In this document: positions 1 through 64,000 of the stretch, in pieces | Numbering within the stretch: position 1 is the first letter of the stretch | Layout of the letters: every line of letters begins with the position of its first letter | From: Candidatus Moraniibacteriota bacterium | GTDB lineage: Bacteria > Patescibacteriota > Minisyncoccia > Moranbacterales > UBA1568 | DNA: 64,000 bases | Assembly (NCBI GenBank): GCA_052035095.1 | Contig: JBPOHW010000007.1 | Coordinates: 1,705 to 65,704 of the forward strand | Reading direction: 5' to 3' | The notes under the pieces: generated by a model | What the model saw: the letters and a program-made list of their open reading frames with translations, nothing else | What the model was told of the DNA's origin: nothing | Databases searched by the model: none | Position numbers and translations under genes: made by a program

Positions 1-592
1 GCGTCACATTGGTCGCACCCCCAGTTGTGAGCGTGAGGTCATTGGACGCCGTCGTCGTAAACGATCCGCCAAATGAAATCGTCTCACCGTTTGGCACGGT
101 GAGCGTCCCCGTCGTATTCGTCACCGAAAGACCCGAGACTTTCTCGGCATTGAACGCGTACGGCACCGCGGTAAACTGAATAAGCGGCGTCATCTGACCG
201 TTACTGTTGAAGTTGACCCCGAGATAAATGTTGTCCGTATTAAAATCCACCGACCCGGGAAGACTCGTCACGCTTCCCAAATCCGTCTGGAACACCCCGT
301 CCGTCGTCGTAATACTTTTTGACTCGCGCCAAATCGCATCATTATTCGCGCCCGCCGTACAAGCGCTCGATGGATTCGCGACGGTATAAATACAAAACAA
401 AAACGTATAGCTCGCGTTCGAAACATTGGTCCCGTCGGTATTCACCACCTTTCCCTGAAAGCTGATTTTTTTGTTGATGCCGGTCGCCGCCTCCGCCTCA
501 TCCAAGGAAACAAAAAATCCCCCCGAAATTGCCACAAGCAATGATCCAAGAAGGACGAGTTGGTGTCGAATTAAATTGTTCCGGGGTTTCAT
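1..592 (-). CDS. Partial (N-terminal part, runs off window edge) large secreted surface protein; signal peptide then Thr/Asn/Gly-rich repeats
   Basis: Manual translation of minus strand from ATG at 592 gives MKPRNNLIRHQLVLLGSLLVAISGGFFVSLDEAEAATGINKKISFQGKVVNTDGTNVSNASYTF... and stays open to base 1. Not in ORF track because no stop lies within the window. Composition matches neighbouring surface proteins 3574..4626 and 4684..5763. Confidence 0.5.
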   Translation of the reverse strand, partial: MKPRNNLIRHQLVLLGSLLVAISGGFFVSLDEAEAATGINKKISFQGKVVNTDGTNVSNASYTFLFCIYTVANPSSACTAGANNDAIWRESKSITTTDGVFQTDLGSVTSLPGSVDFNTDNIYLGVNFNSNGQMTPLIQFTAVPYAFNAEKVSGLSVTNTTGTLTVPNGETISFGGSFTTTASNDLTLTTGGATNVT

Positions 593-703
593 AAAAAGAA
601 AAGCGGGCGTCCGACCCGCTTTCGCAGTCAGACCACCCGCTTTCTCTATTTCTAAATAGAGTATACACCAAAAACACTCTCGCGTCAAATTTTTTGCTTG
701 ACA

Positions 704-1294
704 TTACTCGCTTGACGTGTCTTTTTTCAAAAACGAAAAATTTTTCACCTCTTCAAAAAAGAAATCTTTTATTTTTTCCGGTCGGAGAACGGCGGAAGTA
801 ACGCTCACCGATGCCGCAAGGTCTCCTTCCTCAAAAAATCCCGTCACTTCGTACACGACCTCGTCTTTGATAAAAAGAATGACTCGTCGACTCCCGATCG
901 ATACCGTCTCGCGCGCGTACAACTTGGGATACAATCCGCGAAAAGCGACCGCGGAGAGTTCGGGAATCCCACCCGTCGGTCGCCGCTCGACGACAACCGC
1001 GAGCTTGCGTCCATCCACGTTGCTTTCGGAGAAAAACACTTGTTCGAGAATATTCCCGTTTCCACCTGACACTTCGTTTCGTTTCTCCTCAAACGACTCC
1101 GGAAGAGAAAGTGAAAAATACGTCCCGCGAAACTCCTTGACTTTTTTCTCGACCGGAATTTCCTCCCGAGAAATGTCCGCCTCTTTTTTCGACACCGTCC
1201 CAGCCGCCGGTCCGCGAAATAGAAAAATAAATACCGCGACAGCTATCGCGATCATGATGAAAAAGATGGAAACAAAGATTTTTTTCTTGGTCAT
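704..1294 (-). CDS. Hypothetical N-terminally membrane-anchored protein
   Basis: ORF 704..1363 trimmed to internal ATG (1294) that begins MTKKKIFVSIFFIMIAIAVAVFIFLF (TM anchor). Overlaps stop of upstream gene by 4 nt (ATGA), implying translational coupling. Confidence 0.5.
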   Translation of the reverse strand: MTKKKIFVSIFFIMIAIAVAVFIFLFRGPAAGTVSKKEADISREEIPVEKKVKEFRGTYFSLSLPESFEEKRNEVSGGNGNILEQVFFSESNVDGRKLAVVVERRPTGGIPELSAVAFRGLYPKLYARETVSIGSRRVILFIKDEVVYEVTGFFEEGDLAASVSVTSAVLRPEKIKDFFFEEVKNFSFLKKDTSSE

Positions 1295-2223
1295 TTCTTT
1301 TTCAAAAATTTCTTCACGCGAAATACGCCAAAAAATATTCCGAGCGCCACGCCGGCAGTCCATATGAGGATGAGCAAAACAGGGGAAATTGTTCGTGTCG
1401 GCACGGCGACGAATTCTTCCGAGCCATCGTATCGATACTCCACCGAAATCGTGTACCGCCCCGGTAGAAAAGCACTCGCCACTTTCTTGAGAGAAACTCC
1501 GTAGGTTCGATAACTCTCGGGAAGTATTCGCCCCGACTCTTCATTGATGACACCCTTCCGCACCGCGCGCCCCCACGGATCGCGCACCGTGACAACTCCT
1601 CGCGGGACAAGGTGAATATTCCCGCTGTTTCGAAATCGAAGTGAAACTTTTTCCGGAATACCGAACGCGTCTTTCCCGATATTCTGAATATCCGCGTACT
1701 CAAGCTTCATCACTTCTCCGCCCGTTTTCTTCACAAAAAAGAGCGACGCGAAGGATGAGCGAACCGAGACAAGCGGCATATCCGATTTTTCATCAGAGGA
1801 GCTTTCCAATTGAAACGCCACCGCCCCGTAGTGTCCGCCCGGAGAGAGTGATTCCTTGTTTTCGATCGCGATCGAAACGGTTTCCGTTTCGCCGGCGGGA
1901 AGCACGATACGATCGGTTGGCAGACGAATCCACGACGCGAGCCCATAGCGGCGCTCAAAATCGCCCGTTCCGCCCAGAAACGCCACTCCGCCCGACTCAT
2001 CGAGCGTCCCAAAATCAACCGCCGAAAGAAAGAACTCCGCGTCCGTATCGGTTCGATTGGAGATTTCCACTTTTACCGCCTTCTCGGTATCGCCCGATTC
2101 AAATGTCACTTCATGAAAAAGCGGGGAAAGCGAAAAATCTTTCGTTTCCGCCGAAACAAAAAACGGCAAAAAAATGCCGATAAAAAAAGCAGAGAACGAA
2201 AAAAACTTAAAGAAACACCTCAT
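1291..2223 (-). CDS. Cell-surface protein with signal peptide and C-terminal TM anchor; DUF916/DUF3324-like architecture (tentative)
   Basis: 310 aa. N-terminal hydrophobic signal (FFSFSAFFIGIFLPFFVSAE). C-terminal TM (LLILIWTAGVALGIFFGVF) followed by a KKFLKKK tail. Confidence 0.6.
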   Translation of the reverse strand: MRCFFKFFSFSAFFIGIFLPFFVSAETKDFSLSPLFHEVTFESGDTEKAVKVEISNRTDTDAEFFLSAVDFGTLDESGGVAFLGGTGDFERRYGLASWIRLPTDRIVLPAGETETVSIAIENKESLSPGGHYGAVAFQLESSSDEKSDMPLVSVRSSFASLFFVKKTGGEVMKLEYADIQNIGKDAFGIPEKVSLRFRNSGNIHLVPRGVVTVRDPWGRAVRKGVINEESGRILPESYRTYGVSLKKVASAFLPGRYTISVEYRYDGSEEFVAVPTRTISPVLLILIWTAGVALGIFFGVFRVKKFLKKK

Positions 2224-2232
2224 AGCATGAAA

Positions 2233-2401
2233 GTAAAACTTTTGTATTCGGATAAGAGAAAGAAATTAACGGAGGGGCGAGCAAACTTACAGAAACCACA
2301 AACGAAAGATTCTTTGGGAGGTTATTTCCATCCAAAACCAACAAGCCTCACCTACCAAGCCCCGGAGCATTTCTTGAACGTTCCGAATACAAAAGTTTTA
2401 C
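2233..2401. repeat. Repeat family 1, copy 1: ~125-nt conserved core (2256..2380) closed by a copy-specific 20-bp perfect inverted repeat (2233..2252 / 2382..2401)
   Basis: Core GAGAAAGAAATTAACGGAGGGGCGAGCA...AAACCACAAACGAAAGNTTCTTTGGGAGGTTATTTC...CTCACCTACCAAGCCCCGGAGCATTTCTTGAACG is shared with copies at 11942, 13603 and 60722. The flanks gtaaaacttttgtattcgga / tccgaatacaaaagttttac are exact reverse complements. Confidence 0.85.
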
Positions 2402-2424
2402 GAAACTCAAAGAACATTTCCCCT

Positions 2425-3471
2425 TTACTTCTCGGAAGTTTTGTTGCGACGAAATATTCCCCTCCATATTTTGGAAACAAAAGACCAAAGACCGACACAC
2501 AGAAGAAGTGTCACGACACCGACCACGAGCAGAATCTTCCACGGAATAATCCAAAAGTCGACGATGCCCTCGATCGGCACATCGCGCTTTCCGTCATCGT
2601 AGACGAGAAGGAGCTTCGCCTGATATTTTCCAAAACGGAATTTCGACGCCTCCTTCCAATCCCATACGAGCTCTTTCACAATATTTCCCCGTTCATCTCT
2701 CACGCCCTTTCCATCCTCCATCTTCTCGCGATACGCCGGGAACCCTTCTGCCCAAGAAACGGAAAATTCTCGAAATGTATTGGGAAGAATATTTCCTTTT
2801 TCAACATTCACATCAAGAAGCGACAATTCTCTCTCACCCTCGCGTCCGACGAAAATATTGCCGCGCGGCGCGATATGCACCGTCCCGGAATTTTTCACCC
2901 GCACGGTAAACGATGCCGGCAGAAATTCATACCACTTCCTGTCCGCGCGAAACTCAATCACCGTCGCCTCGCGCTTCGCGTTCGGAACCTTTGCCTCAAG
3001 GAGCACCAAGACCGCCGTCCCACCGGTAAGACCCGTCTGCCCATCCTTGGGACGTATCGGATCGCCCGCGCGCGAAAATACCACCGCGTAGTAATAGCCA
3101 AACGACGCCGAACTCGGCACCGTAAACGTTGCCGTCACCGTTTTCCACTCGCCGGGCGCGATTGAAAATTCTTTCTCGGAAAAATTCACCCACGAAAGAA
3201 AATCGTCGCCCGATGCGGGCTCAAGAAGTTGCGGCGCGCCATTCTCGCCATAGGCGCCAAATTTCATAAGATCGATCTTGATACGCTCTTCCGCGCTCCC
3301 GTCATTCTTCACCTTGATCGGCGCCGATACGGTGGTTCCCGGTTCGGTCACAAGATTGATCGGCAAAGGCGATGTCACCAAACGAAACTCGCCCGTCTGC
3401 GCGGACGCAGTACGAGCGCCAAAAAATAAAATGTTCGCAAATATCCCGAAAAGAAAAAAGTATTGCCTCAT
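2425..3471 (-). CDS. Cell-surface protein (signal peptide, C-terminal TM anchor), paralogous architecture to 1291..2223
   Basis: ORF 2425..3567 trimmed to ATG at 3471 (MRQYFFLFGIFANILFFGARTASAQ signal peptide). C-terminal TM (ILLVVGVVTLLLCVGLWSFV) and basic tail. Confidence 0.6.
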   Translation of the reverse strand: MRQYFFLFGIFANILFFGARTASAQTGEFRLVTSPLPINLVTEPGTTVSAPIKVKNDGSAEERIKIDLMKFGAYGENGAPQLLEPASGDDFLSWVNFSEKEFSIAPGEWKTVTATFTVPSSASFGYYYAVVFSRAGDPIRPKDGQTGLTGGTAVLVLLEAKVPNAKREATVIEFRADRKWYEFLPASFTVRVKNSGTVHIAPRGNIFVGREGERELSLLDVNVEKGNILPNTFREFSVSWAEGFPAYREKMEDGKGVRDERGNIVKELVWDWKEASKFRFGKYQAKLLLVYDDGKRDVPIEGIVDFWIIPWKILLVVGVVTLLLCVGLWSFVSKIWRGIFRRNKTSEK

Positions 3472-3573
3472 AGAATTGACCCCAGTGTACACCTTTTTTA
3501 TTCTTTTCGAAAGAGAAAGCAAAAAAGGAGCCCTCAAGAGAGCTCCAAAAAAATCGAGTTCACACAAAAAAAC

Positions 3574-4626
3574 CTAGAACCTCCCCGCCGCAACCACGGT
3601 GAGCGTATCGGTATAATCCGTCGCCGCCGCCTGGGTCGCCACAATCTTGGCGCGCTCGATAAGCGTGAGCACATCGCCGTCCGTCGTGCCGTCCGACGCC
3701 GCAATGGGCTGAAACGTTGTCGAGAGCGTTCCACCGGACGTTGTGTTCGTTCCATTGTACTCGGCGCCCCAGTTTGATGCTTGGGTAATTGTTCCCGTCC
3801 CACCGCCATCCGTCGTCACATTCACATCAAGCACATAGCCAGTGGTCGAAGCGAGATCACTCGGTGTATTGTCAACGCTCCCCGCAGTCGCAATACTCGT
3901 CCCTGCCGAAGCCGACGCGAGTCCAGCATTTAAACTCTTCACCCATGCGACCCACCCACCGGCGGCATTGGTCGTCATCGTCGCCGTCACGCCAGTCGAA
4001 GAAGCCGTCGTCGTCGAGAGCGTCCCAATCGAATCGGCATTGGCGGAAAGCGCGAATGAGAACGTCGAAGGCACCGTCGCGGTCACCACAACCTGATCAT
4101 CACTGATCACTGAAAGCGCGTATCCGGACGAATCAATCGTCGCCGCGGCGCCCGTTCGCGTCGTCACGGTCCCGGTCTGATTGTTCCCCGCGGCGCCCGT
4201 CGTAAGCGTATTGGTCCCCGAAAAATTGAAACAATACGTCGTACCCACCACGAGATCCCCGGATGGGAAGGTTACGGTTTTCCCCGACACCCCCGTCGCC
4301 GTTGCAATACTCACCCACGCCGTCGTTCCGTTGGGAAGATTGGTCGTCGTCACCGTCCAATTGGAAGCCGTGGTATTTACGGTAAAATCCGTTCCCGCAA
4401 CCGTCGGAAAGGTAATTTGCACATCCGCTTCCGTTCCCACCGTCGCCGGACGCGCGCACACCATCCCACCCGTCGTCGTCGAATCGGAGAGTCGGTCGAG
4501 CCGAATATAGACTTCGGTAAAGTTCGCCGCCTCGGCACGATTTCCAAAAAACAAAATAGGAAGCGCCGCGACGCCAACAAGAGAAATAATTCCAATCAAA
4601 GAAAGCGTTCGAGAAAAAACACGCAT
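3574..4626 (-). CDS. Thr/Gly/Ala-rich secreted surface protein with WxL-like C-terminus (tentative)
   Basis: Signal peptide MRVFSRTLSLIGIISLVGVAALPILFFGNRAEA. Low-complexity T/G/A/S-rich body. C-terminus DYTDTLTVVAAGRF resembles the YTxTLTW-type terminus of WxL-domain proteins, with V in place of W. Confidence 0.6.
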   Translation of the reverse strand: MRVFSRTLSLIGIISLVGVAALPILFFGNRAEAANFTEVYIRLDRLSDSTTTGGMVCARPATVGTEADVQITFPTVAGTDFTVNTTASNWTVTTTNLPNGTTAWVSIATATGVSGKTVTFPSGDLVVGTTYCFNFSGTNTLTTGAAGNNQTGTVTTRTGAAATIDSSGYALSVISDDQVVVTATVPSTFSFALSANADSIGTLSTTTASSTGVTATMTTNAAGGWVAWVKSLNAGLASASAGTSIATAGSVDNTPSDLASTTGYVLDVNVTTDGGGTGTITQASNWGAEYNGTNTTSGGTLSTTFQPIAASDGTTDGDVLTLIERAKIVATQAAATDYTDTLTVVAAGRF

Positions 4627-4683
4627 AGAAATTTTATTTTCATTTCACAACACTTTCAGTATATCACAAAAAAGAAATCGCGT

Positions 4684-5763
4684 CTAAAAACTCGCCGAAA
4701 CGACAACTGTCAAGAGGTCGGTATAATCGCTCGCCGCGGGTGTAATGGACGAGGATTTCGCCTTGAGAAGAAACGAACCGCGCCCGCCAACGAGAGGCGC
4801 ACTCGATGAGAAAATTTCCCGAAGCGAGGTATCGATGACGCCGACATTCGCCGCTGCGCCATTATACGGCGACACAAAGGCGAGCGGACCACCCGAAAAC
4901 TGTGAAACCGATGACCCCTGCGCGCCATAGCCGCTCGTCGCAACCGCGAGATCCGCCGTCGCCGAAGGAATTGCCGATCCGGCAGACACGCTCGAAAGTC
5001 CCGCGTTCGCGCTCGATACATAGGCCTTGCCACCCGAAGTTCCATTGGTCGCAAAGTCCACCCACACTTTTTCAGGTCCATCCGTCACGGTATTCGCGAC
5101 GAGATTGCCAAACGCAACCGCAAACGGCGGATTGGTCTCCGTATCCGTTCCGGCAACATCGATATCAAAGGAAAGTGTCGGCGCGACCGTCGCCGCCGAC
5201 GCCTCCGGTCCATAGCCCGTCTCGGTAAACTTCCCCTGCATCGCCTTCACCTTCACTTTGTAGGTCGTACTCGAAAGAAGCCCGATCACAAGCTCACCAG
5301 ACGCCCCACCCCAGTTGGCAAAAGTCTGATAGTCCTCAATTCCCAAAGTCGCCCCCGCGGTATTGTCACTCTGCACGTAGAGTGTCGTCACCCAGTTGTC
5401 CGGAGAAATCGCAATCGCGAACGTCGCGTCCGACGGATTGTCGCCATCATCGAGTGTCAAAAGAAGCTTATTGTAATAGCTCGAAGGATTGGTGAAGGCT
5501 GGCGCCGGAGGGACATTCGCCTGTTGGGTAAAAATGAGTCCCGGTCCCATATCGTAATTCGTCCCGGACAACTGATCGCTATTCGGCTCTCCCGTGATCG
5601 CGTCCATCGCGTAATTCGCCGAGCTCATATTCTCCTCTCCTCCCGACCCGAAACCGTAACTCTTCAGTTGATAATTCGTACTCGCCGGGAACGCGAAGAG
5701 AAGCAGAAAACTCGTCGTCACAAAACTTTTTTGTATTTTTTTGAAAAAATTTCCAAACAACAT
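4684..5763 (-). CDS. Thr/Gly/Ala-rich secreted surface protein, paralog of 3574..4626
   Basis: ORF 4684..5943 trimmed to ATG at 5763 (MLFGNFFKKIQKSFVTTSFLLLFAFPAS signal peptide). C-terminus SDYTDLLTVVVSASF parallels the neighbouring paralog. Confidence 0.6.
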   Translation of the reverse strand: MLFGNFFKKIQKSFVTTSFLLLFAFPASTNYQLKSYGFGSGGEENMSSANYAMDAITGEPNSDQLSGTNYDMGPGLIFTQQANVPPAPAFTNPSSYYNKLLLTLDDGDNPSDATFAIAISPDNWVTTLYVQSDNTAGATLGIEDYQTFANWGGASGELVIGLLSSTTYKVKVKAMQGKFTETGYGPEASAATVAPTLSFDIDVAGTDTETNPPFAVAFGNLVANTVTDGPEKVWVDFATNGTSGGKAYVSSANAGLSSVSAGSAIPSATADLAVATSGYGAQGSSVSQFSGGPLAFVSPYNGAAANVGVIDTSLREIFSSSAPLVGGRGSFLLKAKSSSITPAASDYTDLLTVVVSASF

Positions 5764-5855
5764 ACATCGAGAAATCACAAAAAATTTCACCCCTGAAAAG
5801 ATTTCTGTGTTTGAATCATATCGCATTGCTTCGAGCACCTTTTCATGCACGCCGA

Positions 5856-5929
5856 GACCGCAGAAAATAATTTTTCGAAAGTTTGCTCCGATAGAGAGGA
5901 GCATGTGAGAAAAATTGTTTTCTGCGGTC
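5856..5929 (+). repeat. Repeat family 2, copy A: hairpin with a 21-bp AT-rich stem (one G.U on the plus strand) and a 32-nt conserved loop
   Basis: gaccgcagaaaataatttttc [gaaagtttgctccgatagagaggagcatgtga] gaaaaattgttttctgcggtc, followed by gaggcaac. Near-identical to 53575..53649 (shared loop boxes AGTTTGCTCCGA and GAGGAGCATGTGAG). Confidence 0.8.
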
Positions 5930-6202
5930 GAGGCAACTCTCATAGGACTTCCTCACTTTGATGCAGTTCGAGGAAAAACCGAGCACCGGAACGAGGTGTA
6001 TGAGACATACTCCGAGTGAGGAGCGCAGGTTTTGACGAAGAAATGCGCAAAGTGAGGAAAGCCTATCTCAATAAAACAAAGCCATGTATATCCACACAGA
6101 AAAAAGAAATCCTTTACGCGCAACACAAATAGTATACACCAAAAAAAGAACGACCGCTGAAAAAGCGATCGTTCCACTCCGCCTCCAACATCGCGCTCGC
6201 GT

Positions 6203-6631
6203 CTATTTTTCAAGGACGCCGATCTGCAATTTTTCGAGACCCATTTCCTGTCGCGGTTGTCCGCCGTGCTTCCCGACAAACGCCTCAGTCGCGTCCTTGC
6301 CGCACATAGCGAGAATTTTGTCCGGTCCGCCCGGATGCGTTTTGATAGCCGGCGTCACATCGTATACCTGCCCGCGCACGATTGTCCAACAGCTCGCCTC
6401 GTTCCCATGTTCCGAAACCTGCGCCACCGTATACCCGGGAAAATCTTTCGAGCCTGTCGTTTCCTTCATGACCGTCCCGGCTTTTTCCAAAGAATCATTC
6501 ACTTCGGTTTTTATACCCTGTTTCACATCATCCGCCACTTCCGTCGGCGTATCCCCCTTCATAAGTCGCGTCCCGACATAGATCACCGCGACAACCACCA
6601 GCACACTCGCAATAATTTTTCCCATACGCAT
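6203..6631 (-). CDS. Cytochrome b5-like heme-binding domain protein with N-terminal TM anchor
   Basis: 142 aa. N-terminal TM segment. HPGG motif and downstream CGKDATEAF...H pattern typical of the cyt-b5 heme-binding fold. Confidence 0.7.
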   Translation of the reverse strand: MRMGKIIASVLVVVAVIYVGTRLMKGDTPTEVADDVKQGIKTEVNDSLEKAGTVMKETTGSKDFPGYTVAQVSEHGNEASCWTIVRGQVYDVTPAIKTHPGGPDKILAMCGKDATEAFVGKHGGQPRQEMGLEKLQIGVLEK

Positions 6632-6848
6632 TTTCTTAAAAATTTATCGTTGGGTCAGTATATCCGAAATTTTCCCACAGAGCAAAAAGGGAGTTCATCT
6701 CAAAAATAATTTTGAAGCAATTTTGAGGATTTTTCGAGCGAGAACATTGAAAACCGAGGAGGAATAATGTCTTTATTTCGACGAGGTTTGAAATGTTCGG
6801 AGCCGAAAAATACCAAAATTGAGTCAGAAAGGATTTTTGAGATGAGCT

Positions 6849-8300
6849 CTAGACCGTCTCCAGATCGATCACCTCGTCGATCCTGATCTGCGAGACGAAA
6901 TTGAAGTCGTGGCTTACGAGAATGAGCGTACCCGTGTAGTGATCGAGCGCCTCGGCGATGACGGGAAGGTGTCGGAAGTTGATATGATTGGTCGGCTCGT
7001 CGAGAATGAGGAGATCTGGCTCTTCAAGGAAGAGCTTGGCAAACATAAGGAGCCCCTTCTGTCCCTCGGAGAGACTCTCGACGGTGTTTTGAAGATGAGA
7101 AACCGGCACGAGAAATCGCGCGGCGGTCTTGTAGACCAACTCCTTGTTCTTTTCTTTAAGCGATGCGAAGAGCGTGTCAAAAACGGTCTGCCCAAAGTCA
7201 AGCGTCGAGAAATCCTGCCGGTAGTAACCAACCGTCACCTCGGATGTGATCGTCGCAATCTCTTCATCTCCGCGCGCGAGCGCTTCGAGGAACGTGCTCT
7301 TCCCGATCCCATTGGGACCCGAGACCAGGAGATGCGTGTTTCGCTTCAGTATCATATTGATCGGTCGCACAACTGATGTTCCCTCGCGCACAACCTTCAC
7401 GGCGTGAATTTCCACGATCGGTCCCGTCCGCCCCGATGAGGCAATATCAAATGACGGAAGCGTCTTGTCCTCTCGGCGCACCTCCGCCTTGTTTTCCTCG
7501 AGCTCATCCGCCAAGGTCCGCATCCGTTTCGCGACCCCGCGCAACTTCCCGCCCTTGTGCGCGAACACATTCGCCTGCGCGCGCTTCTCCTCAATCGTCC
7601 GCTCGCGCCGCACATTCTCGCGCTCCGCTTTCTCAATCCGCCGCGCGATTTCCTCGACCACATCATAGTAGTCGCCCGCGTACTGCTCCACCGTGTGCGT
7701 GAAAATATCGAGATACAAAACACCATTCGTAAATGCATTCAAGAAATCCGCATCGTGGGAAATGACAAGACACGTCTTCTGATAGTTGATGAGAAATTGC
7801 GTGAGGTGCTCGATACCTGTCGGATCGAGATTGTTCGTCGGCTCATCAAGAAGCAAAATATCCGGATTCTGAATGAGCGCCGAGGCTAGGAGAAGCCGCG
7901 CCTGTTGTCCGCCGGAAAACTCGCGGATCTTTTTGTCAAAGGGCGGCACCGGCAAATGCACCACCTCAAGCACATTCTGAATGAGCGCCTTCACATTCCA
8001 TTTCTTTTCCGCAAAACACTTCGCGAAAAATTCCTCCACGCTAAGATCGAGCTCCTCGCGCGACACCACCTGCCGCGCGATCGCAACCCCCGCCCCCGGC
8101 TCAATCGATATGCGTCCTTCGGTTGGCGTGAGTTCCTTTGTGATGAGCTTGAAGAGCGAGCTTTTCCCCGCGCCATTCTGTCCCATAAGCGCCGCCTTGA
8201 ATCCCGCGCGCACCGAAAAACTCACCCCGTCCAAGACAGGCTTCTTATGACTATACTCAAACGACACCCCCTCAAACCGAAGCACGATATTGTCCGCCAT
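6849..8300 (-). CDS. ABC-F family ATPase (two tandem ABC domains, no TMD)
   Basis: ORF trimmed to ATG at 8300 (MADNIVLRFEGVSFEY). Two Walker A motifs (GQNGAGKSS, GPNGIGKST), two signature motifs (LSGGQQARLLLA, LSEGQKGLLMFA) and a linker between them. Confidence 0.85.
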   Translation of the reverse strand: MADNIVLRFEGVSFEYSHKKPVLDGVSFSVRAGFKAALMGQNGAGKSSLFKLITKELTPTEGRISIEPGAGVAIARQVVSREELDLSVEEFFAKCFAEKKWNVKALIQNVLEVVHLPVPPFDKKIREFSGGQQARLLLASALIQNPDILLLDEPTNNLDPTGIEHLTQFLINYQKTCLVISHDADFLNAFTNGVLYLDIFTHTVEQYAGDYYDVVEEIARRIEKAERENVRRERTIEEKRAQANVFAHKGGKLRGVAKRMRTLADELEENKAEVRREDKTLPSFDIASSGRTGPIVEIHAVKVVREGTSVVRPINMILKRNTHLLVSGPNGIGKSTFLEALARGDEEIATITSEVTVGYYRQDFSTLDFGQTVFDTLFASLKEKNKELVYKTAARFLVPVSHLQNTVESLSEGQKGLLMFAKLFLEEPDLLILDEPTNHINFRHLPVIAEALDHYTGTLILVSHDFNFVSQIRIDEVIDLETV

Positions 8301-8448
8301 ACTCAAAAAAATACCAGAAAAAAAGACGCCCCAAAGCGTCTTACACAATGACAGAAAAAAAGAAAAAGAGCAAACAAAAAGAGAGCTGGTCAGGCTCTCA
8401 TTTTTTATGACCACCTTTTATGATCACTTCGGAACGTGTAGAAAAATC

Positions 8449-8709
8449 TTAAGAAGACCCTCCGCCCGATCCGGTAGCAGCTCCGATCATTGCTTTAGCA
8501 ACTTCAACAATTACGTTGGTCACTACTCCGACGACGACATCCCTAGCAAGGCTCGTCCCCGACGAGCTTTCTGTTTTAGAAGATGAAGTGGGAGGAGTGT
8601 CATCTGCCACAAACACTGGGGTGCCTTGATCTCTAGCCCTTTGAGCTTCAAGACATCCCCGATTCGCATCATCTCTGTCCATCTTCCGCGTATATGCTTC
8701 ACCTAACAT
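8449..8709 (-). CDS. Hypothetical small protein
   Basis: 86-aa ORF with strong SD (GAGGAGAG) 6 nt upstream of its ATG. Lies in a lower-GC segment between the ABC-F gene and dnaG. Confidence 0.45.
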   Translation of the reverse strand: MLGEAYTRKMDRDDANRGCLEAQRARDQGTPVFVADDTPPTSSSKTESSSGTSLARDVVVGVVTNVIVEVAKAMIGAATGSGGGSS

Positions 8710-8752
8710 TATAGTACTCTCCTCACTTGATTGTTAAACAGCTAGAAAACTT

Positions 8753-9124
8753 TCAAAAAGAACAGTTCGGAACGACACCGCCAAGACGCTCGATTTCCGT
8801 CCGAAGCAAAGCTATCCTCTCCCGAATCCTCGATGATTCCTGCATAAGCTGAAAACTTATCTCACGGAGACACTGTCCCACTTGCTCGCTATCGCTGGAA
8901 GATTCTTTGAGAAACTCATTTGCAATAACGTCAGACAACGCCTCTGATACTATACTCGGTAAATGCCCGTGCTTTCGAGCCTTTTTCTCCGCCTTCATCG
9001 CGCGCTTCTCGGCTTTATAGATAAGCTTGAGCCGAGACCAAATCTCTAATTCCGCAAAAGAAACACCCTTTTCTTGCCCGCACAGGAACGCATATTCTTG
9101 CTGCAATTCTACAAGGATAGCCAC
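8753..9124 (-). CDS. Hypothetical protein (GTG start)
   Basis: 123-aa ORF. GTG start is preceded by AAGGAGAG at -8. Same lower-GC segment as 8449..8709. Confidence 0.45.
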   Translation of the reverse strand: MAILVELQQEYAFLCGQEKGVSFAELEIWSRLKLIYKAEKRAMKAEKKARKHGHLPSIVSEALSDVIANEFLKESSSDSEQVGQCLREISFQLMQESSRIRERIALLRTEIERLGGVVPNCSF

Positions 9125-9206
9125 GATACTCTCCTTTTCGGTTCACTTTGAACAACGCCTCGAAACCACATTCTTTATAGGGTAAATAGCAGGATTCTGT
9201 CAATAC

Positions 9207-11132
9207 TCATTTCTCTCCCCCGATCCGCACCAATTCTCCCGCCAATCGCTTTTCTTCGTCCGTGTCGCCACGCTCGTGCGCGGCGCGCATGGCGCGCTCG
9301 AGGGACTCCATTTCCTCTTTGCGAAGCGTCTCAACGAGATGTCTCCATGTCGTGTCAAAAAACACGCGCACTTTTTTGATATCCGCCTCTTCGATTTGCT
9401 CGGGAAGCTGGAGCATTTTCTCTCCGTGAAACGCAAGTTCCGCGGCGTCTTTCTTGATCTCCTCAGGAAGCTTCGCAAACGAAAACGTCTCCGATGTTTC
9501 ACCCGCGAGAAAGGCGAGAAACGGCATTCTCGAGACAAACGAAAACACCCGTTCTGAAACGCCCTCAAGCGGAAGTGGGAGAAGCGCCGGACACGCGAGA
9601 AGGAGCGCCGCGATATCCTTCCCCAATTTTTCCGACAGCGTTTCAAACGACGCGCGCGAAAGAGAAGTCTCATCTTTTGAAACATCGGGAGAAGACTCAT
9701 GAAAAGAAGTTGGAACCGGTTTCAAATTTTTGAGAAGCGAGAGAAGTGTTCGTTCCGCGACGCCGATCCGATCGGCGAGCGTGTGCACCCAATGCGCCTG
9801 CTCGATATGTTGCGGGATGAGCCGCACCAGTTCCAAGAAGTCTTCCGCGATATATCGCTTCCCTTCCGCCGTTTTCGCGTCATGTGTTTTGAGGGAAGCG
9901 TTCAAAAAATATTCCGGCGCCGGTACGGGATTCGAAACCGCAGTATGAAGAGCCTCCACGTTTTCGCGCGCCATTTCCGCCGCGTCTTTCCCGGAGGGAA
10001 GCGACACGATCGAAACCGAAAACCCGAGCGCGATCGCCATCTCCGCACTCTTTCTCGCCGCCTTTTGCCCCGCGGAGTCCATATCGAAGAAAAGCCGGAG
10101 CGTCTCCGTGGAGCGCTTCACGATGCGGAGTTGTTCTTCCGTGAGCGCCGTCCCCGACACCGCGATCGTATTCGCGAATCCCGCCTGATGCATCGCGATC
10201 ACGTCCATATTTCCCTCCACGAAAAGCGCGTAGCCCTTCTCGCGAATCGCCTGCCGCGCGAGGAATACCCCATAGAGCGCCCGCGACTTGTGATACACTA
10301 CCGTCTCCGGCGTATTGATATACTTTGCCGACGCTTCATCCGCCCCCGGCAGAACCCGCGCCGAAAACCCGATCACCCTTCCCACCGCATCCAAAACCGG
10401 AAACGTCACCCGATCCCGAAAACGGTCGTATGTGCCGGCTTTCAGCTTTCGGCTTTCAGCTTTCAGCTCTTGAGTATTCTCTCCTTGCTGACTGCTGACT
10501 GCTGACTGCTGACTGCCGGACTTTAGGACAACCATCCCCCCCGCTTCTATCTCCTCCAAGGAAAAACCTTTGCTCGTCAAAAAATCCGAGAGCGTCCGCC
10601 AACCCGGAAGCGCGTAGCCCAATCGAAACGCGCGAATACTCTCATCTGAAATCCCGCGACCGCGCAAATACGGAAGCGCTTTCTTTTTTCCCTCGCCGTC
10701 CCACAATTGCTTCTCAAAAAACTTCGATGAAAGATCCAGCATTTTGAACACTCTCTCCTTGGCAACACCAGTAGATTCGATTTCATCCACATTACTCATC
10801 GCGCCAGAGAAAACATCGCCCGCGCTCGAGCCACCAAATCGCCGTCCGCGTTTTTCAAGAACAACACCCGCGCGCTCCGCGAGGAGCGCGAGCGCCTCCG
10901 GAAACGAGAGTCCGTCCATCTCCATCACAAACGAAAAAATATCCCCGCCTTTGTTGCACCCGAAGCAATGCCAGCTCGCCCGTTCCTCATTCACGATGAA
11001 GGACGGTGACTTCTCGTGGTGAAATGGGCAAAGTCCCTTCCAACTCACCCCCACCTTGGTGAGCTGCATATACCCGCCAATCACTTCCCGGACAGAGAGC
11101 CTCGCTTTGATGTCTTCGACTTCGGTATTCAT
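9207..11132 (-). CDS. dnaG: DNA primase DnaG
   Basis: CHC2 zinc finger (CPFHHEKSPSF...HCFGC). TOPRIM region (EGNMDVIAMHQAGF). 641 aa. Contains an in-frame low-complexity insert (SGSQQSAVSSQQ) encoded by (GCTGACT)x4 at 10487..10514. Confidence 0.9.
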   Translation of the reverse strand: MNTEVEDIKARLSVREVIGGYMQLTKVGVSWKGLCPFHHEKSPSFIVNEERASWHCFGCNKGGDIFSFVMEMDGLSFPEALALLAERAGVVLEKRGRRFGGSSAGDVFSGAMSNVDEIESTGVAKERVFKMLDLSSKFFEKQLWDGEGKKKALPYLRGRGISDESIRAFRLGYALPGWRTLSDFLTSKGFSLEEIEAGGMVVLKSGSQQSAVSSQQGENTQELKAESRKLKAGTYDRFRDRVTFPVLDAVGRVIGFSARVLPGADEASAKYINTPETVVYHKSRALYGVFLARQAIREKGYALFVEGNMDVIAMHQAGFANTIAVSGTALTEEQLRIVKRSTETLRLFFDMDSAGQKAARKSAEMAIALGFSVSIVSLPSGKDAAEMARENVEALHTAVSNPVPAPEYFLNASLKTHDAKTAEGKRYIAEDFLELVRLIPQHIEQAHWVHTLADRIGVAERTLLSLLKNLKPVPTSFHESSPDVSKDETSLSRASFETLSEKLGKDIAALLLACPALLPLPLEGVSERVFSFVSRMPFLAFLAGETSETFSFAKLPEEIKKDAAELAFHGEKMLQLPEQIEEADIKKVRVFFDTTWRHLVETLRKEEMESLERAMRAAHERGDTDEEKRLAGELVRIGGEK

Positions 11133-11234
11133 AGGTTCAGCCTAGCGCGTTTAGGAAAGAAAAATCAAGAGAAACAAAAAACCCGAACGAAAAACGAACG
11201 GGAACCTCTTCGAGAGATTTTTGTCACAATTTCG

Positions 11235-11750
11235 CTACGCTCCCAACACCACGACTATGGGTGCGGTTTTGGCTTCGGGAATTTTGGTGTCTTCAACCGG
11301 CTTTGCCGTGACGCCTTTGTACTCTTTGAGGAGGAGGAGCTGAAGAGCTTTCACCTCATCCGCCATGGAAGCGGAATAATAGATCACAATGCCGGTATTC
11401 GAACCGTTCACATTGCCCGCTTCGGCCTTGATATAGCCGTTTTGTTTGAGGTAGGTCGCCATCTTCCCCGCGCTCCCGCCCGCGGCGCCGCCATTCAAAA
11501 CCTTGATTACCACGGTTGCCGGCGCGTCCGGCTTCACCGGTGCGGATTCCTCTTCCGTTTCTTTCTCAGAATCATCCTTCTTATTGTCCTCCTCCTTGAC
11601 GACACTTTCCGATAAATTTTCCGGCGTGAAATTCGCGATGGACGGTCGCGGATCCGAAGCTTCTTTTTGCCCCTCACGATAGCGAAGCCCAAGAGCGATA
11701 CCGCCCCCAACCACCGCAAACACGAGAAGCGCAATGAAAATTTCTTTCAT
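11235..11750 (-). CDS. LytR C-terminal (LytR_C) domain protein with N-terminal TM
   Basis: N-terminal TM, acidic linker, then VLNGGAAGGSAGKMATYLKQNGY...SMADEVKALQ, which is typical of the LytR_C domain. Confidence 0.55.
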   Translation of the reverse strand: MKEIFIALLVFAVVGGGIALGLRYREGQKEASDPRPSIANFTPENLSESVVKEEDNKKDDSEKETEEESAPVKPDAPATVVIKVLNGGAAGGSAGKMATYLKQNGYIKAEAGNVNGSNTGIVIYYSASMADEVKALQLLLLKEYKGVTAKPVEDTKIPEAKTAPIVVVLGA

Positions 11751-11941
11751 AAAAATGAGCGAGAGACGAGAATCGAACTCGCGTCCTAAGCTTGGGAAGC
11801 TTATGTACTACCATTGTACTACTCTCGCGTTTCTTCCTCCATCCTATCACCCTGCCCCTGGAATTTCAAGGGAAATGTTCTCCAAATCACGGCTTCGTGA
11901 TAGTATGGGAAAGTTAGAGTTCATTCATCACCCGAAAGTGC

Positions 11942-12113
11942 TTTCAAAACTTCCGCCTGCGACAAAGAGAAAGAAATTAACGGAGGGGCGGGCAGGCCTG
12001 CGAAAACCACAAATGAAAGCTTCTTTGGGAGGTTATTTCTCTCCAGGACACACAATCTCACCTACCAAGCCCCGGAGCATTTCTTGAACGTGTCACAGGC
12101 GAAAGCTTTGAAA
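11942..12113. repeat. Repeat family 1, copy 2: conserved core closed by a 23-bp inverted repeat with 3 mismatches
   Basis: Flanks tttcaaaacttccgcctgcgaca / tgtcacaggcgaaagctttgaaa. All three mismatches are C.A on the plus strand and would be G.U on the minus-strand transcript. Confidence 0.85.
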
Positions 12114-12139
12114 AACCGTAATAAAAACATTGTTCTCTC

Positions 12140-13594
12140 ATGAACATCTCAGAAAAAATCATTCCCGCGTGGCTCACCAAAAAACGCCTCATTTGGAGCG
12201 GCATCGTTCTCGCTGTTCTCGGAGGGGGGTTTTTCGTCTTCTTTTACGGAAAATCACATACCACCGAAATCGCCACCAGCACCCTCGCTGTCTTTGAAAA
12301 AGTTTCGAAGCTCCTCCCGCTCGAACCCGATACCAAAAAAGAAATCGAGGTAGTCAACACGCTCGTTCAAGAACTCACTGTGAAAGACGACAAGACCCGC
12401 GTCTTTTTTCTCCTCCTCCAAAACAACTTCGAGCTCCGTCCGGGCGGCGGATTCTTGGGACAGTACGCCGTCGTCAAAATCAAAAACGGCGAGCTCGTGT
12501 CGCACTTCGTTGAGGACGCCAACCTCCTCGATCAGCGCATCAAAAACGCGGGCATCAAAGTAACGCCCCCATGGCCGCTCACCCGCTATATGCAGCTCAA
12601 GCGCTGGATGCTTCGCGACTCCAACTTCTCCCCCGACTTCCCAACCAACGCCCAGAAGGCGGAATATTTCTATCGCCTGGGTGGCGGACGCGAGAAGTTT
12701 GACGCCGTGATCGCGGTCAACGCCGATGTGCTCGATCATGTCCTCGCGCTCACCGGTCCCATCACCGTCCCCGGCTACTCCGGCACCTACTCCTCCGAAG
12801 GTGGCGCGCTCAAACTCGAAGAGGCCGTCGAAAAAGCCTATCTCGGCGATGACGTTCCCGCGGAGGTAAAAGAGGGTCGCAAAAACATTATGAAGAAACT
12901 CGCCGCGGAAATCTTGAAACGTCTCGCCACCGTCAACAATATCCCCAAAATCGCCACCCTCGCCCAGGAAGAGCTACGCAACAAAAACATTCAGCTTTTC
13001 TTCCACGATAGTAAATTGCAAGCGCTCGTCGAGAGCGTCCACTGGGACGGATCCGTCGCCAAAAACTGGAACGGCGACTTCCTTATGGTAGTCGACGCCA
13101 ATATGGGTGCCCTCAAAAGCGATTATTTCGTAAAGCGCTCTCTCGATTATTTTGTCGACTTTACCGCCGGAGCGCGCCCCAAGGCAACCGTCACCTATAC
13201 CTATAATCATACCGCTCCGGGCGGTGACTGGCGAACGAGCGACTATCACACCTACACCCGCATTTATGCTCCCAAAGGCTCAACCTATGTCGACAACAGC
13301 CGCGTCAAAACCGGTGGCGTCGGCGCCCAAGACGACACCGCGTTCAACAAGACCGTCTTCGGTTACAAGGTGGACGTCCTTATGCGACAGACGCTTCCCA
13401 CGGGCATCTCCTACGAACTCCCCGAGACCGTCACGGAAGAAAATTATCGCCTCCTCATCCAAAAACAATCCGGCATCGGCACCCTCCCCGCAACCATCCG
13501 CCTCAAAACCTCAAAAGGCGAATTCACCGCCACCTACGATCTCAAAAAAGACCTCGCCCTCGAGATCAAAGAAATAGAAGAGCAGAAGAAATAA
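12140..13594 (+). CDS. Membrane-anchored protein, DUF4012-like (tentative)
   Basis: 484 aa. N-terminal TM (LIWSGIVLAVLGGGFFVFFY). Motif LLLQNNFELRPGGGFLGQY resembles the DUF4012 signature. Confidence 0.6.
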   Translation: MNISEKIIPAWLTKKRLIWSGIVLAVLGGGFFVFFYGKSHTTEIATSTLAVFEKVSKLLPLEPDTKKEIEVVNTLVQELTVKDDKTRVFFLLLQNNFELRPGGGFLGQYAVVKIKNGELVSHFVEDANLLDQRIKNAGIKVTPPWPLTRYMQLKRWMLRDSNFSPDFPTNAQKAEYFYRLGGGREKFDAVIAVNADVLDHVLALTGPITVPGYSGTYSSEGGALKLEEAVEKAYLGDDVPAEVKEGRKNIMKKLAAEILKRLATVNNIPKIATLAQEELRNKNIQLFFHDSKLQALVESVHWDGSVAKNWNGDFLMVVDANMGALKSDYFVKRSLDYFVDFTAGARPKATVTYTYNHTAPGGDWRTSDYHTYTRIYAPKGSTYVDNSRVKTGGVGAQDDTAFNKTVFGYKVDVLMRQTLPTGISYELPETVTEENYRLLIQKQSGIGTLPATIRLKTSKGEFTATYDLKKDLALEIKEIEEQKK

Positions 13595-13602
13595 AAGAAA
13601 TT

Positions 13603-13788
13603 CAGGACTTCCACATTTGTCAAACCTGCCTGCCGGTAGGCAGGGGGAGAGAAATCAACGGAGGGGCGGGCAGACTTACAAAAAACGCGAGAGAAAGCTT
13701 CTTTGGGAGGTTATTTACATCCATAACACAAAAACTCACCTACCAAGCCCCGGAGCATTTCTCGAACGTGACAAATGTGGAAGTCCTG
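13603..13788. repeat. Repeat family 1, copy 3: conserved core closed by a 20-bp perfect inverted repeat; carries an extra GC-rich palindrome (13625..13644)
   Basis: Flanks caggacttccacatttgtca / tgacaaatgtggaagtcctg. Internal cctgcctgccggtaggcagg hairpin sits immediately 5' of the core. Confidence 0.85.
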
Positions 13789-13872
13789 GAATCACTCAAA
13801 AATTTCGGGGCTTTTTTTTCGTACGAATGTATGCAAGAATACGGGGTATAATCCCTTTTTTGACAGACCCCT

Positions 13873-15621
13873 ATGGAAACGACACCGATCGAAACCATCC
13901 GCCACTCGCTCGCGCATCTCCTCGCGATGAGCATTCTCGAACTCGACCCCAAGGCAAAACTCGGCACCGGTCCATCAACCGACACCGGCTTCTTCTATGA
14001 CTTTGAGTTTTCAAAAGAAAAACCTGTCTCGGAAAACGATTTCAAGTCGATCGAAAAAATCATACGGAAACTCATCAATAAAAAGATTGATTTCACTCGC
14101 GAAGAAATATCCGAAACCGAAGCGAAAAAACGCTTCAAAGATCAACCCTACAAACTCGAACTCATCAAAGAAATCGCCAAGCGCGGCGAAACGATCTCCC
14201 TCTACAAAACAGGTGATTTCGTCGACCTCTGCGAAGGTCCGCACGTCAAAAATACCGGAGAGATTCCCGCCGACGCGTTCAAGCTCACCCGCATTGCCGG
14301 CGCGTATTGGAAGAGCGACGAATCAAAGACACAACTCACGCGCATCACCGGCATCGCCTTTGAAAGCAAAGCCACGCTCGAAAAGTACCAGTGGCAACAG
14401 GAAGAAGCGAAGAAACGGGATCACCGAAAGCTCGGTGCGGAACTTGAGCTCTTCACCTTTGATGATCAGGTTGGTCCCGGACTTCCCCTGTGGCTCCCCA
14501 AGGGAACCGTGATTGCGGATGAACTTGAAATGCTTGCCAAAGAAACCGAAACGAGAGCGGGGTACCTCCGCGTCCGCACGCCACACATCGCCAAAGACGC
14601 ACTCTACCAAACAAGTGGACATCTCCCTTACTACGAAGACAGTATGTTCCCGCCGATGGAATACGAGGGTGAGAAATACTATTTGAAAGCCATGAATTGC
14701 CCGCACCATCACAAGATTTTCGCCGCGAGTCCAAAAAGTTACCGTGATCTTCCACTTCGACTCGCCGAGTACGGCACCGTCTATCGCCATGAAAAGTCCG
14801 GCGAACTTTTCGGTCTTATGCGCGTCCGTATGATGCAGATGAACGACGCGCATATTTATTGCACCGAAGAACAATTCGCGGAAGAATTTCGCGCCGTGAA
14901 TGATCTCTATCTCCACTATTTCAAAATCTTTGGTATCGAAAAATACCTGATGCGATTCTCGACTCACTCGATCGAAAAACTCGGAAAGAAATATGTGAAC
15001 GAGCCGGAGCTTTGGAAAAAAACCGAAGATATGGTACGAACCGTCCTCAAAGAATCCAACATTCCCTTCGTGGAAATCCCGGATGAAGCTGCCTTTTACG
15101 GACCAAAAATCGATGTGCAGGTCTGGAGCGCCATCGGTCGAGAATTCACGCTCGCGACCAATCAAGTCGATTTCGCCGTCCCCGCCCGATTCGGTCTCAC
15201 CTATACCGATTCGGAAGGGCAGAGGCAAACACCGCTCTGCATTCATCGCGCGCCTCTCGGCACACATGAGCGATTTATCGGTTTTCTGATCGAGCACTAT
15301 GCTGGCGCTTTCCCTTTCTGGCTCTCTCCTGTCCAAATTGCGATTCTTCCGATCGGCGAAACGCATGAGAAATACGCCGAAGAACTTGCCAAAACATTCC
15401 GCAACGAAAGCTTCCGTGTCGAAATACACACCGACGAAAGCCTCGGCAAGCGCATCCGTGAAACTAAGATACACAAAATCCCCTACACCCTCGTCGTTGG
15501 CGACCAAGAAATCGAATCCAAAACCGCCTCTGTCGAGTCACGAGACACTGGAAAAATCGGCACACTTTCGATCGAAGAAATTTTAAACCGACTCCGAAAA
15601 GAACGAGATAATCGACAGTAG
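13873..15621 (+). CDS. thrS: Threonyl-tRNA synthetase (short form lacking the N-terminal TGS region)
   Basis: Class II aaRS motifs. Zn-binding CPHH region, anticodon-binding C-terminal domain and editing-domain remnant. 582 aa. Confidence 0.9.
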   Translation: METTPIETIRHSLAHLLAMSILELDPKAKLGTGPSTDTGFFYDFEFSKEKPVSENDFKSIEKIIRKLINKKIDFTREEISETEAKKRFKDQPYKLELIKEIAKRGETISLYKTGDFVDLCEGPHVKNTGEIPADAFKLTRIAGAYWKSDESKTQLTRITGIAFESKATLEKYQWQQEEAKKRDHRKLGAELELFTFDDQVGPGLPLWLPKGTVIADELEMLAKETETRAGYLRVRTPHIAKDALYQTSGHLPYYEDSMFPPMEYEGEKYYLKAMNCPHHHKIFAASPKSYRDLPLRLAEYGTVYRHEKSGELFGLMRVRMMQMNDAHIYCTEEQFAEEFRAVNDLYLHYFKIFGIEKYLMRFSTHSIEKLGKKYVNEPELWKKTEDMVRTVLKESNIPFVEIPDEAAFYGPKIDVQVWSAIGREFTLATNQVDFAVPARFGLTYTDSEGQRQTPLCIHRAPLGTHERFIGFLIEHYAGAFPFWLSPVQIAILPIGETHEKYAEELAKTFRNESFRVEIHTDESLGKRIRETKIHKIPYTLVVGDQEIESKTASVESRDTGKIGTLSIEEILNRLRKERDNRQ

Positions 15622-15673
15622 ACAAAGTATCACTTTCGCAGTACGATTACAGCGTAATTCGTAAAAAAACAGT

Positions 15674-15949
15674 ATGGAAAAGATGTTCGAAGTTCATCAG
15701 GAAACAGAAGGAATTTCTGAAGTGATACTGAAAAAAGTACTCGAACGAGTACAAAAAGAACAAGAAAAAAACGCTACATACTTAAATGTCTCAGATTTTC
15801 TCAATGCGAATGAAGAAGCAAGGAACATTTATCAGGAATACTCCACAAAAAAATTTCCCGATGAAAGTTCTCAAAAAGAGGCTTTGCAGAAACTTGTGAC
15901 GGATCTCGCCACCACCTACGAAAATATGGAGGGGAAGATGATGAACTGA
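15674..15949 (+). CDS. Hypothetical small acidic protein
   Basis: 91-aa ORF followed by a strong intrinsic terminator at 15984..16011. Confidence 0.4.
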   Translation: MEKMFEVHQETEGISEVILKKVLERVQKEQEKNATYLNVSDFLNANEEARNIYQEYSTKKFPDESSQKEALQKLVTDLATTYENMEGKMMN

Positions 15950-15983
15950 CCAAAGCATCACGGATATCTCGCTTACATGTTTC

Positions 15984-16011
15984 AAAAAAACTCCCCTCTC
16001 GGGGAGTTTTT
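15984..16011. terminator. Bidirectional rho-independent terminator (CTCCCC-tctc-GGGGAG flanked by A-run/T-run)
   Basis: aaaaaaaCTCCCCtctcGGGGAGttttt lies between convergent genes 15674..15949 (+) and 16049..17023 (-). Confidence 0.75.
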
Positions 16012-16048
16012 GCTTTTGCCTCATTCCTCATTCTTTATTCCTTATTCT

Positions 16049-17023
16049 TCATTCCTGTTTCCCCATCTCCACTCTCGACTTCCAAAAAAAGTACCCAACA
16101 ACGACAAAGGTAATGAACGGCGCCACGAAGGGCGGCACATGCGCGCCAAAAGCTTCGAGGAGCATAATCGTACCGAGCGACAAGACCGAATACATCGCGC
16201 CGTTTTTGAGATAGGCATATTGTTTGATGCGCTCGATATTTCCGATCGTAAATTGTCGCACCGCCAAAGCGCCCAAGCTGTTCCCGATCAAAATGAGCGG
16301 CACCGAAAAGGTGAACGCAAACGCGCCCAACACGCCATCGATCGAAAATGTCGTATCAATCGCTTCGAGATAGAGGAGTTTGCTGATATCGGAAAGCGGT
16401 CGCTTCGAATCGAGCAGTTTCCGCTCACTCTCTTCCGCTTGTTGTTTGAATCCGTGCGTAATGAAGAACGCCGTCGACCCCACCACCGCGCCAAACGCGG
16501 CAAAAGGATTTTCCCCAATCGAAAACCACACGACTCCCGAGAGAATAACCGACACTACCGCATAGAACCACACACCTTGTGAATGAAAGAATTTTTCTCC
16601 GATGAGCCCATACTGTTTCTCCTCCATAAAGAGCCAGTGGAAAAACAAAAAGATCAAGAAAATGCCGCCTCCCATAAGGAGAATCGGCGCCGCCTTTTCA
16701 ACCGCCGCAACCACCGACGGATCGCTCGAGAGGGTTGAGGTAAATGCCTCAACGGGACCAAGCCCCGGCACCGAAAGCCACACAATAAGCCACGGCAAAA
16801 GCCCCCTAACAACAAAGACCGCAAAGAAAAGTCCCCAGGTGAGAAACCATTTTCGGGCACGCTCCCCCATCGTCCCCAACACCTGCGCGTTGATAATCGC
16901 GTTGTCAACGCTCGACACCGTCTCAAAGAGAAAGAGCCCGAGCACCACCAACACAAGAGAAAAAATATCCATAGGATGGATAATAGCAAAAAATGCAAAA
17001 AAGAAAAACCCTATTCCGAACAT
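16049..17023 (-). CDS. Polytopic integral membrane protein, DUF475/TerC-like (tentative)
   Basis: 324 aa with about 8 TM helices. Motif SVDNAIINAQVL is characteristic of the DUF475/TerC-related family. Last gene of the TerY-P operon. Confidence 0.55.
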   Translation of the reverse strand: MFGIGFFFFAFFAIIHPMDIFSLVLVVLGLFLFETVSSVDNAIINAQVLGTMGERARKWFLTWGLFFAVFVVRGLLPWLIVWLSVPGLGPVEAFTSTLSSDPSVVAAVEKAAPILLMGGGIFLIFLFFHWLFMEEKQYGLIGEKFFHSQGVWFYAVVSVILSGVVWFSIGENPFAAFGAVVGSTAFFITHGFKQQAEESERKLLDSKRPLSDISKLLYLEAIDTTFSIDGVLGAFAFTFSVPLILIGNSLGALAVRQFTIGNIERIKQYAYLKNGAMYSVLSLGTIMLLEAFGAHVPPFVAPFITFVVVGYFFWKSRVEMGKQE

Positions 17024-17068
17024 TCTCGAAACAGGGTTTTTGAAAAATCACCTGTACTTTTCTTGCCG

Positions 17069-18814
17069 CTACTTCATACGCACATGCCAGACGGCGCCAT
17101 CCTTGATGTAGAGGACTTTGTCGCCCCATACACCAAGAATCATATCGGTCGTGATCATTCGATCCGTTACCGAACGCTGTTGCTTGTTTGTCGGAACATA
17201 AACATCCATTTTGCCATCTTCGACAATCGCCACCTGAACACACCCAGCCGCCTTTGGAACAAGGGCAATGTTCAAACTCTGCGCATCTGTCACGCCGCTC
17301 CAGTACTCGTATCCGCTATAATCCGGCTTCATCGTCAATTCAATTTTTCGATAGTCACCATTTTTATCGGCGGCGATAATTGAAATGAATCCATTTCCGG
17401 ATCGAGCGGCTATCGGTCGAAGCCCATCCAATTCCTTAACACGAACTGTTCTGCATAACCCCGCTCCAAATGGGGCTACGATAAACATCGCACCAATGGC
17501 ATCCGTCACTCCAATGCCATCAAACCACCTCGTGGAATTAACAAGGACATCTACTGCCTTACCAGCACTTATCAACGGTCCCCTTGCCACGAGAAAAAAA
17601 GAAATCTCAACCAAACTTTGACTCGCCACAACAAACAGTCGATTTTCATATCGAACAACTCGTTGTCCTGCCGTTTGAAATGGAATAGGAGTTTCTTTTT
17701 GATGTTGCGATTTTCCGATATAGGAAAATGCGACACTCCCTCCTTTCATCTCCCCGACGAGCCATCCCTTCTCTACCGAGACCACTTCGCAATCTGTCGA
17801 ATGATTTCCCCCAATACGTTGCTTCGTGGAAAGATCCACAAGGGATCCATCTGACAAGAGAACAACGCCACAGGAAAACATCCGAACAACCTTTACTTGT
17901 GAGTCGGCAAAGATTTTCTCGAAGATAAGCGCTCCTTGCCCGCTCGTTACAACACGGAGAACCCGACCTGCCGCCGTTACCGCCACACCCACTGCAAACG
18001 GCGAAGGCATTTCGCTTCTTTCCCCGTTTTGAAACGTGGCAATGTACCAATCCAGCAGCGAACTGGGAATCTTATACGGATCCCGCACCGCCGCATTGAG
18101 CCGCACACCCGTCGTAAAAACAGATTTATTGTCTTGCATCCGTTTTACGAGGTCCTTGCGCGCGTATCCATCAAGCGTCCCTTTGTACGGATGAATTCCG
18201 GTATACAACTGAAAGGTAACAATACCCACCGAGAACCAATCCGACGCAGACGTAAATCCATTTGCGTGGTAGTCTCGAATGGACGGCATAATCACTGATG
18301 CCCCCCACTGATCAATCGCCCACGCGTCAACATCAATAGCGGAAACTTCAGGCTTCCCTTTCCCACTCCAATAAAGCAACCAATTGAGTTCGTTTGGATC
18401 GACAAGCGTGGCACCGCCACCATGCGCCGCAAGGGCAATTTCCCTCATCTGATGAACGGCGTCATTTGTTTCCTTATCCCCAAACCCAACCTGTTGCCTA
18501 TGATCCGTTGTGAAAAACGGCGGCAACATCATTCCCTCAACATACGGCGCCCAGTAACCAATCGGCTGACCTCCGACAATCGCCAGGCCTTTCGGTCCGG
18601 CGATATGCGGATGATTGATGTTGGCAAGAAGCCTGAATTTCTCCGGCATTCTGTCGTGCCGCATTTTTTGGTCATCCGCATACACCTTGACGACCGTATC
18701 CACATCTGCGCGGTAGACAGATCCTTCACCGCCTGTGGCGATATGATTCTGATCTGTCAGTACAACATCCTTATGATGTTCGAGTGATACTTTCAACACC
18801 TTTCCTTTAGCCAT
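17069..18814 (-). CDS. Divergent Ser/Thr protein kinase-like protein with C-terminal beta-rich domain (TerY-P triad kinase)
   Basis: Trimmed to ATG at 18814 (SD GAGGAGGG at -9). Gly-loop-like GGEGSVY, Lys-motif VVKVY and a D-W-S-V-G...Y-G subdomain (DWFSVGIVTFQLYTGIHPYKG). Start overlaps the stop of the PP2C gene. Confidence 0.55.
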   Translation of the reverse strand: MAKGKVLKVSLEHHKDVVLTDQNHIATGGEGSVYRADVDTVVKVYADDQKMRHDRMPEKFRLLANINHPHIAGPKGLAIVGGQPIGYWAPYVEGMMLPPFFTTDHRQQVGFGDKETNDAVHQMREIALAAHGGGATLVDPNELNWLLYWSGKGKPEVSAIDVDAWAIDQWGASVIMPSIRDYHANGFTSASDWFSVGIVTFQLYTGIHPYKGTLDGYARKDLVKRMQDNKSVFTTGVRLNAAVRDPYKIPSSLLDWYIATFQNGERSEMPSPFAVGVAVTAAGRVLRVVTSGQGALIFEKIFADSQVKVVRMFSCGVVLLSDGSLVDLSTKQRIGGNHSTDCEVVSVEKGWLVGEMKGGSVAFSYIGKSQHQKETPIPFQTAGQRVVRYENRLFVVASQSLVEISFFLVARGPLISAGKAVDVLVNSTRWFDGIGVTDAIGAMFIVAPFGAGLCRTVRVKELDGLRPIAARSGNGFISIIAADKNGDYRKIELTMKPDYSGYEYWSGVTDAQSLNIALVPKAAGCVQVAIVEDGKMDVYVPTNKQQRSVTDRMITTDMILGVWGDKVLYIKDGAVWHVRMK

Positions 18815-19739
18815 GGGAAATGCCCTCCTCATTCACAAAAGAATTCACATAAATTGCCGCGCACGCGAGATCGTCGAGCGGCCCATTGCCTGTCTTTTGC
18901 CAGGTCTTGGCCTGCCGCATCACGCGACGCGTCACAAACTGACCAGCCATCTGCTTGAATGCCAAGAGGCACGAAACCGCATCCTTCCAGTCCACGCCAT
19001 CTACTTGCATCACGCCATCAGAGAAGACAGCAACACACCGAATGTCTCCGCGAATAAATTTTTCCCGATCGATCGGAATCACAACTCCATCCATCACGTC
19101 GCGAAAAACATGCACGATCGGCTCTTGCTGTTGAAACTCCCCACTCGCTGAAACATGCCATACTTGATGAATCGGACGTTCTACCAAGATATTCCCTCCA
19201 TGAAACTCTTGAAGAAACTGTGCAACTCCCTCTTGTCCATAGGACGGATAGAGCGGCGCACCAACCTCCATTCCATCAGCGCCTTTCCCTTTCCAATCGA
19301 ACCGATGCACCTCCATCGTCCCGTCCGTATATACAATAGCCGCAACGCCATCACCCTGTACACAAACAACTCCAGTATACGGCGTGAGAATAATCGTAAG
19401 GCACGTCGCCACCAAATCATTCGTTCGCAGACCGAGAGTCTCCCGAGCTGTTGCAAAATGAATCTGTTGACGCATGTGAAGATCAGTCGGAACGATCTGC
19501 CAATCCGGTTGTTCAATAACAAGACGGCTCTTCAAAATCACCGAGGTCGTCGAACGCGCGACAACTCGCGCGCCCACGTCAGTCTCTCCGCCCGTTGAAC
19601 ACCCATCAGCAACAACCGCTACCGCTACCGGATCCGATACTCCCGAAAAAGCATAATCCTGGCACGGCTTTCCGGCCGTGAGATGATCATGCCCGATACA
19701 GAAGTAATGGTCGGTTTCAAACTGAATAACTGTACTCAT
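18807..19739 (-). CDS. PP2C-family Ser/Thr phosphatase (TerY-P triad phosphatase)
   Basis: Trimmed to ATG at 19739 (SD GGAG at -7). Asp-rich metal-binding motifs (VADGCSTGG..., VQGDGVAAIV, VFSDGVMQVDG) are consistent with the PP2C fold. Confidence 0.55.
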   Translation of the reverse strand: MSTVIQFETDHYFCIGHDHLTAGKPCQDYAFSGVSDPVAVAVVADGCSTGGETDVGARVVARSTTSVILKSRLVIEQPDWQIVPTDLHMRQQIHFATARETLGLRTNDLVATCLTIILTPYTGVVCVQGDGVAAIVYTDGTMEVHRFDWKGKGADGMEVGAPLYPSYGQEGVAQFLQEFHGGNILVERPIHQVWHVSASGEFQQQEPIVHVFRDVMDGVVIPIDREKFIRGDIRCVAVFSDGVMQVDGVDWKDAVSCLLAFKQMAGQFVTRRVMRQAKTWQKTGNGPLDDLACAAIYVNSFVNEEGISHG

Positions 19740-19845
19740 TAGTTCACACTCCACATCACAAAATCACAAAGAGAGAAAACGGCGAACGGGTTGTGGCCCG
19801 CCCGCCGTGTTATTTAACCTACACCTTTTCGACAGTCGATGACTT

Positions 19846-20598
19846 TTAGAATGTCGCCTGCTGACTTGCTCCACCAGTACCCAATGCTTGAGACTGGGAC
19901 GAAATCGAGCGAGACACAAAGTCTGCCAATTTCGCCAATTTTTGTGGCGTTGCGTCGCCGGCATCCACATATTGCGCGATGCCAGTTTCTCTTTGCCACC
20001 CTTCCAGTTCTCGACGACAAGAAGAAGCGTTTATTCCAACCAGGATCGTCACCAACGACTCAAGAATTTCTTCCTTCGTCGCAGTCTCGATCTGATCTCT
20101 CACGGCCTGGGTACTCATCATTGAAGCATTTTCGCCACCATCCGTGATAAGCACTCCGATGCCATTGACGGAGAAATCCTGATCCGTAAGCGTCTTGCCA
20201 TAGTCCTTCATAGCGCCGAATGCGGAATACGCGGCATCATTGAGCGGCGTCATACCGGTTGGGGAGAAATCCGGATACGCCACAGGATCAATATCCTTGA
20301 GCGCCTTAAATCCGTGAATCTCCCTGACATTCCCCGGAATCGTCGAGTTGAATTCGACGACCCGCACCAGTAGGTTATTCGCCCGAGGAGACTTTTTACA
20401 AGCATTAACAACCGCAACCACTGCCTTCCGTAACTCAGCCGCAAAAGCAAATGTCGAGCCCGTCGTATCCGCCGCGATCGTCGCAAGCGTGTACTCGGTC
20501 GCGCCGAGCTTTTCCACGCGAGCCGCCGTGAAATTGAAATTTCCACCACCGGTAATCCGATGGGACTGCATGTCATCATTCTGTGCCAAACGTGGCAT
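19846..20598 (-). CDS. von Willebrand factor A domain protein (TerY-like)
   Basis: MIDAS-like DTTGST motif and a downstream LITDGGEN (TDG) motif. 250 aa. Confidence 0.6.
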   Translation of the reverse strand: MPRLAQNDDMQSHRITGGGNFNFTAARVEKLGATEYTLATIAADTTGSTFAFAAELRKAVVAVVNACKKSPRANNLLVRVVEFNSTIPGNVREIHGFKALKDIDPVAYPDFSPTGMTPLNDAAYSAFGAMKDYGKTLTDQDFSVNGIGVLITDGGENASMMSTQAVRDQIETATKEEILESLVTILVGINASSCRRELEGWQRETGIAQYVDAGDATPQKLAKLADFVSRSISSQSQALGTGGASQQATF

Positions 20599-20697
20599 GG
20601 TCTTTACCTCTCGTTACAACAGTTTTGGAATGGTAGCCACAGATTGCTCCATGGCTACCTGTTTTCACAACAACATCTTCAACAGAGGTGAACGCCC

Positions 20698-21507
20698 TTA
20701 AAAGTCCGTAGACTTCATAAGACGCACGCCTTGCTTTTGTACATCCCTGAGCCACTGCTTGGCCATAGCCGGAAAATCCGGTCCGCCAGGCACCGCGCCC
20801 ACAGGACTCGCGCAGTCAGTCAATATCACCAACTTCGATACATCGCCGATATTTGCCATGACCTGATTGACCGTGGCCATCACACAGTGTGATAGCGCTT
20901 CACCACACAGCAAGACAGTGTCCACTGTCTGCAGAACACGAATCAACCCTGTATTGAGACCCGTTGTCGGATCATTGGGATCCGGCACCTCAGCTTCAAG
21001 ACCGCCGTAGTGTTCCGTCCATGGGTTTGACCCCTTGGTCACGTAATCTACGTTAGCAAACTCTTTGTGCTCCCACTCCTGAAGTGCGATCATCAGTCTT
21101 TCTTGAACACACCATCCCGGAGTGCCGATGAGGCAATGGGTCGGCCACACCATAATCTGGTACTTGCCGCCCGCCTCCAGAGCATGAGCATAGTCAATCA
21201 TGTACTGGCGACGAGAAGAATCCCGCGGAACCCAAACGCCATTCTCGATATCCTGCGCGGATATGAGCGTGAATGGATTTGGGTTTTTCCCTTGAGCATC
21301 TTCCCACATCGCCGCATGGCCAACATCAATCATCCGATGACTATCCATGGTGACATGAATATCATCGAATCGATGACCGGAGCGCCGAATCAAATCGGCA
21401 ACACGATCCATATCCGCATTTGCTCCCGTGACCGGAAGCGTCGCCCCCGGAATATCCATGAAGTCATTCTGGGGATCAATAACGAACAAATGTATCTTTT
21501 TGGCCAT
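20698..21507 (-). CDS. Isochorismatase-family cysteine hydrolase
   Basis: Trimmed to ATG at 21507 (MAKKIHLFVIDPQNDF). Family DxQNDF motif and a candidate catalytic Cys in GEALSHCV. Confidence 0.6.
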   Translation of the reverse strand: MAKKIHLFVIDPQNDFMDIPGATLPVTGANADMDRVADLIRRSGHRFDDIHVTMDSHRMIDVGHAAMWEDAQGKNPNPFTLISAQDIENGVWVPRDSSRRQYMIDYAHALEAGGKYQIMVWPTHCLIGTPGWCVQERLMIALQEWEHKEFANVDYVTKGSNPWTEHYGGLEAEVPDPNDPTTGLNTGLIRVLQTVDTVLLCGEALSHCVMATVNQVMANIGDVSKLVILTDCASPVGAVPGGPDFPAMAKQWLRDVQKQGVRLMKSTDF

Positions 21508-21781
21508 TTCATCTACCTTCTTCAATTGTCAAGTTACTACATTTTCCTCGCCCCAACAAAAGGTTTTCCTTTCGTCGACAGAACCGAGGATACCACTCTC
21601 CTCAATCTTGAGCTTTCAGTCAAAAAACGAAAGCAGCCATTGAGAAGAGAAATTTACAACCGAATATTTCAGTTGCAAGCTTCTAAAACACTGAAAATGC
21701 TGCAAAACTTCGAGAACACTGCCGCCAACTGGGCATCAATATTATCACTAAGCGAGAAAGTCGCTTTCGCGATAACGAGAA

Positions 21782-21810
21782 AATTTATCATACTGACAAA
21801 AACTTGTCAA
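21782..21810 (-). promoter_or_regulatory. Candidate sigma70 promoter for the hydrolase-vWA-PP2C-kinase-membrane operon
   Basis: On the minus strand: TTGACA (comp. 21805..21810), 17-nt spacer, TAAATT (comp. 21782..21787). Confidence 0.35.
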
Positions 21811-21857
21811 GCTCCCCGTGTCAAAAAACTGGATGAGGGAATTTTTCTCGTTTTCTC

Positions 21858-23861
21858 TCACTTCTTTTTCTTCCCTTTCTTTTTTTCTTTTTTCTTCTCC
21901 TTTTTGTCCGGTTTCTCCTCATCCGGAATATTTTTTCCGAAACGACTCGCGAGCGCGTAAATATCGGTCGGCGACGAAGCATACGGAGTAAAGACCGTTT
22001 TCGGATATCGGTCGAGCACGCGATCAAGAAAATCTCGCCAGAGAGGCGCCGCGACATAGACGCCGTCCGCGCCGTATCGAAGCGGCGTATTATCATTGTT
22101 CCCCGCCCACACAGAAACGGCGAGATGGGGAGTATACCCCACCGTCCATGCGTCGTGGAAGTCTTGAGTCGTCCCCGTCTTCGCGGCGACTCGACCTCGA
22201 GGGAACGCGAGCGGACCGCCTCGTCCGAATATGGGCGCGCGAAAATCATCATCCGAAAGCATCGTATTAATGCGTCGCGCAACTTCCGGAGAGAGCACTC
22301 GCGTCTCCTCAACAGTCGGCGTTTCCCGAAACGATCCATCGGCATTTTCAACCGAGAGCACGAATCGAGGCGTGCGGCGCACACCCTCCGAGGCAAACAC
22401 GGAAAACGCGCTCGCCATATCAAGCGGCAACACTTCCGCCCCGCCCAAAACAAGCGCGAGTCCATAGGGTCGCCCATCATCCAAAGTCGAGATGCCGAGA
22501 CGCTTCGCCAATTCAATCACATCAGAAACACCGGAAACGGCAAGTGTCTGTACGGCGGGAATATTCAAGGACTGCGGAAGTGCCTCTTTCATCGGAAGCG
22601 CTCCGCGATACTTGCCGTCGTAATCCTTCGGAATATAGTCGCGCCCCGTCCCGTCAGGACCGAAGTTGGTCGGCACATCATAAACGAGCGTTTCCGGCTG
22701 ATACCCTTCTTCAAACGCGCGTGCGTACGCAAACGGTTTAAAGGCCGAGCCCGGCTGGCGCGGACGAAGTGTCACATTCACTTTTCCATCAATATCCGCA
22801 TCAAAATAATCGCGGCTCCCCACCATCGCAAGCACATCGCCCGTCGAGACATCGACCGCGACGAGCGCTGCGTTCTCGGCGCCATACGAAGCATTGCGCT
22901 GAACCCCGTTTCGAACCGCCACCTCCGCCGCCTCCTGAAAATCAAGATCCAGCGTCGTCCGAATGGAGAGTCCCCGCGTCTCGAGAAAATCCCGTCCATG
23001 ATACTTTTCCAAGGCATCGATCACTGCAAACACAAAATGCGGCGCGCGAATCGGCGCCTCAATCGGGCGAATTTTCGCGAGCGTATTTTCGCTCCGCGCG
23101 AGTTCGACCTCGTACGGCGTCGCCACTCCGTCCTCCACCATACGGGAGAGAATCATCAACTGCCGGGCGCGAAGTTCCTTCCGATGCGATCCATACGGCG
23201 AGTAATACGTCGTCGCTCGCGGAAGCGCGGAAAGAAGCGCTGCCTCATCGAGCGAGAGTTCGCGCGCGCGCTTTCCAAAAAAAACTTTCGCCGCGCGTTC
23301 GATACCGTACGCATTCGAACCGTACGGAACGATATTGAGATACAGATCGAGAATTTCATCTTTCGTGTAGGCGCGCTCGATTTTTATAGCGAGTATCGCC
23401 TCGCGAATTTTTCGCGTATAAGTTTTTTCATTCGAGAGAAACACGATACGGGCAAGCTGCTGCGTAATAGTTGAGGCGCCTTGTTCGATAGAACCGCTCT
23501 CAACATTGACCCGAGCCGCACGAAGAATTGAAAAGAAATCAACGCCGATATGCCGAAAAAACGACCGGTCCTCCGCGGCAACTGTCGCCCGACGAACACC
23601 ATCCGGAATATCCTCATGCCCGATCACCGTGCGATTTTCTTCTCCGTGAAGCTCATAGAGTAAGACCGTTCCCGTCCGATCATAGATACCCGATGTTTCC
23701 GAAAGCCTCCGATTGAGAAGTTGCGTAATATCCGTCGTATCGGAAAAATAGAGTGCGAAAAAACCAAGCATCACTCCGATACCGATACAAAAAATCCAAT
23801 ACGCGCTCTCCCACACGCATGAAAAAAGAATCGTCACACATCGTTTCCCCCACACATTCAT
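21858..23861 (-). CDS. Class A penicillin-binding protein (transglycosylase + transpeptidase, PBP1A-type) with Lys-rich C-terminal tail
   Basis: N-terminal TM. GT51 motifs (EDRSFFRHIGVD..., ITQQLAR). Transpeptidase SxxK/SxN/KTG(T) region. C-terminal PDEEKPDKKEKKKEKKKGKKKK tail. Confidence 0.85.
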   Translation of the reverse strand: MNVWGKRCVTILFSCVWESAYWIFCIGIGVMLGFFALYFSDTTDITQLLNRRLSETSGIYDRTGTVLLYELHGEENRTVIGHEDIPDGVRRATVAAEDRSFFRHIGVDFFSILRAARVNVESGSIEQGASTITQQLARIVFLSNEKTYTRKIREAILAIKIERAYTKDEILDLYLNIVPYGSNAYGIERAAKVFFGKRARELSLDEAALLSALPRATTYYSPYGSHRKELRARQLMILSRMVEDGVATPYEVELARSENTLAKIRPIEAPIRAPHFVFAVIDALEKYHGRDFLETRGLSIRTTLDLDFQEAAEVAVRNGVQRNASYGAENAALVAVDVSTGDVLAMVGSRDYFDADIDGKVNVTLRPRQPGSAFKPFAYARAFEEGYQPETLVYDVPTNFGPDGTGRDYIPKDYDGKYRGALPMKEALPQSLNIPAVQTLAVSGVSDVIELAKRLGISTLDDGRPYGLALVLGGAEVLPLDMASAFSVFASEGVRRTPRFVLSVENADGSFRETPTVEETRVLSPEVARRINTMLSDDDFRAPIFGRGGPLAFPRGRVAAKTGTTQDFHDAWTVGYTPHLAVSVWAGNNDNTPLRYGADGVYVAAPLWRDFLDRVLDRYPKTVFTPYASSPTDIYALASRFGKNIPDEEKPDKKEKKKEKKKGKKKK

Positions 23862-23954
23862 ACGGAATCACCTGGAATAAAGAATCATAACCGACTTCCA
23901 AACAGCCCTGCATCCAGAATTTCAGTATAGAAACTTTCGGCCTCGACGGAAAGA

Positions 23955-23983
23955 TTGACGCGAAGCGAGTTTTGATGTATACT
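23955..23983 (+). promoter_or_regulatory. Near-consensus sigma70 promoter (TTGACG-17-TATACT)
   Basis: ttgacg (23955..23960), 17-nt spacer, tatact (23978..23983). Drives the transcript containing the 24006..24036 hairpin and the 24070..24252 small ORF. Confidence 0.55.
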
Positions 23984-24005
23984 GGTCTTGTTGGAAGGTA
24001 CGGAA

Positions 24006-24036
24006 CGGGTGAGGCCGAAAGGTCGCGCCCGTTTTT
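24006..24036 (+). terminator. GC-rich GNRA-capped hairpin + U5 about 15-45 nt downstream of the predicted TSS (attenuator/terminator or tiny sRNA 3' end)
   Basis: cgggtgaGGCCgaaaGGTCgcgcccg followed by ttttt. Confidence 0.45.
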
Positions 24037-24069
24037 GTGTCTTCTTCTTAATTCGTAAGTTCACGCGTT

Positions 24070-24252
24070 ATGGACAATGAAATGCGTGAAGGTGATGGTA
24101 CTACCTGCACCCACGAAGGTGGCTGCCAGTGTACTGCCCCACAAGAGGCAGAGGGTCAAGAGGGACCGCACGAGGAAATTACACTCGCGTTTCTCCTTGC
24201 ACTGATGCCCTTGGTCGTCCTCACCTTCTTCGGACAAGTCGGCCTCATATAA
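24070..24252 (+). CDS. Hypothetical 60-aa Cys-containing small membrane protein
   Basis: MDNEMREGDGTTCTHEGGCQCTAPQEAEGQEGPHEEITLAFLLALMPLVVLTFFGQVGLI. Bracketed by the promoter/hairpin upstream and a terminator at 24287..24318. No obvious SD. Confidence 0.35.
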   Translation: MDNEMREGDGTTCTHEGGCQCTAPQEAEGQEGPHEEITLAFLLALMPLVVLTFFGQVGLI

Positions 24253-24286
24253 TACACGGTCGACTCGTCCCCCTTTTCCCCTTGCA

Positions 24287-24318
24287 AAAAATCTCCCCGA
24301 AAGAGGAGATTTTTTGTT
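24287..24318 (+). terminator. Rho-independent terminator (atctcccc-gaaa-gaggagat + T6)
   Basis: aaaaaatctccccgaaagaggagattttttgttt. Confidence 0.65.
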
Positions 24319-24468
24319 TGACACTCGTCATCCCCGAGAAATCGGGGATCCAGGTTCCACCAGCTTCCAGGAGGCGCGTTACAAATTTCATTCGTGGGGC
24401 GATTGTGTTTGATAAGTAGTGACTGGATTTCCGCCTTCGTGGGAATGACAGAAAAGAAAGTTTTATTT

Positions 24469-26205
24469 CTAAAGCGCCGGCTGTTCCGGTGACGAAGAAG
24501 TGGAGGGAGGCGCGCTCACAGAAACCGGTTCAGGAGAAGAGTTAACCTCAGGCGCCACCACCTCTATCGTCTTATTCTTTGTCTCCTCTCCAAACCACGC
24601 CTGCCCCTCGCGAAGCATACGCCACTGAAATTCGTACTTCCCCGGCTTCTCGGGGGCGGTCACCGTGAAGCTCAGGGTGATCTTTTTCTTTGGCTCGACG
24701 GTATTCCCGGGAAAAATAAAGACTCGCCCACCCCACGTGGCATTGTCCTGCGGATTTTGAGATCCCAATCGATATCCCTTCTCATCCGACCACACGGTTG
24801 TTCCGGTGTTCTTCATCGTGACGGATACGTCGTATTTTTGACCGGCAATCATTCGTTCCGGCACCTCTTGCTCGTCAAAGTTCGCATCGTCTCGTTCTTC
24901 TTTCTTCCCGCCTTCCGAAATAGAGTCATCAGAATCGAGTGGCACGCCCCGGAGCGAAACGATGTTTTCCGTCCCCTCTCCGGAAATCGCCGACTGTCGC
25001 AAGAGTCCATTCATCACATCTTCATCTTTGCACGAGTAGCGATTGTCCGGGGAATAGAAACTTTTCTTGGCGCCATAACACCCATCATTCTTATCGTAGA
25101 GCGTCGCCAAAAACGGAAAGAGGAATCCGGTTTTTCCCTCCGCCGTATTGAATTTTTCATGAAGTTTCCGGAGCGCTTTCGCGCGATCCTCCCGATCCAT
25201 CTTGGCAAAAACCGCCATATCATCGCCCTTGATACCGCTCCAATCAAGGTGAAGCAGCACCATATTCGCGTGTTCGGAATACTTTTCGTGCCAGAGAAGC
25301 GCCCAACACCATCCCTCGTATCGCGACGCGCACGGTTTTTCCTCAATATCGCCATCGCGCTTGATACCGACACCGCCCTCGATATAGTCAAAAAGTTGAA
25401 GATACTTCTTACTCGTAATCGTATTGGTCTGCGCGCCGATCGCGATTTTCATCCGCCGCTCCGACGCGTAGCGACGCATATCGGCGAGAATATCAGCCGC
25501 TTCCGTTCGATCGGCATCCTGAAACGCGATTTGTCCAAAGAGAAAACTTCGCACCCCCATATCCATCGCCTTTCGCGTCACATCTCGCACATACGCCCGG
25601 TAGTCGTCGCTTTCAAAAGACGCCTTGCAGGTGTTCTTCCCCCAGAAACCGGCGCTTTCCGGCCGGCACATATCGGAGAATTTCAAGACGCGATTTTCGA
25701 GCGACGAGTAATACTCTGCTTCCGTATTGAGCGCCTCGGAAATAAACATACCGTAGACGACATTCGGCTTGGTAACGAGTTGTTGTACGCGGCGAGCGAG
25801 CTCGAAATCCGGAGGATTGAGCCATGACTCGACCGCGCGATGAAGATACAGGCACTCGGAGCGATTGATAAGTTCAACTGACGCCTTTGTATCACCGCCA
25901 TAGCCGGAGAGGAGCCCATCGGCGACACAGCCGCGCCGACGCATCACCTCGAGAAGCCCGGTCGGACGCTCGACGCTCGCTCCGGACTCGGACTCGATAT
26001 CAAGAGACACCAGCCAGATGAGACCTATAATGATACCCGAAACAAAAGCGAGAAGCAGTGTCCCCTTCCATGTCTTCACCTTGATCCGCTTCATGGAAAT
26101 GTAAGTGCGCCCCCACCAACTATGCACCTCTCGGGCGACCATATCGATTTCCCGCACCCGCGGTTCTCGGTCTTCATCGGTAAATTTTGGCACTTGGTCC
26201 ATCAT
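24469..26205 (-). CDS. Membrane-anchored hypothetical protein with C-terminal NBR1-like Ig-fold domain and Ser/Pro-rich tail
   Basis: 578 aa. TM near the N-terminus (LLLAFVSGIIIGLIWLV). C-terminal segment YDVSVTMKNTGTTVWSDEKGYRLGSQNP...GKYEFQWRMLREGQAWFGE resembles the bacterial N_BRCA1_IG-type domain. Confidence 0.5.
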   Translation of the reverse strand: MMDQVPKFTDEDREPRVREIDMVAREVHSWWGRTYISMKRIKVKTWKGTLLLAFVSGIIIGLIWLVSLDIESESGASVERPTGLLEVMRRRGCVADGLLSGYGGDTKASVELINRSECLYLHRAVESWLNPPDFELARRVQQLVTKPNVVYGMFISEALNTEAEYYSSLENRVLKFSDMCRPESAGFWGKNTCKASFESDDYRAYVRDVTRKAMDMGVRSFLFGQIAFQDADRTEAADILADMRRYASERRMKIAIGAQTNTITSKKYLQLFDYIEGGVGIKRDGDIEEKPCASRYEGWCWALLWHEKYSEHANMVLLHLDWSGIKGDDMAVFAKMDREDRAKALRKLHEKFNTAEGKTGFLFPFLATLYDKNDGCYGAKKSFYSPDNRYSCKDEDVMNGLLRQSAISGEGTENIVSLRGVPLDSDDSISEGGKKEERDDANFDEQEVPERMIAGQKYDVSVTMKNTGTTVWSDEKGYRLGSQNPQDNATWGGRVFIFPGNTVEPKKKITLSFTVTAPEKPGKYEFQWRMLREGQAWFGEETKNKTIEVVAPEVNSSPEPVSVSAPPSTSSSPEQPAL

Positions 26206-26314
26206 ACTATCACTATAACAGAAAACGACATTCGATAAAATCGAAGTGGATTTTCAATGACCAATTTTCAATTTCCAATATAAATCGAATCAAACGGACT
26301 TCCTTGAAAATTGA

Positions 26315-26899
26315 TCATTGATCATTGGACATTTTGCTCACATAGTACCCGACATCCGCCACCCACTTCTCCTCCGACGAATCAAGTGGCGTCCCGAGAA
26401 AGCCGCGTTTCCACACCACCAGTTTTCGCGGCGTATCGAGCCCCTGATCGAGAAGTTCCCGAAGACGCGCAGAAACCGTCATAACCGCCTCTCCGGGCGA
26501 GGCGAAACAGCTGTATCCCGAATCGGTCGTATCTTCAGAGCCGCGATACCCCCAATAATTGAAACAATTTTTCCCGTTTTTCTGCGGCGAAAATTTCCCC
26601 CAATTGCTTTCTTTCTTCGCGATCGCAACCAGGTACGTCGCCACTCGTTGATCGCGCGTCGCGATATACGGCACCATCCGCTCAATCGGATGCCCCGCAA
26701 CCAAAGCCTGAATCCTCATCTCAAAAGCGCTTTTCGATGATAAGGGGGATTTCATTTCATCATTCGCCCGCTTGCCGAATGATACCAAAAAAAATGTCAC
26801 CGCAAGCGCCGTTGCGAATACGAGTGCGAGCAGCAAAAGGTTTCGATCGGAACGCCGAAACCATCGAGAGTAGAGAAAGTTCTGTTTTGTTTTTGTCAT
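26315..26899 (-). CDS. Membrane-anchored hypothetical protein, possible glucosaminidase/peptidoglycan-hydrolase-like (weak)
   Basis: 194 aa. N-terminal TM. IAKKESNWGKF motif resembles the E-S-G-W-G motif of glucosaminidase domains. Confidence 0.4.
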   Translation of the reverse strand: MTKTKQNFLYSRWFRRSDRNLLLLALVFATALAVTFFLVSFGKRANDEMKSPLSSKSAFEMRIQALVAGHPIERMVPYIATRDQRVATYLVAIAKKESNWGKFSPQKNGKNCFNYWGYRGSEDTTDSGYSCFASPGEAVMTVSARLRELLDQGLDTPRKLVVWKRGFLGTPLDSSEEKWVADVGYYVSKMSNDQ

Positions 26900-26957
26900 A
26901 CCCTCACAAAGAAAAGGCGGGCACGTGCCCGCTCATTTCCGCCATACTAAACGCTAG

Positions 26958-27029
26958 AGCGGGCGACCGGAGTCGAACCGGCGTCCTCAGCTTGGAAGGC
27001 TAATATAATGGCCGTTATACGACGCCCGC
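26958..27029 (-). tRNA. tRNA-Gly (anticodon TCC), no encoded CCA
   Basis: Minus-strand sequence gcgggcgtcgtataacggccattatattagccttccaagctgaggacgccggttcgactccggtcgcccgct. Anticodon loop cuUCCaa. T-arm GGTTCGACTCC. 7-bp acceptor stem. U73. Confidence 0.85.
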
Positions 27030-27627
27030 GCTCCCCGAGACGAAACAGCTCCAGTATACCGCCACAAAAACACTTCTGTAAAGCAGTGAAGCAAGTCATC
27101 CGAAAATCCGATTTTCCCTCTCATCGATTTAGCAGACGACCATATATGAAAAGTGGTAGCGCTCATATCAAACAAGAGAACTGGACATATAGAAGAAGAC
27201 TTGCAGAATAAAGTCGGTCGGATACAAAGGAAAAGCGGATCATGTTGAGTGAATAATTTGTACCGAAAAAAGCGGAGACTCTGCAAAAATTTCTTTCTTC
27301 CAAGCAAAAAAATCCTTAAGGAGAAGCGAAACGAAAAAATTGTAACAGCGATATATATGCTCCATCAGAGACTCAGGAATGTGAAGGTTTTTCCAGAAAG
27401 AAAAGAAGGGCTCTGGCGATCGTACAAATCGTTGAATCCAACATGGTTCAAGTGGTCTATTGAGAAAAAACTCAAGGCATTGTACTGCGACTACTCACGT
27501 AGAGTACGAATTTTTTCAAAAAATCGCGAGCAACAACCAAACCATTAGATTCTTAAATGATTTACTGAGAAAGCTTGACATGGGAACGTGAATCAGGAAT
27601 CGAGCAGAAAAATGTAGAGAAGTGTTT

Positions 27628-28347
27628 TCACAACCCCACAAACGGATCCTGCTTGATATTTTCCTTTTCAATACCGAATCCGGCAAGTATACTCTCCATC
27701 GCTTTGGTAAATCCGGGCGTGCCCACAAGGTAATACAGTGGCGTATGCACGTCAGGAAGGTACTTCACAAGCATATCCGCCGTGATAAATCCCCGTTCTC
27801 CGTCCCACGATTGGCGAGATGTTTCCATATTCGTCATCGTAAGTACGCTTTTCAGTCGAATATTCGGAAACCCGTCAGTCATTTCCGAAAGAAACGCAGT
27901 ATCCTCGGGACGGTAGTTGGAATAGAAGAGAAAAAACTCGCGCCTATCGCCTTCGTGACTCGCCTGCCGCAGAATACTCCGCGCCGGCGTTATCCCGATG
28001 CCGCCCGTCAAAAACACCACCGGACGCGCGTCATTCGGAAAAAGCGTAAAGTGCCCAATCGGCGCCCCGACAATCATCCCATCTCCCGTTTTCAATCCGA
28101 CAACCGTTTGTTTATAGCCGGTCTCCGAAATTCGCATTGCAAAAAGAAGATGGTCATCCGAGGGCGCCGACGCGATCGACATACACCGATTGGGGCCTTT
28201 CGCATCTTCCACAACGAGCTTTGGCACGGTAAGAACACAATATTCCCCGGCGGTAAAAACAAAATCGTTCGGCTTTTCCAATTTGAGGACAAGTGTTTGT
28301 TCCGCCACTTCGAACGTCTCCAACACTTTTACGGAAAATGTTTTCAT
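27628..28347 (-). CDS. Ferredoxin-NADP(+) reductase-like FAD/NAD(P)-binding oxidoreductase
   Basis: 239 aa. FAD-binding RxYS-like motif (RCMSIAS). NAD(P)-binding GGIGITP. Confidence 0.75.
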   Translation of the reverse strand: MKTFSVKVLETFEVAEQTLVLKLEKPNDFVFTAGEYCVLTVPKLVVEDAKGPNRCMSIASAPSDDHLLFAMRISETGYKQTVVGLKTGDGMIVGAPIGHFTLFPNDARPVVFLTGGIGITPARSILRQASHEGDRREFFLFYSNYRPEDTAFLSEMTDGFPNIRLKSVLTMTNMETSRQSWDGERGFITADMLVKYLPDVHTPLYYLVGTPGFTKAMESILAGFGIEKENIKQDPFVGL

Positions 28348-28384
28348 AGAGCATAATAAAAAAGACTCTCGGACAATGACACTG

Positions 28385-28455
28385 TCGGGATGCCGGGAAT
28401 TGAACCCGGTCTACCTGCTCCCAAAGCAGGCGTACTACCGGTATACGACATCCCG
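28385..28455 (-). tRNA. tRNA-Pro (anticodon TGG), no encoded CCA
   Basis: Minus strand cgggatgtcgtataccggtagtacgcctgctttgggagcaggtagaccgggttcaattcccggcatcccga. Anticodon loop uuUGGga. C1:G72 and A73 are typical of bacterial tRNA-Pro. T-arm GGTTCAATTCC. Confidence 0.85.
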
Positions 28456-28573
28456 ACAGCATCATCGTCTCCAAGGCGCGCGTACTTTCCGGCACTACCA
28501 CGACCCGAAACATCTCCAGAGTAGCACGGGAAAACTCCCATTGTCCAACCAATTTTTGACAAAAAATCCTCAC

Positions 28574-28954
28574 ATGCTACAAGTAAAAACACTCGTTCTC
28601 TTTCTGTTCTTTACCAACACGGAAAAAGGAGACATTCCTATGGGCGCTGGTCCAAAAATATTCCTTCTCCCGCTACAAAAACCGCGGAAAAAGAGCTCCC
28701 CTCTCAAGAAACTCCAAGAGTGGAGAAAAAAGAATATAGGATTCATTCGAGCCAAACACCCGATAACCCAAAAAGTGGGATTCTGGGAAATAGACAACCG
28801 GGGGTGGTCATTGGAATACACACTCTTCGTCGGAGAAATCGACACGCAAGAAAAATCCGTGCAACTCCTCAACTTTCGCAGAGAAATAGTGGGGAAAATT
28901 TCCTACACGGATATAGAGATCATATCCGGAACACTCTTTCTTCGAGAAACCTAA
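28574..28954 (+). CDS. Hypothetical protein
   Basis: ORF 28190..28954 trimmed to the ATG downstream of tRNA-Pro (MLQVKTLVLFLFFTNTEKG...). Followed by terminator 29002..29027. Confidence 0.35.
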   Translation: MLQVKTLVLFLFFTNTEKGDIPMGAGPKIFLLPLQKPRKKSSPLKKLQEWRKKNIGFIRAKHPITQKVGFWEIDNRGWSLEYTLFVGEIDTQEKSVQLLNFRREIVGKISYTDIEIISGTLFLRET

Positions 28955-29001
28955 TACTCTCGCCAAAACAGGTGGGAGTATTTTTCTTTTTCCCCCAAAA
29001 C

Positions 29002-29027
29002 AAAATCCCCCCAATCGGGGGGATTTT
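29002..29027. terminator. Bidirectional rho-independent terminator (CCCCCC-aatc-GGGGGG with flanking A/T runs)
   Basis: caaaatCCCCCCaatcGGGGGGattttg lies between 28574..28954 (+) and hup (-). Confidence 0.7.
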
Positions 29028-29047
29028 GTTTCTATCTTTTGTTTTCT

Positions 29048-29332
29048 CTACTTCACTGAATCCTTGAGGGTCTTTCCGGCCGTAAATTTCGGAACCGTCA
29101 TCGCCGGAATATTGATCTTTGCCTTCGTCTGCGGGTTAATACCCACGCGAGCGGCGCGCTTCGAAATTCGGAAGGTACCGAATCCCGTTACCGTTACTTT
29201 GTTTCCCGCGCGCAATTCCGCCGTCACCACATCCACAAATGCCTCGATGACCGCACTCACATCTCGCTTCGAGAGATCCGTCTTCTCAACGATCGCGTGC
29301 GTCAGCATATCCTTGTTGATATTCTTCGCCAT
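29048..29332 (-). CDS. hup: HU/IHF-family nucleoid-associated DNA-binding protein
   Basis: ATG at 29332 with SD GGTGGAG. MAKNINKDMLTHAIVEKTDLSKRDVSAVIEAFVDVVTAELRAGNKVTVTGFGTF... contains the HU signature arm. Confidence 0.9.
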   Translation of the reverse strand: MAKNINKDMLTHAIVEKTDLSKRDVSAVIEAFVDVVTAELRAGNKVTVTGFGTFRISKRAARVGINPQTKAKINIPAMTVPKFTAGKTLKDSVK

Positions 29333-29586
29333 AGTCTCCACCTGCCTTTCTAGATTGTCCCGGCGCAAAAATTTCCTTCTTCGCCCGAGATTTCATTTTA
29401 TGCCTCATCATTCTAGCCTCTCCATAAAAAGAAAGCAAATGCACAAAAGTTTTTTCATACTACCGAAACGTGCATATTTGAGCACAGTTCGAGGCGCAAA
29501 CGAGGAACAGAGTAAGCTGTATGTAAACATACAGTGTCGAGTACCGGAATTTGCAGCGAAGAAATGTGCCAAATATGCGCGTTTCT

Positions 29587-31119
29587 TTATCGCGCATACT
29601 CTACCGCGCGCATCTCTCGGAAAACGATTACCCGTATCTCGCCCGGATATTTCAACTCCTCCTCAATGCGTTTCGAAATATCCTTGGCAAGCTTCATCGC
29701 GCCCAAATCGTCGGTTTTTTCAGGACTGACAAACACGCGCACTTCCCGACCGGCGGAGAGCGCGTAGGATCGTTCAACTGCCTCGAAAGAATTGATGAGC
29801 GCCTCCAAGTCCTCCAATCGCTTGATGTATTTCTCCGCAGTTTCCTTGCGCGCTCCCGGGCGCGCCGCCGAAATCGCATCGGCCGCCGTCACAATGTAGG
29901 ATTCGAGCGAAGAATGCGGATATTCGTCATGATGACAGCGCATCGCTTCGATCACTTCTTGCGCCACACCGAATTTTTCGAGAATACGAATGCCGATTTT
30001 GACATGGGTCCCCTCAATCTCATGATCCACTGCCTTGCCGATATCGTGAAGGAGTCCTGCTTTCTTTGCAACCGCGACATTGCCGCCCAATTCTGCAGCG
30101 AGCGCTCCCGCGACTGCAGATACTTCGAGCGAATGTGTCAAAACGTTTTGCTTGTAGCTATATCGAAAGTGAAGCCGACCCAAAATATAGAGGAGCTTCG
30201 GATGAAGACCGGGCACGCCAGCATCATACGCCGCCGCTTCTCCCGCCTCGCGGATTTTCTCATCCACTTCTTTCTTTGCCTCTTCGACCACCTCCTCAAT
30301 ACGCGCCGGGTGAATACGTCCGTCCGAAATAAGTTTTTCCAGAGCAATCTTCGCCGTTTCGCGCCGCACCGGATCAAATCCGGAAATCAAAACCGTCTCC
30401 GGGGTATCATCCACCACCAGCTCAACACCCGAAAGTCGCTCAAGCGCTCGGATATTGCGCCCTTCCTTCCCGATAATTTTCCCCTTCACATCGTCCGAGG
30501 GAAGCTGCACCGTCGTCGTCGTAAACTCGGAGACATGCGAACGAGAATAGCGCTGAATAACCTGCGCCATAATATTCATCGATTTCCGCTCCAATTCCTC
30601 TTCATTCTCTTTTTGGAGCTTCGTCATTCGCTTGAGGAGTGCCTCTTGATTTTCTTCTTCAGTCAATTGAAAAAGAATATTTTTCGCTTCTTCCTTATTG
30701 AGGCCGGCTATTTTCTGAAGCCGCGTGAGCTCCTCCTCCCGAGCTTTTTCTGCTTCCTTTCGGATTGAAAGAATCTCTTCCGCCTTCTTTTCAAGTGTTT
30801 TCCGGGTACGATCCAATTCATCCGACTTTTTGTCGAGCGACTCTTCGCGATTCTCGATACGACGCTCCAGGTGAAGAATTTTGTCTTCACGCTCTTTTTC
30901 CTTCTTCTTCGTCTCTTCGAGAATCTGCATCGATTTTTTCTTGGCTTCCAAGAGCACCTCTTCCGCTTTCTTGGCGGCCTCCAGCGTCATTTGTTCCGCC
31001 TTTCCTTCAGCGGTCGACAACTGACGCTTCGCGATACTCTGCCGCGCGAAATACCCCAAAACCGAGCCCGCGGACAACGTGAGCACGGTCGTCAATAACA
31101 AAACCAAATCGGAGGACAT
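29587..31119 (-). CDS. rny: Ribonuclease Y
   Basis: N-terminal TM, coiled-coil, KH domain and HD domain (HDIGKAVDHE). 510 aa. Confidence 0.9.
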   Translation of the reverse strand: MSSDLVLLLTTVLTLSAGSVLGYFARQSIAKRQLSTAEGKAEQMTLEAAKKAEEVLLEAKKKSMQILEETKKKEKEREDKILHLERRIENREESLDKKSDELDRTRKTLEKKAEEILSIRKEAEKAREEELTRLQKIAGLNKEEAKNILFQLTEEENQEALLKRMTKLQKENEEELERKSMNIMAQVIQRYSRSHVSEFTTTTVQLPSDDVKGKIIGKEGRNIRALERLSGVELVVDDTPETVLISGFDPVRRETAKIALEKLISDGRIHPARIEEVVEEAKKEVDEKIREAGEAAAYDAGVPGLHPKLLYILGRLHFRYSYKQNVLTHSLEVSAVAGALAAELGGNVAVAKKAGLLHDIGKAVDHEIEGTHVKIGIRILEKFGVAQEVIEAMRCHHDEYPHSSLESYIVTAADAISAARPGARKETAEKYIKRLEDLEALINSFEAVERSYALSAGREVRVFVSPEKTDDLGAMKLAKDISKRIEEELKYPGEIRVIVFREMRAVEYAR

Positions 31120-31412
31120 ACACGTATGCCCGCCCGCAACAAGAGGAAACCGCTATGAAGCAAGCGCAAACGCGAACCGCGCGCGCGAAAAACTTTCTGA
31201 AATACCCCAAACAATGAGAGCAAGAAGACCAAAAAGTATCATAGGAGGAAAATTCTTGTTGAAAACGGGAGAAAAATATATTAACGCTCCGTCCCATCAT
31301 AGAATGTCCCCATCTTTTTGTCAAAGACCCCCCGAAATGATAGGATGGGAGAAAGAAATGCAAAGTTCAAAATGAAAAATGGAAATGAAGTTTTTCTGGA
31401 TTTCATAATTTT

Positions 31413-31454
31413 GAACTTTGAATTTTGAATTTTGAATTTTGAATTTTGAATTTA
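31413..31454. repeat. Heptanucleotide microsatellite (GAATTTT)x4-5 immediately upstream of the gpmI start
   Basis: gaactttgaattttgaattttgaattttgaattttgaattta. Ends about 7 nt before the ATG at 31461. Confidence 0.8.
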
Positions 31455-31460
31455 TACCAT

Positions 31461-33029
31461 ATGTATCGACCCCTCGTTTTAGTGGTCTTGGATGGCTGGG
31501 GCATCAGTTCCAGCACGCAGGGAAACCCGATTCGCGAAGCGAACCTCCCCACCATCGACAAGCTCAATAAGTATTATCCTATGACCGCGCTCCAGGCGTC
31601 CGGCATTGCCGTGGGACTCCCTTGGAACACGCCGGGGAACAGCGAAGTCGGTCACATGACGCTCGGCTCCGGACGCGTCATCTACCAAAACCTCCCGAGA
31701 ATCTCACTCGCCGTCCAAGATGGATCTTTTTTCAAAAATACCGCGTTTCTCGACGCTATGGAGCGCGTGAAAGCAAACGGCGGAGCACTCCACATTATAG
31801 GGCTCGTCGGCGAAGGATCCGTCCACTCCAACAAAGATCACCTCTATATGCTCCTTCAGATGGCGGCTCAAAACAACGTCTCGAAAGTTTTCGTGCACGC
31901 CTTTACCGACGGTCGTGACTCTCCGCCCACATCCGGCGTCCACACCATAAAGGAAGTTATGGCGCGCACTGCTATGCTCGGTATCGGGACCGTGGCGAGC
32001 ATTGGCGGACGAAACTGGGCGATGGATCGCAACAATAACTGGGATCGTGTCGAAAAAGCCTACCGGGTATTCACCGAGGGGGCGCCATCAACCGACAACC
32101 TCATCGCCTATATGGAAGCATCCTACCGAAAGAACGTCACCGACGAATATATCGAACCCGTTATGCTTGCGCAAAACGGAAAACCGGTCGGCGTGGTGCA
32201 AAACGGCGATGCGGTTATTTTTTTCAACTATCGCGAAGATCGCGCCCGCGAAATCACCAAGGCATTCACAATACCCGACTTTGACGGATTCCCTCGTCCC
32301 GAAAAGCTCGATATCACTTTCGTCACTATGACCGAATACGAGCGAAATCTCCCCGTCCAAGTCGCCTTCGGACCCGAAGAAGTCACCAATTCTCTCGGTG
32401 AGCTCTTAAGCAAAGCCGGAAAAATCCAACTCCGCATCGCGGAAACCGAAAAATACGCTCACGTCACCTACTTTTTCAACGGCGGAAAAGAAAAGGCGTG
32501 GCCCGGCGAAGAACGACTCCTCGTCCCCTCCCCGCTCGTGGCCCGTTTCGACGAAATTCCGGAAATGAGCTCGGCGGAAACCACCAACAAAACCATCGAA
32601 GCCGTTCAGTCCGGAAAATATGATTTCATCCTTTTGAACTACGCAAGTCCCGATATGGTGGGTCATACCGGAAACGAAAAAGCGTCCATCGAAGCGGTCG
32701 AGTCCACTGACAAATGCCTCTCTCTCCTCATCCCCGTCGTGCTCCAGGCAGGCGGCGCGCTCCTCATCACCGCCGATCACGGCAATGTCGAGGAAGTGAG
32801 AAATCTCAAAACCGGCGAAGCGGACACCGAACATTCCAAAAACCCCGTCCCCATCTGGTTCGTAGCGCCAGATAACCACCGCGAAAAGACCGCCGAGGAA
32901 ATCGTACGGGAAGAAACCCAGGTAGAAGGACTCCTCTCCGACGTCGCCCCCACCATTCTCGAGATTATGAACCTCGAAAAACCCGAAGAAATGCACAGCA
33001 ACAGCCTCCTGCGACTGTTTAAGAAGTAA
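31461..33029 (+). CDS. gpmI: 2,3-bisphosphoglycerate-independent phosphoglycerate mutase
   Basis: Trimmed from TTG-initiated ORF 31446 to ATG 31461 (MYRPLVLVVLDGWGI). Metal-dependent iPGM family motifs throughout. Confidence 0.9.
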   Translation: MYRPLVLVVLDGWGISSSTQGNPIREANLPTIDKLNKYYPMTALQASGIAVGLPWNTPGNSEVGHMTLGSGRVIYQNLPRISLAVQDGSFFKNTAFLDAMERVKANGGALHIIGLVGEGSVHSNKDHLYMLLQMAAQNNVSKVFVHAFTDGRDSPPTSGVHTIKEVMARTAMLGIGTVASIGGRNWAMDRNNNWDRVEKAYRVFTEGAPSTDNLIAYMEASYRKNVTDEYIEPVMLAQNGKPVGVVQNGDAVIFFNYREDRAREITKAFTIPDFDGFPRPEKLDITFVTMTEYERNLPVQVAFGPEEVTNSLGELLSKAGKIQLRIAETEKYAHVTYFFNGGKEKAWPGEERLLVPSPLVARFDEIPEMSSAETTNKTIEAVQSGKYDFILLNYASPDMVGHTGNEKASIEAVESTDKCLSLLIPVVLQAGGALLITADHGNVEEVRNLKTGEADTEHSKNPVPIWFVAPDNHREKTAEEIVREETQVEGLLSDVAPTILEIMNLEKPEEMHSNSLLRLFKK

Positions 33030-33103
33030 TGAGCAAACAATAGAGATTCCCGACAACAAAAAACTCTTCTGCTTACAGAAGAGTTTTTCTTCATTCTTCA
33101 TTC

Positions 33104-33691
33104 CTATTTCTCCAGTATCTTGTCCACAATACCATACGCCACCGCCTCGTCGGCGCTCATAAAGCGATCGCGCTCGGTATCGAGTTCTATTTTGGAAATT
33201 TTTTGCCCCGTGTGCTCGGCGAGAATTTTGTTGAGCCGATCCCGCGTCGCGAGAATATGTCGCGCGTGGATATCAATATCCGTTGCCTGCCCCTCCGCGC
33301 CGCCGATCACCTGATGAATCATCACCTCGCCGTTGGGGAGAATCATTCGCTTCCCCTTTTCCCCCGCGGAAAGGAGTATCGCCGCGGCGGAAGCGGCGAT
33401 ACCGACGCAAATCGTCGAAACATCCGGCTTCACATACCGCAAGGTGTCATAAATCGCGAGAGCCGCCGTCACCGCCCCGCCCGGCGAATTGATATACATC
33501 TTGATATCTTCTTTCGAGTTCTGCGATTCGAGAAAGAGAAGCTGGGCAATCACCGCGTTCGCCACCCCGTCGTCGATCGGTGTCCCGATAAAAATGATGC
33601 GATCTTTCAAAAGGCGCGAATAAATATCATACGCCCGCTCGCCATAATGCGTCTTCTCAATCACCGTTGGAATGAGATATTGTGAGTTCAT
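33104..33691 (-). CDS. clpP: ATP-dependent Clp protease proteolytic subunit
   Basis: 195 aa. Ser-His-Asp triad context ([12 protein letters not shown]..., MIHQ). Confidence 0.9.
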
Positions 33692-33713
33692 AGGAAGAAA
33701 AACAAAACTCTTC

Positions 33714-35009
33714 TCATTTCAAACCTTCCAAAAATTCCAGCACTTTTTCATTGCGTAAACGCCCCTTCGAAAACTGATGGAGTCGCGCGAGATCGACGTC
33801 CTTCTCCACCTGTTTCAAGCTCCGATAATACTGGAGCGCGCGATTCATTTCCGCCTCCACCTCTTCGGTTGATGGCTCGATTTCACGGTCTTTGGCTATT
33901 TTTTCCAAAACGAGCGCCGAGAGCACTCGTCGCCTTGCCTGTGGCGCCCAGTCCTTCTCGAGATCTTCGCGCGTCTTTTTCGATTGCGCGAGGAAATTGT
34001 CGAAACTCATATTCACCTGCGAAAGTTGCAGTTCAAACTCGGCAAGCATTTTCCCGGTTTCTTCCGCGAGAAGTATCTCCGGAATATCCGCCTCCGACGC
34101 GGCAACCAGCGCCTCGATAATCGCCCCGTGATGTTCGCTATGAAGCGCTTCCTTTTTTTCTTCCAGCAAACCGTCGCGAATATTCTTTTTCAGCGCATCG
34201 AGATGCTCAAAATTCCCAAGCGATACGGCAAACGCGTCATCAATCACTGGAACATCGCGCGCCTCAACCGCTTTCAAGGTCACCTCGAAGCGTGCCGGTT
34301 TCCCGGCGACACTCGCGATATGGTATTTCTCGGGAAACGTAAGCTCGAAAGCTCGCTCCTCACCCGCTTGCATCCCGATGATCGCCTCTTCAAATCCGGG
34401 AAGAAACATTCCCTTCCCGAGAACCATATGATGCCCGCGCGACACGCCATTCTCAATCGGCACGCCGTTTTGAAGCACGCGGAAATCTATTTCGACACCG
34501 TCGCCCGTTCTCGCTTCGCGAGAAACCGTGACAAATTTCGCTCGACTTTCAGCAAGCTTCCGCAGTTCCGCGTCGATATCCGCATCCTCAACACCCGCGG
34601 TCTTTTTTGCAAATTCACCATTGACCGCTTTGACATGCTTCTCCCAATCCTTCAGAACGAGTTCCGGCAGAACAGCCGTTCGGATGACATACTCGAAGTT
34701 TCCGCCCTCTTCTCGCTTTTTGATCTCCGCTTCCGGTCGCCCGATCGCGTCAATCTCCGGATGCTCGCGAAGCGCCCGTTCATACGACTCATGAAGCGCG
34801 TGGTGCGCCGCCTCGGCAAGTATCGCCTCCTTCCCCGCCTTCCGTTCCACCAACTCCCGCGGCGCCTTCCCCGCGCGAAAGCCTTCGATCTTCACGCTCT
34901 TTGCCACTTCTTCGATCGCCCGCGCGAAATCCTTCTTCCATTCCTCCCACCCGAGCGAAACGGCAATCTCCACCCGCGACTTCGGCAATTTTTTGATATC
35001 AACATTCAT
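33714..35009 (-). CDS. tig: Trigger factor
   Basis: 431 aa. N-terminal ribosome-binding domain ([12 protein letters not shown]), FKBP-type PPIase middle and C-terminal arm. Lies upstream of clpP, as is common. Confidence 0.85.
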
Positions 35010-35012
35010 AGA

Positions 35013-35549
35013 TTATTTTTTCCCAAACTTTTCTTCATACATTCGAATCCCCTTTTTCACCGCCGCTATTCCTTCTTTTTTTCCTTCAAATCCCTTCACA
35101 ACAACCTTCTTGCCATCCTCGATGGACTTATAGGTTTCGAAGAAGTGCTGAATTTCCTTGAGCGTATGCGGATTCACGTCTTTCAAGCTCTTCACTGTGT
35201 CCCATCGAGGGTCATTGGCGGGAACAGCAAGCACCTTGTCGTCACCCTCGCCGCAATCCACCATATGCATCACGCCGATGACGCGCGCGTCCACCAAAAT
35301 ACCCGGCGCCAAGGGCGATGTCGTAAAGAGTACCACGTCGAGCGCATCATCATCGTCCCAGAGCGTTTGCGGCACAAAGCCGTAGTCAAACGGATAATCC
35401 TGTGATGTCTTCATCGCGCGATCAAGCTTGATGAGCCCTGTTTTCTTGTCGATTTCATACTTGTTCTTCGACCCCTTCGGACACTCGACGATCATATTCA
35501 CGACCTCCGGAGCCTTCTCGCCATACGAAAGATCTTGCCACAAGTTCAT
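35013..35549 (-). CDS. ppa: Inorganic pyrophosphatase (family I)
   Basis: 178 aa. DYPFDYGFVPQT and DDDALDVVL motifs. Confidence 0.9.
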   Translation of the reverse strand: MNLWQDLSYGEKAPEVVNMIVECPKGSKNKYEIDKKTGLIKLDRAMKTSQDYPFDYGFVPQTLWDDDDALDVVLFTTSPLAPGILVDARVIGVMHMVDCGEGDDKVLAVPANDPRWDTVKSLKDVNPHTLKEIQHFFETYKSIEDGKKVVVKGFEGKKEGIAAVKKGIRMYEEKFGKK

Positions 35550-35559
35550 AAAATTTTCT

Positions 35560-37080
35560 TTACTGGTTAATTTCGTTTTCTTTTACTTCATTCTCTGTTC
35601 CCATTTTCTCATTCTTCGCTTCTTCTCCGCCTGTTTCGTTCTCAATTCCCGATTCCTGATTCTCCTCTATCTCTCCTCCATTCTCCATCCCCAATTCTTG
35701 ATCGCCCGTTGTTTGTTGTTCGTTGTCAGTTGTCAGTGGTTCATTGTTCCCCGTTTCCTGCTCATTGTTCATTGTTTCCTGCTCCTTGCTTTTCCTCGTT
35801 CCACTTCCGGCGATATCGATGCGAAGTCCCGTCAACTTGGACGCGAGTCGCACGTTTTGCCCCTTTCGCCCGATCGCCAAGGAAAGCTGGTCTTCCGGCA
35901 CGTGAACGAGCGCGCTCCTGGTTTCTTCGTGGAGTTCCACCTTGCTCACTTTGGCGGGGGAAAGCGCCGCCTTGATAAATTTGTACGCGTCGTCGCTCCA
36001 TTCGATAATGTCGATTTTTTCCCCGCCCAATTCGTCAATGATCGCCTGCACGCGCGTCCCCTTCTGCCCCACGCACGAGCCAATAGGATCAACACCTTCT
36101 TCGGCGGTAAAGACGGCAATCTTGGTGCGCGAGCCCGCTTCACGTGCAATCGCCTTGATCTCCACGACGCCCGAGAAAATTTCCGGCACCTCAAGCGTAA
36201 ACAAATGTCGCACCATCTCGGCATGCGCGCGCGACAACGTGATACCGGGACCCTTGGCGTCCGCCTCGACCCGAAGTATATACACCTTGATCCGCTGTCC
36301 GATACGGTAATTCTCGCCTTCCATTTGTTCCGACGGAAAGAGCGCGCCCACGGATTTGCCGAGGTCGACAAAGACGATCCGCCCGTCGATACGCTGGATG
36401 ATACCGTTCACGATCGTGCCTTCTTTACTCTTGTATTCGGCAAACATACTCTCGCGCTCCGCCTCGCGAATGCGCTGGATAATCACTTGTTTCGCCGTTT
36501 GCGCGGCGACGCGCCCGAATTCCTGCTCCATGGGAAGCGAAAGCTCGATCGTCTCACCAATCTCCGCATCCACCTTCACTAAGCGAGCCTCCTCGAGCGT
36601 CATATCGCGCTCGGCATTAAATCGCGGCAATCGCTCCTCATCACCCTCATCCTCAGTAGAAAGCTCCGCCAATGTTTCAGTCTTCAGATTTTTTTTCTCA
36701 TCATGCGCGTCCTCACGCTTCGCGGGAGTCGTTTCGACTTCTTCCGGCGCTTCCTCGACAAATTCGCGCGTCGTCTCGTCCACCACCTCTTTGAGGAGGA
36801 AGTATTTCGCTGACTTCGTCACCTTGTCAAACTCAGCGCGAATCACCTGCCCGCGCTTCCCATAGTCCTTCTTGTACGCCGCGGCAAGCGCCGCCTCGAC
36901 GACTTCCATCACTTTTTCCTCGGAAATACCCTTTTCCTCAGCAAGCTGCAGCACAGCACTCCCAAACTCGCCCAGCCGAATCGACCCTGATTGCCCGGGT
37001 TCTTTTTTGCCGCCTTCATCCTCATCTTCACCCTCCTCGCGCTCGATATCCTCATCAAGCAGTTTCTTCTTTCGTGCCAT
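35560..37080 (-). CDS. nusA: Transcription termination/antitermination factor NusA with acidic/Gln-Asn-rich C-terminal tail
   Basis: Trimmed to ATG at 37080 ([13 protein letters not shown]). S1 and KH1/KH2 domains ([19 protein letters not shown]; [26 protein letters not shown]). Low-complexity E/Q/N/T tail. Confidence 0.85.
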
Positions 37081-37304
37081 AATAAAAATAGAATTTAAGA
37101 ATTTAGAATATGGAATAAAGAATGTGGAATAAGGGGAGTCAGACAAGGAAAATGCCCCAGATATGCCTTTGATTCACCATTCTTCATTCGCTTTTCGTCC
37201 TTCCATTCATTAAAAAAGGCTCGCTCGCGCGAACCGGACCGCTCCCACCCAAAAACTACCCAGAATATAGCACCAAAGAAGAAGCGTGTCAAATGACGAC
37301 CGTG

Positions 37305-38426
37305 TTACAAAAAGAGATCTCCGAGATACTTTTCCGCCGAAACAACATTGATAGTGCGAAAGGAAGCTTCACGTTTTAACTCTTTGACCACTTGCGTTCC
37401 TTTGATGTCATACTTACTCGAAAAATAGGTGAGGTTTTGGCTTGGCTCACTTTCCGAGAGTTTCGCCTCGATAAGTTCAGTGACAGTTCCATTTTCAACC
37501 AGAGCAAAATCCGTTTCTTTTCCTTCTTTTGTCCGGAAATACTTAAGTTCGTATTGCTTTCCGGTTGCATCCGAGAGCGCAGAAACATGTTTGAAAAGAC
37601 TTATGGCGACAAAATTTTCAAACCTCGCTCCCCCATCCCCTTCGACAAGTCCGGTATCAAAGAAATATACTTTTGGTTCTTTGAGAATTGAGCGGGCGAT
37701 ATTGCGCGAATACGGCGTGACGCGAAATACAATGAAAAGCGATTCAAAAATTTCCAGATAGCGCTTCACGGTAATCGGAGACACCTGAACATCTTCGGCA
37801 ATCGAATTGAGAGAGAGTGGCGACCCGACACGACGCCGAAGAAGTTCCAGCGTCATTTGCACCGCTTTCAGGTTATGCACCATCTCGAAATCCAAAATAT
37901 CAGTTCGAATGAGGCCATCGAAATACTGGTTTCTCCACCGGGTAGCATCTTCTTCCGTTTCAGCCAAAAACGGTTCCGGAAAACCGCCTCGAGTAATAAG
38001 CCTCTCTATATCGGCAGGCTCTCCGATATGTTTCAGCTCCGCCAAAGAGAACGGAAGGAGGCGATGAACAAAAAACCTCCCCGCAAGCGAATCGCCAGCT
38101 TGCCGAAACGTATTCATTCGCGCGCTTCCGGTTACCAATATTTTAAGAGAAGGCGCTTTCGTGTCAAAAACGCCCTTCAGATAATTTTTCCATCCTCGCA
38201 TTTTATGAAGTTCATCAAGGATAAGAAGCGTTGTGCCAAGAGGCCACGCCTCTTTTTTAATAATCTGACGATCTTCTTCTCGATCAAAATTCAAATAGAC
38301 GGGAGAAGCGTCTGTTTTTCCTATTTCTCTCGAAAGCCACGTCTTTCCAACCTGGCGAGGACCCACCAGAAAGACCATCTTTTTATCGAGGTCTTTGAGA
38401 ATACGTTCTGTTTGTGCGCGTTTCAT
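37305..38426 (-). CDS. AAA+ ATPase (AAA_14/DUF4143-type)
   Basis: Walker A GPRQVGKT and Walker B LILDELH. C-terminal DUF4143-like region. Confidence 0.75.
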   Translation of the reverse strand: MKRAQTERILKDLDKKMVFLVGPRQVGKTWLSREIGKTDASPVYLNFDREEDRQIIKKEAWPLGTTLLILDELHKMRGWKNYLKGVFDTKAPSLKILVTGSARMNTFRQAGDSLAGRFFVHRLLPFSLAELKHIGEPADIERLITRGGFPEPFLAETEEDATRWRNQYFDGLIRTDILDFEMVHNLKAVQMTLELLRRRVGSPLSLNSIAEDVQVSPITVKRYLEIFESLFIVFRVTPYSRNIARSILKEPKVYFFDTGLVEGDGGARFENFVAISLFKHVSALSDATGKQYELKYFRTKEGKETDFALVENGTVTELIEAKLSESEPSQNLTYFSSKYDIKGTQVVKELKREASFRTINVVSAEKYLGDLFL

Positions 38427-38830
38427 ATATGGCTATTATACAGCGTTCTATCAAAAAGTCAAGACTTTTCGATATTTGACTAAAAAATAGTCATTTTTCA
38501 TATTTTGCACCTCCATAGAGCCATTTTCTATATGACCGCCTGCGGGAATTTTCTCACTTTCCTGGGGTTCCTGATAGTCCTGTGCAGAAAAGCATACTTT
38601 GCGTATCACTGTGATACGAGAATAATGCTACAATGATACGAAAACACACAAACACCTTCTCGTATTCCCCCTGTTTCTTTCAATCGCCATTGACACTTCC
38701 TCCAAAAAATGCTACCGTCAAAGACCACCCCAAACCCGTTCTTCCCCCGCCACACGGCGCGGAAATGAGGGGAACAGGAGGTGGTAAACCAGCAGTTGCC
38801 TTAACAATTTATAACATTAAGGAGTCAAAA

Positions 38831-39553
38831 ATGAAGATTTTTGATCTTGCTGAATCCGTTCTCAATATGCCTGGCTTAATGGCATGGTGGAGAACTCGAA
38901 ACATGGGAATGGGAGGAGCACCGCAGAATGCCGGGCAAGGAAAGCCGGATTCCGGCGCAAAATCAAGCATCCTCGGCCTTGGACAAGCAGATGAGGCTAT
39001 TGCCCTTCATGCAGTTGTAAAAGCGCTCACTGATAAAGGCTTAGTCACCGCCAAACAGCGAGCCGCTTTCATTCGAATGGTAACGACACGGTTGTCGCTT
39101 GCCGAATGTACCATCCTGGAGAGAACGCTCGGTTTAGATGAGCAAAAACGGACGTTCATCGAAACCGAGCACGGAACCGACGCCAAAGGAAGGCCCAAGA
39201 AAACCGAAAGAAGTCACGATATCGTTATGAATCATCGCGGACTGGAAACGGTAGTTGGCATCTGTAAACTGGCAGAATCAGACGAGGAAAGCGCCCTGCT
39301 TCTCCTGAAAAAGCTTGGAGCAACCCGAACAACTGGCGATGTCTGGAAAGATCAACTAACGGAAGGGCTCGCGTTTCTAAAGAAACATGGAATTACCCCG
39401 GAAGTTGCCTTGAGCTTCATGAATGGAAGTCAAGAAACCAAAACGGTTCTCGAAGCAGAAAAGGAGAAAACGCGAACATTTCTTTACACGGCACTTGGCG
39501 TAATAGGTCTCCTGTTCGCGCTCATTGCTATTGCCATTGTTGTCCAAAACTAA
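38831..39553 (+). CDS. Hypothetical protein with C-terminal TM anchor
   Basis: ATG at 38831 preceded by AAGGAG at -8. 240 aa. C-terminal TM (LYTALGVIGLLFALIAIAIVV). Confidence 0.55.
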   Translation: MKIFDLAESVLNMPGLMAWWRTRNMGMGGAPQNAGQGKPDSGAKSSILGLGQADEAIALHAVVKALTDKGLVTAKQRAAFIRMVTTRLSLAECTILERTLGLDEQKRTFIETEHGTDAKGRPKKTERSHDIVMNHRGLETVVGICKLAESDEESALLLLKKLGATRTTGDVWKDQLTEGLAFLKKHGITPEVALSFMNGSQETKTVLEAEKEKTRTFLYTALGVIGLLFALIAIAIVVQN

Positions 39554-39572
39554 CCCAAGAGGAATCCATACC

Positions 39573-40709
39573 ATGTGGGACCAACTGAATACTGAATCAG
39601 AGAAGATAAAGCGCTTCTTCTGGCTTTTTCTTCTCGGTCTCCTTGCTATACATGCGGGAGCAATTTTGCTTGTCCTGGCGAGATTGCAAAATCTCATCTT
39701 CATTCTCGCCATTCTTTCCGCTTTCTTTATTGTGGCGCAAGTTGGTCGCATAAAGATATGGCTTACCACCGTCAGCGCCGGAGTACTCTTTGGACTCCTT
39801 CCAATCGCTCAAACAGCCGTAAGTGCGGAAAAATTCTCGCTTCTCGCATGGAAAGCCATCATGCATACCGCGCTTGGCACCAGCCTCACGCTTCTCTTGA
39901 TGGCTGAAATTCCCTTCAGGGGAGATGCTTCTCTCGCACTCGCCTTCGATACCGTACTCATGGTGCTTGCCCTTGTTTCCATGACATATATAGAAGTGGA
40001 CACAAAGTGGTATCCGACCATAGTTCGGTCACTTGCCGTACTCATTATCGCCATCATCCTGATGGAGGTGACGCTCGGCATAGCCTACCCGGAATTGAAC
40101 AAGCCCGACCGGTGGTGGAAATTCCTCGAGTTCGCAAAAGATCATTGGATTATCTTTGCGATTCTCATTGGAATTCCGCTCTTCCTCTGGAAAAAGGTGT
40201 CAATTCCAACGATTCCCATCAAGGCGATCATAGGTCTCGCTATCCTCTTCTTTGGCATTTCGATGATGTTCCAGGGTCCTCGTGATTGGCTCCTCGACAA
40301 AGTAAACCGGTCCGAAATTCCCACCGCCATCACCGGCACGGAGACGGTTCGGTCCGTTCTCGTCGAGAAGTTCGACGGATTCGACATCTGTGACTTGAAG
40401 CCTGAAACTTCATACACATTTGTTGAGGTTCGAACAGAATACAGCGACAAGACAACCTACCGAATAAGGAACAAGACCAATGGAGAAATCGTATCCACGA
40501 AGGTTACAGGGACAATAACGCAAGACGCAAGCAAGCATCCCTACCGGAAAGCCGACTACGACTTCGGGATTCTCGTAAATGGCGTCCCCCCAGGGAGACG
40601 GGTGGAAACAAATTCCACCGGATGCTTGCGAGGGAGTTTCAATACGCCCCTCACACAATATTTCGAGATGGAGCACTCTACAGGAATGGGGATCCATCTT
40701 AGAAATTAA
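39573..40709 (+). CDS. Polytopic membrane protein with C-terminal soluble domain
   Basis: ATG at 39573 preceded by AGAGGA. About 8 TM helices, then a roughly 130-aa C-terminal domain. Confidence 0.55.
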   Translation: MWDQLNTESEKIKRFFWLFLLGLLAIHAGAILLVLARLQNLIFILAILSAFFIVAQVGRIKIWLTTVSAGVLFGLLPIAQTAVSAEKFSLLAWKAIMHTALGTSLTLLLMAEIPFRGDASLALAFDTVLMVLALVSMTYIEVDTKWYPTIVRSLAVLIIAIILMEVTLGIAYPELNKPDRWWKFLEFAKDHWIIFAILIGIPLFLWKKVSIPTIPIKAIIGLAILFFGISMMFQGPRDWLLDKVNRSEIPTAITGTETVRSVLVEKFDGFDICDLKPETSYTFVEVRTEYSDKTTYRIRNKTNGEIVSTKVTGTITQDASKHPYRKADYDFGILVNGVPPGRRVETNSTGCLRGSFNTPLTQYFEMEHSTGMGIHLRN

Positions 40710-40777
40710 CGAAAACGAAACAAGCAGATCAGAAGATACTGATCTGCTTTTCATTTACTCAAAAAACAAGGCAAGGA

Positions 40778-41707
40778 TCACGTCGTCGCTGGCGCGAAAA
40801 ACTCCGCAATTTGTCGAACGATGACGAGCGACGCGAGCGCGACCACGATACCGAGGAGTGCAAAAGTGACAATCTTCTTCGCCACCCCGATCCGATTCAT
40901 ATCCCCTGCCGCGCCGAGGAACATAATGCCCCCGATAACGAGGAAAATAATCGCGAGAATCCCTACGATTCCAAGAAGGAAATTGAGGACCGAGAGAAGG
41001 ATATCCGCGGCGCTCTTTGCACCCGAGACCTCCGGCGGAACCGTGCCGCCCCAGCCCAAGACCGTCGCGATTTCCTTGAGGAAGGTCGGCGCCAAAATCC
41101 CGATCGCGAGCCCGATGAGGGCCGCCGTGATCGCGAGCTTCGCCGCCGTCACCTGCGACTGTCGCCCGCCGGACGTAATGTACAAGACCGCTCCAATCAC
41201 GATAAAGACGAGCGAAAGCACGACAATGACACCCTGCAAAGCATACAACAACGCTGTCAAAACTTCTTGTACCGTATCATATTTCAAGGGATTGGGAAGC
41301 GTTATGCTCACCGACGAGCCGGATCCGGTTGTTGTCCCTCCACCACCCGTACCCCTTGGGGGACAATAATTTGGTTTCGTTGGATCCGTACATATAGATT
41401 TGCATCCTGTCTGTGTCGTATCATCATCCGCAGTACAAGTTGTCTTACAATAACTCGCATTGCACGTGGAGGAAGAACTGCTTGTTTCGCAGCAAATATA
41501 CCCTTCCGAACTACTGCAATTATCAAACGTTCCCGATTTAATAACTCCAGGAGAGGGGCAGGTTTCTTGGCATACGCATGTTTTTCCGCTACTGCATGAT
41601 GCCTGACATGTCGCCGCTTTTGCCCCTTCCGGTGCCACTGCAAACGCCCCCAACACCAGCACCCCCAACACGGCCGCTACCCTCCCAAATTGTGCCATTG
41701 TTTCCAT
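40778..41707 (-). CDS. Cys-rich secreted protein fused to two tandem TrbC/VirB2-like pilin modules
   Basis: Signal peptide (METMAQFGRVAAVLGVLVLGAFAVAPEGAKA). Roughly 110-aa Cys/Ser/Thr-rich region (CQASCSSGKTCVCQETC...), Gly-rich linker, then two pilin-like hydrophobic hairpin modules (…LYITSGG… and …MFLGAAGDMNRIGVAKK…). Confidence 0.65.
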   Translation of the reverse strand: METMAQFGRVAAVLGVLVLGAFAVAPEGAKAATCQASCSSGKTCVCQETCPSPGVIKSGTFDNCSSSEGYICCETSSSSSTCNASYCKTTCTADDDTTQTGCKSICTDPTKPNYCPPRGTGGGGTTTGSGSSVSITLPNPLKYDTVQEVLTALLYALQGVIVVLSLVFIVIGAVLYITSGGRQSQVTAAKLAITAALIGLAIGILAPTFLKEIATVLGWGGTVPPEVSGAKSAADILLSVLNFLLGIVGILAIIFLVIGGIMFLGAAGDMNRIGVAKKIVTFALLGIVVALASLVIVRQIAEFFAPATT

Positions 41708-41723
41708 AATGAGTAGTGAGTAG

Positions 41724-41741
41724 ATAGTAGCGAGTAGATAG
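41724..41741. repeat. Left 18-bp terminal inverted repeat (ATAGTAGCGAGTAGATAG) of the four-helix-bundle cassette; embedded in AGTAGNN heptamer tandem repeats
   Basis: Exact reverse complement at 42229..42246. Region 41711..41741 reads gagtagtgagtagatagtagcgagtagatag. A second arm at 41774..41793 forms a long hairpin with 41719..41738. Confidence 0.8.
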
Positions 41742-41802
41742 AAAATAAAATGTTTTCTACCTACCAAATACTGTCTACTCGTTGCTATCTACTGATAAAT
41801 AC

Positions 41803-42180
41803 CTAAATATTATTCCTGACAGACTTCATTAGGCCGGAGAGAATTTTACTTACCTGTATCGTTTCCTCAGCAAGGGCGTCAAAAATATTTCTTTCAAGAA
41901 ATCCGATATCTCGTGCAATAAGCAGTTGGTTTTGAAGTTCAAAAATAGATCCTCTGGAAATAGCGTAAAATTGAAGTTTTTCTTTGGAAGAGCTCCTGCC
42001 AAATCCCTCTGCAATGTTGGAAGTAATGGAAATAGCACACCGACGTATCTGATTCGTAAGAGAAAAAATTTCCGCCCTCGGAAAAGACTCAGTTGCCCGA
42101 TAGACTGCAAGCACCAATTTGTGCCCTTTCTGCCACACTACCAAATCCGTAAAAGACTGTATTTTTGATATATCGCCCAT
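41803..42180 (-). CDS. Four-helix-bundle protein of the 'S23 ribosomal / rRNA intervening-sequence protein' family (PF05635-like)
   Basis: 125 aa. MGDISKIQSFTDLVVWQKGHKLVLAVYRATESFPRAEIFSLTNQIRRCAISITSNIAEGFGR... Local base composition is more AT-rich than the flanking pilin genes (by eye). Confidence 0.65.
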   Translation of the reverse strand: MGDISKIQSFTDLVVWQKGHKLVLAVYRATESFPRAEIFSLTNQIRRCAISITSNIAEGFGRSSSKEKLQFYAISRGSIFELQNQLLIARDIGFLERNIFDALAEETIQVSKILSGLMKSVRNNI

Positions 42181-42228
42181 ACAACCAAATACTGAAACAC
42201 CGAATGTTCTCTTGCTAGATACTCCCTA

Positions 42229-42246
42229 CTATCTACTCGCTACTAT
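42229..42246. repeat. Right 18-bp terminal inverted repeat (CTATCTACTCGCTACTAT) of the four-helix-bundle cassette
   Basis: Reverse complement of 41724..41741. A 10-bp direct repeat CCAAATACTG (41764..41773 and 42185..42194) flanks the ORF just inside the IRs. Confidence 0.8.
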
Positions 42247-42248
42247 TC

Positions 42249-43091
42249 TCACCCTCCCCACGCCGTCCCGCGCAACAAAGCATCGATCGCGATAATAATC
42301 ACGAGCCCGGCGAGCGCAACAATCACGCCCACGATGGAAAATTTCATATTCCGCTTCGCGGTCTCGATCATATTCATATTCCCCGCCGCCGCCAAGTACT
42401 GAATGCCCGAAATCACAAACGCGATAATCGCGAGGAATCCGAAGAGATAGAGCATCCACTTCATAAGATTGGTGACGATAAGCGCCACCGACGTTTCGGA
42501 GAGCCCCGTATTGAGCGGGAAACACACCCCCGCGTATTCCTTGAACTTCGCCGGATCGCACTTCACCGCCGTCGTCCCCGACCCGGTAGTACCACCCGTC
42601 TTGCAAAACTTCTTATTTGTCGCTTGTGAAGCGCATTGCGACGCACTGCACGTCGTATCCTCAGTCTCCCCCGTCACGCAAGCCGCCTTACAACCCCCAC
42701 CGGTACAGGATGAGGAAGAAAGGGTTTTACAACACACCAATTTATTATCTAAAGCTCTGCAATAACCATTGTCAGTAGAAACGGTAGTTTTTGGAGATAC
42801 ACAACCGGACATACTCTCACACGAACACGTCCCACCCGAACCGCAATTGCTGGTACAAGTGTTTCCGGAAGCAGTGACACAACACACTTGACCCAAACTG
42901 GATTCACAGTGATCTGAATCTGGACCAGATATTCCGGAAGAACACGTAGCACTCGCGGGAATACAGGTTCCGCTGCTCCCATTGTACGTACATGTCTGAG
43001 CAAAGACATCTCTGCCAAAAAACAAAGCCCCTGCTACAATGAAGCAAGAAAAAACAAAACTCAAAAACGAAATTCTCTTCATAAGAAACAT
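42249..43091 (-). CDS. Cys-rich secreted protein fused to one C-terminal TrbC/VirB2-like pilin module
   Basis: Trimmed to ATG at 43091 (MFLMKRISFLSFVFSCFIVAGALFFGRDVFA signal peptide); TGATG overlap with the upstream pilin gene. Roughly 150-aa Cys-rich region, then …GIQYLAAAGNMNMIETAKRNMKFSIVGVIVALAGLVII…. Confidence 0.65.
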   Translation of the reverse strand: MFLMKRISFLSFVFSCFIVAGALFFGRDVFAQTCTYNGSSGTCIPASATCSSGISGPDSDHCESSLGQVCCVTASGNTCTSNCGSGGTCSCESMSGCVSPKTTVSTDNGYCRALDNKLVCCKTLSSSSCTGGGCKAACVTGETEDTTCSASQCASQATNKKFCKTGGTTGSGTTAVKCDPAKFKEYAGVCFPLNTGLSETSVALIVTNLMKWMLYLFGFLAIIAFVISGIQYLAAAGNMNMIETAKRNMKFSIVGVIVALAGLVIIIAIDALLRGTAWGG

Positions 43092-43465
43092 CAAAAATAC
43101 GAATCGGCGCTCAACCACACATCGACTGCCTGAACGATCACGTACCCCATCAGCGCGACAATCACCCCGACGATAGACCACTTCATCGCTTCTTTGGCCG
43201 TTTTGATCTGACCGTCATTTCCGGCGGCCGTAAGATAGAGGATGCCCGAAATCACAAAGCCGATAATCGCGATGAAGCCGAGAAGTCCAAGGATCCAATC
43301 CATCGTACTGCCCGCGATATCAATAATAGGCGCAACTGGCAATCCCGACTGCATCGGCCCCGTAAGCGCCGGGTTCTCCCCCGTCTGCGCAAGCGCGCCA
43401 AGTGGCAGAAGCGCCATTCCCCCAGCTATTCCCCTCCGAACCCGCGAAACTATTGTGTGTTTCAT
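43091..43465 (-). CDS. TrbC/VirB2-like small pilin-family membrane protein
   Basis: 124 aa. Signal peptide, then two hydrophobic helices separated by LYLTAAGNDGQIKTAKEAMKWS. Paralogous to 43555..43926 and 44105..44485. Confidence 0.7.
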   Translation of the reverse strand: MKHTIVSRVRRGIAGGMALLPLGALAQTGENPALTGPMQSGLPVAPIIDIAGSTMDWILGLLGFIAIIGFVISGILYLTAAGNDGQIKTAKEAMKWSIVGVIVALMGYVIVQAVDVWLSADSYF

Positions 43466-43554
43466 ACAATATATTTAAAATAAGCTTTTTTCACTTTAAC
43501 GAAGACCAGCCTACCGGCAGGCAGGAATGCGCGAAGTGAGAAAATCTTAAAAGA

Positions 43555-43926
43555 TCAAAATGTTATTTCTCCCCCAAGCCACAAATCAACTGCTTGTATA
43601 ACCACGTACCCAACAAGCGCGACGATCACCCCGACGATAGACCATGTCATGGCGGTTTTCGCCGTTTTGATCTGACTGTCATTGCCTGCCGCCGTGAGAT
43701 AGAGGATGCCGGATATGATAAAACCGATAACGGCAAGAAACCCGACCAAGCTCAACATCCAGAGCATAAGATTGGAAACGATGCTATCGACACCACTCGA
43801 AGGAAGTCCGGATTCGGTCTGGAGCGTGCCGGACTTCGGATCGGACCACTGCGCAAGCGCCGGATGCGCAAGAAAACTCCCCGCCCCCAAAAAGAACCCC
43901 CTTGAAAAAATCTTCACGAATTTCAT
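43555..43926 (-). CDS. TrbC/VirB2-like small pilin-family membrane protein
   Basis: 123 aa. …GFIISGILYLTAAGNDSQIKTAKTAMTWSIVGVIVALVGYVVIQAVDLWL…. Confidence 0.7.
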   Translation of the reverse strand: MKFVKIFSRGFFLGAGSFLAHPALAQWSDPKSGTLQTESGLPSSGVDSIVSNLMLWMLSLVGFLAVIGFIISGILYLTAAGNDSQIKTAKTAMTWSIVGVIVALVGYVVIQAVDLWLGGEITF

Positions 43927-44104
43927 ATATCAAATTGTACCACAAAAAAAGAAAATTCGAAAAAAAATTATTCCACACGAACCATAAAGAGAAAATATTT
44001 CCTGTCAAGCCCTCATTCTTCATTCACCATTCTCCATTCCTCCTCCAAAACCAAAACGCCCCCGAAAATCGGGAGCGCCTCGGCAAGAAATCTTCGAAGA
44101 ATTC

Positions 44105-44485
44105 CTATATATTCGTATTCGAACTCGCGTTGAGCCACGCATCCACCGCTTGTACGATGACATAGCCGACGAGCGCCACAATGACACCCATAATGGAATA
44201 CATCATCGCGGACTTCGCCGATTTGATCTGGTCTTCACGTCCCGCCGCCGTGAGATAGAGAATACCCGCGATCACAAAGCCGATAATCGCGATAAAGCCG
44301 AGAATGGCGAGGAGATAATTCATGGTCGTCCGAATGATCTCATAGATAGACGAGTCCGGCGTCCCGCCGCTTGCCGCGTTGTTGTCACCCACCGACCACT
44401 GCCCAAACGCCACCATCGGCACTGCCATAAAAGCAACCACCAACGCGAACGCGCCGATATTTTTGAAAATAAGCGATTGTTTCAT
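44105..44485 (-). CDS. TrbC/VirB2-like small pilin-family membrane protein
   Basis: Trimmed to ATG at 44485 with strong SD AGGAGGT. …GFVIAGILYLTAAGREDQIKSAKSAMMYSIMGVIVALVGYVIVQAVDAWL…. Confidence 0.7.
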   Translation of the reverse strand: MKQSLIFKNIGAFALVVAFMAVPMVAFGQWSVGDNNAASGGTPDSSIYEIIRTTMNYLLAILGFIAIIGFVIAGILYLTAAGREDQIKSAKSAMMYSIMGVIVALVGYVIVQAVDAWLNASSNTNI

Positions 44486-44546
44486 ATGTTCTCTCACCTC
44501 CTTTCTGAAAAGAATAACTGCCAACTCACAACCTCCAACAGGAAAA

Positions 44547-44903
44547 TTATTCAAAAAACTTTGCAATCGCCAGTACCAAGATGAAAGCTCCCAATCCCAC
44601 CGCGACGCCGATCACTCCCCACGTAAACGCCTTCTTGGCAAGCTCCAATCGCGCCGTGTTGCCACCCGCCGTAAAATAGAGTATCCCCGCAATTACGAAC
44701 GTAAGTATAACAAGAAATCCGAATATCTCCAACAAAAAGTCAAGCATCCGCAAAAACGCCTGTGCCAAAGTCGGCGCATCATCAATCACCCCGGCGGCGG
44801 AAACCTCAAACGTTCCCGCTCCACAAAGCAGAAATAACAAGAGTACGCACACCCCGAGAACCCGCGTAAAATTTTTTCTCGAAAAGATCATAGAAAATTC
44901 CAC
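44547..44903 (-). CDS. TrbC/VirB2-like small pilin-family membrane protein (divergent paralog)
   Basis: 118 aa. …LTFVIAGILYFTAGGNTARLELAKKAFTWGVIGVAVGLGAFILV…. Confidence 0.65.
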   Translation of the reverse strand: MEFSMIFSRKNFTRVLGVCVLLLFLLCGAGTFEVSAAGVIDDAPTLAQAFLRMLDFLLEIFGFLVILTFVIAGILYFTAGGNTARLELAKKAFTWGVIGVAVGLGAFILVLAIAKFFE

Positions 44904-44915
44904 AAAGTTCTTCTT

Positions 44916-45539
44916 TCACGAAATCCGTTCTTTGGTTTCAAGTGTAATTGCCGCCGTGCCAATATATTGGCTCACTTCTTGCGTAAGCGACTCCAAATAC
45001 CGTGGAAATTTTTTGGCGTACTCGGCGAACTTTTTCCGACCTATGGAGCGAAGATCCAATTCTTGTAAGCCCATATTCCCTTTCCCTCGCGCTACCATAT
45101 AGAGCATATCCAGAAGCGCCTTCTCCGGTTCGGCAATGTACATGCCATTTTCCAGCCGATACCCGAAAAAAAGATTTTCCTTCACCTGCCGAAATTCAAT
45201 CGCCGTACCGAAAATACTCATCCTCTTGGTTTGTTTGAGCGTTGCAAACGTCTCCGTCGCCGGCATTTGACTCAAAATTCCATACCGAGAAAGCGCGCTC
45301 TCAAAAGAGAGATAGGACGGGTAGTAGAGTTGATTGGCGATTTTCGGTACATCGATAAGTGCCGCGCTCGAGGCATACACGCCGCGTTTCAAACGAGTGA
45401 GCGCGCCCTTTTCCGTCAAGCGAGAAACCGCCACTTTCAAACTCGGTCGCGAAAGCGCGGTTATCTTCTCCAAATCGGCCACCGTAAAGTAGTCTCGATT
45501 CAATGTCTGCAATCTCTGCATGAAGTCAAAGGTGGTCAT
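44916..45539 (-). CDS. abiEi: AbiEi-family type IV antitoxin / transcriptional regulator (wHTH N-terminal domain)
   Basis: Trimmed to ATG at 45539 (ATGA overlap with the abiEii stop). MTTFDFMQRLQTLNRDYFTVADLEKITALSRPSLKVAVSRLTEKGALTRLKRGVYA is the typical AbiEi N-terminal fold. Confidence 0.6.
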   Translation of the reverse strand: MTTFDFMQRLQTLNRDYFTVADLEKITALSRPSLKVAVSRLTEKGALTRLKRGVYASSAALIDVPKIANQLYYPSYLSFESALSRYGILSQMPATETFATLKQTKRMSIFGTAIEFRQVKENLFFGYRLENGMYIAEPEKALLDMLYMVARGKGNMGLQELDLRSIGRKKFAEYAKKFPRYLESLTQEVSQYIGTAAITLETKERIS

Positions 45540-46216
45540 AGACTTTCTTTCTTCAGCCAACGGTCGAGGAGTTGCCACTTCCCTTGCGGCAAGAGCCGGT
45601 GCAAATCGCCGCGCACCTCATGTACCGAATACTTCCCAAAATTCATCTCGGGTGACTCGCCGCGCTGACTCCTGATAAACCACAAATCGAAAATATCACG
45701 AACACGAAGCGGATCGATACTCTCTTTTTCCCGTTCAATTTGCGCGATGGTCGCCACTTGCGCCAAAACCGTTACCGGAGTCACCTCGCTCGAAAGCTGT
45801 TTGAGAATATAATCCTCATTCTGTCGCCATTCTTTTTTTCGACGTGATATTTCCACCTTGATGCCAAGCGGACGCTCTAGCGTCGGATCGGTAATCACAA
45901 AACGAGCATAGAGCGTATAGTATTTCTGCAAAGCTTCATCAAGAGCAACATACGGTACGGACTTCGCCGTGTCATGGCACCACTCTTGAAACTTCGGAGC
46001 GGAAATATCGACGAGTTGCGTAAAATCCAAATCATCGGAGTATCGGTACGACCCATACGCAAGTCGAAGCGCCGTCCCTCCGCGAAAAACAAGATCCTTC
46101 CCGAAGTTGCTCTCAAAAATACGGCTCAAAAGAAGCATTTCATACTCTTCCCACACGATACGATCCACCGAGATTCCCAGCTGTTTCTGCTTTTCCAGTG
46201 CCAATTGTTTGTTCAT
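45536..46216 (-). CDS. abiEii: AbiEii/AbiGii-family nucleotidyltransferase toxin (DUF1814)
   Basis: FRGGTALRLAYGSYRYSDDLDF NTase motif. 226 aa. Lies upstream of abiEi, which reverses the canonical order. Confidence 0.65.
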   Translation of the reverse strand: MNKQLALEKQKQLGISVDRIVWEEYEMLLLSRIFESNFGKDLVFRGGTALRLAYGSYRYSDDLDFTQLVDISAPKFQEWCHDTAKSVPYVALDEALQKYYTLYARFVITDPTLERPLGIKVEISRRKKEWRQNEDYILKQLSSEVTPVTVLAQVATIAQIEREKESIDPLRVRDIFDLWFIRSQRGESPEMNFGKYSVHEVRGDLHRLLPQGKWQLLDRWLKKESL

Positions 46217-46414
46217 ATAGTTATAAGATAGTTAACAAATTCGTTAACTTACCTATAAGTATACGCAACTCCCTCTTTCCTGTCAATCCCATAATTTTCG
46301 CGGCATCAAATTCAGTTTTGTATGCAAAACCAGACAAAACTGAATTTGAATTTCTGTCATTCCTTTCCAAATACCTGCAATTTTCTCAATCAGGAAGAGA
46401 GCACTTCACAACAC

Positions 46415-46942
46415 TTACTGCGGTATCACCCTCCCATTCGGACACGAGCTAAACCCGAAATTCACACCCGCGTATTCATCTCCCTCGATAGCGGAAACGG
46501 TTTCGTGAATATCAAGCGCGCAAGCATCTTGAGCCGAAACGCCCAACATTTCCAAGAGCTCCTTTTCGGCATTCACGCGAACATCAACGCTCGGAATCGA
46601 ATTAAAGGCGATAAAAAATTGACGGAAGGGATTGATATAGCTGATTGAATATTCGGGTTTTTCCGAGAGAATTCTATCTCCTTGAGGATTAATCGGCTCT
46701 TTTTTTACCAAGAAGTCCTTCGTAAGAACCTCTCCCGTTTTTCCTATTCCTTCAATAACGAAATATCCATTCGGATTTTTTTCCGGAAGTGGACGGGAAA
46801 AATCATTCGAGATATCCGGCGGCGCATTCAAGAGCTTCCAAACCTGAACAACAACAAAAAGAATAATAGCAATCAAAACAAGCGCCCCAACAGAGAGAAT
46901 GAGTTTCCTATTTTGAATAAGAAAATATTGTGATACAGGCAT
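46415..46942 (-). CDS. Hypothetical membrane-anchored protein
   Basis: Trimmed to ATG at 46942 (MPVSQYFLIQNRKLILSVGALVLIAIILFVVV). 175 aa. Confidence 0.5.
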   Translation of the reverse strand: MPVSQYFLIQNRKLILSVGALVLIAIILFVVVQVWKLLNAPPDISNDFSRPLPEKNPNGYFVIEGIGKTGEVLTKDFLVKKEPINPQGDRILSEKPEYSISYINPFRQFFIAFNSIPSVDVRVNAEKELLEMLGVSAQDACALDIHETVSAIEGDEYAGVNFGFSSCPNGRVIPQ

Positions 46943-46977
46943 AAGAATTTTTCTTAAAACAAAAATCAAATCCCTCA

Positions 46978-48516
46978 TCAGAGACCGCAGCGCTTCTTTG
47001 TAACCGGCCACGGTCCCCACCCGCTTTGTTTATATAAAGTGCACGCCGCTGAAATATTTTTTGCCGCGTCCATAGCCCGTTGCGAACACTCGGTATATTT
47101 GGCGCGATTTATTACTGAACATCCCCACCCACATACATAGGTAACTCCTTTGCTATTTGTACAACGCTTTTTTGCGCCACCATTATTCCCTGCACTTCCA
47201 TTTTCCAATGAAAATACATTCTGCCAACAACAATCACTCCCCAACATACACCCGTTGGCAATAATATTGAGCTGAAAAAGCCCGAATGAAAACCGGTCGC
47301 CACTCTCATTTTGACATCGATCCGTATTGCTCGCCGCCGCCGTATTTCCACCTGACTCGACATTACACACCTTCGAAGCTGCTTCCGCGTTCCATGAGCA
47401 CGCTTTCCCAAGGTTTTCTGTCGTACAATACCCCGAAGTGATCACCGAACACGATCCATTTCCTGGTCCTCCGCCACTTCCGCCGTCCCCTCCACCCCCA
47501 CCGCTCCCACCTGTACCACCTGTTCCGCCAGTTCCCGTATATTTCGTCTGCGTATCGCAACTATACGTAAACCACGATCCGTTCGTCTTGATAGAAAAAC
47601 TCGCCGTATCGCTCCCCAGCGTCCCGTCCGCCAAGACCATCAGAATCACATTGATCGCGACCCATCCGAGAAGAACAATCGCAAGCCCAACCAACGCCGC
47701 CCAAATACCCGATTTCGCAAGACCCGTCAATTGCGGCTTCCCGGTCGAAACAATATAGAGTATCCCCATCGCGACCAACACCGCAAAGGCGATATACGTC
47801 ATCACCATCAGGATCCAATTGGTAATATTTTGAATAAGGATCAACAGGTGACACAGCGTGCAAATTTTCGTCTCGTCATCCGAAGTGGCAGGGTTATCGC
47901 ACGATCGCCCGCACGGCACGATCCCGGGATTTTCAGATCCGGAACACGTGGTTGCCGTTCCGCCATCACCTCCTCCGCCGCCGGAAGGCGTATAACAACA
48001 CGCGACTCCGTTCGCGGCACACCCCGACGCCCCCGTAAGCGCCGTCCCCGACGAACACGTCGCGCTCGTCGAGCACGACCCCGTCTGCATCGTCCCACTT
48101 GCATCTTTGCCGGTACAGGGAGTACTGTTTGGAGCAGACTTACAGCACTTTCCCTTTGTTATAGTCAAAGAAGCACACTGCCCATCACTGCCGGAAACAG
48201 GAGTATCGCCACTTTCACACGCGCTTTTACATATTCCTTCCCCACCGGTACTACAGAAAAACGCCGTCGTATTTGGAACACAGCAGTCCCACAACCCAAC
48301 ACCACCCGCAGTACATGCTCCGGTCGAATCATCCCTCGAAAGCTCATTCGCGTTACATCCGGGAGTACTCGGGCGACATTCTCCAGAATAAGACTTCCCT
48401 GTAGAGGTATCGTTAAACGTGCAGCTTGCCGCAGAAACAGAAAAAGTGAACACAAAAAACATCAGAAGCATGTATACTCCCAGCAAAAAAGAAAAATATT
48501 TCTTCAAAAATATCAT
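46978..48516 (-). CDS. Large Cys-rich secreted protein with an internal TrbC/VirB2-like pilin module and a C-terminal Rpf/transglycosylase-like (lysozyme-fold) domain
   Basis: 512 aa. Signal peptide. Cys-rich and Gly-rich regions. Pilin module (ILMVMTYIAFAVLVAMGILYIVSTGKPQLTGLAKSGIWAALVGLAIVLL). C-terminal CNVESGGNTAAASNTDRCQNESGDRFSFGLFQLN resembles the Rpf / transglycosylase-like motif C-E-S-G-G-N...G-L-F/Q-Q. Confidence 0.65.
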   Translation of the reverse strand: MIFLKKYFSFLLGVYMLLMFFVFTFSVSAASCTFNDTSTGKSYSGECRPSTPGCNANELSRDDSTGACTAGGVGLWDCCVPNTTAFFCSTGGEGICKSACESGDTPVSGSDGQCASLTITKGKCCKSAPNSTPCTGKDASGTMQTGSCSTSATCSSGTALTGASGCAANGVACCYTPSGGGGGDGGTATTCSGSENPGIVPCGRSCDNPATSDDETKICTLCHLLILIQNITNWILMVMTYIAFAVLVAMGILYIVSTGKPQLTGLAKSGIWAALVGLAIVLLGWVAINVILMVLADGTLGSDTASFSIKTNGSWFTYSCDTQTKYTGTGGTGGTGGSGGGGGDGGSGGGPGNGSCSVITSGYCTTENLGKACSWNAEAASKVCNVESGGNTAAASNTDRCQNESGDRFSFGLFQLNIIANGCMLGSDCCWQNVFSLENGSAGNNGGAKKRCTNSKGVTYVCGWGCSVINRAKYTECSQRAMDAAKNISAACTLYKQSGWGPWPVTKKRCGL

Positions 48517-48572
48517 ACAAGAAGAATCAGAAGCCTCCTGCTCATTGAAAATTGATCATTGCAAATTTTGAT

Positions 48573-49949
48573 TCACTTCCTCCCCACTTGCTGTATGCGA
48601 CTCTCGGCGGTGGCAAGCGCTTGCGGAATATTCGCTTCACCCAGATTGACCGAGCGGATCATATCGCCCAAAATTTTCTCGATACTCTCCGGATCCGCCT
48701 GTTTCCAACTCCGCGCGATGAGATTGCCATCGGCAAAGGGACCGAGGATTGGATCGGTTTTTTGTTTTTCGATGAGATCGCGGCGCGCCGCGGGGCGCTT
48801 CGTCTTCGCGAGATAGCTTTCCGCCGGATCAAAGGTTGTCGGGAAGTCCCGCGTATTCCCCGTAAGCGCGTTTTGCAGCGTTACCGTGCCACCATTTGGG
48901 AACGCGATATACTTCAAAAATTGCCATGCTTCGAAAATACGCGCCTTGGAATAGAGCGCAACGTCCTGTGTCCCCGCGGGCGCCGTCTTGTTCTTCGCAA
49001 CCGAAAATCCCCAGTAATTGGGGAAATTGAACGGCTGGGCGCCCAAGGGCTGTGGAAGAGGCGCGACCCCGAAATTCAATTTGGAATTCTTCCGCTTGAT
49101 AGTGTCGTAGTGCCAGGAATAGTTGATCATCATCGCCGCTGTCCCCTCATAGAAGGCATCGATCGAGTAGTGCATCACCGGATTCCACGTATAGAGCGAC
49201 GAGGTGGGGTTGGCGAACCCCGTATAAAACGAAAGCGCGTTCACGCCCGGAGCGCCGGTCAACCGGAGATCATTGCTCCCGCCGCGCGGCACCAAGACGC
49301 CGTTTTGGAGAAAGAGCGCCGAGAGGACATCGGTCGAGCGATTGATATTCGCGGAGGTGCCGAGCGCAACCCCCGACTGCGTTATTTCCCCGAAGGAGTT
49401 GATGCGCGTCAAGAGTCGCACATCGTCTTGAAATTCATCCCACGTCACCGGCGGTCGCGCGATGCCGACCGAGGAGAGGATGTCTTCGTTATAATAGAGC
49501 GCGAGCGAATCCGCCGAGAGCGCGACCCCGAGTATTTTCCCGTCGGTCGCGACGAAATCATCCCCGACCGTATCCACAAACACGTTCCGATAGGTACGCT
49601 CGTCGATCATCCCCTCGGGCGCCGTCACGATTTTGTCGGCAAAAGCCGGCGTCCAAGAATTGCGCACCAAGAAAATATCTGGTCCATTCCCCGCCGCGAG
49701 TGCGTCCAGGAGATCCTGGCGATACGTGTCCACATTGAATTTCCGATAGACAATCTCCCCGACATTCGTATTCATTTCTTTATACTTCCCGATCACCTGC
49801 TGAAACGCGTCCGAATCGTCAAAGACGCCCCATACTTCGAGGTTCATCCGATACTTGGTCTCCGAAGTCCGCAAACCGCACCCCGAAAGCGAAAGCGTCA
49901 CCACCCCAAGCACCACCCCGACCACAATTCTCCCAAAGACCTTCTTCAT
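48573..49949 (-). CDS. Extracellular solute-binding lipoprotein (ABC transporter SBP family 1-like), orphan
   Basis: Lipobox LSLSGC after the signal peptide. 458 aa. SBP_bac_1-like composition. No permease or ATPase genes adjacent. Confidence 0.7.
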   Translation of the reverse strand: MKKVFGRIVVGVVLGVVTLSLSGCGLRTSETKYRMNLEVWGVFDDSDAFQQVIGKYKEMNTNVGEIVYRKFNVDTYRQDLLDALAAGNGPDIFLVRNSWTPAFADKIVTAPEGMIDERTYRNVFVDTVGDDFVATDGKILGVALSADSLALYYNEDILSSVGIARPPVTWDEFQDDVRLLTRINSFGEITQSGVALGTSANINRSTDVLSALFLQNGVLVPRGGSNDLRLTGAPGVNALSFYTGFANPTSSLYTWNPVMHYSIDAFYEGTAAMMINYSWHYDTIKRKNSKLNFGVAPLPQPLGAQPFNFPNYWGFSVAKNKTAPAGTQDVALYSKARIFEAWQFLKYIAFPNGGTVTLQNALTGNTRDFPTTFDPAESYLAKTKRPAARRDLIEKQKTDPILGPFADGNLIARSWKQADPESIEKILGDMIRSVNLGEANIPQALATAESRIQQVGRK

Positions 49950-50001
49950 ATCGCTTTTTTATTTTTTGGTACATTGACACCTTCCATTCGAGAAACCACC
50001 C

Positions 50002-50184
50002 GAAAACGTCTGATTTTGAGTGCAGTTCGACCCGCTTCGCCAGAGCTACAGCGAGGCGAGGGAAGATGTGCGGAGTGGAATGAATTGTTTGGGAAACAAT
50101 TCATTGTATGTAAACATACAGCGTCCCCGCCGAGGCGGGGGAGCATCTGATCCCGCCAAGGCGGGACCAAAATCAGACGTTTTC
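50002..50184. repeat. Intergenic hairpin cluster bounded by a 17-bp perfect inverted repeat (GAAAACGTCTGATTTTG / CAAAATCAGACGTTTTC)
   Basis: Contains a 12-bp perfect hairpin aatgaattgtttGGGaaacaattcatt (50079..50105), the dyad tgtatgtaaacataca (50104..50120), and GC hairpins ccccgccGAGgcggggg and tcccgccAAggcggga. Confidence 0.8.
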
Positions 50185-50185
50185 G

Positions 50186-50729
50186 TCATTTCTCGCACAC
50201 CAAGGCGTAGTGATAATCCCCCGCCGCAATATCCTTAACCGGAGAAAACCCGCATTCGGAGAGCATTTCAGTCAGTTTCGCGCGCGGAATCCGAAGCGAC
50301 TTCTCCGGTCCAAACGACGCTTCCGATTCATTCCATTCCATAATAAACAAAAATCCGCCGGGCTTGAGCACTCGATACGCCTCCCAGAGCATAATCGGCT
50401 TGTTCCTATTCTGAAAGAGCACATCTTTGAGAATGACCCAATCGAGACTCCCATCCGGCAATCCCGAGCCTCCTTCGCGTTCCAAATTGGCGCGCTTCGC
50501 GACAACATTCTTGAGTCCGAGCGCCTTCGCGCGGCTCGAAACCGCCTCGAGTGACGACGGTAAAATATCGAGCGCGTAAACGACTCCCTTCTCCCCGACC
50601 GCCCGCGCAAACGCAAGTGAAAAAAATCCCGATCCGCACCCGAAGTCCGCGACCGACGCATTGGCAAGCATATCCAACTGATCAAGAACCTCTTCCGGCT
50701 TGACAAAACTATTCGTCAACATCGTTCCC
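50186..50729 (-). CDS. Class I SAM-dependent methyltransferase
   Basis: Trimmed to ATG at 50729 (MGTMLTNSF...). Motif I VADFGCGSGFFSLAFA and post-I acidic residue (YALDIL). Confidence 0.75.
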
Positions 50730-50844
50730 ATAAAAAAGAAGGTTGAAATATTTTCTTGCAAAAAGAACAACCGCATTGTACAACAGAAAGCGTAGGGGCG
50801 CAAAATTTTTCGCCCTTCCCAAAACACATATTGTCAATGGTCTA

Positions 50845-50929
50845 ACGGAGAGGTCGCATAGTGGCCGAGTGCGCTCGCTTGGAAAGCGAGTATACCGCAA
50901 GGTATCGGGAGTTCGAATCTCCCCCTCTC
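50845..50929 (+). tRNA. tRNA-Ser (anticodon GGA), long variable arm, no encoded CCA
   Basis: ggagaggtcgcatagtggccgagtgcgctcgcttggaaagcgagtataccgcaaggtatcgggagttcgaatctccccctctccg. Anticodon loop uuGGAaa. T-arm GGGAGTTCGAATCTCCC. G73. Confidence 0.85.
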
Positions 50930-51007
50930 CGCAGAAAAAGTCCCTTTACAAAGCCGCGAAAAGGGTGCTACAGTGAGGGAAGAACGAAGAGAAATAAGGC
51001 TTTTCCT

Positions 51008-51592
51008 ATGCAAGGCGCGGGTTTTTTGTTGACACCGACGGCATTTTTGGGAATTTCCGCGACACTTCTCGTTCTGTTTCTCTTCATGGCGTTTTTCATC
51101 TGGAGACTGTTTCGCGCAACGCGAACGCTCGAGGAACGGCAAAAGATGTTCCTGAAAGGCAAAGACGGCGCCGATCTCGAGGCGGTAATCTCGCGCCATG
51201 ACAAGGAGATCGGAAATCTCGATACGGAAATTCAAGAGCTCTTCGAAATTTCCGAAAAAATCCGCGGACTCGCGATGATCGGCATTCACAAGGTCGGCAT
51301 CGTGCGCTTCAATCCCTTCCAGGATACCGGAGGCAATCAAAGCTGGAGCATCGCGCTCCTCAACGGAAGCGATACCGGTCTCGTCATTTCCTCCCTCCTC
51401 TCCCGCGAATCGGCACGAGTCTACGCCAAACCCGTCATTCAGGGTCACCACGGAGACTTCCCCCTCACCGCCGAGGAAAAGCGCGCCATCGAACTCGCCC
51501 GAAAGCCGAAAGAACTCACAAAAAAAGCACCAAATTCCAATCCGCCAGTTGGCGGACAAGTTCCAAATAATTTCCAAAGTTCAAAAACGTAA
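51008..51592 (+). CDS. DUF4446-family membrane-anchored protein
   Basis: ORF 50861.. overlaps tRNA-Ser, so trimmed to ATG at 51008 (MQGAGFLLTPTAFLGISATLLVLFLFMAFF). IVRFNPFQDTGGNQSWSIALLNGSDTGLVISSL...RVYAKP matches the DUF4446 signature. Confidence 0.65.
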   Translation: MQGAGFLLTPTAFLGISATLLVLFLFMAFFIWRLFRATRTLEERQKMFLKGKDGADLEAVISRHDKEIGNLDTEIQELFEISEKIRGLAMIGIHKVGIVRFNPFQDTGGNQSWSIALLNGSDTGLVISSLLSRESARVYAKPVIQGHHGDFPLTAEEKRAIELARKPKELTKKAPNSNPPVGGQVPNNFQSSKT

Positions 51593-51698
51593 ACGAAAAC
51601 GCCGCAAAAAAAATATGTTTTCGCTTTGTTTTTCATTGCTGGTTAGTTATTGAGTATTATTTGTATCTTGTAATTTGGAATTTGTTATTTCTCTCCCT

Positions 51699-53456
51699 AT
51701 GGATGAACCCAAAAAAACCGTCAAAATTCCTTCATCCGTCTCCGTGAAACGTCTCGCGGAAATTTTCGGTATGCCGGTCTCCTCGGTCATTATGGAGCTC
51801 ATGAAAAACAAGATCCTGGCAACCATCAATGAAGAAATAGACTTCGAAACCGCGAGCATCATCGCTCAGGACTTGGGGTTTGAAACCGAGGAAGACCTCG
51901 AAACCGGCGAGAGCGACACCTTTACCCTCGAGCGACTCCTCGAAATCTGTGCCCAAGAAAAAGCCTCCGGCAAAACGCTCGACAAACGCCCGGCGGTCGT
52001 CACCATACTCGGGCACGTCGATCATGGCAAAACCACCCTCCTCGATACGATTCGCAAAACCAATGTCGCCGGCAAAGAAGCGGGCGGCATCACGCAAGCG
52101 ATGAGCGCCTATCAGGTCAAAAAGCGCGGGAGCATCATTACATTCATCGACACACCCGGTCACGAAGCCTTCTCCTCAATGCGCGAACGCGGGGTCGCCC
52201 TCGCCGATATCGCCATCCTCGTCGTTGCCGCCGACGACGGCGTCCGCCCTCAGACCAAAGAAGTCATTTCCTACATCCTTGAACACCATATTCCCGCCAT
52301 TGTCGCCGTCAACAAAATCGACAAACCCGAAGCGAATATCCCGCGCGTCAAACAAGAACTCGCCGACAACGGCATCCTCATCGAGGAATGGGGCGGGACC
52401 TACCCCTTGGTCGAGATAAGCGCCAAACACGGCAAGAATATCGACAAACTCCTCGAGCATATTCTCTTGGTCGCCGACATACACGACTTCCGAAGCGATA
52501 CCAAACGCGACGGACTCGGCATCGTCCTCGAATCGCACCTCGATCCGCAAAAGGGTCCCGTCGCTGTCGCCCTTGTCAAAACCGGCACGCTCAAAGTAGG
52601 GCAAGACATCACCGTCGGAAGCGCGCACGGGCGCATCCGTCGACTCGAAGACTTTGCCGGCAAAAACATCGCCGTCGCACTCCCTTCAACCCCCGTCCAG
52701 CTCTATGGCTTGAGCGCGGCGCCCAATACCAATGACGTGGTCCAAGTCGTGGGAAGCAAAATCGCCGCGCGCCTCAAGTCTCGCGAACGTATGACAGGGA
52801 GCCTCGGCAAGAAAGAGCTCCAAACCGTCCAAGAAGACGGCGTCAAGAAATTCCCCCTCGTCGTCAAGGCGGATGTTCACGGCTCACTGGAAGCCTTGGA
52901 GCAAATATTCGGCACGATTCCCGCCGATGAAATCACGCTCGATATCGTCTCTCAAGGCGTGGGCGCCATCACCGAGTCCGACGTCAAAATGGCGGAAAGC
53001 GCCGGCGCGCTTATCGTGGGCTTTAACGTTGTGCCGACTCCCGTCGCGAGCCGTATGGCGGAAAGCGCGAAAATTGAAATACAGAGCTTCAGCATCATCT
53101 ACAAACTCGTCGAATTCGTCAAAGAAAAACTCTCCGCTCTCCTCCCGCCCGAAATAATCCGCACCGACCTGGGCGCGCTCGCCGTCCTTGCTGTCTTCAA
53201 AACCGGCAAACACGATATGATCGTCGGCGGCCGCGTGAATAACGGCAAAATCGTGAAGGGTTCGCAGATCGAAATACGGCGCGATGACGAAATCATCGGC
53301 ACGGGACGCCTCGCCAATCTCCAGCAGAACAAAAAGAACACCGATGAAGTAGGGAGTGGCAACGAATGCGGCCTCACCGTCGAAACCACAACCAAAATCC
53401 ACATCGGCGACACCCTTCTCTCCTTCACCATCGAGGAAAAACGGAGAACACTGTAA
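51699..53456 (+). CDS. infB: Translation initiation factor IF-2 (short form)
   Basis: ATG at 51699 (ORF track extends to a TTG at 51675). G-domain motifs GHVDHGKTTLLD, DTPGH, NKID. C-terminal beta-barrel domains. Confidence 0.9.
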   Translation: MDEPKKTVKIPSSVSVKRLAEIFGMPVSSVIMELMKNKILATINEEIDFETASIIAQDLGFETEEDLETGESDTFTLERLLEICAQEKASGKTLDKRPAVVTILGHVDHGKTTLLDTIRKTNVAGKEAGGITQAMSAYQVKKRGSIITFIDTPGHEAFSSMRERGVALADIAILVVAADDGVRPQTKEVISYILEHHIPAIVAVNKIDKPEANIPRVKQELADNGILIEEWGGTYPLVEISAKHGKNIDKLLEHILLVADIHDFRSDTKRDGLGIVLESHLDPQKGPVAVALVKTGTLKVGQDITVGSAHGRIRRLEDFAGKNIAVALPSTPVQLYGLSAAPNTNDVVQVVGSKIAARLKSRERMTGSLGKKELQTVQEDGVKKFPLVVKADVHGSLEALEQIFGTIPADEITLDIVSQGVGAITESDVKMAESAGALIVGFNVVPTPVASRMAESAKIEIQSFSIIYKLVEFVKEKLSALLPPEIIRTDLGALAVLAVFKTGKHDMIVGGRVNNGKIVKGSQIEIRRDDEIIGTGRLANLQQNKKNTDEVGSGNECGLTVETTTKIHIGDTLLSFTIEEKRRTL

Positions 53457-53574
53457 CATCCGACTTGAAACACACGAAACAAATACAAAACTCCGATACA
53501 TTCCGGAGTTTTGTTGGTATAATGTCACTATAGCTAACCTATATACTCTGAAAATTTCTACCATGCGCGCTGAA

Positions 53575-53649
53575 ACCGCGAAAAATAATTTTTCTCTAGT
53601 TTGCTCCGAGCCCAATGAGGAGCATGTGAGAAAAATTATTTTTCGCGGT
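53575..53649 (+). repeat. Repeat family 2, copy B: perfect 20-bp AT-rich stem hairpin with 35-nt conserved loop
   Basis: accgcgaaaaataatttttc [tctagtttgctccgagcccaatgaggagcatgtga] gaaaaattatttttcgcggt, then gaggcaac. Located between infB and cca. Confidence 0.8.
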
Positions 53650-53692
53650 CGAGGCAACGTTCAAAAGAGCAGAAATTGAACAAATTGAGAGT

Positions 53693-55396
53693 ATGATCGA
53701 TATGAAAGAATCACAAAAAATCCCCCTTCCCGTCCTTGAAACCCTTTTCGCACTTGAAAGGGCTGGGTTTGAGGCGTTTATCGTGGGCGGATGCGTGCGC
53801 GATCTCATCTTGGAAAGAGAGCCCAAAGACTGGGACATCACCACCAATGCCCTCCCCGAAGAAATTCAAGCCATATTCCCCGACAGCTTCTATGAAAACG
53901 TTTTCGGCACCGTCGGCGTAAAGGTCAGACCCTTCATGCCCAAAGGAAAAGAAGATCGCGAAGAAGACGTGATCGAAATCACCACCTACCGCGCCGAATC
54001 CGGCTACGACGACAAGCGCCACCCTTCAAACATTTCCTTCGTCAAAACCGTCGAAGAAGACCTTGCCCGCCGCGACTTCACGATGAACGCGATCGCGCTG
54101 CGAACTGACAACTCACAACTTACAACTGACAACGCTTCACAACTTCCAACTTCCAACTTCCAACCGACAACTCGCAACAAAAACACGACATTGAAATCCG
54201 AAATTGAAAATTGTGAATTGAACATTGAAAATTCCCTCCCGAACTACCCACTACCCACTACCAACTACCAACTTATTGATCCTTTCAACGGTCAACGAGA
54301 TATCAAAGACAAAACCATCCGCGCGGTTGGCGATCCAGACGCTCGCCTCGGCGAGGACGCGCTCCGAATGCTCCGCGCTGTCCGATTCTACGCCGAACTC
54401 CGCACGCCGACGCCGCTTCCCAAAGAGGCCTTTATGGAAAAGGGAAATGAAAGCGATTTGCTCCACCATTCATCCGACTGGACTATCGAATCGGAAACCT
54501 GTGCGGCGATCAAGCGGCGAGTCGGCGACATTCGCGCCATATCAATGGAGCGCATCGGAGACGAACTCGGGAAAATCCTCCTCTCACCAAGCCCCGCCCA
54601 CGGCATCGATATGTTGCGGAAAACCGGACTCTTGTCGCGCATCCTGCCGGAACTCGAAGCGGGCGTCGGCGTCGGACAAAATCTCCACCATATCTATACC
54701 GTCTACGAACACAATCTCCGCGCCCTCGCAACCTGCCCTTCAAAAAAGCTCGAAGTACGCCTCGCCGCCCTTCTCCACGACGTCGGGAAGCCCCAAACCA
54801 AGCGCGGCGAGGGCTACCGATCCACCTTCTACAATCACGACCATGTGGGCGCCCGCATCACCCGAAGACTCCTCGAGCGACTGCGCTTCCCCGCGAAACT
54901 CATCGCAAAAACCGTGCTCCTCGTTGACAACCATCTCTTTTACTATAATGTAGGGGAAGTGACCGCCGCCTCCGTCCGCCGCCTCATCCGACGCGTGGGA
55001 CTCGAGAATATGCGCGACCTGATGGACATCCGCATCGGCGACCGCCTCGGATCCGGCACACCCAAGGCAAAGCCCTACAAATTGCGCCACCTAGAATATA
55101 TGATCGAGAAGGTCTCAAATGATCCCGTCTCGGTCAAAATGCTCGCCATAAACGGCAGTGACGTGATGAAAGAACTCGCGATCACTCCGGGACCCAAAAT
55201 CGGCGCTATACTGGACGTCCTCCTTGCGGAAGTTATCGAAGATCCGACAAAAAACACCAAAGAATCCCTCTTCGAACGCGCCAAAGAACTCGAGAAAGAA
55301 GACTTGAACCGCCTCCGCGAACTCGCCAAAGACAAAATAGAAGAAAAACGCGCGTCAGACGATCAAAAAGTCAAACACAAACACTGGGTGCAGTAA
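53693..55396 (+). CDS. cca: tRNA nucleotidyltransferase (CCA-adding enzyme; poly(A) polymerase head + HD domain) with low-complexity insertion
   Basis: Head domain GGCVRDLIL...DWD and HD domain (HDVGKP). In-frame insert TDNSQLTTDNASQLPTSNFQPTTRNKNTTLKSEIENCELNIENSLPNYPLPTTNYQL is encoded by simple DNA repeats (54100..54260). Confidence 0.8.
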   Translation: MIDMKESQKIPLPVLETLFALERAGFEAFIVGGCVRDLILEREPKDWDITTNALPEEIQAIFPDSFYENVFGTVGVKVRPFMPKGKEDREEDVIEITTYRAESGYDDKRHPSNISFVKTVEEDLARRDFTMNAIALRTDNSQLTTDNASQLPTSNFQPTTRNKNTTLKSEIENCELNIENSLPNYPLPTTNYQLIDPFNGQRDIKDKTIRAVGDPDARLGEDALRMLRAVRFYAELRTPTPLPKEAFMEKGNESDLLHHSSDWTIESETCAAIKRRVGDIRAISMERIGDELGKILLSPSPAHGIDMLRKTGLLSRILPELEAGVGVGQNLHHIYTVYEHNLRALATCPSKKLEVRLAALLHDVGKPQTKRGEGYRSTFYNHDHVGARITRRLLERLRFPAKLIAKTVLLVDNHLFYYNVGEVTAASVRRLIRRVGLENMRDLMDIRIGDRLGSGTPKAKPYKLRHLEYMIEKVSNDPVSVKMLAINGSDVMKELAITPGPKIGAILDVLLAEVIEDPTKNTKESLFERAKELEKEDLNRLRELAKDKIEEKRASDDQKVKHKHWVQ

Positions 55397-55431
55397 GCTG
55401 ATAGCTGAAAGCCGACAACCAAAAGCTGGAA

Positions 55432-55502
55432 CGGGGCATCGTATACCGGTAGTACGCATGATTCGGGTTCATGTAGACTGGGTTCGATTCCCAGTGCCCC
55501 GA
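55432..55502 (+). tRNA. tRNA-Pro (anticodon CGG), no encoded CCA
   Basis: cggggcatcgtataccggtagtacgcatgattcgggttcatgtagactgggttcgattcccagtgccccga. Anticodon loop uuCGGgu. C1:G72 and A73. T-arm CTGGGTTCGATTCCCAG. Confidence 0.85.
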
Positions 55503-55647
55503 CTGAAGTGAAACGCAAGGAGTGGGCAAGCACGCCAACCTACCTACCGGCAGGCAGGCTGCTTGGCGTGCGCCTGGGAATCGAAGGGATTTTCCTTAAA
55601 TGGAAAATCCCAGGCTCGAAGAGGATTCCCAGTGCCCCAAAAAAGAT

Positions 55648-55974
55648 ATGAAATTCACCATCAAGGACATCACCGACAATCCCGTCAATCTCCTCCGGCG
55701 CGCCGGATATGCTTTTCAGTTCAAGAATGGCGAAGAATCGAGTTTCATTCGTCCCCTTGCCGCGGCAGGCTACCCGCGCTTCCATATGTACGTGAGGCTT
55801 CGCGGCGAAGACCTGGAAATAAGTTTTCATCTCGATCAAAAAAAGGAGACTTACGGCGACGATACCCGTCACCACGGCGAATACGAAGAATCCGGCGCCC
55901 TCAAACAAGAAGCCGACCGGATTAAGTCTTTTTTGACACCTGTCGACGAAAACTCAAGTTTCAGTCCCATATAA
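55648..55974 (+). CDS. Hypothetical protein
   Basis: ORF 55600.. trimmed to ATG at 55648 (MKFTIKDITDNPVNLLRRAGYAFQFKNGEESSFIRPLAAAGYPRFHMYV...). 108 aa. Confidence 0.45.
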   Translation: MKFTIKDITDNPVNLLRRAGYAFQFKNGEESSFIRPLAAAGYPRFHMYVRLRGEDLEISFHLDQKKETYGDDTRHHGEYEESGALKQEADRIKSFLTPVDENSSFSPI

Positions 55975-56050
55975 GAAACGTTGTGGGGTATCAAATCAAA
56001 CACTTCTCATTCATTGCTCCCTGCTCATTGTTCATTGAAAATTGACCTCT

Positions 56051-56133
56051 GCCGGGGTGGCGAAATGGCAGACGCACCGGCTTTAGGAGCCGGCGATGGC
56101 AACATCGTGGAGGTTCAAGTCCTCTCCCCGGCA
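56051..56133 (+). tRNA. tRNA-Leu (anticodon TAG), long variable arm, no encoded CCA
   Basis: gccggggtggcgaaatggcagacgcaccggctttaggagccggcgatggcaacatcgtggaggttcaagtcctctccccggca. Anticodon loop uuUAGga. Variable stem cgatg/catcg. T-arm GGAGGTTCAAGTCCTCT. A73. Confidence 0.85.
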
Positions 56134-56234
56134 CAAAAAAACCGTCTCTCGATCAAAAAAACGTTCCGTGATACATTTTGAGCAGTGAAATAGCAGTACT
56201 CTTACCAACTTCTTTCTTCTCCCGGAGATATCCC

Positions 56235-56756
56235 ATGAAACCGATACGCGTTTTCACCCGTCTCTTGTATCTCCTCTTCATATCCATTCTGCTTTCAATA
56301 AGTACCTTCCCTCACATAAGTGAGGCGAAGGACTGGAAACCGATACGGGAAGACCCGTCTCCGTATTTTTTTCTTGATCGACAAAGAAACGAATGGATTC
56401 TCATAGAAGGAGTGTGCGCCAAAGACCGGTCGTTTCAAAAGGGGATATCGATATATCGAAGCGTCGATGGGAAAAGCTTCTCTCCGCTCGTAATCGAGGG
56501 ATACCGCACCGAAGAAATCTCCATCAACGGCAACCTCGTGCGTCGAAATTGGATCCTCCTCAAAGATCCGAAAGATGAAATCAAATACGAGCTCTCCCAC
56601 TCAAAAATTGAGTGGGAAAAAGAGCCTCGACAGAATTATGAGGCACTCCTCCTTACGAGTGATTCCTTTGGCGATAATGGTCAGAAACCTCATGAATACA
56701 CGCGAACACACCTCTCAGGTGAAGAGATCCGGTCACTCACCATCCAAAAACAATGA
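56235..56756 (+). CDS. Secreted hypothetical protein (signal peptide)
   Basis: Trimmed to ATG at 56235 (GGAG at -8). MKPIRVFTRLLYLLFISILLSISTFPHISEA signal peptide. 173 aa. Followed by terminator 56785..56813. Confidence 0.55.
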   Translation: MKPIRVFTRLLYLLFISILLSISTFPHISEAKDWKPIREDPSPYFFLDRQRNEWILIEGVCAKDRSFQKGISIYRSVDGKSFSPLVIEGYRTEEISINGNLVRRNWILLKDPKDEIKYELSHSKIEWEKEPRQNYEALLLTSDSFGDNGQKPHEYTRTHLSGEEIRSLTIQKQ

Positions 56757-56784
56757 GGAGACCAATGTCTCCCCACCCTTCCCG

Positions 56785-56813
56785 CCGAATCATTCAACAG
56801 ATTCGGCTTTTTT
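56785..56813 (+). terminator. Rho-independent terminator (CCGAATC-attcaaca-GATTCGG + T6)
   Basis: ccgaatcattcaacagattcggcttttttg. Confidence 0.7.
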
Positions 56814-56989
56814 GTTTCTTTTCACTGTTTCAAGCGTCCAAAAAAGCCTTTTAAGAGAGGTGGTCAGTGAAAATTCTTTTGTCAAAAGTGAAAATTCCTT
56901 CCGCTCACCCTATTACCCATACTGTACAAAATGAGTACCGTACAAGAAACCCTCGTCTTCCTTCGTGACGAACTCGCACGACTGGAAGG

Positions 56990-58030
56990 CTAAAAATCCC
57001 AGCTTCCATTCAAACTGCTTGACTGGGTGTAGTTCACCACGGTCGTTTCGAAGAAGTTTCCTTTGTCATTGTTCACATTTTGGAGGCGATCGAGGTGCTT
57101 GTAGGGATTCGAGACCGCCTCGGGGTAGAGCGGCGCCATGCCAAGCATCGCGAGGCGGTTATTGGCGAGCCAGCGGGTGTATTCTTCCGTCTGCGCGCCG
57201 TTAATCCCCGGGATACGATCGCCCAGGATATGCTTTCCCCACGCGATTTCCTGCTCAACCGCCATTTCAAACATCTCACGAATGAGCTTCTCGTCGTAGA
57301 GTTTTGGAAATTCCTTGCGGATCTCTCGAAGAATATTGGCGAAGATCGTCACATGCGTGAGCTCATCGCGGCGAATATAGGCGATCATACGCCCCGTCGC
57401 GAGCATCTTCATATGATCGACGAGTGTATCGAAGAACGCGAAGCCATTGTAGAAATAGAGCGATTCCAAGAGGAAATTGGCGACCACCCCGCGAAAAAAG
57501 TTCGCGTCGGTCGGATCGTCGATGAAATCCTGATAAACTTGCCCGATCGCGGTATTCCTCGCGAGAAGTGTTTCGTCGGTACGCCAAAAATAGTATATCT
57601 CCTCGCGATCCCGACTCTCCACCACCGACTCGAGAATCGTCGCGTAGGACTGCGAGTGAATCGCCTCCTGATACGACTGAATGGAGAGAATGAGCTTCAC
57701 CTCGGGCGAGGTGATATAGTCTGCAAAGTGTGGGAGATTCACCGTCTGAATGGAGTCGAGAAAGGTGAGAAAGGAAATGATGCCCTTATACGCGCGCCGC
57801 TCCTCGCTCGAGAGGTCGGTTGAAAACATTCGCGCGTCATCCTTGAGCCCCGAAACCTTTTCCGGCACCCAGAAATTCCCCACCATCACCTGATAGAGCA
57901 CCTTCGCCCACGGATACTTCGTCGCGTTGAGATTGAACAATCCCGTCGTCTCCCCCTTGATAATCGTCCGCACCGACACCTCATCATTTCCCGCCGGGTT
58001 AAATATCGGCGACTTTTTCATTTCATTCAT
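56990..58030 (-). CDS. nrdB: Class I ribonucleotide reductase small (beta) subunit
   Basis: 346 aa ferritin-like di-iron protein. Typical R2 motifs (…ESLYFYNGFAFF…, EExH-type ligand spacing). Confidence 0.85.
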   Translation of the reverse strand: MNEMKKSPIFNPAGNDEVSVRTIIKGETTGLFNLNATKYPWAKVLYQVMVGNFWVPEKVSGLKDDARMFSTDLSSEERRAYKGIISFLTFLDSIQTVNLPHFADYITSPEVKLILSIQSYQEAIHSQSYATILESVVESRDREEIYYFWRTDETLLARNTAIGQVYQDFIDDPTDANFFRGVVANFLLESLYFYNGFAFFDTLVDHMKMLATGRMIAYIRRDELTHVTIFANILREIRKEFPKLYDEKLIREMFEMAVEQEIAWGKHILGDRIPGINGAQTEEYTRWLANNRLAMLGMAPLYPEAVSNPYKHLDRLQNVNNDKGNFFETTVVNYTQSSSLNGSWDF

Positions 58031-58034
58031 AAGT

Positions 58035-60647
58035 TTACCCAGAACAACTCACGCAATCGTCCTTCACTTCACCTGAAAGGCTCCGGACATAATAGACCGT
58101 TTTAATGCCGCTCTTCCATGATTTGAGATAGTAGCCGTAGAGATCCGCCGGCGAGACGCGCGCGGGATCAATCATCCACTCGAAACTAATGGACTGATCC
58201 ACCCATGGATAGATCGTGGCGATCATCTCGATCACGTCGTTCATATCAAGGTGAATATACTCCTTGTAGTACCAGAAATTTTCTTTGGAGAGCTTGGGCG
58301 CGACGCGAATCGTGGGCGCCGAGAGATTCGTCTCGACGAAATAGCGCTTGTAGATCGGGAGAAGCGCCGCCGTCGTGCCCACGACCCCCGCCGTCGACGT
58401 GTTCGGCGCGGGTGCCGTGTGATAGGCGAAACGCACGCCGTGCTTTTTCATATCGACAAAAAGCGTCTCCCACGCCTTCGGCTCATCGGTATGCTTCGCG
58501 AACCATTCTTTCTTTCGTCCCAAGAGGACGCCCTTTTCATACTCGCTTCCCTTGTAGAGCGCGTATGTTCCCCGCTCTTTGGCGAGATCGACCGACGCGC
58601 GATAGGTGGAGAAAGCGTACTGTTCGAAGAGCTTCTCGACCGCCACCCGAGCCTCTTGGCTATCATAGGAAAGCTTCCGCGTCGCGAGATACTCGGCAAG
58701 CCCCAAATAGCCAAGCCCCACGCTCCGATACCGCAAGGCCGTTCGCTCCGCCTCCTTGATGGGATAAAAATTGAGCGTGATCACATTATCAAGGACACGC
58801 ATTGCGATCGGAAATGTCTCGGTGATATCTTCTTTGGTATGTACTTTCGCCACATTGATCGATGCCAAGTTGCACACGACGAGGTCGCCCGGCTCATAGC
58901 GAATGACGATTTTCCCATCCTCGATCGCCTCACTCACGAACTTTGACGCCGAGGTATTCTGACAAATCTCGGTACAGAGCTGAGTCGAATAGATATTGCC
59001 CGCGTGTTTATTGGGATTCAATTGATTCACCGTATCGCGGAAAAACACATAGGGCATCCCCGTTTCGACGACCGCCTTCAAAAATTGCTTGAAGAGTTCC
59101 TTCGCCTTTACGGTTTTCTTCATCGTGAGCCGATCGTCGCCCTCAAGTCTTTCATACAGCGCGTCAAACTCCGTCCCGAAATGATCCTGAAGCGCCGTCT
59201 GGTGAAGCGTTTCCACCTCGTGCGGGTCAAACAGCGTCCAGTCGCCGTCTGCTTCGAGCCGCCGCATAAAGAGATCGGGCACCGAGACGGCCGGGAAAAC
59301 ATCAAACGCCTTCGATCGAATATCGCCCGTCTCGGTCTGCAAATCGAGAAAATCATGAATATCGAGGTGCCAGATATCGAGCGTCACGGAGATGGCGCCG
59401 AGTCGCGCGCCGAGCTGATTGACCGCGACCGCCGTATCATTGATAACCTTGGTCCAGGGATTCACACCCCCCGACATACCGCCGATCCCGCGAATCGCGC
59501 TCCCGCGCGAGCGAATATTTCCGAGATAGACCCCTACGCCGCCGCCAAACTTGGAAATCTGCGCCATATTCTCGACCGCATGGTAAATTCCGCGGAGATC
59601 ATCATCCACGTTGATCTTGAAGCAACTCGACAACTGATGATAATTCGTCCGCGCGTTGATAAGGGTCGGCGTCGGAAGCGAAATCTTCTGCGTCGAGCAC
59701 GCGTCATATATCTTCTTGGCAAAGGCGAGACGATCCTCCTTTTTCTCGGGAATCGCGAGGAAGAGCGCGATCGCAAGATACATTTCCTGCGGCAATTCCC
59801 ACACTACTTTGTTTGGATTCAAAAGGTACCGCTTCGCGAGCGAGAGAATCGTCGTATATTCATACTCCTCATCCCGCGCGCGCACGAGAAACTTCCCCGC
59901 TTCGAGAATCTCCTTTTTCGTATAAAACTTGTAAAAATCCTTGTAATAAAAGCCTCGCTCCACATAGTGAGCCATGAGCGCCGCAAAACTTTCGGGCGAA
60001 TAGAGCTCCGCCATCGATATTTTTCGATTCTTGGTCGCCTGCTTGTACAAGCTCCCCAAGAGAAACCGCGCCGCCACATGTTGCCAGGCGATATTCTCGA
60101 CACTCACCAAATCAATACAGGCTTTGATGAGAAGTTTATTGATATCGGACGTCTTGATATCCTCGACCAGATTCTTCTTGAACGCCTCCATCAAATCCTC
60201 AAATCGGCACTCCGATTCAAAACCGACCGCGCACTTATCAAAAATTTTCCGGAGTTTCCCGGCATCAAAGCGCTCCTTGTCGCCATGCGCCTTGGTTACC
60301 ATGAGCGAATGTTTCTCGAACTGCTGCGCCAATTTCTCGTGCTTTTCCTCGCGTTCTTCTCGGCGCTTTTCACGATAGAGAATATACGCCTTGGCCATTT
60401 CGAAGCGATTCGACCGCACCAAGTTGCGCTCCACAATATCCTGCACATCCTCAACCGAGGGCACGCGATGCACGAGAAGCTCGGTAAACACATGCTCCAT
60501 ATCGCGGATCACATTGTCGGTAAACGTCGGGATGAAGCTCTTATCCACCTCCCCGACCGCGTCCGCCGCAAGAAGCACCGCACTTTCAATTCGACTTCGA
60601 TCAAAGTCTTCGAGATCCCCGTTTCGTTTGGCTATTTTTTGTATCAT
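58035..60647 (-). CDS. nrdA: Class I ribonucleotide reductase large (alpha) subunit with N-terminal ATP-cone
   Basis: Trimmed from TTG (60668) to ATG 60647 (MIQKIAKRNGDLEDFD = ATP-cone). Catalytic region with conserved Cys/Asn/Glu context (…SSCFKINVDD…, …NLASINVAK…). C-terminal CxxC-type tail DDCVSCSG. Confidence 0.85.
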   Translation of the reverse strand: MIQKIAKRNGDLEDFDRSRIESAVLLAADAVGEVDKSFIPTFTDNVIRDMEHVFTELLVHRVPSVEDVQDIVERNLVRSNRFEMAKAYILYREKRREEREEKHEKLAQQFEKHSLMVTKAHGDKERFDAGKLRKIFDKCAVGFESECRFEDLMEAFKKNLVEDIKTSDINKLLIKACIDLVSVENIAWQHVAARFLLGSLYKQATKNRKISMAELYSPESFAALMAHYVERGFYYKDFYKFYTKKEILEAGKFLVRARDEEYEYTTILSLAKRYLLNPNKVVWELPQEMYLAIALFLAIPEKKEDRLAFAKKIYDACSTQKISLPTPTLINARTNYHQLSSCFKINVDDDLRGIYHAVENMAQISKFGGGVGVYLGNIRSRGSAIRGIGGMSGGVNPWTKVINDTAVAVNQLGARLGAISVTLDIWHLDIHDFLDLQTETGDIRSKAFDVFPAVSVPDLFMRRLEADGDWTLFDPHEVETLHQTALQDHFGTEFDALYERLEGDDRLTMKKTVKAKELFKQFLKAVVETGMPYVFFRDTVNQLNPNKHAGNIYSTQLCTEICQNTSASKFVSEAIEDGKIVIRYEPGDLVVCNLASINVAKVHTKEDITETFPIAMRVLDNVITLNFYPIKEAERTALRYRSVGLGYLGLAEYLATRKLSYDSQEARVAVEKLFEQYAFSTYRASVDLAKERGTYALYKGSEYEKGVLLGRKKEWFAKHTDEPKAWETLFVDMKKHGVRFAYHTAPAPNTSTAGVVGTTAALLPIYKRYFVETNLSAPTIRVAPKLSKENFWYYKEYIHLDMNDVIEMIATIYPWVDQSISFEWMIDPARVSPADLYGYYLKSWKSGIKTVYYVRSLSGEVKDDCVSCSG

Positions 60648-60721
60648 ACTGTTTCTTTTTGAGGTCAAAAAAACTCACCGCCCCCATGCGGAACTACAAT
60701 AAAGAAAAGCTATAGCAGAAA

Positions 60722-60906
60722 GAAATTCGCGTATTCGGCTAACCTGCCTGCCGGCAAGGCAGGGAGAAAGAAATTAACGAAGGGGCGAGCAAACGTACAA
60801 AAACCACAAACGAAAGCTTCTTTGGGAGGTTATTTCTATCCATAACATACAAACTCACCTACCAAGCCCCGGAGCATTTCTTGAACGTGCCGAATACGCG
60901 AATTTC
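60722..60906. repeat. Repeat family 1, copy 4: conserved core closed by an 18-bp perfect inverted repeat; carries GC-rich palindrome 60743..60763
   Basis: Flanks gaaattcgcgtattcggc / gccgaatacgcgaatttc. Internal cctgcctgccggcaaggcagg. Lies 75 nt upstream (minus-strand sense) of nrdA and just downstream of sodA. Confidence 0.85.
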
Positions 60907-60921
60907 GGACGCCACAGGACA

Positions 60922-61548
60922 TTATGCCTTTTTTTCAACAACACTCCAATCAATCGCCTTGAAAAAGGCTTCAATATAGTCCGCGCGCTTCAATCCGTAG
61001 TCGAGCATAAAGGCATGCTCAAACACATCCATCACGAGAATTGGCATCGCTCCGGAAAGATGTCCGCCATCATGCTCATTGATCCACGTATTGAAAAGCA
61101 TTCCCGTCTGCGGATCTTTGGCAAGAATCACCCACCCGATCCCTCGCATCGTCCCCGTCCCAACAAAATCCTTCCTCCACTTCTCAAAACTCCCGAAAGA
61201 ATTTTCAAGAACCTCCAACATCCGACTCCCAACTCCCGACCCCGCTTTTTCCCCTTTCTCTCCACCTAATTCTTCATTTTTCATTTTTAATTTTTCATTT
61301 CCCTTCATATTCCCAAAGTACAGCTCATGCAACCGCATTCCATTCCATTCCCACCCAAATCGCCGCTTGAGCTCCGCGTATTCCGGCGTCCCCGGCTCTT
61401 TCGTCGCGAGAAGCTCGAGAAGTGTATTCACATTTTTCACATATCCTTCATAGAGCGCAAAATGATTTGTGAGAAGCACATCGCTCATTCCCGGCATTCC
61501 CAAAAGATGCTTAAAATCTTGTATTTCATATTTCATACCGGTTGACAT
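60922..61548 (-). CDS. sodA: Fe/Mn superoxide dismutase with internal low-complexity insert
   Basis: N-terminal HFALYEGYVKNVN (SOD helical domain). C-terminal DVFEHAFMLDYGLKRADYIEAFFKAIDW (D-x-W-E-H signature). Insert KGNEKLKMKNEELGGEKGEKAGSG. Confidence 0.8.
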   Translation of the reverse strand: MSTGMKYEIQDFKHLLGMPGMSDVLLTNHFALYEGYVKNVNTLLELLATKEPGTPEYAELKRRFGWEWNGMRLHELYFGNMKGNEKLKMKNEELGGEKGEKAGSGVGSRMLEVLENSFGSFEKWRKDFVGTGTMRGIGWVILAKDPQTGMLFNTWINEHDGGHLSGAMPILVMDVFEHAFMLDYGLKRADYIEAFFKAIDWSVVEKKA

Positions 61549-61628
61549 AATTTTTATTTACCCTATTATTCGTACTTGCAGTTCCTAAAGAGAGAAAGTA
61601 GCTTGATACAGAGCGAGAGAGGTGATCC

Positions 61629-61982
61629 ATGATCCGAATGACGGCTAGTGAACGAGCTCGGTTAATTAGGGAAAAGACGGCAAGGAGTAAGAAAGCTCTC
61701 TATGCCATGGTTGATACTGTGACTGGCGCTGGTGTGGTCGAATTTAGCAATCCCACCACCGACTGGCGAATTGTTAGGGTAGTAAGCGTTTCCATAGAAG
61801 ATGGTATGAATGCAGTTCCTTGTTACGAAGTGATTCCAGCCGGTCCTTGCGGGAGAAACCCGAAGCGGCGATTCATTCCAATATCAGCAACAGCTTTATT
61901 GGCTTTTCATGCCACAACAGAAGAAACTACACCGCGATGTTTTATTGACACCCTAGACAAGCGAGAAAAAGTCCTAAAATAA
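61629..61982 (+). CDS. Hypothetical protein
   Basis: ATG at 61629 preceded by AGAGGTGA. 117 aa. Confidence 0.45.
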   Translation: MIRMTASERARLIREKTARSKKALYAMVDTVTGAGVVEFSNPTTDWRIVRVVSVSIEDGMNAVPCYEVIPAGPCGRNPKRRFIPISATALLAFHATTEETTPRCFIDTLDKREKVLK

Positions 61983-62044
61983 TACCCGACCTCAGTGCAA
62001 ATGCCTCATGAACTTATGGGGCATTTTTTACAAATCACCGATAC

Positions 62045-62710
62045 CTATATTTTCCCTACTAAATCGAGTCCCGGCGTCAAAGTCTTCGCGCCCGGCTTCC
62101 AATTGGCGGGACACACTTCGCCGCCGTGCTCGCGAACAAACTGCGCCGCCTGAAGTTTGCGAAGAAGCTCCGTCGCGCTCCGACCGATATTGTTCGAGTT
62201 CACCTCGTATGCCTGCAACACCCCGTCCGGATCAATAATGAACGTGCCGCGCCGCGCGTTCCCTTCTTCCTCAATGTAGACCCCAAACTCTTGCGAGAGT
62301 TCCGCCGTCCGGTCGGCAACGAGCGGATATTTCACTTTTTCAATCGCCTTCGAGTGATCGTGCCACGCTTTGTGCGTATACACCGTATCCGTGCTCACGC
62401 CGAGAATCTCGGTATTGAGCTTCTGAAATTCCGCGTAGTGATCCGCCAAATCCTCAAGCTCCGTCGGACACACAAACGTGAAATCCGCCGGATAAAAGAA
62501 CAATACCGCCCACTTTCCTCGAAAGTCCGAGAGGCGACTTTCCACAATCTTCTCTTTGTGATACATTTGGAGCTTGAAATCAGGAACCTTTTCACCGATT
62601 TCAACCCCATACCCTTCACCGAACTCGCACTCACCGTCACATTCGCCCTCACACCCTCCGCCACAGCACCCGCCTTTCTCTTCTTCGCACTCGCCGTATT
62701 CTTTATTCAT
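62045..62710 (-). CDS. Typical 2-Cys peroxiredoxin (AhpC/Tsa family) with unusual Cys/Glu/Gly-rich N-terminal extension
   Basis: FTFVCPTE peroxidatic Cys motif and C-terminal resolving Cys (EVCPANW). N-terminal 30 aa ECEEEKGGCCGGGCEGECDGECEFGEGYG. Confidence 0.8.
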   Translation of the reverse strand: MNKEYGECEEEKGGCCGGGCEGECDGECEFGEGYGVEIGEKVPDFKLQMYHKEKIVESRLSDFRGKWAVLFFYPADFTFVCPTELEDLADHYAEFQKLNTEILGVSTDTVYTHKAWHDHSKAIEKVKYPLVADRTAELSQEFGVYIEEEGNARRGTFIIDPDGVLQAYEVNSNNIGRSATELLRKLQAAQFVREHGGEVCPANWKPGAKTLTPGLDLVGKI

Positions 62711-62738
62711 AGAGTTGTTAAAAAGTTTATCTTACAAA

Positions 62739-62934
62739 TTTATCTTACGCGAAATAATTTACTCTTCTGTCATCCCGACCGGAGCGACCTAAGGAGCGAA
62801 GTGGAGGGATCTGCGTCTTAACAGAAAGGCAGTGCTTCCAGAAAGATTGAGATTCCTCGGCTTCGCTCGGAATGACAGAGTTCTTTTGTTTTGTGGCTTA
62901 AAAAAAAGACTTCTATTATTTCGCGTAAGATAAA
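62739..62934. repeat. Long imperfect palindromic element in the prx/rluD divergent intergenic region; 20-bp perfect outer IR plus ~23-bp imperfect inner IR
   Basis: Outer tttatcttacgcgaaataat (62739..62758) / attatttcgcgtaagataaa (62915..62934). Inner tctgtcatcccgaccggagcgac / tcggcttcgctcggaatgacaga. Adjacent direct repeat tttatcttac x2 (62726, 62739). Confidence 0.75.
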
Positions 62935-63012
62935 TCAAAAATACAAAAGCCGTTTGTATATGATACGTGCCGCATTTCGCGCTGTCAACTTTCCGCTTCC
63001 TTTGCCAAAATA

Positions 63013-64000
63013 TATGACTTTTGCACCAAAAAATTCACACCAACTCCTTATTGCTTCCGAACACACCGGGGAGCGACTTGATGTTTTTTTGGCTCATTCA
63101 AAGGAATTTGAGACAATTTTGAAGAGACCTTTGAGCCGCTCGCAGATAACCCTCGGCATAAAAAACGGCGGCGTCTCGATATCGAATCCCTCGAAAAAAG
63201 CGCTTTCCAAGCCGAGTCTCATACTTTCGGAAGGCGCCGTGCTCGAAATATTCCCCGAGAAATTCGAAATGGGACACAAGAAACTTCTCCCGGAGCCACA
63301 CATCCCTCTCCCCGTCATCGAAGAAAACGAGCACTTCCTCATCATCAACAAACCCGCCGGCATCCAAGTTCACCCATCGACGTCGCAAGAAAGCGGCACC
63401 GTCGCGAATTGGATCATCGCGCGCTATCCGGAAATTCACAATGTCGGTGATGCCACTCGTCCCGGTATCGTTCATCGCCTCGATCGCGATACGAGCGGTC
63501 TCCTCATTATCGCGCGAACCAAGCGGTCATTTACAGCGCTGAAAAAACTCTTCAAAGATCGAAACATAAAGAAGCGATACCTCGCGCTCGTTTTTGGCAT
63601 TCCCAAAGAGAAAGAAGGCACCGTCACGACTCCGATCGCCCGCTCCACCCGCAGCGATCGCCAAACGGTCGCGCCACAAGGAAAGCGCGTCAAAGGCGTT
63701 ATTCGTCCCGCCGAAACGCACTATCGCATCATTGAAACCTTCGAAAATTCCGCCCTCATCGAGGTCGAACCCGCAACCGGTCGCACCCACCAAATCCGCG
63801 TCCATATGGCCTCAATCGGCCATCCCATCTTCGGCGACCGGCTCTACGCCTCCAAAGCTTCCCGAGAGCTTTCCGCCAATCTCCCGCGCCACCTCCTCCA
63901 CGCCACGTCCCTCGACTTTACCCTCTTCGGGAAAGAGTACTCCTTCAAATCACCCCTCCCAAACGACTTTGAGAAATTCGCGACACTTTACAAATCAGCA
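63013..64000 (+). CDS. RluA-family 23S rRNA pseudouridine synthase with N-terminal S4 domain (RluD/RluC-like), 3'-truncated by window edge
   Basis: Manual translation from ATG 63013: MTFAPKNSHQLLIASEHTGERLDVFLAH...; catalytic HRLDRDTSGLLIIART motif; GRTHQIRVHMASIGHPIFGD. Open to base 64000. Absent from the ORF track (no stop in window). Supersedes the antisense ORFs 63098..63475 and 63527..63805. Confidence 0.85.

Follow-up and report, generated by a model that had tools for sequence, protein, structure and literature searches.

The intervening sequences (IVSs) of bacterial 23S rRNA genes that carry an ORF, described in Leptospira, Coxiella burnetii (CBU_2096/S23p), Xanthomonas, Brucella and Azospirillum lipoferum p2, are the closest known counterparts of the locus analyzed here, and they encode the same family of four-helix-bundle (4HB) proteins. 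To our knowledge, this '23S rRNA IVS protein' family has been without a function since 1993, with thousands of members annotated as 'four helix bundle protein', and we know of no explanation for the origin of bacterial IVSs. In the IVS of Coxiella, tandem heptamers fall within a 28-bp terminal stem, and cleavage by RNase III was shown experimentally (PMC4990558). The cassette described here, found in a 64-kb stretch of DNA that we call the window, resembles these ORF-bearing IVSs in its size (approximately 0.4-0.55 kb), in the co-orientation of its ORF with the host transcript, in terminal inverted repeats that can form a stem enclosing the ORF, and in heptamers upstream of the ATG, which are AGTAGNN in four to five copies in the window, GACAGAT in two to three copies in Coxiella (PMC4990558), and CAGAGGA/CGGATGA in Azospirillum. 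It differs in its placement between protein cistrons instead of in rRNA helix 25 or 45, in having an extra inner arm, and in its ORF, which is intact and under purifying selection, whereas the Coxiella ORF is reported to be decaying and untranslated.

A preliminary description of the locus had called it IVS-like and its gene family one that is classically encoded inside 23S rRNA. The likeness in anatomy was borne out by a true helix-45 IVS from Azospirillum (L101, identified as a 23S IVS by its Rfam LSU match), which consists of sense heptamers, a 4HB ORF and antisense heptamers. The 'classical' location, on the other hand, reflects historical bias, as rRNA genes house not one of the 80 closest genome loci; the 64-kb window also contains no rRNA, and its cassette sits between protein-coding genes. 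A search of the openly accessible literature for inverted heptamer arrays as a family-wide trait returned no earlier description; it did turn up the note on Coxiella heptamers, an observation at a cas locus, and a preprint on rRNA insertions in CPR bacteria.

Other known systems share parts of the design. The ORF-less rRNA IVS hairpins of Salmonella, Campylobacter and Yersinia can be likened to ORF-less hairpins in the window and at related loci, and mini-IVS hairpins and the in-frame insertions of the Rickettsia palindromic element (RPE) are parallels by analogy; unlike these, the elements here consist of tandem 7-nt repeats that share a core of 4-5 conserved nt, and the likeness drawn is one of form. 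REP/REPIN repeats and their RAYT genes are a second analogy: a lone gene stands between oppositely oriented copies of a short repeat, and this repeat may likewise be scattered through the same genome in gene-free form, with a class that appears to match the cognate gene. It is no more than an analogy; RAYTs (TnpA-REP) are HUH/Y1 transposase homologs and their repeats single palindromic REPs, whereas here a fold without known catalysis accompanies tandem arrays.

We interpret the feature, with a probability of roughly 55%, as an intact selfish cassette of the IVS type that is read through from its host operon, whose arms would form a stem of the kind cut by RNase III and whose protein would bind the heptamers as a pentamer. 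It would belong to a widespread compact class in which a TIGR02436/PF05635 4HB gene lies within inverted arrays of about four to five heptamers; the same type of element is named an ORF-bearing IVS when it occurs in 23S rRNA, and here it would add a cistron to a pilin-like gene array in a Moranbacteria-like CPR bacterium. On the evidence of this locus and its relatives, the rRNA IVS is just one of the sites reached by a general array-ORF-array cassette, which is found mostly inside protein operons.

Layout of the cassette in the window

The cassette comprises 541 nt (positions 41708-42248) and occupies the entire spacer between two co-oriented PF18895 pilin-like genes; on its sense (minus) strand it reads as an AGTAGNN heptamer array, a 125-aa ORF, and an inverted array. 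Both host genes lie outside it on the minus strand: the upstream one (42249..43181) marks the insertion site and encodes a T4SS pilin-like protein whose C-terminus (...LLRGTAWGG*) is also kept by cassette-free relatives, and the downstream one (40778..41707) encodes a 309-aa pilin-like protein (METMAQFGRV...) whose orthologs were the basis of the empty-site test. The two neighbors had been described as pilin genes, which holds for a pilin-like pair but not in the sense of type IV pili, as PF18895 denotes pilin-like proteins of type IV secretion systems. The first AGTAG begins 4 nt past the TGA (42249-42251) of the upstream gene, and the final CTACT stops 4 nt short of the ATG (41705-41707) of the downstream gene. 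Genes in the neighborhood comprise pilins, two unannotated genes, AAA_14 and NusA.

The 5′ arm (A1; 42212..42248, minus strand) begins immediately beyond the upstream pilin stop and reads GAAT AGTAGCG AGTAGAT AGTAGGG AGTATCT AG, with four to five tandem AGTAGNN heptamers that are kept in the orthologous cassette of a relative (L011). The leader from this arm to the ATG (42181..42211, minus strand) has a Shine-Dalgarno sequence that is weak at best, and it is followed by the ORF (41803..42180, minus strand), which proved to be the 125-aa PF05635-like gene of the preliminary description (TIGR02436/PF05635; S23p, '23S rRNA IVS protein'). Just past the ORF stop lies a lineage-specific insertion of 43 nt (41760..41802, minus strand), missing from the L011 alignment, which contains an extra sense-type arm (A2; 41771-41793, AGTAGAT AGCAACG AGTAGAC AG). 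A short A/T-rich trailer (41745..41759, minus strand), homologous to that of L011, forms the loop between A2 and the 3′ arm (B; 41708..41744, minus strand), whose antisense heptamers in sense reading are CTATCTA CTCGCTA CTATCTA CTCACTA CTCATT.

All of the elements first listed for the locus were found at their stated positions. The exact 18-bp inverted repeat, one half in B (41724-41741) and the other in A1 (42229-42246), was matched 0 times in 100 shuffles; with up to three mismatches allowed, all five matches in the 64-kb window fall inside the cassette, and with imperfect pairing it reaches 33 nt (85% complementary; 41712-41744 / 42212-42244). The motif AGTAGNN in three tandem copies has seven overlapping matches in the window, all in the cassette, against an expectation of 0. 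The extra arm (41771-41793) is 87% complementary to 41719-41741 across 23 nt, and A2 with the 3′ arm makes a local hairpin akin to the ORF-less mini-elements seen elsewhere. The AT-richness claimed for the ORF was also confirmed, with a GC of 0.35-0.42 along the cassette vs. about 0.5 around it. The 10-bp direct repeat CCAAATACTG is present in both copies (41764-41773 and 42185-42194, the left one in the 43-nt insertion and the right one in the leader) but failed as a cassette boundary: it lies internal to the inverted repeats, and since its left copy belongs to an insertion that the 89%-identical L011 cassette lacks, it is a partial duplication of the 5′ arm and leader and not a target-site duplication.

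We give very little credence to the idea that these are ordinary intergenic hairpins formed by chance beside a small gene, or that the feature is an invertible segment or an integron cassette. Inverted repeats between genes are common, and the A2:B hairpin does stand at the 3′ end of the ORF, but the exact 18-mer has an expectation of 0, the arms show no T-run or terminator-like call, and the pattern recurs at 79 of 82 related loci. An integron cassette would have attC as a single site at its 3′ end, whereas here an arm of at least 30 nt lies upstream of the ORF and both arms are heptamer arrays. A role of the arms as terminator or promoter was rejected for want of a T-run, a terminator-like call, or any signal beyond chance, and across the cassettes of relatives we likewise detected nothing beyond chance that would indicate their own promoter or terminator.

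Anatomy and turnover among relatives

For comparison, 80 genome loci were chosen by similarity to one 4HB subfamily (53-68% identity). At least three identical 4-mers at exact 7-nt spacing were found upstream of the ORF at 73 of 82 loci, downstream in antisense at 59, and on either side at 79, while the same spacing occurred in only 2.8% of control windows; absence of the repeats from other copies of the family, which the preliminary description had named as evidence against a cassette, is therefore not what we observed. The modal heptamer copy number is four (44 of 82 loci) followed by five, self-match at period 7 is 0.78 vs. approximately 0.46 at other periods, and the purine-rich array is 5′ of the ORF in every case. 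The array-ORF-array anatomy is near-universal among these relatives. Their host operons are unrelated (for example, parA/parB and cmr2/cmr3), and the ORF is co-oriented with its upstream neighbor at 73 of 79 loci and with its downstream neighbor at 67 of 80, with median gaps of 43 and 24 nt. Cassette orientation is identical in all 12 independent assemblies of the window locus, and this fixed orientation, together with the upstream co-orientation, shows that the element is not an inverton.

Comparison of orthologous pilin arrays, the check suggested at the outset, yielded an occupied site in L011, a clean empty site in L095, and ORF-less heptamer arrays as remnants in L093/L094 and L096; at this one site, relatives differ by gain, loss or decay of the cassette. 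An exact-protein look-up for strain variation returned 12 contigs that represent one genome (99.6-100% identity), which occurs in SRR10398024, SRR18853683 and others, with no empty site among them. The proposal that the gene rides on its own small element was upheld by two paralogous copies in one genome (L069), whose similarity begins and ends exactly at the outer edges of the two arrays; what was duplicated is therefore the whole cassette, arrays included.

The qualifier 'autonomous' did not fare as well, as no transposase or recombinase, no target-site duplications and no promoter of its own were detected. Flanking direct repeats at 54 loci follow the cross-locus null, and none marks a target-site duplication in the window; an 8-bp repeat (CTTTTTAG) around the L012 cassette was considered as one and discarded on the same 54-locus test. 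Nothing observed supports autonomous mobility of the cassette or catalysis of its movement by the 4HB protein. The lack of both target-site duplications and a transposase argues for recombination or gene conversion through the arrays over classical transposition.

The protein and its covariation with the repeat core

The ORF product matches PF05635 with an E-value of 9.4e-37 (125.9 bits vs. a cut-off of 33.8), covering the profile full-length (2-106 of 106), and TIGR02436 of NCBIfam with 122.8 bits vs. a cut-off of 24. Its AF2 model, a monomer (pLDDT 92.7), has helices at residues 5-29, 34-59, 64-90 and 96-122, numbered on the full 125-aa protein, and Foldseek aligned it to XCC0516 (2GSC; TM 0.85-0.92, rmsd 0.6-0.7 Å) and BT_0352 (2RLD; TM approximately 0.8); phmmer against the PDB found 2GSC with an E-value of 6.5e-18. 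Of the published motif GxxRxxxSxxxNxxE (Lin 2006; Zhang & Ye 2013, as quoted in PMC3936711), the window protein lacks the leading Gly and has R47-x3-S51-x3-N55-x2-E58 (QIRRCAISITSNIAEG) in helix 2, columns that are invariant in 34 relatives. The protein is basic (pI 9.5). Comparison with L011 gave a dN/dS of 0.07 (dS 0.87), so the ORF is under strong purifying selection; the arms are conserved at approximately 90% or more, and the 24-nt core of the 3′ arm is identical in L011 despite the dS of the ORF. Searches of Pfam, NCBIfam and PADLOC revealed no transposase, nuclease or recombinase motif or domain in the 4HB protein, which is the only ORF in the cassette, and an anti-phage defense gene was dismissed in the absence of any PADLOC match. 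Viral contigs returned no relatives of this 4HB subfamily in a search limited by its peptide patterns.

Diversity-generating retroelements (DGRs) are common in CPR bacteria, and their accessory protein Avd (accessory variability determinant) acts in association with nucleic acid and with a partner enzyme. The window protein might be the Avd of a DGR that diversifies the neighboring pilin-like genes, and it does share with Avd a basic character and the fold (bAvd 4DWL; RNP 8UB7), along with a weak bAvd similarity (PF22296, 29.6 bits). Sequence identity is only about 10%, however, and both the PF22296 score and that for the NCBIfam Avd equivalog NF033474 (22.7 bits) fall under the family cut-offs of 40 and 80, respectively. 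The 64-kb window holds no template/variable-repeat pair, its long direct repeats being only pilin paralogs and two unrelated dispersed repeats; none of the gene contexts that we read has a reverse transcriptase called beside the 4HB gene; and relatives occupy unrelated operons. We rejected the DGR/Avd reading on these scores and the missing repeats, and consider it highly improbable. The structures remain instructive for the preferred IVS-type cassette, in that 2GSC, 2RLD and the Avd entries 4DWL and 8UB7 each have five chains as deposited, 8UB7 within an RNA-protein complex, and the solved Avd structures are pentamers.

The protein also varies with the core of the repeat. Residue 65 is Tyr in 34 of 39 proteins with GAAT-class arrays, in one of 27 with the GTAT class, and in none of eight with the GTAG class, and residue 121 behaves likewise. 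Mutual information with heptamer class is 0.71 for residue 65 and 0.66 for residue 121, against a permutation 95th percentile of 0.35 (values uncorrected for phylogeny). In the AF2 bundle both residues lie at one pole, at the turn between helices 2 and 3 and at the end of helix 4; the invariant stretch E58-G-F-x-R62 belongs to the same pole. The nearest neighbor shares the heptamer class in 59 of 74 cases, with exceptions to the covariation that include L026, L061 and L065, and a divergent paralog in L059 has a heptamer class of its own.

Arm pairing and arrays without a gene

The predicted A1:B duplex has an energy of -39.6 kcal/mol and the A2:B duplex one of -24.4 kcal/mol; at the window locus the A1:B stem encloses the ORF in both the minimum-free-energy and the centroid fold, although the local A2:B hairpin could compete with this long-range stem kinetically. 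Within a class, an arm fits its own partner better than the arms of other elements (18.1 vs. 16.5 and 17.9 vs. 16.0 matches in 21; p approximately 5e-7), and the median arm duplex is -31.9 kcal/mol for own partners, -21.6 across loci and -19.7 after shuffling. Mismatches between arms show no sense-strand excess of G:U over A:C (21 vs. 41 over 21 nt and 35 vs. 41 over 28 nt). Wobble asymmetry was consequently abandoned as proof of an RNA stem, the test being negative or uninformative, and it does not demonstrate selection for such a stem over DNA-level symmetry or recent copying.

Under the preferred reading, a cassette without its own promoter would be transcribed by read-through from the host operon, and its arms would pair in the transcript into a terminal stem of at least 30 bp around the ORF. 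If the Coxiella IVS is a guide, RNase III would cut this stem and part the cassette RNA from the host RNA, which would make the insertion tolerable in rRNA and operons alike. The protein, if a pentamer like its solved relatives, may bind the heptamers of its own arms, with four to five units for five subunits; this binding would most likely control its own translation or processing, and possibly array maintenance or spread.

Heptamer arrays are far more numerous than 4HB genes. In the window, 13 of 15 arrays have no adjoining 4HB gene; the AGTAG class is confined to the cassette apart from one CTAC-type array inside cca, and the remaining arrays are of GAAT or other classes. A metagenome scan with four tandem AGTAGNN units, at which 78 of 80 loci lacked a 4HB gene and two had one, was set aside as a measure of the converse association: the motif is not specific enough, and genes are greatly outnumbered by arrays. 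With most arrays lacking an adjoining gene, they can evidently exist without a cis-encoded protein. An ORF-less hairpin (sense array, short loop, antisense array) lies in the nusA leader at 37099-37210, with many of this form at related loci, and another array in the window abuts an ATG at 31407-31453. The array in cca is in frame, and dnaG probably carries one likewise. Many heptamer classes coexist within one genome.

These arrays bear on whether the element works at the level of DNA, in a REPIN/RAYT-like fashion, with the 4HB protein binding arrays on DNA and itself promoting, independently of any transposase, the copying of array-bounded units (cassettes with the ORF and mini-hairpins lacking it) to new sites, and with the RNA stem as an incidental by-product. 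Several observations fit such an element: the duplicated unit runs from array to array, hairpins of this heptamer class but with no ORF lie dispersed in the vicinity and vary in presence between relatives, the in-frame arrays in cca and probably dnaG resemble selfish insertions, array class agrees with that of the local 4HB arms and covaries with the protein, and the wobble comparison gave no sign of selection on RNA. We nevertheless regard it as unlikely, given a fold without known catalytic activity and with no nuclease or recombinase motif detected, the lack of target-site duplications, the number of array classes per genome, and the many arrays with no 4HB gene nearby; moreover, near-universal co-orientation with host transcription and fixed polarity are not required by a DNA-only route.

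Arrays in 5′ leaders and intercistronic spacers, such as the nusA leader and 31407-31453, could instead be the regulon of a domesticated host regulator, with the pentamer binding RNA in trans in the manner of TRAP or HutP, the arms of its own gene serving autoregulation, and nothing selfish about it. The purifying selection on the ORF with conserved arms, the covariation of protein and repeat core, and the stable inheritance of the cassette at one site in several Moranbacteria would suit this view. It is harder to reconcile with the patchy occurrence among close relatives, whose orthologous sites can be filled, empty or reduced to remnants, seen for both the cassette and the nusA-leader hairpin, with the foreign-looking composition of the ORF (GC 0.40 and GC3 0.37, vs. 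GC3 of 0.53-0.63 in neighboring genes), with insertions in unrelated operons (parA/parB, cmr2/cmr3, rRNA) and in frame in essential genes, and with paralogs of different array classes in one genome, and we judge it quite improbable.

We put forward a broader proposal tentatively, as one that is doubtful as a whole: PF05635/TIGR02436 proteins may be the sequence-specific partners of a very large, unrecognized class of 'heptamer-array elements', driving or policing their spread. This class would include the ORF cassettes with the rRNA IVSs among them, ORF-less mini-hairpins, solo arrays and in-frame inserts. The pentamer would read four to five heptamers through the pole that includes residues 65 and 121, and spread would proceed without transposase or target-site duplications, as a REPIN/RAYT-like partnership built on a non-enzymatic fold. 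A cassette that duplicates as a unit without target-site duplications, in genomes peppered with ORF-less versions even in frame in essential genes, and a protein residue that tracks the repeat core give this orphan family a testable candidate function, namely binding of heptamers by a pentamer and control of RNase III processing or of copying. Annotators of CPR and cyanobacterial genomes may be meeting such elements in spacers, in 5′ leaders and as low-complexity inserts in proteins, and a 4HB gene within an operon, such as a cas, par or pilin operon, is not to be taken as a functional partner of its neighbors. Around the related cassettes, arrays that lack an ORF agree in class with the local 4HB arms, by 20:0 and 1:17.

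Cyanobacterial STRR (short tandemly repeated repetitive) sequences resemble the arrays in being dispersed, mostly intergenic tandem repeats of 7 nt, and these heptanucleotide repeats invade a structured RNA gene, that of RNase P RNA. They would perhaps fall within the heptamer-array class; the literature that we searched contained no link between STRR and 4HB genes. Plasmid matches to the 4HB protein are mostly on cyanobacterial plasmids. Two of six more distant plasmid copies (L097 and L099) have no clean inverted array, and among the handful of cyanobacterial loci examined, that of Nostoc 7120 (L097) is one whose arrays lack the inverted arrangement. The array-ORF-array anatomy does occur on Nostoc, Riemerella and Picosynechococcus plasmids, and plasmid pNPUN02 of N. 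punctiforme carries five copies of AGTCAGG, then a 4HB ORF, then an antisense array.

Anatomy of the cassette and its recurrence among relatives

The 125-aa open reading frame at 41803..42180 (minus strand) matched the full PF05635 profile (E 9.4e-37; 125.9 bits, cut-off 33.8) and NCBIfam TIGR02436 'four helix bundle protein' (122.8 bits, cut-off 24), and is the only PF05635-type gene in the 64-kb window. All genes between 44903 and 40778 are on the minus strand, and those adjoining this four-helix-bundle (4HB) gene encode PF18895 type IV secretion system pilin-like proteins. On the sense strand, 4 nt separate the upstream pilin TGA (42249-42251) from the first AGTAG and the last CTACT from the downstream pilin ATG (41705-41707), so that the cassette (41708-42248, 541 nt) constitutes the whole intergenic spacer. 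Both of its arms are built from AGTAGNN heptamers, a pattern matching nowhere else in the window, and contain an exact inverted repeat (41724-41741 / 42229-42246); with up to 3 mismatches, this repeat gave five matches in the window, all within the cassette, versus none in 100 shuffles, and complementarity runs to 33 nt at 85%. An inner arm, A2 (41771-41793), pairs with 41719-41741. The cassette is AT-rich, with an ORF GC3 of 0.37 versus 0.53-0.63 in adjoining genes. The ORF, inverted repeat, heptamers, inner arm and AT-richness are as given in the preliminary description. Predicted duplex energies were -39.6 kcal/mol for the outer 5′ array (A1) with the 3′ array (B) versus -24.4 kcal/mol for the local A2:B hairpin, and both the minimum-free-energy and centroid folds of a 571-nt sense RNA enclose the ORF by the A1:B stem.

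The 10-bp direct repeat CCAAATACTG previously noted around the ORF is indeed present and is not a target-site duplication. The relative L011 carries an 89%-identical 4HB orthologue at the same position between pilin genes, and its alignment with the window spans the whole element including the arms, except for a 43-nt window insertion (41760-41802) directly after the stop codon. This insertion holds A2 and the left copy of the repeat; for the right copy, the L011 leader does have an equivalent. Judged from this alignment, the direct repeat is a trace of partial duplication of the 5′ arm and leader, or of a deletion in L011. The basic element layout is 5′ array, leader, ORF, trailer and 3′ array.

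More than 5000 proteins are related to the window protein at E <= 1e-10. For comparison, 90 nt were read on either side of relatives 53-68% identical at 80 genome loci, mainly from CPR/Patescibacteria plus MAGs labelled Bdellovibrionales, Gammaproteobacteria and Clostridia, with arrays counted over 82 loci. In nearly all loci, tandem heptamers stand immediately 5′ of the ATG, in many cases extending over it, and a reverse-complement array lies directly past the stop; period-7 self-similarity was 0.78 versus about 0.46 across periods 3-12. At a criterion of at least 3 identical 4-mers spaced exactly 7 nt, passed by 2.8% of control windows, 73/82 loci had an upstream array, 59/82 a downstream antisense array and 79/82 an array on at least one side, so the inverted-repeat pattern first described for this one copy recurs around other copies of the gene family. 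Four is the commonest array copy number (44/82), followed by five. Array cores are of three kinds, GTAT, GAAT or GTAG, and it is always the purine-rich form that lies 5′ of the ORF.

ORF-bearing rRNA intervening sequences (IVSs) with terminal inverted repeats are known, including heptamers in Coxiella (PMC4990558). The Coxiella IVS has a 28-bp terminal inverted-repeat stem that RNase III cuts in vitro, a loop containing the S23p ORF, and 2-3 tandem GACAGAT heptamers 5′ of the ATG, with the 5′ cut at the start of the first heptamer (PMC4990558); it shares with the window cassette both the terminal inverted repeats and heptamers 5′ of a 4HB ORF. Similarly, an Azospirillum lipoferum plasmid copy sits within a 23S rRNA gene (Rfam LSU, 546 bits) and has the sense heptamers (CAGAGGA CGGATGA CAGAGGA CGGAGGA), 4HB ORF and downstream antisense array of the window cassette, which bears out the suggestion that the latter is IVS-like. 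Plasmid copies in Nostoc punctiforme, Riemerella and Picosynechococcus have an identical layout with still different heptamers. L097 and L099, both cyanobacterial, have irregular arrays. The Picosynechococcus copy separates cas10/cmr2 from cmr3; 23S_rRNA_IVP genes inside cas operons have been noted previously (PMC3936711), and such genes are also known from the literature in CPR 16S/23S insertions. The preliminary description had regarded 23S rRNA as the classical location, but none of the 80 closest genome loci (0/80) lies within an rRNA gene, so that this subfamily usually resides elsewhere and the rRNA IVS is one of many contexts of the element type.

Operon context, copying and loss

The upstream neighbor is on the same strand as the 4HB gene in 73/79 cases, the downstream neighbor in 67/80, and both in 60/82, with median gaps of 43 nt and 24 nt, so that the arrays are essentially the spacers. 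One Moranbacteria genome has the gene order parA-4HB-parB. No promoter-like or terminator-like sites beyond chance were found at the window arms. Given this co-orientation, the short gaps and the lack of own signals, the cassettes behave as extra cistrons dependent on host transcription. Insertions are not all inside protein operons, since a cassette with AGTAG-type arms (L045, 3397-3469) adjoins an opposite-strand tRNA gene.

Orthologues of the downstream pilin mark the source of the window as Moranbacteria-like, and they lie in syntenic arrays of pilins, a large pilin, two minus-strand genes and NusA. At the cassette site, the spacer of L095 (69% pilin identity) is short and contains neither 4HB gene nor heptamers, and is thus the kind of empty site that the preliminary description had proposed looking for. 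L093/L094 (75%) have a 214-nt ORF-less spacer (3787-4000) with a C/GAAT array (TCAATTT TCAATTA CGAATTT TCAATGA TCAATGA) and a partial antisense array, and L096 (66%) a 106-nt spacer (3895-4000) with GGAACAA TGAACAA TGAGCAA GGAACAA and a small hairpin. Presence, absence and remnants of the cassette therefore all occur at this site, and the arrays of these last three relatives differ in class from the window cassette's; either repeated insertion or fast concerted turnover could account for this. At another orthologous site, arms are GTAT in L028/L081 and GAAT in L055, with 4HB proteins 70% and neighbors 68-90% identical; as the 4HB protein has diverged about equally to its neighbors, arms can change class concertedly in place.

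Three genomes have a second 4HB gene less than 3 kb from the first (L059, 1017-1516; L069, 5306-5745; L047, 2-262). In L059, the second gene is a divergent paralogue (58 bits) with TAGANNN/TCTANNN arrays of its own on its flanks. In L069, where the genes are 2.3 kb apart and both have GAAT arms, similarity extends from the outer edge of the 5′ array to the outer edge of the 3′ array while the flanks are unrelated, so the array-bounded cassette is the copied unit and the gene does ride on its own small element, as previously proposed. The term autonomous is not supported: there is no transposase, candidate target-site duplications over 54 loci had the same distribution as cross-locus controls, and the window arms have no promoter-like site beyond chance. 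Readings of the locus as a diversity-generating retroelement (DGR), terminator, inverton or integron were contradicted by the tests run.

Two further observations concern this region. An AAA_14/DUF4143 ATPase gene between the pilin region and nusA (37305-38426, minus strand) also varies in presence at this locus: the window and L093/L094 have it, and the syntenic stretches of L095 and L096 do not. L002-L005, which are four independent Logan assemblies of this organism, all end at the same base, ~42372 in the upstream pilin gene, within a 236-nt C-terminal block common to four pilin paralogues (42258, 43097, 43561, 44117); the repeated block probably broke the assemblies there.

Covariation of protein and repeat core

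Between the window and L011, the ORF has a dN/dS of 0.07 (dS 0.87) and the arms are ~90% or more identical, so both protein and arms are constrained. The AF2 model is a four-helix bundle (pLDDT 92.7) that superposes on XCC0516 (2GSC; rmsd 0.6-0.7 A) and BT_0352 (2RLD) and, more distantly, on DGR Avd (4DWL, 8UB7), all four depositions having five chains. Identity as Avd was rejected, with scores below the Avd cut-offs and no TR/VR repeats in the window. The protein is basic (pI 9.5; family median 9.46).

Tyr occupies position 65, with which helix 3 begins, in 34/39 proteins with GAAT arms, 1/27 with GTAT and 0/8 with GTAG. At position 121, where helix 4 ends, 35/39 of the GAAT type have Ser/Thr, and Leu/Lys/Ile is found otherwise. 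Mutual information with arm class was 0.71 and 0.66, respectively (permutation 95th percentile 0.35), a covariation that is uncorrected for phylogeny and has exceptions, and that would be expected if the protein reads the heptamer core. Overall protein identity was 62.8% within and 60.4% between classes, and several close cross-class pairs differ as predicted at both residues. By bundle topology, the two lie at one pole, beside the invariant E58-G-F-x-R62.

An element's own two arms match better than arms of other same-class elements (p ~5e-7), with median predicted duplex energies of -31.9 kcal/mol for own arms, -21.6 for cross-locus and -19.7 for shuffled pairs. Arm mismatches showed no excess of sense G:U over A:C, so complementarity could be kept at the DNA level. 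One main rival is a DNA-level partnership of the REPIN/RAYT kind, with the 4HB protein promoting copying. We rate the locus as an IVS-type element that resides in an mRNA operon. Read-through from the host operon would transcribe such an element, the A1:B stem would form and, by analogy with Coxiella, be processed by RNase III, and a pentamer would bind 4-5 heptamers; binding may give feedback on translation or processing, or maintain or spread arrays.

Arrays without the gene and other repeats

Heptamer arrays greatly outnumber 4HB genes. The window has 15, compared with 0 in shuffles, and the flanks of 82 loci hold 112 further arrays (2.8 per 10 kb), many of them hairpins, whose class agrees with the local 4HB arms (20:0 and 1:17). 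Among 80 metagenome loci selected for (AGTAGNN)x4, only 2 have a 4HB gene beside the array. The other main rival is a domesticated RNA-binding regulator, for which the arrays would be the regulon.

A complete ORF-less hairpin (37099-37210, minus strand) lies in the nusA leader, upstream of the ATG at 37079, with GAATGAA GAATGGT GAATCAA, a 38-nt loop and CTTATTC CACATTC TTTATTC CATATTC TAAATTC. The collinear L093 leader has ~50 nt of unrelated T-rich sequence in its place, with the promoter-like region and an upstream hairpin conserved. Solo arrays occur at gene boundaries. Further tandem arrays, mostly of the GAAT class, are at 44014-44039, 31407-31453, 16023-16054, 26255-26279, 35708-35747 and 61276-61300; one is between two other pilin genes, a (TTTGAAT)x6 array adjoins the ATG of gene 31446..33029, one is immediately past the stop of gene 16049..17023, and one, of the GAACAAC type, lies within the 3′ part of the nusA ORF.

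Two inserts are in frame. That in the CCA-adding enzyme (54100-54275, ~170 nt, within ORF 53693..55396, plus strand) consists of four different arrays (CAACTNA, CAACTTC, ATTGAAA, CACTACC); nothing in the solved homologue 6IBP corresponds to residues 140-188, and the motifs that flank them, RRDFT.NA and IDPFGG, directly adjoin there. The DnaG primase insert (10438-10516, ~84 nt, within ORF 9207..11132, minus strand) is (CAGTCAG)x4, 21 nt and (CTGAAAG)x4, an imperfect hairpin in which each unit pairs over a 5-nt core and has 2-nt mismatches. Its product, SGSQQSAVSSQQGENTQELKAESRKLKAG, comes immediately ahead of the conserved TOPRIM-proximal block, and the DnaG PDB alignment begins directly after it. 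Our search of the literature available without subscription returned no account of inverted heptamer arrays as a general envelope of 4HB genes, of ORF-less or in-frame derivatives, or of protein-repeat covariation, and this family-level picture of heptamer-array cassettes is worth experimental follow-up.

A dispersed repeat of ~125-140 nt has four plus-strand copies (2249-2387, 11960-12098, 13638-13776, 60757-60895) with a mean column identity of 83%, invariant blocks GAAAGCTTCTTTGGGAGGTTATTT and CTCACCTACCAAGCCCCGGAGCATTTCTTGAACGT, and no Rfam match at the gathering threshold. Two ~105-nt repeats, 83-87% identical, are 47.7 kb apart (5844-5947 and 53562-53668), and the second immediately precedes the cca-like gene. 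They could be a small RNA, or a promoter or leader common to both sites.

Follow-up and report, generated by a model that had tools for sequence, protein, structure and literature searches.

Peptidoglycan hydrolases of the VirB1 type (VirB1, TrsG/TraG of pIP501, PrgK, TcpG and CD419) bring a lysozyme/SLT-superfamily domain together with T4SS-type components, but these are proteins in their own right and not pilin fusions; they often have SLT and CHAP domains, and their genes lie within the T4SS cluster. Those of monoderms are also membrane-anchored (PMC12102498). VirB1 homologues of CPR bacteria are poorly linked to virB4 (PMC12102498), pilin arrays and T4SS-like genes are essential in the one cultured CPR epibiont species tested (PMC10633639), and it has been suggested that CPR/Patescibacteria use lytic enzymes to open the envelope of the host (PMC11665869). 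In Pfam, some CPR/Patescibacteria proteins join a T4SS_pilin module (PF18895) to an SLT_3 domain (PF18896). In the literature on PF18895/PF18896, on CPR pilin and lysozyme and on Patescibacteria polymorphic toxins, the fusion, a partner gene or a function was not found described.

Two further groups of systems pair a toxic domain with a small neighbouring gene. In the X-Tfe/X-Tfi pairs of the Xanthomonas X-T4SS and in Tge/Tgi and Tse3/Tsi3 of T6SS, a wall enzyme is encoded beside a small envelope-located partner and both co-vary; the X-Tfe, Tge and Tse3 effectors are soluble substrates injected by the machine. In CdiA-CT/CdiI, Rhs-CT/RhsI and LXG toxins, a conserved N-terminal presentation region ends at a sharp breakpoint, beyond which the variable C-terminal domain and the next gene are swapped together. 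We know of no polymorphic toxin described with a VirB2-type pilin hairpin as its presentation module.

The window analysed here is a stretch of 64,000 nt from a Candidatus Moraniibacteriota bacterium. The ORF at 46978..48516 given in the preliminary description is present; it lies on the minus strand and has an ATG start, and its 512-aa product contains 38 Cys and shares its body with 37 homologues. The order of modules is signal peptide, Cys-rich repeats, pilin hairpin, Gly linker and lysozyme-like C-terminal domain. The 512-aa start is supported by homologues P0006, P0010 and P0021, which align from residue 1; the gene caller's version of the protein (P0001) starts at M16, for which a GGGAG Shine-Dalgarno sequence lies closer than for the 512-aa start. 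A promoter and terminator scan of 44800-48800 gave counts not above those of shuffled sequence.

Residues 1-29 (MIFLKKYFSFLLGVYMLLMFFVFTFSVSA followed by AS; 48430..48516, minus strand as for all features below) form a probable signal peptide with a KK n-region, a hydrophobic core and an SVSA site. The predicted extracellular Cys-rich region that follows (aa 30-215; 47872..48429) contains three six-Cys repeats of about 46 aa each, with CC ends at aa 78-79, 124-125 and 173-174, and has no Pfam match. Positions 48118-48451 are hypervariable, with zero nucleotide similarity to the closest relative, L003, between flanks that are 90-95% identical. The pilin module occupies aa 216-300 (47617..47871) and is followed by a post-pilin segment (KTNGSWFTYSCD, C320) and a Gly-rich linker (aa 301-351; 47464..47616), which holds the left breakpoint of an exchangeable cassette. 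The lysozyme-like domain extends over aa 352-512 (46981..47463). The module order and the C-terminal Cys-rich domain with E-S...GLFQ are those of the PF18895 + PF18896 proteins. The window protein differs from these in an extra length of about 170 aa due to the six-Cys repeats at its N-terminus, in a beta-sheet inserted into the C-terminal domain, and in falling, on its own, below both Pfam thresholds.

Single-sequence searches of Pfam, NCBIfam and PDB with the whole protein gave only a weak T4SS_pilin match (aa 227-290, E=0.0099), which at 16.4 bits lies below the PF18895 gathering threshold of 26.6 bits. Five neighbouring pilin genes, four of which exceed the PF18895 threshold themselves, were made into an HMM that matched the fusion protein at aa 227-295 with E=2.9e-9, and with E=1.6e-6 when run against all ORFs. 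This bears out the earlier view that a pilin-like two-helix module lies inside the protein. It is of the VirB2/TrbC type and consists of a CxxC (aa 219-222), TM1, the cytoplasmic loop STGKPQLTGLAK and TM2; a GILY...G...AK motif is common to it and the neighbouring window pilins. Close homologues P0002, P0004, P0005, P0009 and P0011 carry a precomputed PF18895 match. Thus the module has the two hydrophobic helices and short conserved loop of the T4SS_pilin family and is homologous to bona fide members.

PF18895 matches, the HMM of window pilins and synteny placed six further pilin-module genes in an array at 40778..44903 (44547-44903, 44105-44566, 43555-43926, 43091-43465, 42249-43181 and 40778-41767). 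The fusion gene stands at the head of the array in all syntenic genomes (L002, L003, L005, L006 and L008), and the locus lies between infB and nusA with only pilin genes inside. virB4, virD4 and virB6 were found neither among the window genes scanned nor within 10 kb on either side in syntenic genomes, and no other T4SS machinery was present within 10 kb of the fusion gene in the window or in those genomes. Unlike VirB1-type hydrolases, which are encoded by separate genes within a T4SS gene cluster, the window domain is fused to a VirB2-like module in a pilin array, has no virB4 within 10 kb on either side, and is polymorphic with a cognate partner.

The C-terminal domain comprises 161 aa with 14 Cys and includes CNVESGGN at aa 384-391 and SFGLFQLN at aa 410-417. 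By itself it had no Pfam match even at E<=10, and single-sequence NCBIfam and PDB searches with the 161 aa matched nothing. A profile of the domain and its close relatives, however, matched 1,111 clusters among 1.84 billion proteins (best E 1e-61), 693 of them at E<=1e-10. Among 118 sampled relatives, 81 matched Pfam SLT_3 (PF18896, "Lysozyme like domain"; best E 1.6e-10), 6 matched Pfam SLT and 92 (78%) matched T4SS_pilin. All nine relatives tested singly matched SLT_3 across the E-S...GLFQ core at 19-29 bits, against a gathering threshold of 27 bits that the window domain does not reach. Since its own sequence attains no curated threshold, the SLT_3-like assignment is transitive through homologues; at the level of these profile matches, the results show that the window domain is homologous to SLT_3 member proteins.

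The motif singled out in the preliminary description is real. Across 156 homologous domains, mostly representatives of 50%-identity clusters, E387 (codon 47356-47358), D399 (codon 47320-47322), G412, Q415 and W503 were invariant, and S388 (99%), S410 (99%) and N417 (98%) nearly so. The lysozyme-like half of the former assignment to an Rpf/transglycosylase-like fold is upheld by the SLT_3 matches; the Rpf half was dropped, as the Transglycosylas model (PF06737) left the query unmatched at E<=1 and E<=10 and was absent among the families listed for the 118 relatives (E<=0.01).

The AF2 model of the domain made with a 60-sequence alignment had a pLDDT of 96.2; with a 9-sequence alignment the value was 60.7, too poor for use. 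In the model, E36 in domain numbering (E387) is located at the C-terminal end of helix 26-37, beta strands follow, and an inserted beta-sheet is formed by strands 84-117. Foldseek against BFVD gave an SLT-domain protein as top match (E=0.013, probability 1.00), and 11 of the 20 top matches were named SLT, LT_GEWL or lysozyme. Against PDB the order was c-type lysozyme, DslA, alpha-lactalbumin, MltE and MltF. Structure prediction, proposed earlier as a check, returned SLT or lysozyme proteins as the best fold matches, none of them at E<=0.001 in either database. The domain has the features of the lysozyme superfamily, namely a Glu at a helix C-terminal end, a beta region and a groove motif of the G-L-x-Q type. 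As in c-type and i-type lysozymes (GH22), a small disulfide-rich fold, here a predicted one of lysozyme type, carries a Glu at the helix end and an Asp 12 residues on in the beta region; the Glu-Asp spacing is also 12 in the i-type lysozyme of Tapes japonica, and i-type lysozyme 2dqa was among the only PDB sequence matches of sister cassettes, which were not significant. Unlike GH22 lysozymes, the window domain comes from a bacterium, is joined to a pilin module and carries the additional beta-sheet insert. No comparison was significant, including that of the family profile with hen egg-white lysozyme by hhalign.

The evidence supports a single polypeptide in which a VirB2-type pilin hairpin and a lysozyme-superfamily domain bearing invariant Glu-Ser and G-L-x-Q are fused. 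Such a fusion had been thought unusual, which holds only against classical T4SSs: with 1,111 clusters matched and T4SS_pilin in 78% of the sample, pilin-anchored lysozyme-like fusions are, to judge from these matches, not rare in CPR bacteria. One family member was named simply 'pilin' by NCBI.

New here are a conserved downstream partner, alpha, and the replacement of the C-terminal domain as a block with its partner. The alpha gene (46415..46978) lies directly downstream of the fusion gene, and its ATG overlaps the stop codon of that gene (TGATG); a second possible ATG is at 46942. The product has an N-terminal TM anchor and, predicted to lie outside the cell, a domain of about 130 aa in which two Cys are invariant. 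Homologues of alpha were located directly downstream of type-A domains at all 10 loci with downstream sequence, in several CPR phyla. Seven of these loci are outside the syntenic set (Saccharibacteria, Paceibacteria, Moraniibacteriota and others) and all seven are paired; the reciprocal test gave 3 of 3. Neither alpha nor the partner class found in sister strains, beta, matched any family in Pfam or PDB, known lysozyme-inhibitor and immunity families included. In this they differ from the partners in the X-Tfi, Tgi and Tsi3 pairs. Pilin-VanY and pilin-M15-like paralogues had no adjacent partner gene, so not every pilin-tethered hydrolase comes with a partner.

At the same locus in related strains, at least four C-terminal types were found on one conserved body. 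L006 and L008 have flanks that are 95.6% and 97.4% identical in nucleotide sequence and no similarity across exactly the C-terminal domain and the next gene; similarity stops at about aa 379, within the Gly/Ser linker. Between the window and L003, with flanks 90-95% identical, 44813-47515 was unmatched and similarity stops at window position 47516. Types B-D are SLT-like (6 of 17 matched PF01464, best E 8.8e-5) and were treated as families separate from type A because hhalign of the two profiles was not significant. The C-terminal type predicted the partner class at all seven syntenic loci, type A occurring with alpha (3) and types B, C and D with beta (4) (Fisher exact p = 1/35, on small counts). 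Partner identity followed the identity of the C-terminal domain and not that of the pilin: for P0008 the identity is 95% in the pilin module, 36% in the C-terminal domain and 38% in alpha. The N- and C-terminal regions are mosaic around the conserved pilin core. As judged by these alignments, the results show that the C-terminal domain and the downstream gene form one exchangeable unit, swapped together between near-identical strains.

The locus thus has the organisation of a polymorphic toxin, with a conserved N-terminal region, a sharply bounded variable C-terminal domain at an orthologous position and a directly downstream gene that co-varies with it. Unlike in CdiA, Rhs and LXG toxins, the breakpoint is a Gly-rich linker and not a VENN, PxxxxDPxGL or LXG-type motif, and all cassettes seen here are wall hydrolases by homology, either SLT_3-like or SLT-like. 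Unlike X-Tfe, Tge and Tse3, the predicted enzyme is built covalently into a pilin-like membrane protein. The pairing and exchange of domain and partner suggest a polymorphic wall-degrading effector with a cognate putative inhibitor. We consider it probable (about 0.6) that the fusion protein is a polymorphic, surface- or pilus-displayed predicted muramidase directed against the wall of another cell, and that its partner is a putative cognate inhibitor.

From these data we infer a topology, a catalytic role, a target and an inhibitor or immunity role of the partner. The fusion protein would be exported by Sec, and the VirB2-like hairpin would serve as a cytoplasmic-membrane anchor or as a minor decorated subunit in the filament of the neighbouring pilin array; such a placement would leave the C-terminal domain, like the Cys-rich repeats at the N-terminus, outside the cell. 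The disulfide-rich C-terminal domain, closest to Pfam SLT_3, is predicted to cut the glycan strands of peptidoglycan, the candidate general acid being E387 at the helix end, with D399 in the subsequent beta region. In sister strains, SLT-like domains paired with beta occupy the same chromosomal position. The target wall may be that of the host of the epibiotic CPR bacterium or that of a competitor. The partner, as a cognate inhibitor, would shield the wall of the producer; the genome makes its own peptidoglycan (class A PBP at 21858-23861), so self-protection is plausible.

A housekeeping role similar to that of VirB1 appears somewhat unlikely. The tethered glycosidase would open the cell's own wall locally for assembly of the pilin array or a T4SS-like apparatus, and the downstream protein would help in this assembly or regulate autolysis instead of conferring immunity. 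Autolysin regulators exist, the fusion gene comes first in the pilin array of all syntenic genomes, and the membrane tether would put the enzyme beside the cell's own wall. Such a role would also agree with the frequent absence of a VirB1 homologue near virB4 in CPR bacteria, for which other glycosidases have been proposed as substitutes (PMC12102498). However, it does not predict that a domain and its partner are replaced by non-homologous ones between strains with 95-97% identical flanks, nor that N- and C-terminal regions are mosaic around a conserved pilin core, and the missing T4SS machinery genes noted above do not fit it.

We regard as very unlikely an adhesin that has kept the lysozyme fold only as a lectin for the host wall, binding glycan without catalysis. 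Alpha-lactalbumin, which was among the best PDB fold matches, is a non-lytic relative of lysozyme. To have two variable domains outside the cell is typical of an adhesin, and cultured CPR epibionts cannot do without adhesins (PMC10633639). Nevertheless, neither the acid pair E387/D399 nor the substrate-groove motif G-L-x-Q varies at all in 156 diverse sequences, as expected for catalysis, and a dedicated co-varying partner would be hard to account for in a lectin.

It is scarcely credible that the domain is a toxin of the RNase A-like or another non-lysozyme type, or that the motif arose by chance in a Cys-rich low-complexity tail: PDB profile searches with the 9- and 60-sequence alignments ranked pancreatic ribonucleases first (E=0.04-0.5), but these non-significant matches covered the Cys-rich second half only and missed the invariant E-S...D...GLFQ core, the family has no invariant His although RNase A catalysis requires two, fold searches gave SLT and lysozyme proteins and zero RNases, and relatives match SLT_3, while the existence of 1,111 homologues excludes a chance motif. 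As they left out the catalytic core and no invariant His was found, the ribonuclease matches were judged an artefact of the Cys pattern.

A wider proposal can be made, which we offer tentatively and consider possible rather than probable. CPR VirB2-type pilins may be a scaffold for polymorphic wall-degrading heads (SLT_3-like, SLT-like and M15/VanY-like), and every head of lysozyme type would have its cognate inhibitor anchored in the membrane. They would then constitute a previously undescribed contact-dependent system for breaching the walls of hosts or rivals, in which recombination in the Gly linker swaps the strain-specific cassettes. Fusion proteins of this kind are today labelled 'pilin' or 'hypothetical'. 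Alpha, an unannotated protein family, may represent lysozyme inhibitors of a new class. A pilin with a built-in predicted muramidase suggests a direct mechanism by which CPR/Patescibacteria could attach to their hosts and extract resources from them.

The ORF at 46978..48516(-) was present in the ORF list and codes for 512 aa, with CNVESGGN (aa 384-391) and SFGLFQLN (aa 410-417) in the C-terminal part as the preliminary description had stated. As read from the sequence, a signal peptide (aa 1-29) is followed by three six-Cys repeats of ~46 aa, each of which closes with CC (aa 30-215, from Cys positions), by CxxC, TM1, a short loop and TM2 (aa 216-300, from hydrophobic segments), by the conserved segment KTNGSWFTYSCD after TM2, and by a Gly-rich linker and a C-terminal (CT) domain of 161 aa with 14 Cys. 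The two-helix pilin module was indeed internal. An HMM built from five small neighbouring pilin genes matched aa 227-295 (E=2.9e-9), Pfam T4SS_pilin gave a weak match at aa 227-290 (E=0.0099; 16.4 bits, cutoff 26.6), and a GILY...G...AK loop motif was common to the fusion protein and the neighbouring pilins. A cleaved signal peptide together with a hairpin would place the two Cys-rich domains outside the cell, which is consistent with their disulfide-type composition. A CxxC lies just before TM1 (aa 219-222, window 47851-47862) and a lone C320 just after TM2 (47557-47559). Since both recur in distant family members (e.g. TCNTCH ... QVEC in the related locus L017), they suggest a disulfide clamp that would tie the extracellular ends of the hairpin together.

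The start codon was ambiguous (window 48471-48516(-)). ATG 48516 is the start that homologues conserve, and translation from it yields a canonical signal peptide, yet 15 nt separate it from the AGGAGG upstream; ATG 48471 (M16), where the gene caller's P0001 begins, has a closer GGGAG Shine-Dalgarno at better spacing. The long start is supported by the homologues P0006, P0010 and P0021, which are alignable from residue 1.

Searched alone, the CT domain of the window was without a match in Pfam (even at E<=10), in NCBIfam and among PDB sequences, and the window protein's own sequence was below every curated threshold. A first search gave 37 full-length relatives, all metagenomic, one of them named Candidatus Moraniibacteriota. 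A profile built from nine CT domains was run against 1.84 billion cluster representatives; 1,111 matched at E<=1e-3, of which 693 reached E<=1e-10. The domain was nearly always C-terminal in the proteins found, and 89 of 160 domain-bearing proteins, typically ~330 aa long, had a signal peptide and two hydrophobic helices before it. When 118 such proteins were scanned one by one against Pfam, T4SS_pilin matched in 92, PF18896 (SLT_3, 'Lysozyme like domain') in 81 (best E=1.6e-10) and SLT (PF01464) in 6. Isolated domains of relatives matched SLT_3 over the E-S...GLFQ core in 9/9 cases; the window domain gave no match in the same test. The lysozyme-like assignment of the preliminary description therefore stood through SLT_3, but its Rpf identity was rejected, as PF06737 was absent from the 16 families listed for the 118 relatives. 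The catalytic Glu proposed there is E387, which was invariant in 156 diverse domains together with C356, D399, G412, Q415, W503 and C510; S388 (99%), G390, S396, S410 (99%), N417 (98%), C429, C477, N487 and A491 were conserved in at least 95%. The CT domain is thus related to the SLT_3 lysozyme-like family, but divergent and with an insert. An invariant Glu followed by an invariant Asp at a distance of 12 residues (E387 and D399) would be compatible with either a two-carboxylate muramidase or a lytic transglycosylase.

A confident AlphaFold2 model of the CT domain from a 60-sequence alignment (pLDDT 96.2, pTM 0.88) placed E387 at a helix end. Next came a beta region with D399 and GLFQ, then an inserted beta-sheet, and last three C-terminal helices. 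In Foldseek against viral predicted structures an SLT-domain protein ranked first (E=0.013, prob 1.00); SLT, LT_GEWL or lysozyme was the name of 11 among the 20 best matches. Against PDB the best matches were c-type lysozyme, DslA, alpha-lactalbumin, MltE and MltF, none significant, nor was hhalign of the domain profile with hen lysozyme. The structural matches are suggestive, not significant.

The fusion gene heads a chromosomal array with six further pilin-module genes (40778-44903), flanked by infB (51675-53456) and nusA (35560-37146), with a solute-binding protein gene upstream. The order in related genomes was infB, DUF4446, methyltransferase, solute-binding protein, fusion gene, small membrane protein, about six pilin genes and nusA. 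No virB4-type machinery was found within +-10 kb of the locus. VirB2 arrays of this kind have been reported in a published survey of CPR genomes, where VirB1 homologues were reported to be poorly linked to virB4 and other glycosidases were suggested as possible substitutes (PMC12102498); in Southlakia pilin genes are essential (PMC10633639). The fusion is already captured by co-occurring PF18895 (T4SS_pilin) and PF18896 and is common in CPR, so the 'unusual architecture' of the preliminary description holds only relative to classical T4SSs. One member is labelled 'pilin' by NCBI, and a literature search found no description of the fusion, nor of its partner family or of the exchange of cassettes. 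Two array members, 42249-43181(-) and 40778-41767(-), have long Cys-rich N-terminal extensions like the six-Cys repeats; in the 329-aa protein of these two, the pilin module occurs twice in tandem (aa 165-235 and 251-325). A 23S rRNA intervening-sequence protein gene (PF05635, E=9e-37; also bAvd-like) lies between two pilin genes (41803-42180(-)), and an AAA_14 + DUF4143 ATPase gene (37305-38426(-)) between the array and nusA, in the same place as in L003, the closest relative of the window.

The gene right downstream, alpha (46415..46978(-)), encodes an N-terminal TM segment and ~130 aa with two invariant Cys. Its ATG overlaps the fusion gene stop codon (TGATG, window 46976-46980(-)), which suggests translational coupling; the L008 orthologue begins 43 nt downstream, matching the alternative ATG 46942 of the window. 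Beta, a different partner, has a signal peptide, a domain, a Cys-rich motif and a C-terminal TM segment. Neither alpha nor beta matched any Pfam family or PDB entry. Between alpha and the pilin array lies an AbiE pair (44916-46216) of AbiEii toxin (PF08843, 45536-46216(-)) and AbiEi antitoxin (PF13338, 44916-45578(-)). The pair is missing at this position in L003, where pilin genes come straight after alpha; it therefore looks like a recent insertion.

The 37 relatives have a body in common and CT domains of at least four types. Types B-D carry GE...CG(Y/V/I)SQ...CYNxG; SLT PF01464 matched in 6/17 of them (best 8.8e-5), and their PDB matches were two lysozymes only, neither significant. Type A loci (window, L008, L003) were followed by alpha and loci of types B, C and D (L005, L002, L006, L007) by beta, a concordance of 7/7 at a small count. 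Eight further type A loci came from Saccharibacteria, Kaiserbacteria, Paceibacteria, Moraniibacteriota and other Patescibacteria, and an alpha homologue was immediately downstream in all seven having downstream sequence (E=1e-28 to 1e-63). In reverse, three alpha proteins each had a pilin + type-A-like gene immediately upstream (3/3). The pairing thus reaches beyond the clade of the window, at small counts.

Nucleotide identity between L006 (type C) and L008 (type A) was 95.6% as far as codon ~379, which lies in the Gly linker, and 97.4% once the first pilin gene had begun; the stretch between these points showed no similarity. The exchanged block consists of the CT domain and the partner gene, neither more nor less. 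Between the window and L003, identity was 95% over 48452-52000, 90% over 47516-48117 and 91-93% in the pilin array; 44813-47515, containing the CT domain, alpha and the AbiE insertion, was unmatched. A second hypervariable block within the fusion gene, 48118-48451(-) (aa ~22-133, covering the first two Cys-rich repeats), had no nucleotide similarity to L003, with 90-95% identity on both sides. Identities were mosaic region by region, independently for the N- and C-terminal regions: P0008 was 95% identical in the pilin module and 36% in the CT domain, whereas P0003 reached 97% in the CT domain against 36% for its N-terminal region. Other wall-hydrolase heads also occur on pilin bodies. L018 has tandem pilin-body paralogues (309-1238 and 1244-2260) with the first ~158 aa nearly identical, one head M15/VanY-like (by eye, H..D...H pattern), the other SLT_3-like. 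In L019 a T4SS_pilin + VanY (PF02557) protein (1923-2894) directly follows an alpha gene. The peptidase-headed proteins of both loci are without an adjacent partner gene.

The main rival is a VirB1-like 'space-maker' acting on the producer's own wall, with the partner as an assembly factor or regulator. This agrees with the place in the operon, but the cassette polymorphism does not fit it. A non-catalytic adhesin is unlikely. So is an RNase-like toxin: RNase A entries, alone matched in PDB profile searches with the CT domain, were non-significant and missed the conserved core. In its predicted mode of action the fusion protein resembles polymorphic toxin/immunity and peptidoglycan-hydrolase effector/immunity systems, from which it differs by its VirB2-type scaffold. 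The sequence comparisons show its architecture, its homology to the lysozyme-like family, the invariant residues, the pairing with a partner gene and the exchange of the cassette. The genome encodes a class A PBP, and the cell therefore makes a wall. In the best-supported reading, for which we infer topology, catalysis, target and inhibition by the partner, the fusion protein would be a surface- or pilus-displayed, polymorphic peptidoglycan glycosidase. Its cognate extracellular membrane-anchored partner would most plausibly inhibit it near the producer's own wall, and the glycosidase would act on the wall of a host or rival cell.

Follow-up and report, generated by a model that had tools for sequence, protein, structure and literature searches.

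A candidate tRNA-mimicking RNA element of the tRNA-linked repeat type between tRNA-Pro(CGG) and a small open reading frame in Candidatus Moranbacteria

The window, that is, the whole stretch of 64,000 nucleotides analyzed here, was placed in Candidatus Moranbacteria (CPR/Patescibacteria) by the relatives of the CCA-adding enzyme that it encodes. The gene of this enzyme (53693-55396; this and all features described below lie on the + strand) was recognized by Pfam matches to the PolyA_pol head, RNA-binding, and HD domains and by synteny, and as a conserved upstream neighbor it served as the anchor for locating syntenic loci. It is followed by tRNA-Pro(CGG) at 55432-55503, a gene without an encoded CCA that was called by ARAGORN and by the Rfam tRNA model (54.1 bits); then by an ORF of 108 amino acids (55648-55974), which begins with MKFTIKDITDNP; and then by tRNA-Leu(UAG) at 56051-56134, the conserved downstream end of the tRNA-Pro/ORF/tRNA-Leu cluster. 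This order of cca gene, tRNA-Pro(CGG), 108-aa ORF, and tRNA-Leu(UAG) is conserved. The ORF itself is also conserved, with approximately 940 homologs; it matched no Pfam family and no PDB sequence, and a structural neighbor search with its AlphaFold model (pLDDT 77) returned nothing significant.

The 3′ end of tRNA-Pro(CGG) was found to be duplicated, as a sequence-only reading of this DNA had claimed. The 15-mer GATTCCCAGTGCCCC occurs at 55486-55500, where it constitutes the T-loop/T-stem/acceptor 3′ part of the tRNA (copy 1), and again at 55624-55638, where it reproduces tRNA positions 57-71 (copy 2), with 123 nucleotides between the two copies and 138 from start to start. When up to two mismatches were allowed, these were the sole matches in 64 kb, where 0.06 would be expected by chance. 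The 15-mer is not frequent in the window, and no second, divergent tRNA was called that could have accounted for copy 2; a 15-mer common throughout the genome, or such a tRNA, was what the same reading had named as fatal to its proposal.

Copy 2 forms the 3′ end of a segment of approximately 137 nucleotides between tRNA-Pro and the 108-aa ORF (55504-55640), hereafter E1. The first base of E1 (55504) directly follows the tRNA gene on the same strand, as it likewise does in five relatives. E1 starts with an unpaired leader, UGAAGUGAAACGCAAGGAGU (55504-55523), which is identical at 18-20 of its 20 positions in five E1 copies and includes AAGGAG, a Shine-Dalgarno-like motif. The leader is followed by GGGCA (55524-55528), the 5′ strand of an acceptor-like stem that pairs with TGCCC at 55633-55637 (88% of cells paired) and closes the whole segment. 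Within this stem lies hairpin P2 (55530-55571), an imperfect palindrome with a 9-bp stem, GCACGCCAA/UUGGCGUGC, whose loop in the window genome carries a 20-nucleotide palindromic insert (55539-55558) that is absent from the related loci L038, L001, L002, and L043. Next comes IR-L, CUGGGAAUCGAA (55574-55585), an inverted copy of the tRNA T-loop and T-stem 3′ strand (p < 0.002 versus shuffles); in DNA letters, CTGGGAATCGAA at 55574-55585 is a perfect 12-nucleotide inverted copy of TTCGATTCCCAG at 55483-55494 in the tRNA. Neither this inverted copy nor the GGGCA/TGCCC closure had been mentioned in the earlier reading. The first nine nucleotides of IR-L, CTGGGAATC (55574-55582), are a perfect inverted repeat of GATTCCCAG (55624-55632) and pair with this part of copy 2, and as an alternative 55572-55579 can pair with 55608-55615. 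IR-L is succeeded by an inner hairpin, GGGAUUUUCC-UUAAAU-GGAAAAUCCC (55586-55611), with a perfect 10-bp stem (GGGATTTTCC/GGAAAATCCC, 55586-55595/55602-55611), and by a mini-hairpin with a GAA triloop, CUC-GAA-GAG (55615-55623). Copy 2 then supplies the 3′ strands of both the T-like and the acceptor-like stems, and an A-rich spacer, AAAAAAGAU (55639-55647), which is like the first bases AGAAAAUAC of a second module found in relatives, lies between E1 and the start codon. Thus, the palindrome hairpin, the inner hairpin, and the T-arm-like stem with a large insertion that had been described from the letters were all borne out.

Because GGGCA pairs with TGCCC and the inverted T-arm copy pairs with copy 2, the segment 55504-55645 folds into a three-way, tRNA-like structure, with a minimum free energy of -61.5 kcal/mol and a z score of -4.7 against shuffles. 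The acceptor-like 3′ strand continues directly into the 9-bp T-like stem, as in the acceptor/T-arm stack of a tRNA, and hairpins take the place of the D arm, the anticodon arm, and the T-loop. The acceptor-like stem is short, at 5 bp, and at the position equivalent to G72 the window has an A. A tRNA gene search of 55504-55647 with ARAGORN and the Rfam tRNA model made no call; a second tRNA or tmRNA gene was accordingly ruled out, both programs calling 55432-55503 only. No known RNA family, including RtT (RF00391), was matched by Rfam in 54900-56300 at E ≤ 10, and prediction of promoters and terminators within E1 gave none. The possibility that the ORF starts further upstream, at position 55600, and has a longer N terminus was rejected as well, the frame of that ATG being unconserved and interrupted by an in-frame TGA in L001. 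E1 is a noncoding element.

Full E1 homologs were found after the same tRNA in four other Moranbacteria (L038, L001, L002, and L043), and these and the window gave an alignment of five distinct E1 sequences over the whole length, all from one clade. The window differs from L038, L043, L002, and L001 at 4%, 8%, 13%, and 18% of the aligned E1 positions, respectively, the last value falling to 8% outside one swapped hairpin, whereas 14%, 43%, 44%, and 38% of the four-fold sites of the adjacent ORF differ in the same comparisons (Fisher p = 3e-6 to 2e-4, tested for L043, L002, and L001). Among the genomes compared, E1 differs at 4-16% of positions (84-96% identity), against 14-44% at four-fold sites (56-86% identity). 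In the spacer upstream of the tRNA, no similarity was seen by eye, even between the window and L038. The tRNA-like fold was recovered from the five sequences by RNAalifold; 93% of the cells of the consensus fold are paired and seven pairs are changed on both sides, a result reached by none of 500 shuffles, although with only five sequences from one clade these covariation statistics are weak and inflated by relatedness. When the partners were slid as a control, pairing dropped to 23-51%. Compensatory changes occur in the mini-hairpin, where CUC-GAA-GAG becomes UCC-GAA-GGA in L038 (two pairs); in the inner hairpin, which in L001 is replaced at the same place by a different perfect hairpin with four to five pairs changed on both sides; and in the T-like stem of L002, where a G-C pair becomes A-U. 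The G-U pairs of E1 fit the + strand only.

A second helix, formed by GCCUGGGA (55572-55579) with UCCCAGGC (55608-55615), is mutually exclusive with the main fold and also shows two compensated pairs, and each of the five E1 differences between the window and L038 falls in columns that pair mutually in one of the two folds. Stability is lower by 9-11 kcal/mol in the alternative fold; speculatively, it may be a cotranscriptional intermediate through which invasion of the tRNA by the inverted copy is prevented. In L002, four of nine P2 pairs and two of five closing-stem pairs are broken, and part of the structure is therefore dispensable or decaying there. Furthermore, distances between E1 copies track those between their hosts only loosely (correlation r = 0.33), so the low divergence of E1 could reflect recent exchange between lineages and not constraint. 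On balance, we argue from conservation and covariation that E1 behaves as a selected, structured RNA rather than a scar.

Comparison of tRNA-Pro loci in relatives, which the sequence-only reading had proposed as a check, was carried out on syntenic loci gathered from genomes and metagenomes, and five site states were distinguished: some loci are empty, and others are occupied by E1, by a second module, E2, or by variants of these. In the empty state (L039, L003, L040, and L041), the ATG of the ORF lies 1-4 nucleotides after tRNA-Pro, the junctions reading GTGCCCCGAC A ATG in L039, GAC AGA ATG in L003, GAC T ATG in L040, and GAC C ATG in L041. E1 alone is present in the window, L038, L001, and L002 (= L046-48). 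In L044 and L051-54, E2 is the only module, with a tRNA|E2 junction exactly as in L043; E2 measures approximately 93 nucleotides, contains TTCGATTCCCAG, a GC-rich hairpin, and then TGCCCCGAC, and terminates in a copy of the tRNA 3′ end. E1 followed by E2 in tandem is found in L043 and L055 (the E1 of L055 being partial). Finally, L050 has E1-like ends separated by a 163-aa ORF, and a homologous ORF occupies the same place in L004. The claim of a tRNA-derived insert bracketed by the tRNA 3′ end was thereby upheld, and the four empty sites show it to be lineage specific.

The 3′ repeat of E1 matches the tRNA at 15 of 15 positions in the window and L038, at 18 of 18 through GAC in L043, at 12 of 15 in L001, and at 9 of 15 in L002. 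L044 corresponds to L043 minus E1, removed exactly at the repeats. By small-ORF nucleotide distance, the empty L039 is closer to the window and L038 (0.11-0.14) than is the E1-bearing L001 (0.16-0.18), and among L002, L043, and L044 the distances are small (0.09-0.12) although the occupants are E1, E1 plus E2, and E2, respectively. These loci are most simply read as showing loss, and perhaps also gain, of modules through recombination between tRNA 3′-end copies. In addition, where E1 occurs alone, the A-rich spacer behind it is similar to the start of E2, AGAAAATAC, suggesting that such loci may derive from E1 plus E2. A covariance model of E1 scored the homologs at 124-152 bits and had no other match in approximately 500 kb of collected sequence, and a context-free metagenome scan with a 26-nucleotide E1 pattern found three contigs, all of the L002 species and all with E1 behind tRNA-Pro.

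The organization of E1 recalls the tRNA-linked repeats (TLRs) of Escherichia coli (Egan and Landy 1978; Rudd 1999; reviewed in PMC8144298). The TLRs of E. coli number 22 and are spread over ten loci, with one to five at each, within operons of tRNA or rRNA genes, and the last 18-19 bp of every unit repeat exactly the 3′ end of the gene that directly precedes it; most are without known function, and the repeat has been proposed as a signal for the RNase that processes the upstream RNA (PMC8144298). The rtT/RttR RNA of the tyrT operon (Rfam RtT, RF00391) belongs to this class. In the searchable literature, TLRs are described solely as an E. coli or enterobacterial feature. We compared E1 with the tyrT-tyrV-rttR region of strain K-12, using the presence of an inverted copy as a criterion, which is our own reading and not part of the published definition. 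In each tyrT/tyrV TLR unit, GGGGAAGGAU represents the T-arm and acceptor start of tRNA-Tyr in inverted form; it pairs over 10 bp with the direct AAUCCUUCCCCCACCACCA, and the two enclose a multihairpin interior with C-GAA-G mini-hairpins. The inverted/direct pairs are GGGGAAGGAU/AUCCUUCCCC in E. coli and CUGGGAAUC/GAUUCCCAG in the window, and the inverted copy is significant against shuffles in both.

E1 and the TLRs thus share a position directly downstream of a tRNA gene on the same strand, a 3′ end that repeats the tRNA 3′ end (18-19 bp in E. coli, 15 bp in the window, 18 bp in L043), an arrangement in one or several modules (single in the window, E1 plus E2 in L043 and L055), and an associated small ORF (tpr in E. 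coli, the 108-aa ORF here); with the tyrT/tyrV units E1 further shares the inverted T-arm copy paired with the direct copy, the enclosed hairpins, and the C-GAA-G mini-hairpins. The match is architectural: E1 has no detectable sequence or covariance-model similarity to the TLRs or to RtT (RF00391), and neither its covariance model nor local alignment detected the E. coli TLRs or the elements of L021 and L013 described below. E1 also differs in having an extra hairpin between the acceptor-like and T-like stems, in abutting a start codon, and in its host, a Moranbacteria/CPR genome whose tRNA genes lack CCA, so that 3′ maturation would be of the RNase Z type and not follow the E. coli route.

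Similar elements were then sought in other CPR lineages among the 85 tRNAs in all collected loci, as a copy of at least 12 of the last 24 nucleotides of the tRNA within 500 nucleotides downstream, for which we estimate a chance expectation of approximately 0.03. Beyond tRNA-Pro of the Moranbacteria, elements were found after tRNA-Pro in L021 (Paceibacteria), after tRNA-Arg and tRNA-Pro in L013 (Azambacteria), and after tRNA-Gly in L007. Those of L021 and L013-Arg have the inverted plus direct layout; the ends of each match the tRNA that it follows, and the two interiors are mutually related (z = 9.4). The L021 element ends in CACCUCGAC|AUG, directly where an unrelated gene begins. E2, L013-Pro, and L007-Gly contain no more than a direct partial tRNA copy, with the hairpin insert in the T-loop in L013-Pro (approximately 130 nucleotides) and after the T-stem strand in E2. 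L021 compared with E. coli TLR1 gave z = 4.7, which is merely suggestive because 45 pairs were tested. At the L021, L013, and L007 elements Rfam matched no known family, with no RtT at E ≤ 1, and a motif search for further interiors of the L021 type gained none.

Taking these lines of evidence together, we find it reasonably likely that copy 2 is the 3′ terminal repeat of a noncoding TLR-type element, E1, of approximately 137 nucleotides, the processing mechanism attached to this reading being a proposal. Our verdict is that E1 is probably a TLR-type, tRNA-mimicking RNA element, new as a sequence family and in its lineage and belonging to an old, functionally orphan class: to our knowledge, TLRs have been known from E. 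coli since 1978, and a function or origin is known for none but three rRNA-operon members. E1 is probably cotranscribed with the tRNA and cut by tRNA-processing enzymes. In the proposed mechanism, tRNA-Pro, E1, the small ORF, and tRNA-Leu would be parts of one transcript, and the tRNA-mimicking end of E1 would be recognized by the maturases of CCA-less tRNAs, namely RNase P together with RNase Z or an equivalent. Cleavage after the mimic would release a stable E1 RNA and would leave an ORF mRNA with a very short, A-rich leader, imitating the ancestral state, where the real tRNA is immediately followed by the ATG. At the DNA level, the repeats would serve as recombination substrates through which modules are deleted or stacked via tRNA 3′-end copies. 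Processing mimics of this kind have parallels in mascRNA of MALAT1 and in mitochondrial tRNA punctuation, where, as in E1, an acceptor/T-arm-like helix lies inside a longer transcript and where cutting by RNase P or RNase Z could define the ends of neighboring RNAs; those cases, however, are eukaryotic or organellar, and E1 is not recognized by tRNA or mascRNA models.

A far broader proposition is that TLR-type elements constitute a widespread and ancient RNA class of tRNA operons, from E. coli to CPR bacteria, whose two ends, an antisense T-arm copy and a sense 3′-end copy, are tailored to the host tRNA; for now we give this no great chance. That the layout is selected or made by a general mechanism, and is no E. 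coli oddity, can be argued because the same layout with unrelated sequence occurs in a CPR bacterium, because E1 is conserved beyond synonymous sites and shows compensatory changes, and because the ends track the neighboring tRNA in several lineages. If the broader proposition were true, one would have to assume a dedicated mechanism of copying or conversion, or else a function for which the element must pair with the host tRNA or mimic it. Such elements might then guide RNase P/Z cleavage so that leaderless mRNAs arise, or might act as a folding switch by which the T-arm of the tRNA is protected or sequestered, and the two covarying, mutually exclusive helices of E1 would represent a real conformational switch. 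The locus offers a natural series (empty, E1, E2, E1 plus E2, and E1 interrupted by an ORF), with the repeats presumably driving module gain and loss, and since the ORF starts 1-4 nucleotides after the tRNA in relatives, the production of leaderless mRNAs via tRNA processing is directly testable. The significance of the element, moderate at present, would rise if the class proved widespread and functional.

Other explanations of E1 were weighed against the same data. An unlikely one is that E1 is a decayed tandem duplicate of tRNA-Pro or its 3′ half, produced by unequal recombination and now a functionless pseudogene with palindromic insertions. Pieces resembling the tRNA do appear in E1 in tRNA order, namely GUGGGCA (versus CGGGGCA in the tRNA), CUGGG, and then GAUUCCCAGUGCCCC; UACCGGCAG versus UACCGGUAG is also in tRNA order, but this likeness is no evidence for the E1 family because it lies inside the window-specific 20-nucleotide P2 insert. 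That L013-Pro is plainly a partial tRNA copy with its T-loop enlarged by a hairpin, and that the L002 copy is degenerating, would also fit such a history. In a pseudogene, however, one would not expect the leader and the greater part of E1 to diverge far less than synonymous sites, or compensatory changes to occur in three helices, and a simple tandem duplicate would not be expected to contain an inverted T-loop copy; nor would it explain that the layout recurs in E. coli and other CPR lineages.

Distinctly unlikely, in our estimation, is that E1 mainly acts in cis, as a leader controlling the translation or stability of the small-ORF mRNA; the two routes conceivable for it, which share that low rating, are that AAGGAG is brought beside the AUG across the closing stem, or that pairing switches between IR-L/direct repeat and IR-L/UCCCAGGC. 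The placement of the signals is consistent with this: AAGGA(G) is conserved 1-2 nucleotides before the closing stem, the AUG lies 10 nucleotides after it, and the alternative helix (55572-79/55608-15) has its two compensated pairs. The empty-site relatives, which leave no room for a ribosome-binding site, were likewise counted in its favor. Against it, the alternative fold is the less stable one by the margin given above, and the genes that follow the similar elements of L021, L013, and E. coli, where there are any, are unrelated.

The sequence-only reading itself had suggested an integration or excision scar or a small tRNA-targeting transposable element, and of this proposal the tRNA-derived, lineage-specific insert with direct repeats stood, whereas the decaying attL/attR remnant and the MITE did not. 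In the first version, a phage or island would have been inserted by a tyrosine integrase at the T-loop/3′ end of tRNA-Pro, duplicating the att core, and later deletion would have reduced the insertion to approximately 120 bp, as in a CIME; we hold this to be quite improbable. Its attraction is that the direct repeat runs from the T-loop (position 57) to the tRNA 3′ end. An identity block from the T-loop to the 3′ end is a typical extent for tRNA-targeting integrases. E1 also has in common with CIMEs and att remnants, as these are generally known, the tandem stacking and the presence/absence polymorphism: empty sites are clean, the two modules in L043 and L055 resemble tandem accretion at att sites, and the direct T-arm plus 3′ end in E2, L013-Pro, and L007-Gly is what an attR would contain. 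Unlike CIMEs, however, E1 has no recombinase or cargo in view, is conserved beyond synonymous sites and structured with compensatory changes, as is not expected of a neutral scar, and contains an inverted T-loop copy, which att recombination leaves unexplained. Moreover, copy 2 in the window is followed by AAAAAAGAT and not by the native flank, which at empty sites reads GAC-N-ATG. Among the hallmarks of an att scar, the direct repeat of the tRNA 3′ end is thus present, but no recombinase or attP and no neutral decay was seen.

The searches for mobile elements agree with this assessment. Of the two other checks that had been suggested, the one for a tyrosine or serine integrase found no recombinase motif in 65 window ORFs, which is a weak test, and no integrase by Pfam in ten window ORFs, and the one for further copies of the insert returned only a short palindrome motif by blastn against the window. 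No recombinase or cargo was seen between the repeats in approximately 20 occupied or related loci. A query comprising the tRNA and E1 (55432-55647) had no match in GenBank phages or PLSDB plasmids. IMG/VR searched with the 18-mer gave one chance contig of high-GC coding DNA with no tRNA, and with a 17-mer leader pattern it gave 20 chance matches, all scoring ≤ 19 bits by the E1 model; apart from such chance matches, the E1 3′ block was absent from IMG/VR. The data are compatible with an integrase-mediated origin of E1 in the distant past, but they argue against a neutral scar and against a MITE. The latter, an element targeting tRNA 3′ ends, is hardly credible despite the 9-bp terminal-like inverted repeat (CTGGGAATC/GATTCCCAG) with its flanking direct repeat and the patchy distribution, since in place of multiple dispersed copies there is a single one in the 64 kb, which already refutes the idea for the window, all public copies lie behind the same tRNA-Pro, and the inverted and direct repeats copy the local tRNA, differing with it in L021 and L013. 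As a separate observation, the ten ORFs scanned with Pfam include T4SS pilin-like proteins, an AbiE pair, a methyltransferase, and a pseudouridine synthase.

Elements resembling E1, the ~137-nt non-coding element directly behind the tRNA-Pro(CGG) gene, were also found in other CPR lineages. Behind tRNA-Pro in the Paceibacteria locus L021 (6478-6617), tRNA-Arg and tRNA-Pro in the Azambacteria locus L013 (~1150-1454 and 4353-4580, minus strand), and tRNA-Gly in the CPR locus L007 (1668-1800), the trailing elements end in a 12-17-nt copy of the 3′ end of their own tRNA. Those of L021 and L013-Arg additionally carry an inverted copy of the tRNA's T-arm and have the interior motifs GGGGUCGGGGAAAC... 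and GACGAGUGA in common, and the L013-Pro element copies only part of the tRNA, its T-loop interrupted by a ~130-nt hairpin.

At the E1 site itself, a homologous ORF separates tRNA-Pro from the conserved 108-aa small ORF in two relatives, L050 (317-845; 163 aa) and L004 (5678-6262; about 125 aa). The L050 ORF is bordered by E1-like ends, AGAAGTGAAA... and ...CAGCTCGGGGAGAATAACCAAAAAAGATT, and from this arrangement it looks as if the ORF was inserted into E1 or was substituted for its middle.

In relatives without E1 (L039, 1475-1510; L003, 5660-5690; L040 and L041, ~1490-1505), the small ORF adjoins the tRNA, its start codon lying 1-4 nt past the tRNA-Pro end and thus leaving no space for a ribosome-binding site. 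This junction sequence suggests that 3′ processing of the tRNA would generate a leaderless small-ORF mRNA in these relatives. The small ORF (55648-55974 in the window) belongs to a family of about 940 homologs, mostly CPR among those with a named source, with the invariant motifs GYPRFH and HLDQKK.TYG..TRHHGEY. It matched no Pfam family and no PDB sequence, and its AlphaFold model (pLDDT 77) had no significant structural neighbor.

The loop of the E1 hairpin P2 holds a 20-nt insert (55539-55558), which the closest relative, L038, lacks. This insert is one of four window sites of a ~20-nt palindromic motif, CCTGCCTGCCGGTAGGCAGG and variants, equal to 8 strand-matches versus 0.2 expected; the other three (13625-13644, 43506-43525, and 60743-60758) are apparently intergenic, as judged by flanking sequence. 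The exact 12-mer core had no match in ~345 kb of other CPR loci. Possible readings of the motif are a very small mobile palindrome and a binding site. Two copies start mutually homologous ~120-nt stretches (...gggaggttatttacatccataaca...; 13620-13740 and 60740-60860), the latter of which, read on the minus strand, directly precedes a class I ribonucleotide reductase gene (58035-60668). The stretches may represent a leader, promoter, or small RNA common to both sites.

At 9-15 kb upstream of the tRNA, the window encodes two T4SS-pilin-like proteins as well as an AbiEi/AbiEii toxin-antitoxin pair (40781-43181 and 44919-46216), and no recombinase was seen beside them. In the CCA-adding enzyme (53693-55396), a ~120-residue stretch (residues ~145-260), part of which is a low-complexity sequence with many N, T, and Q residues, separates the Pfam head domain (28-143) from the RNA-binding domain (264-322).
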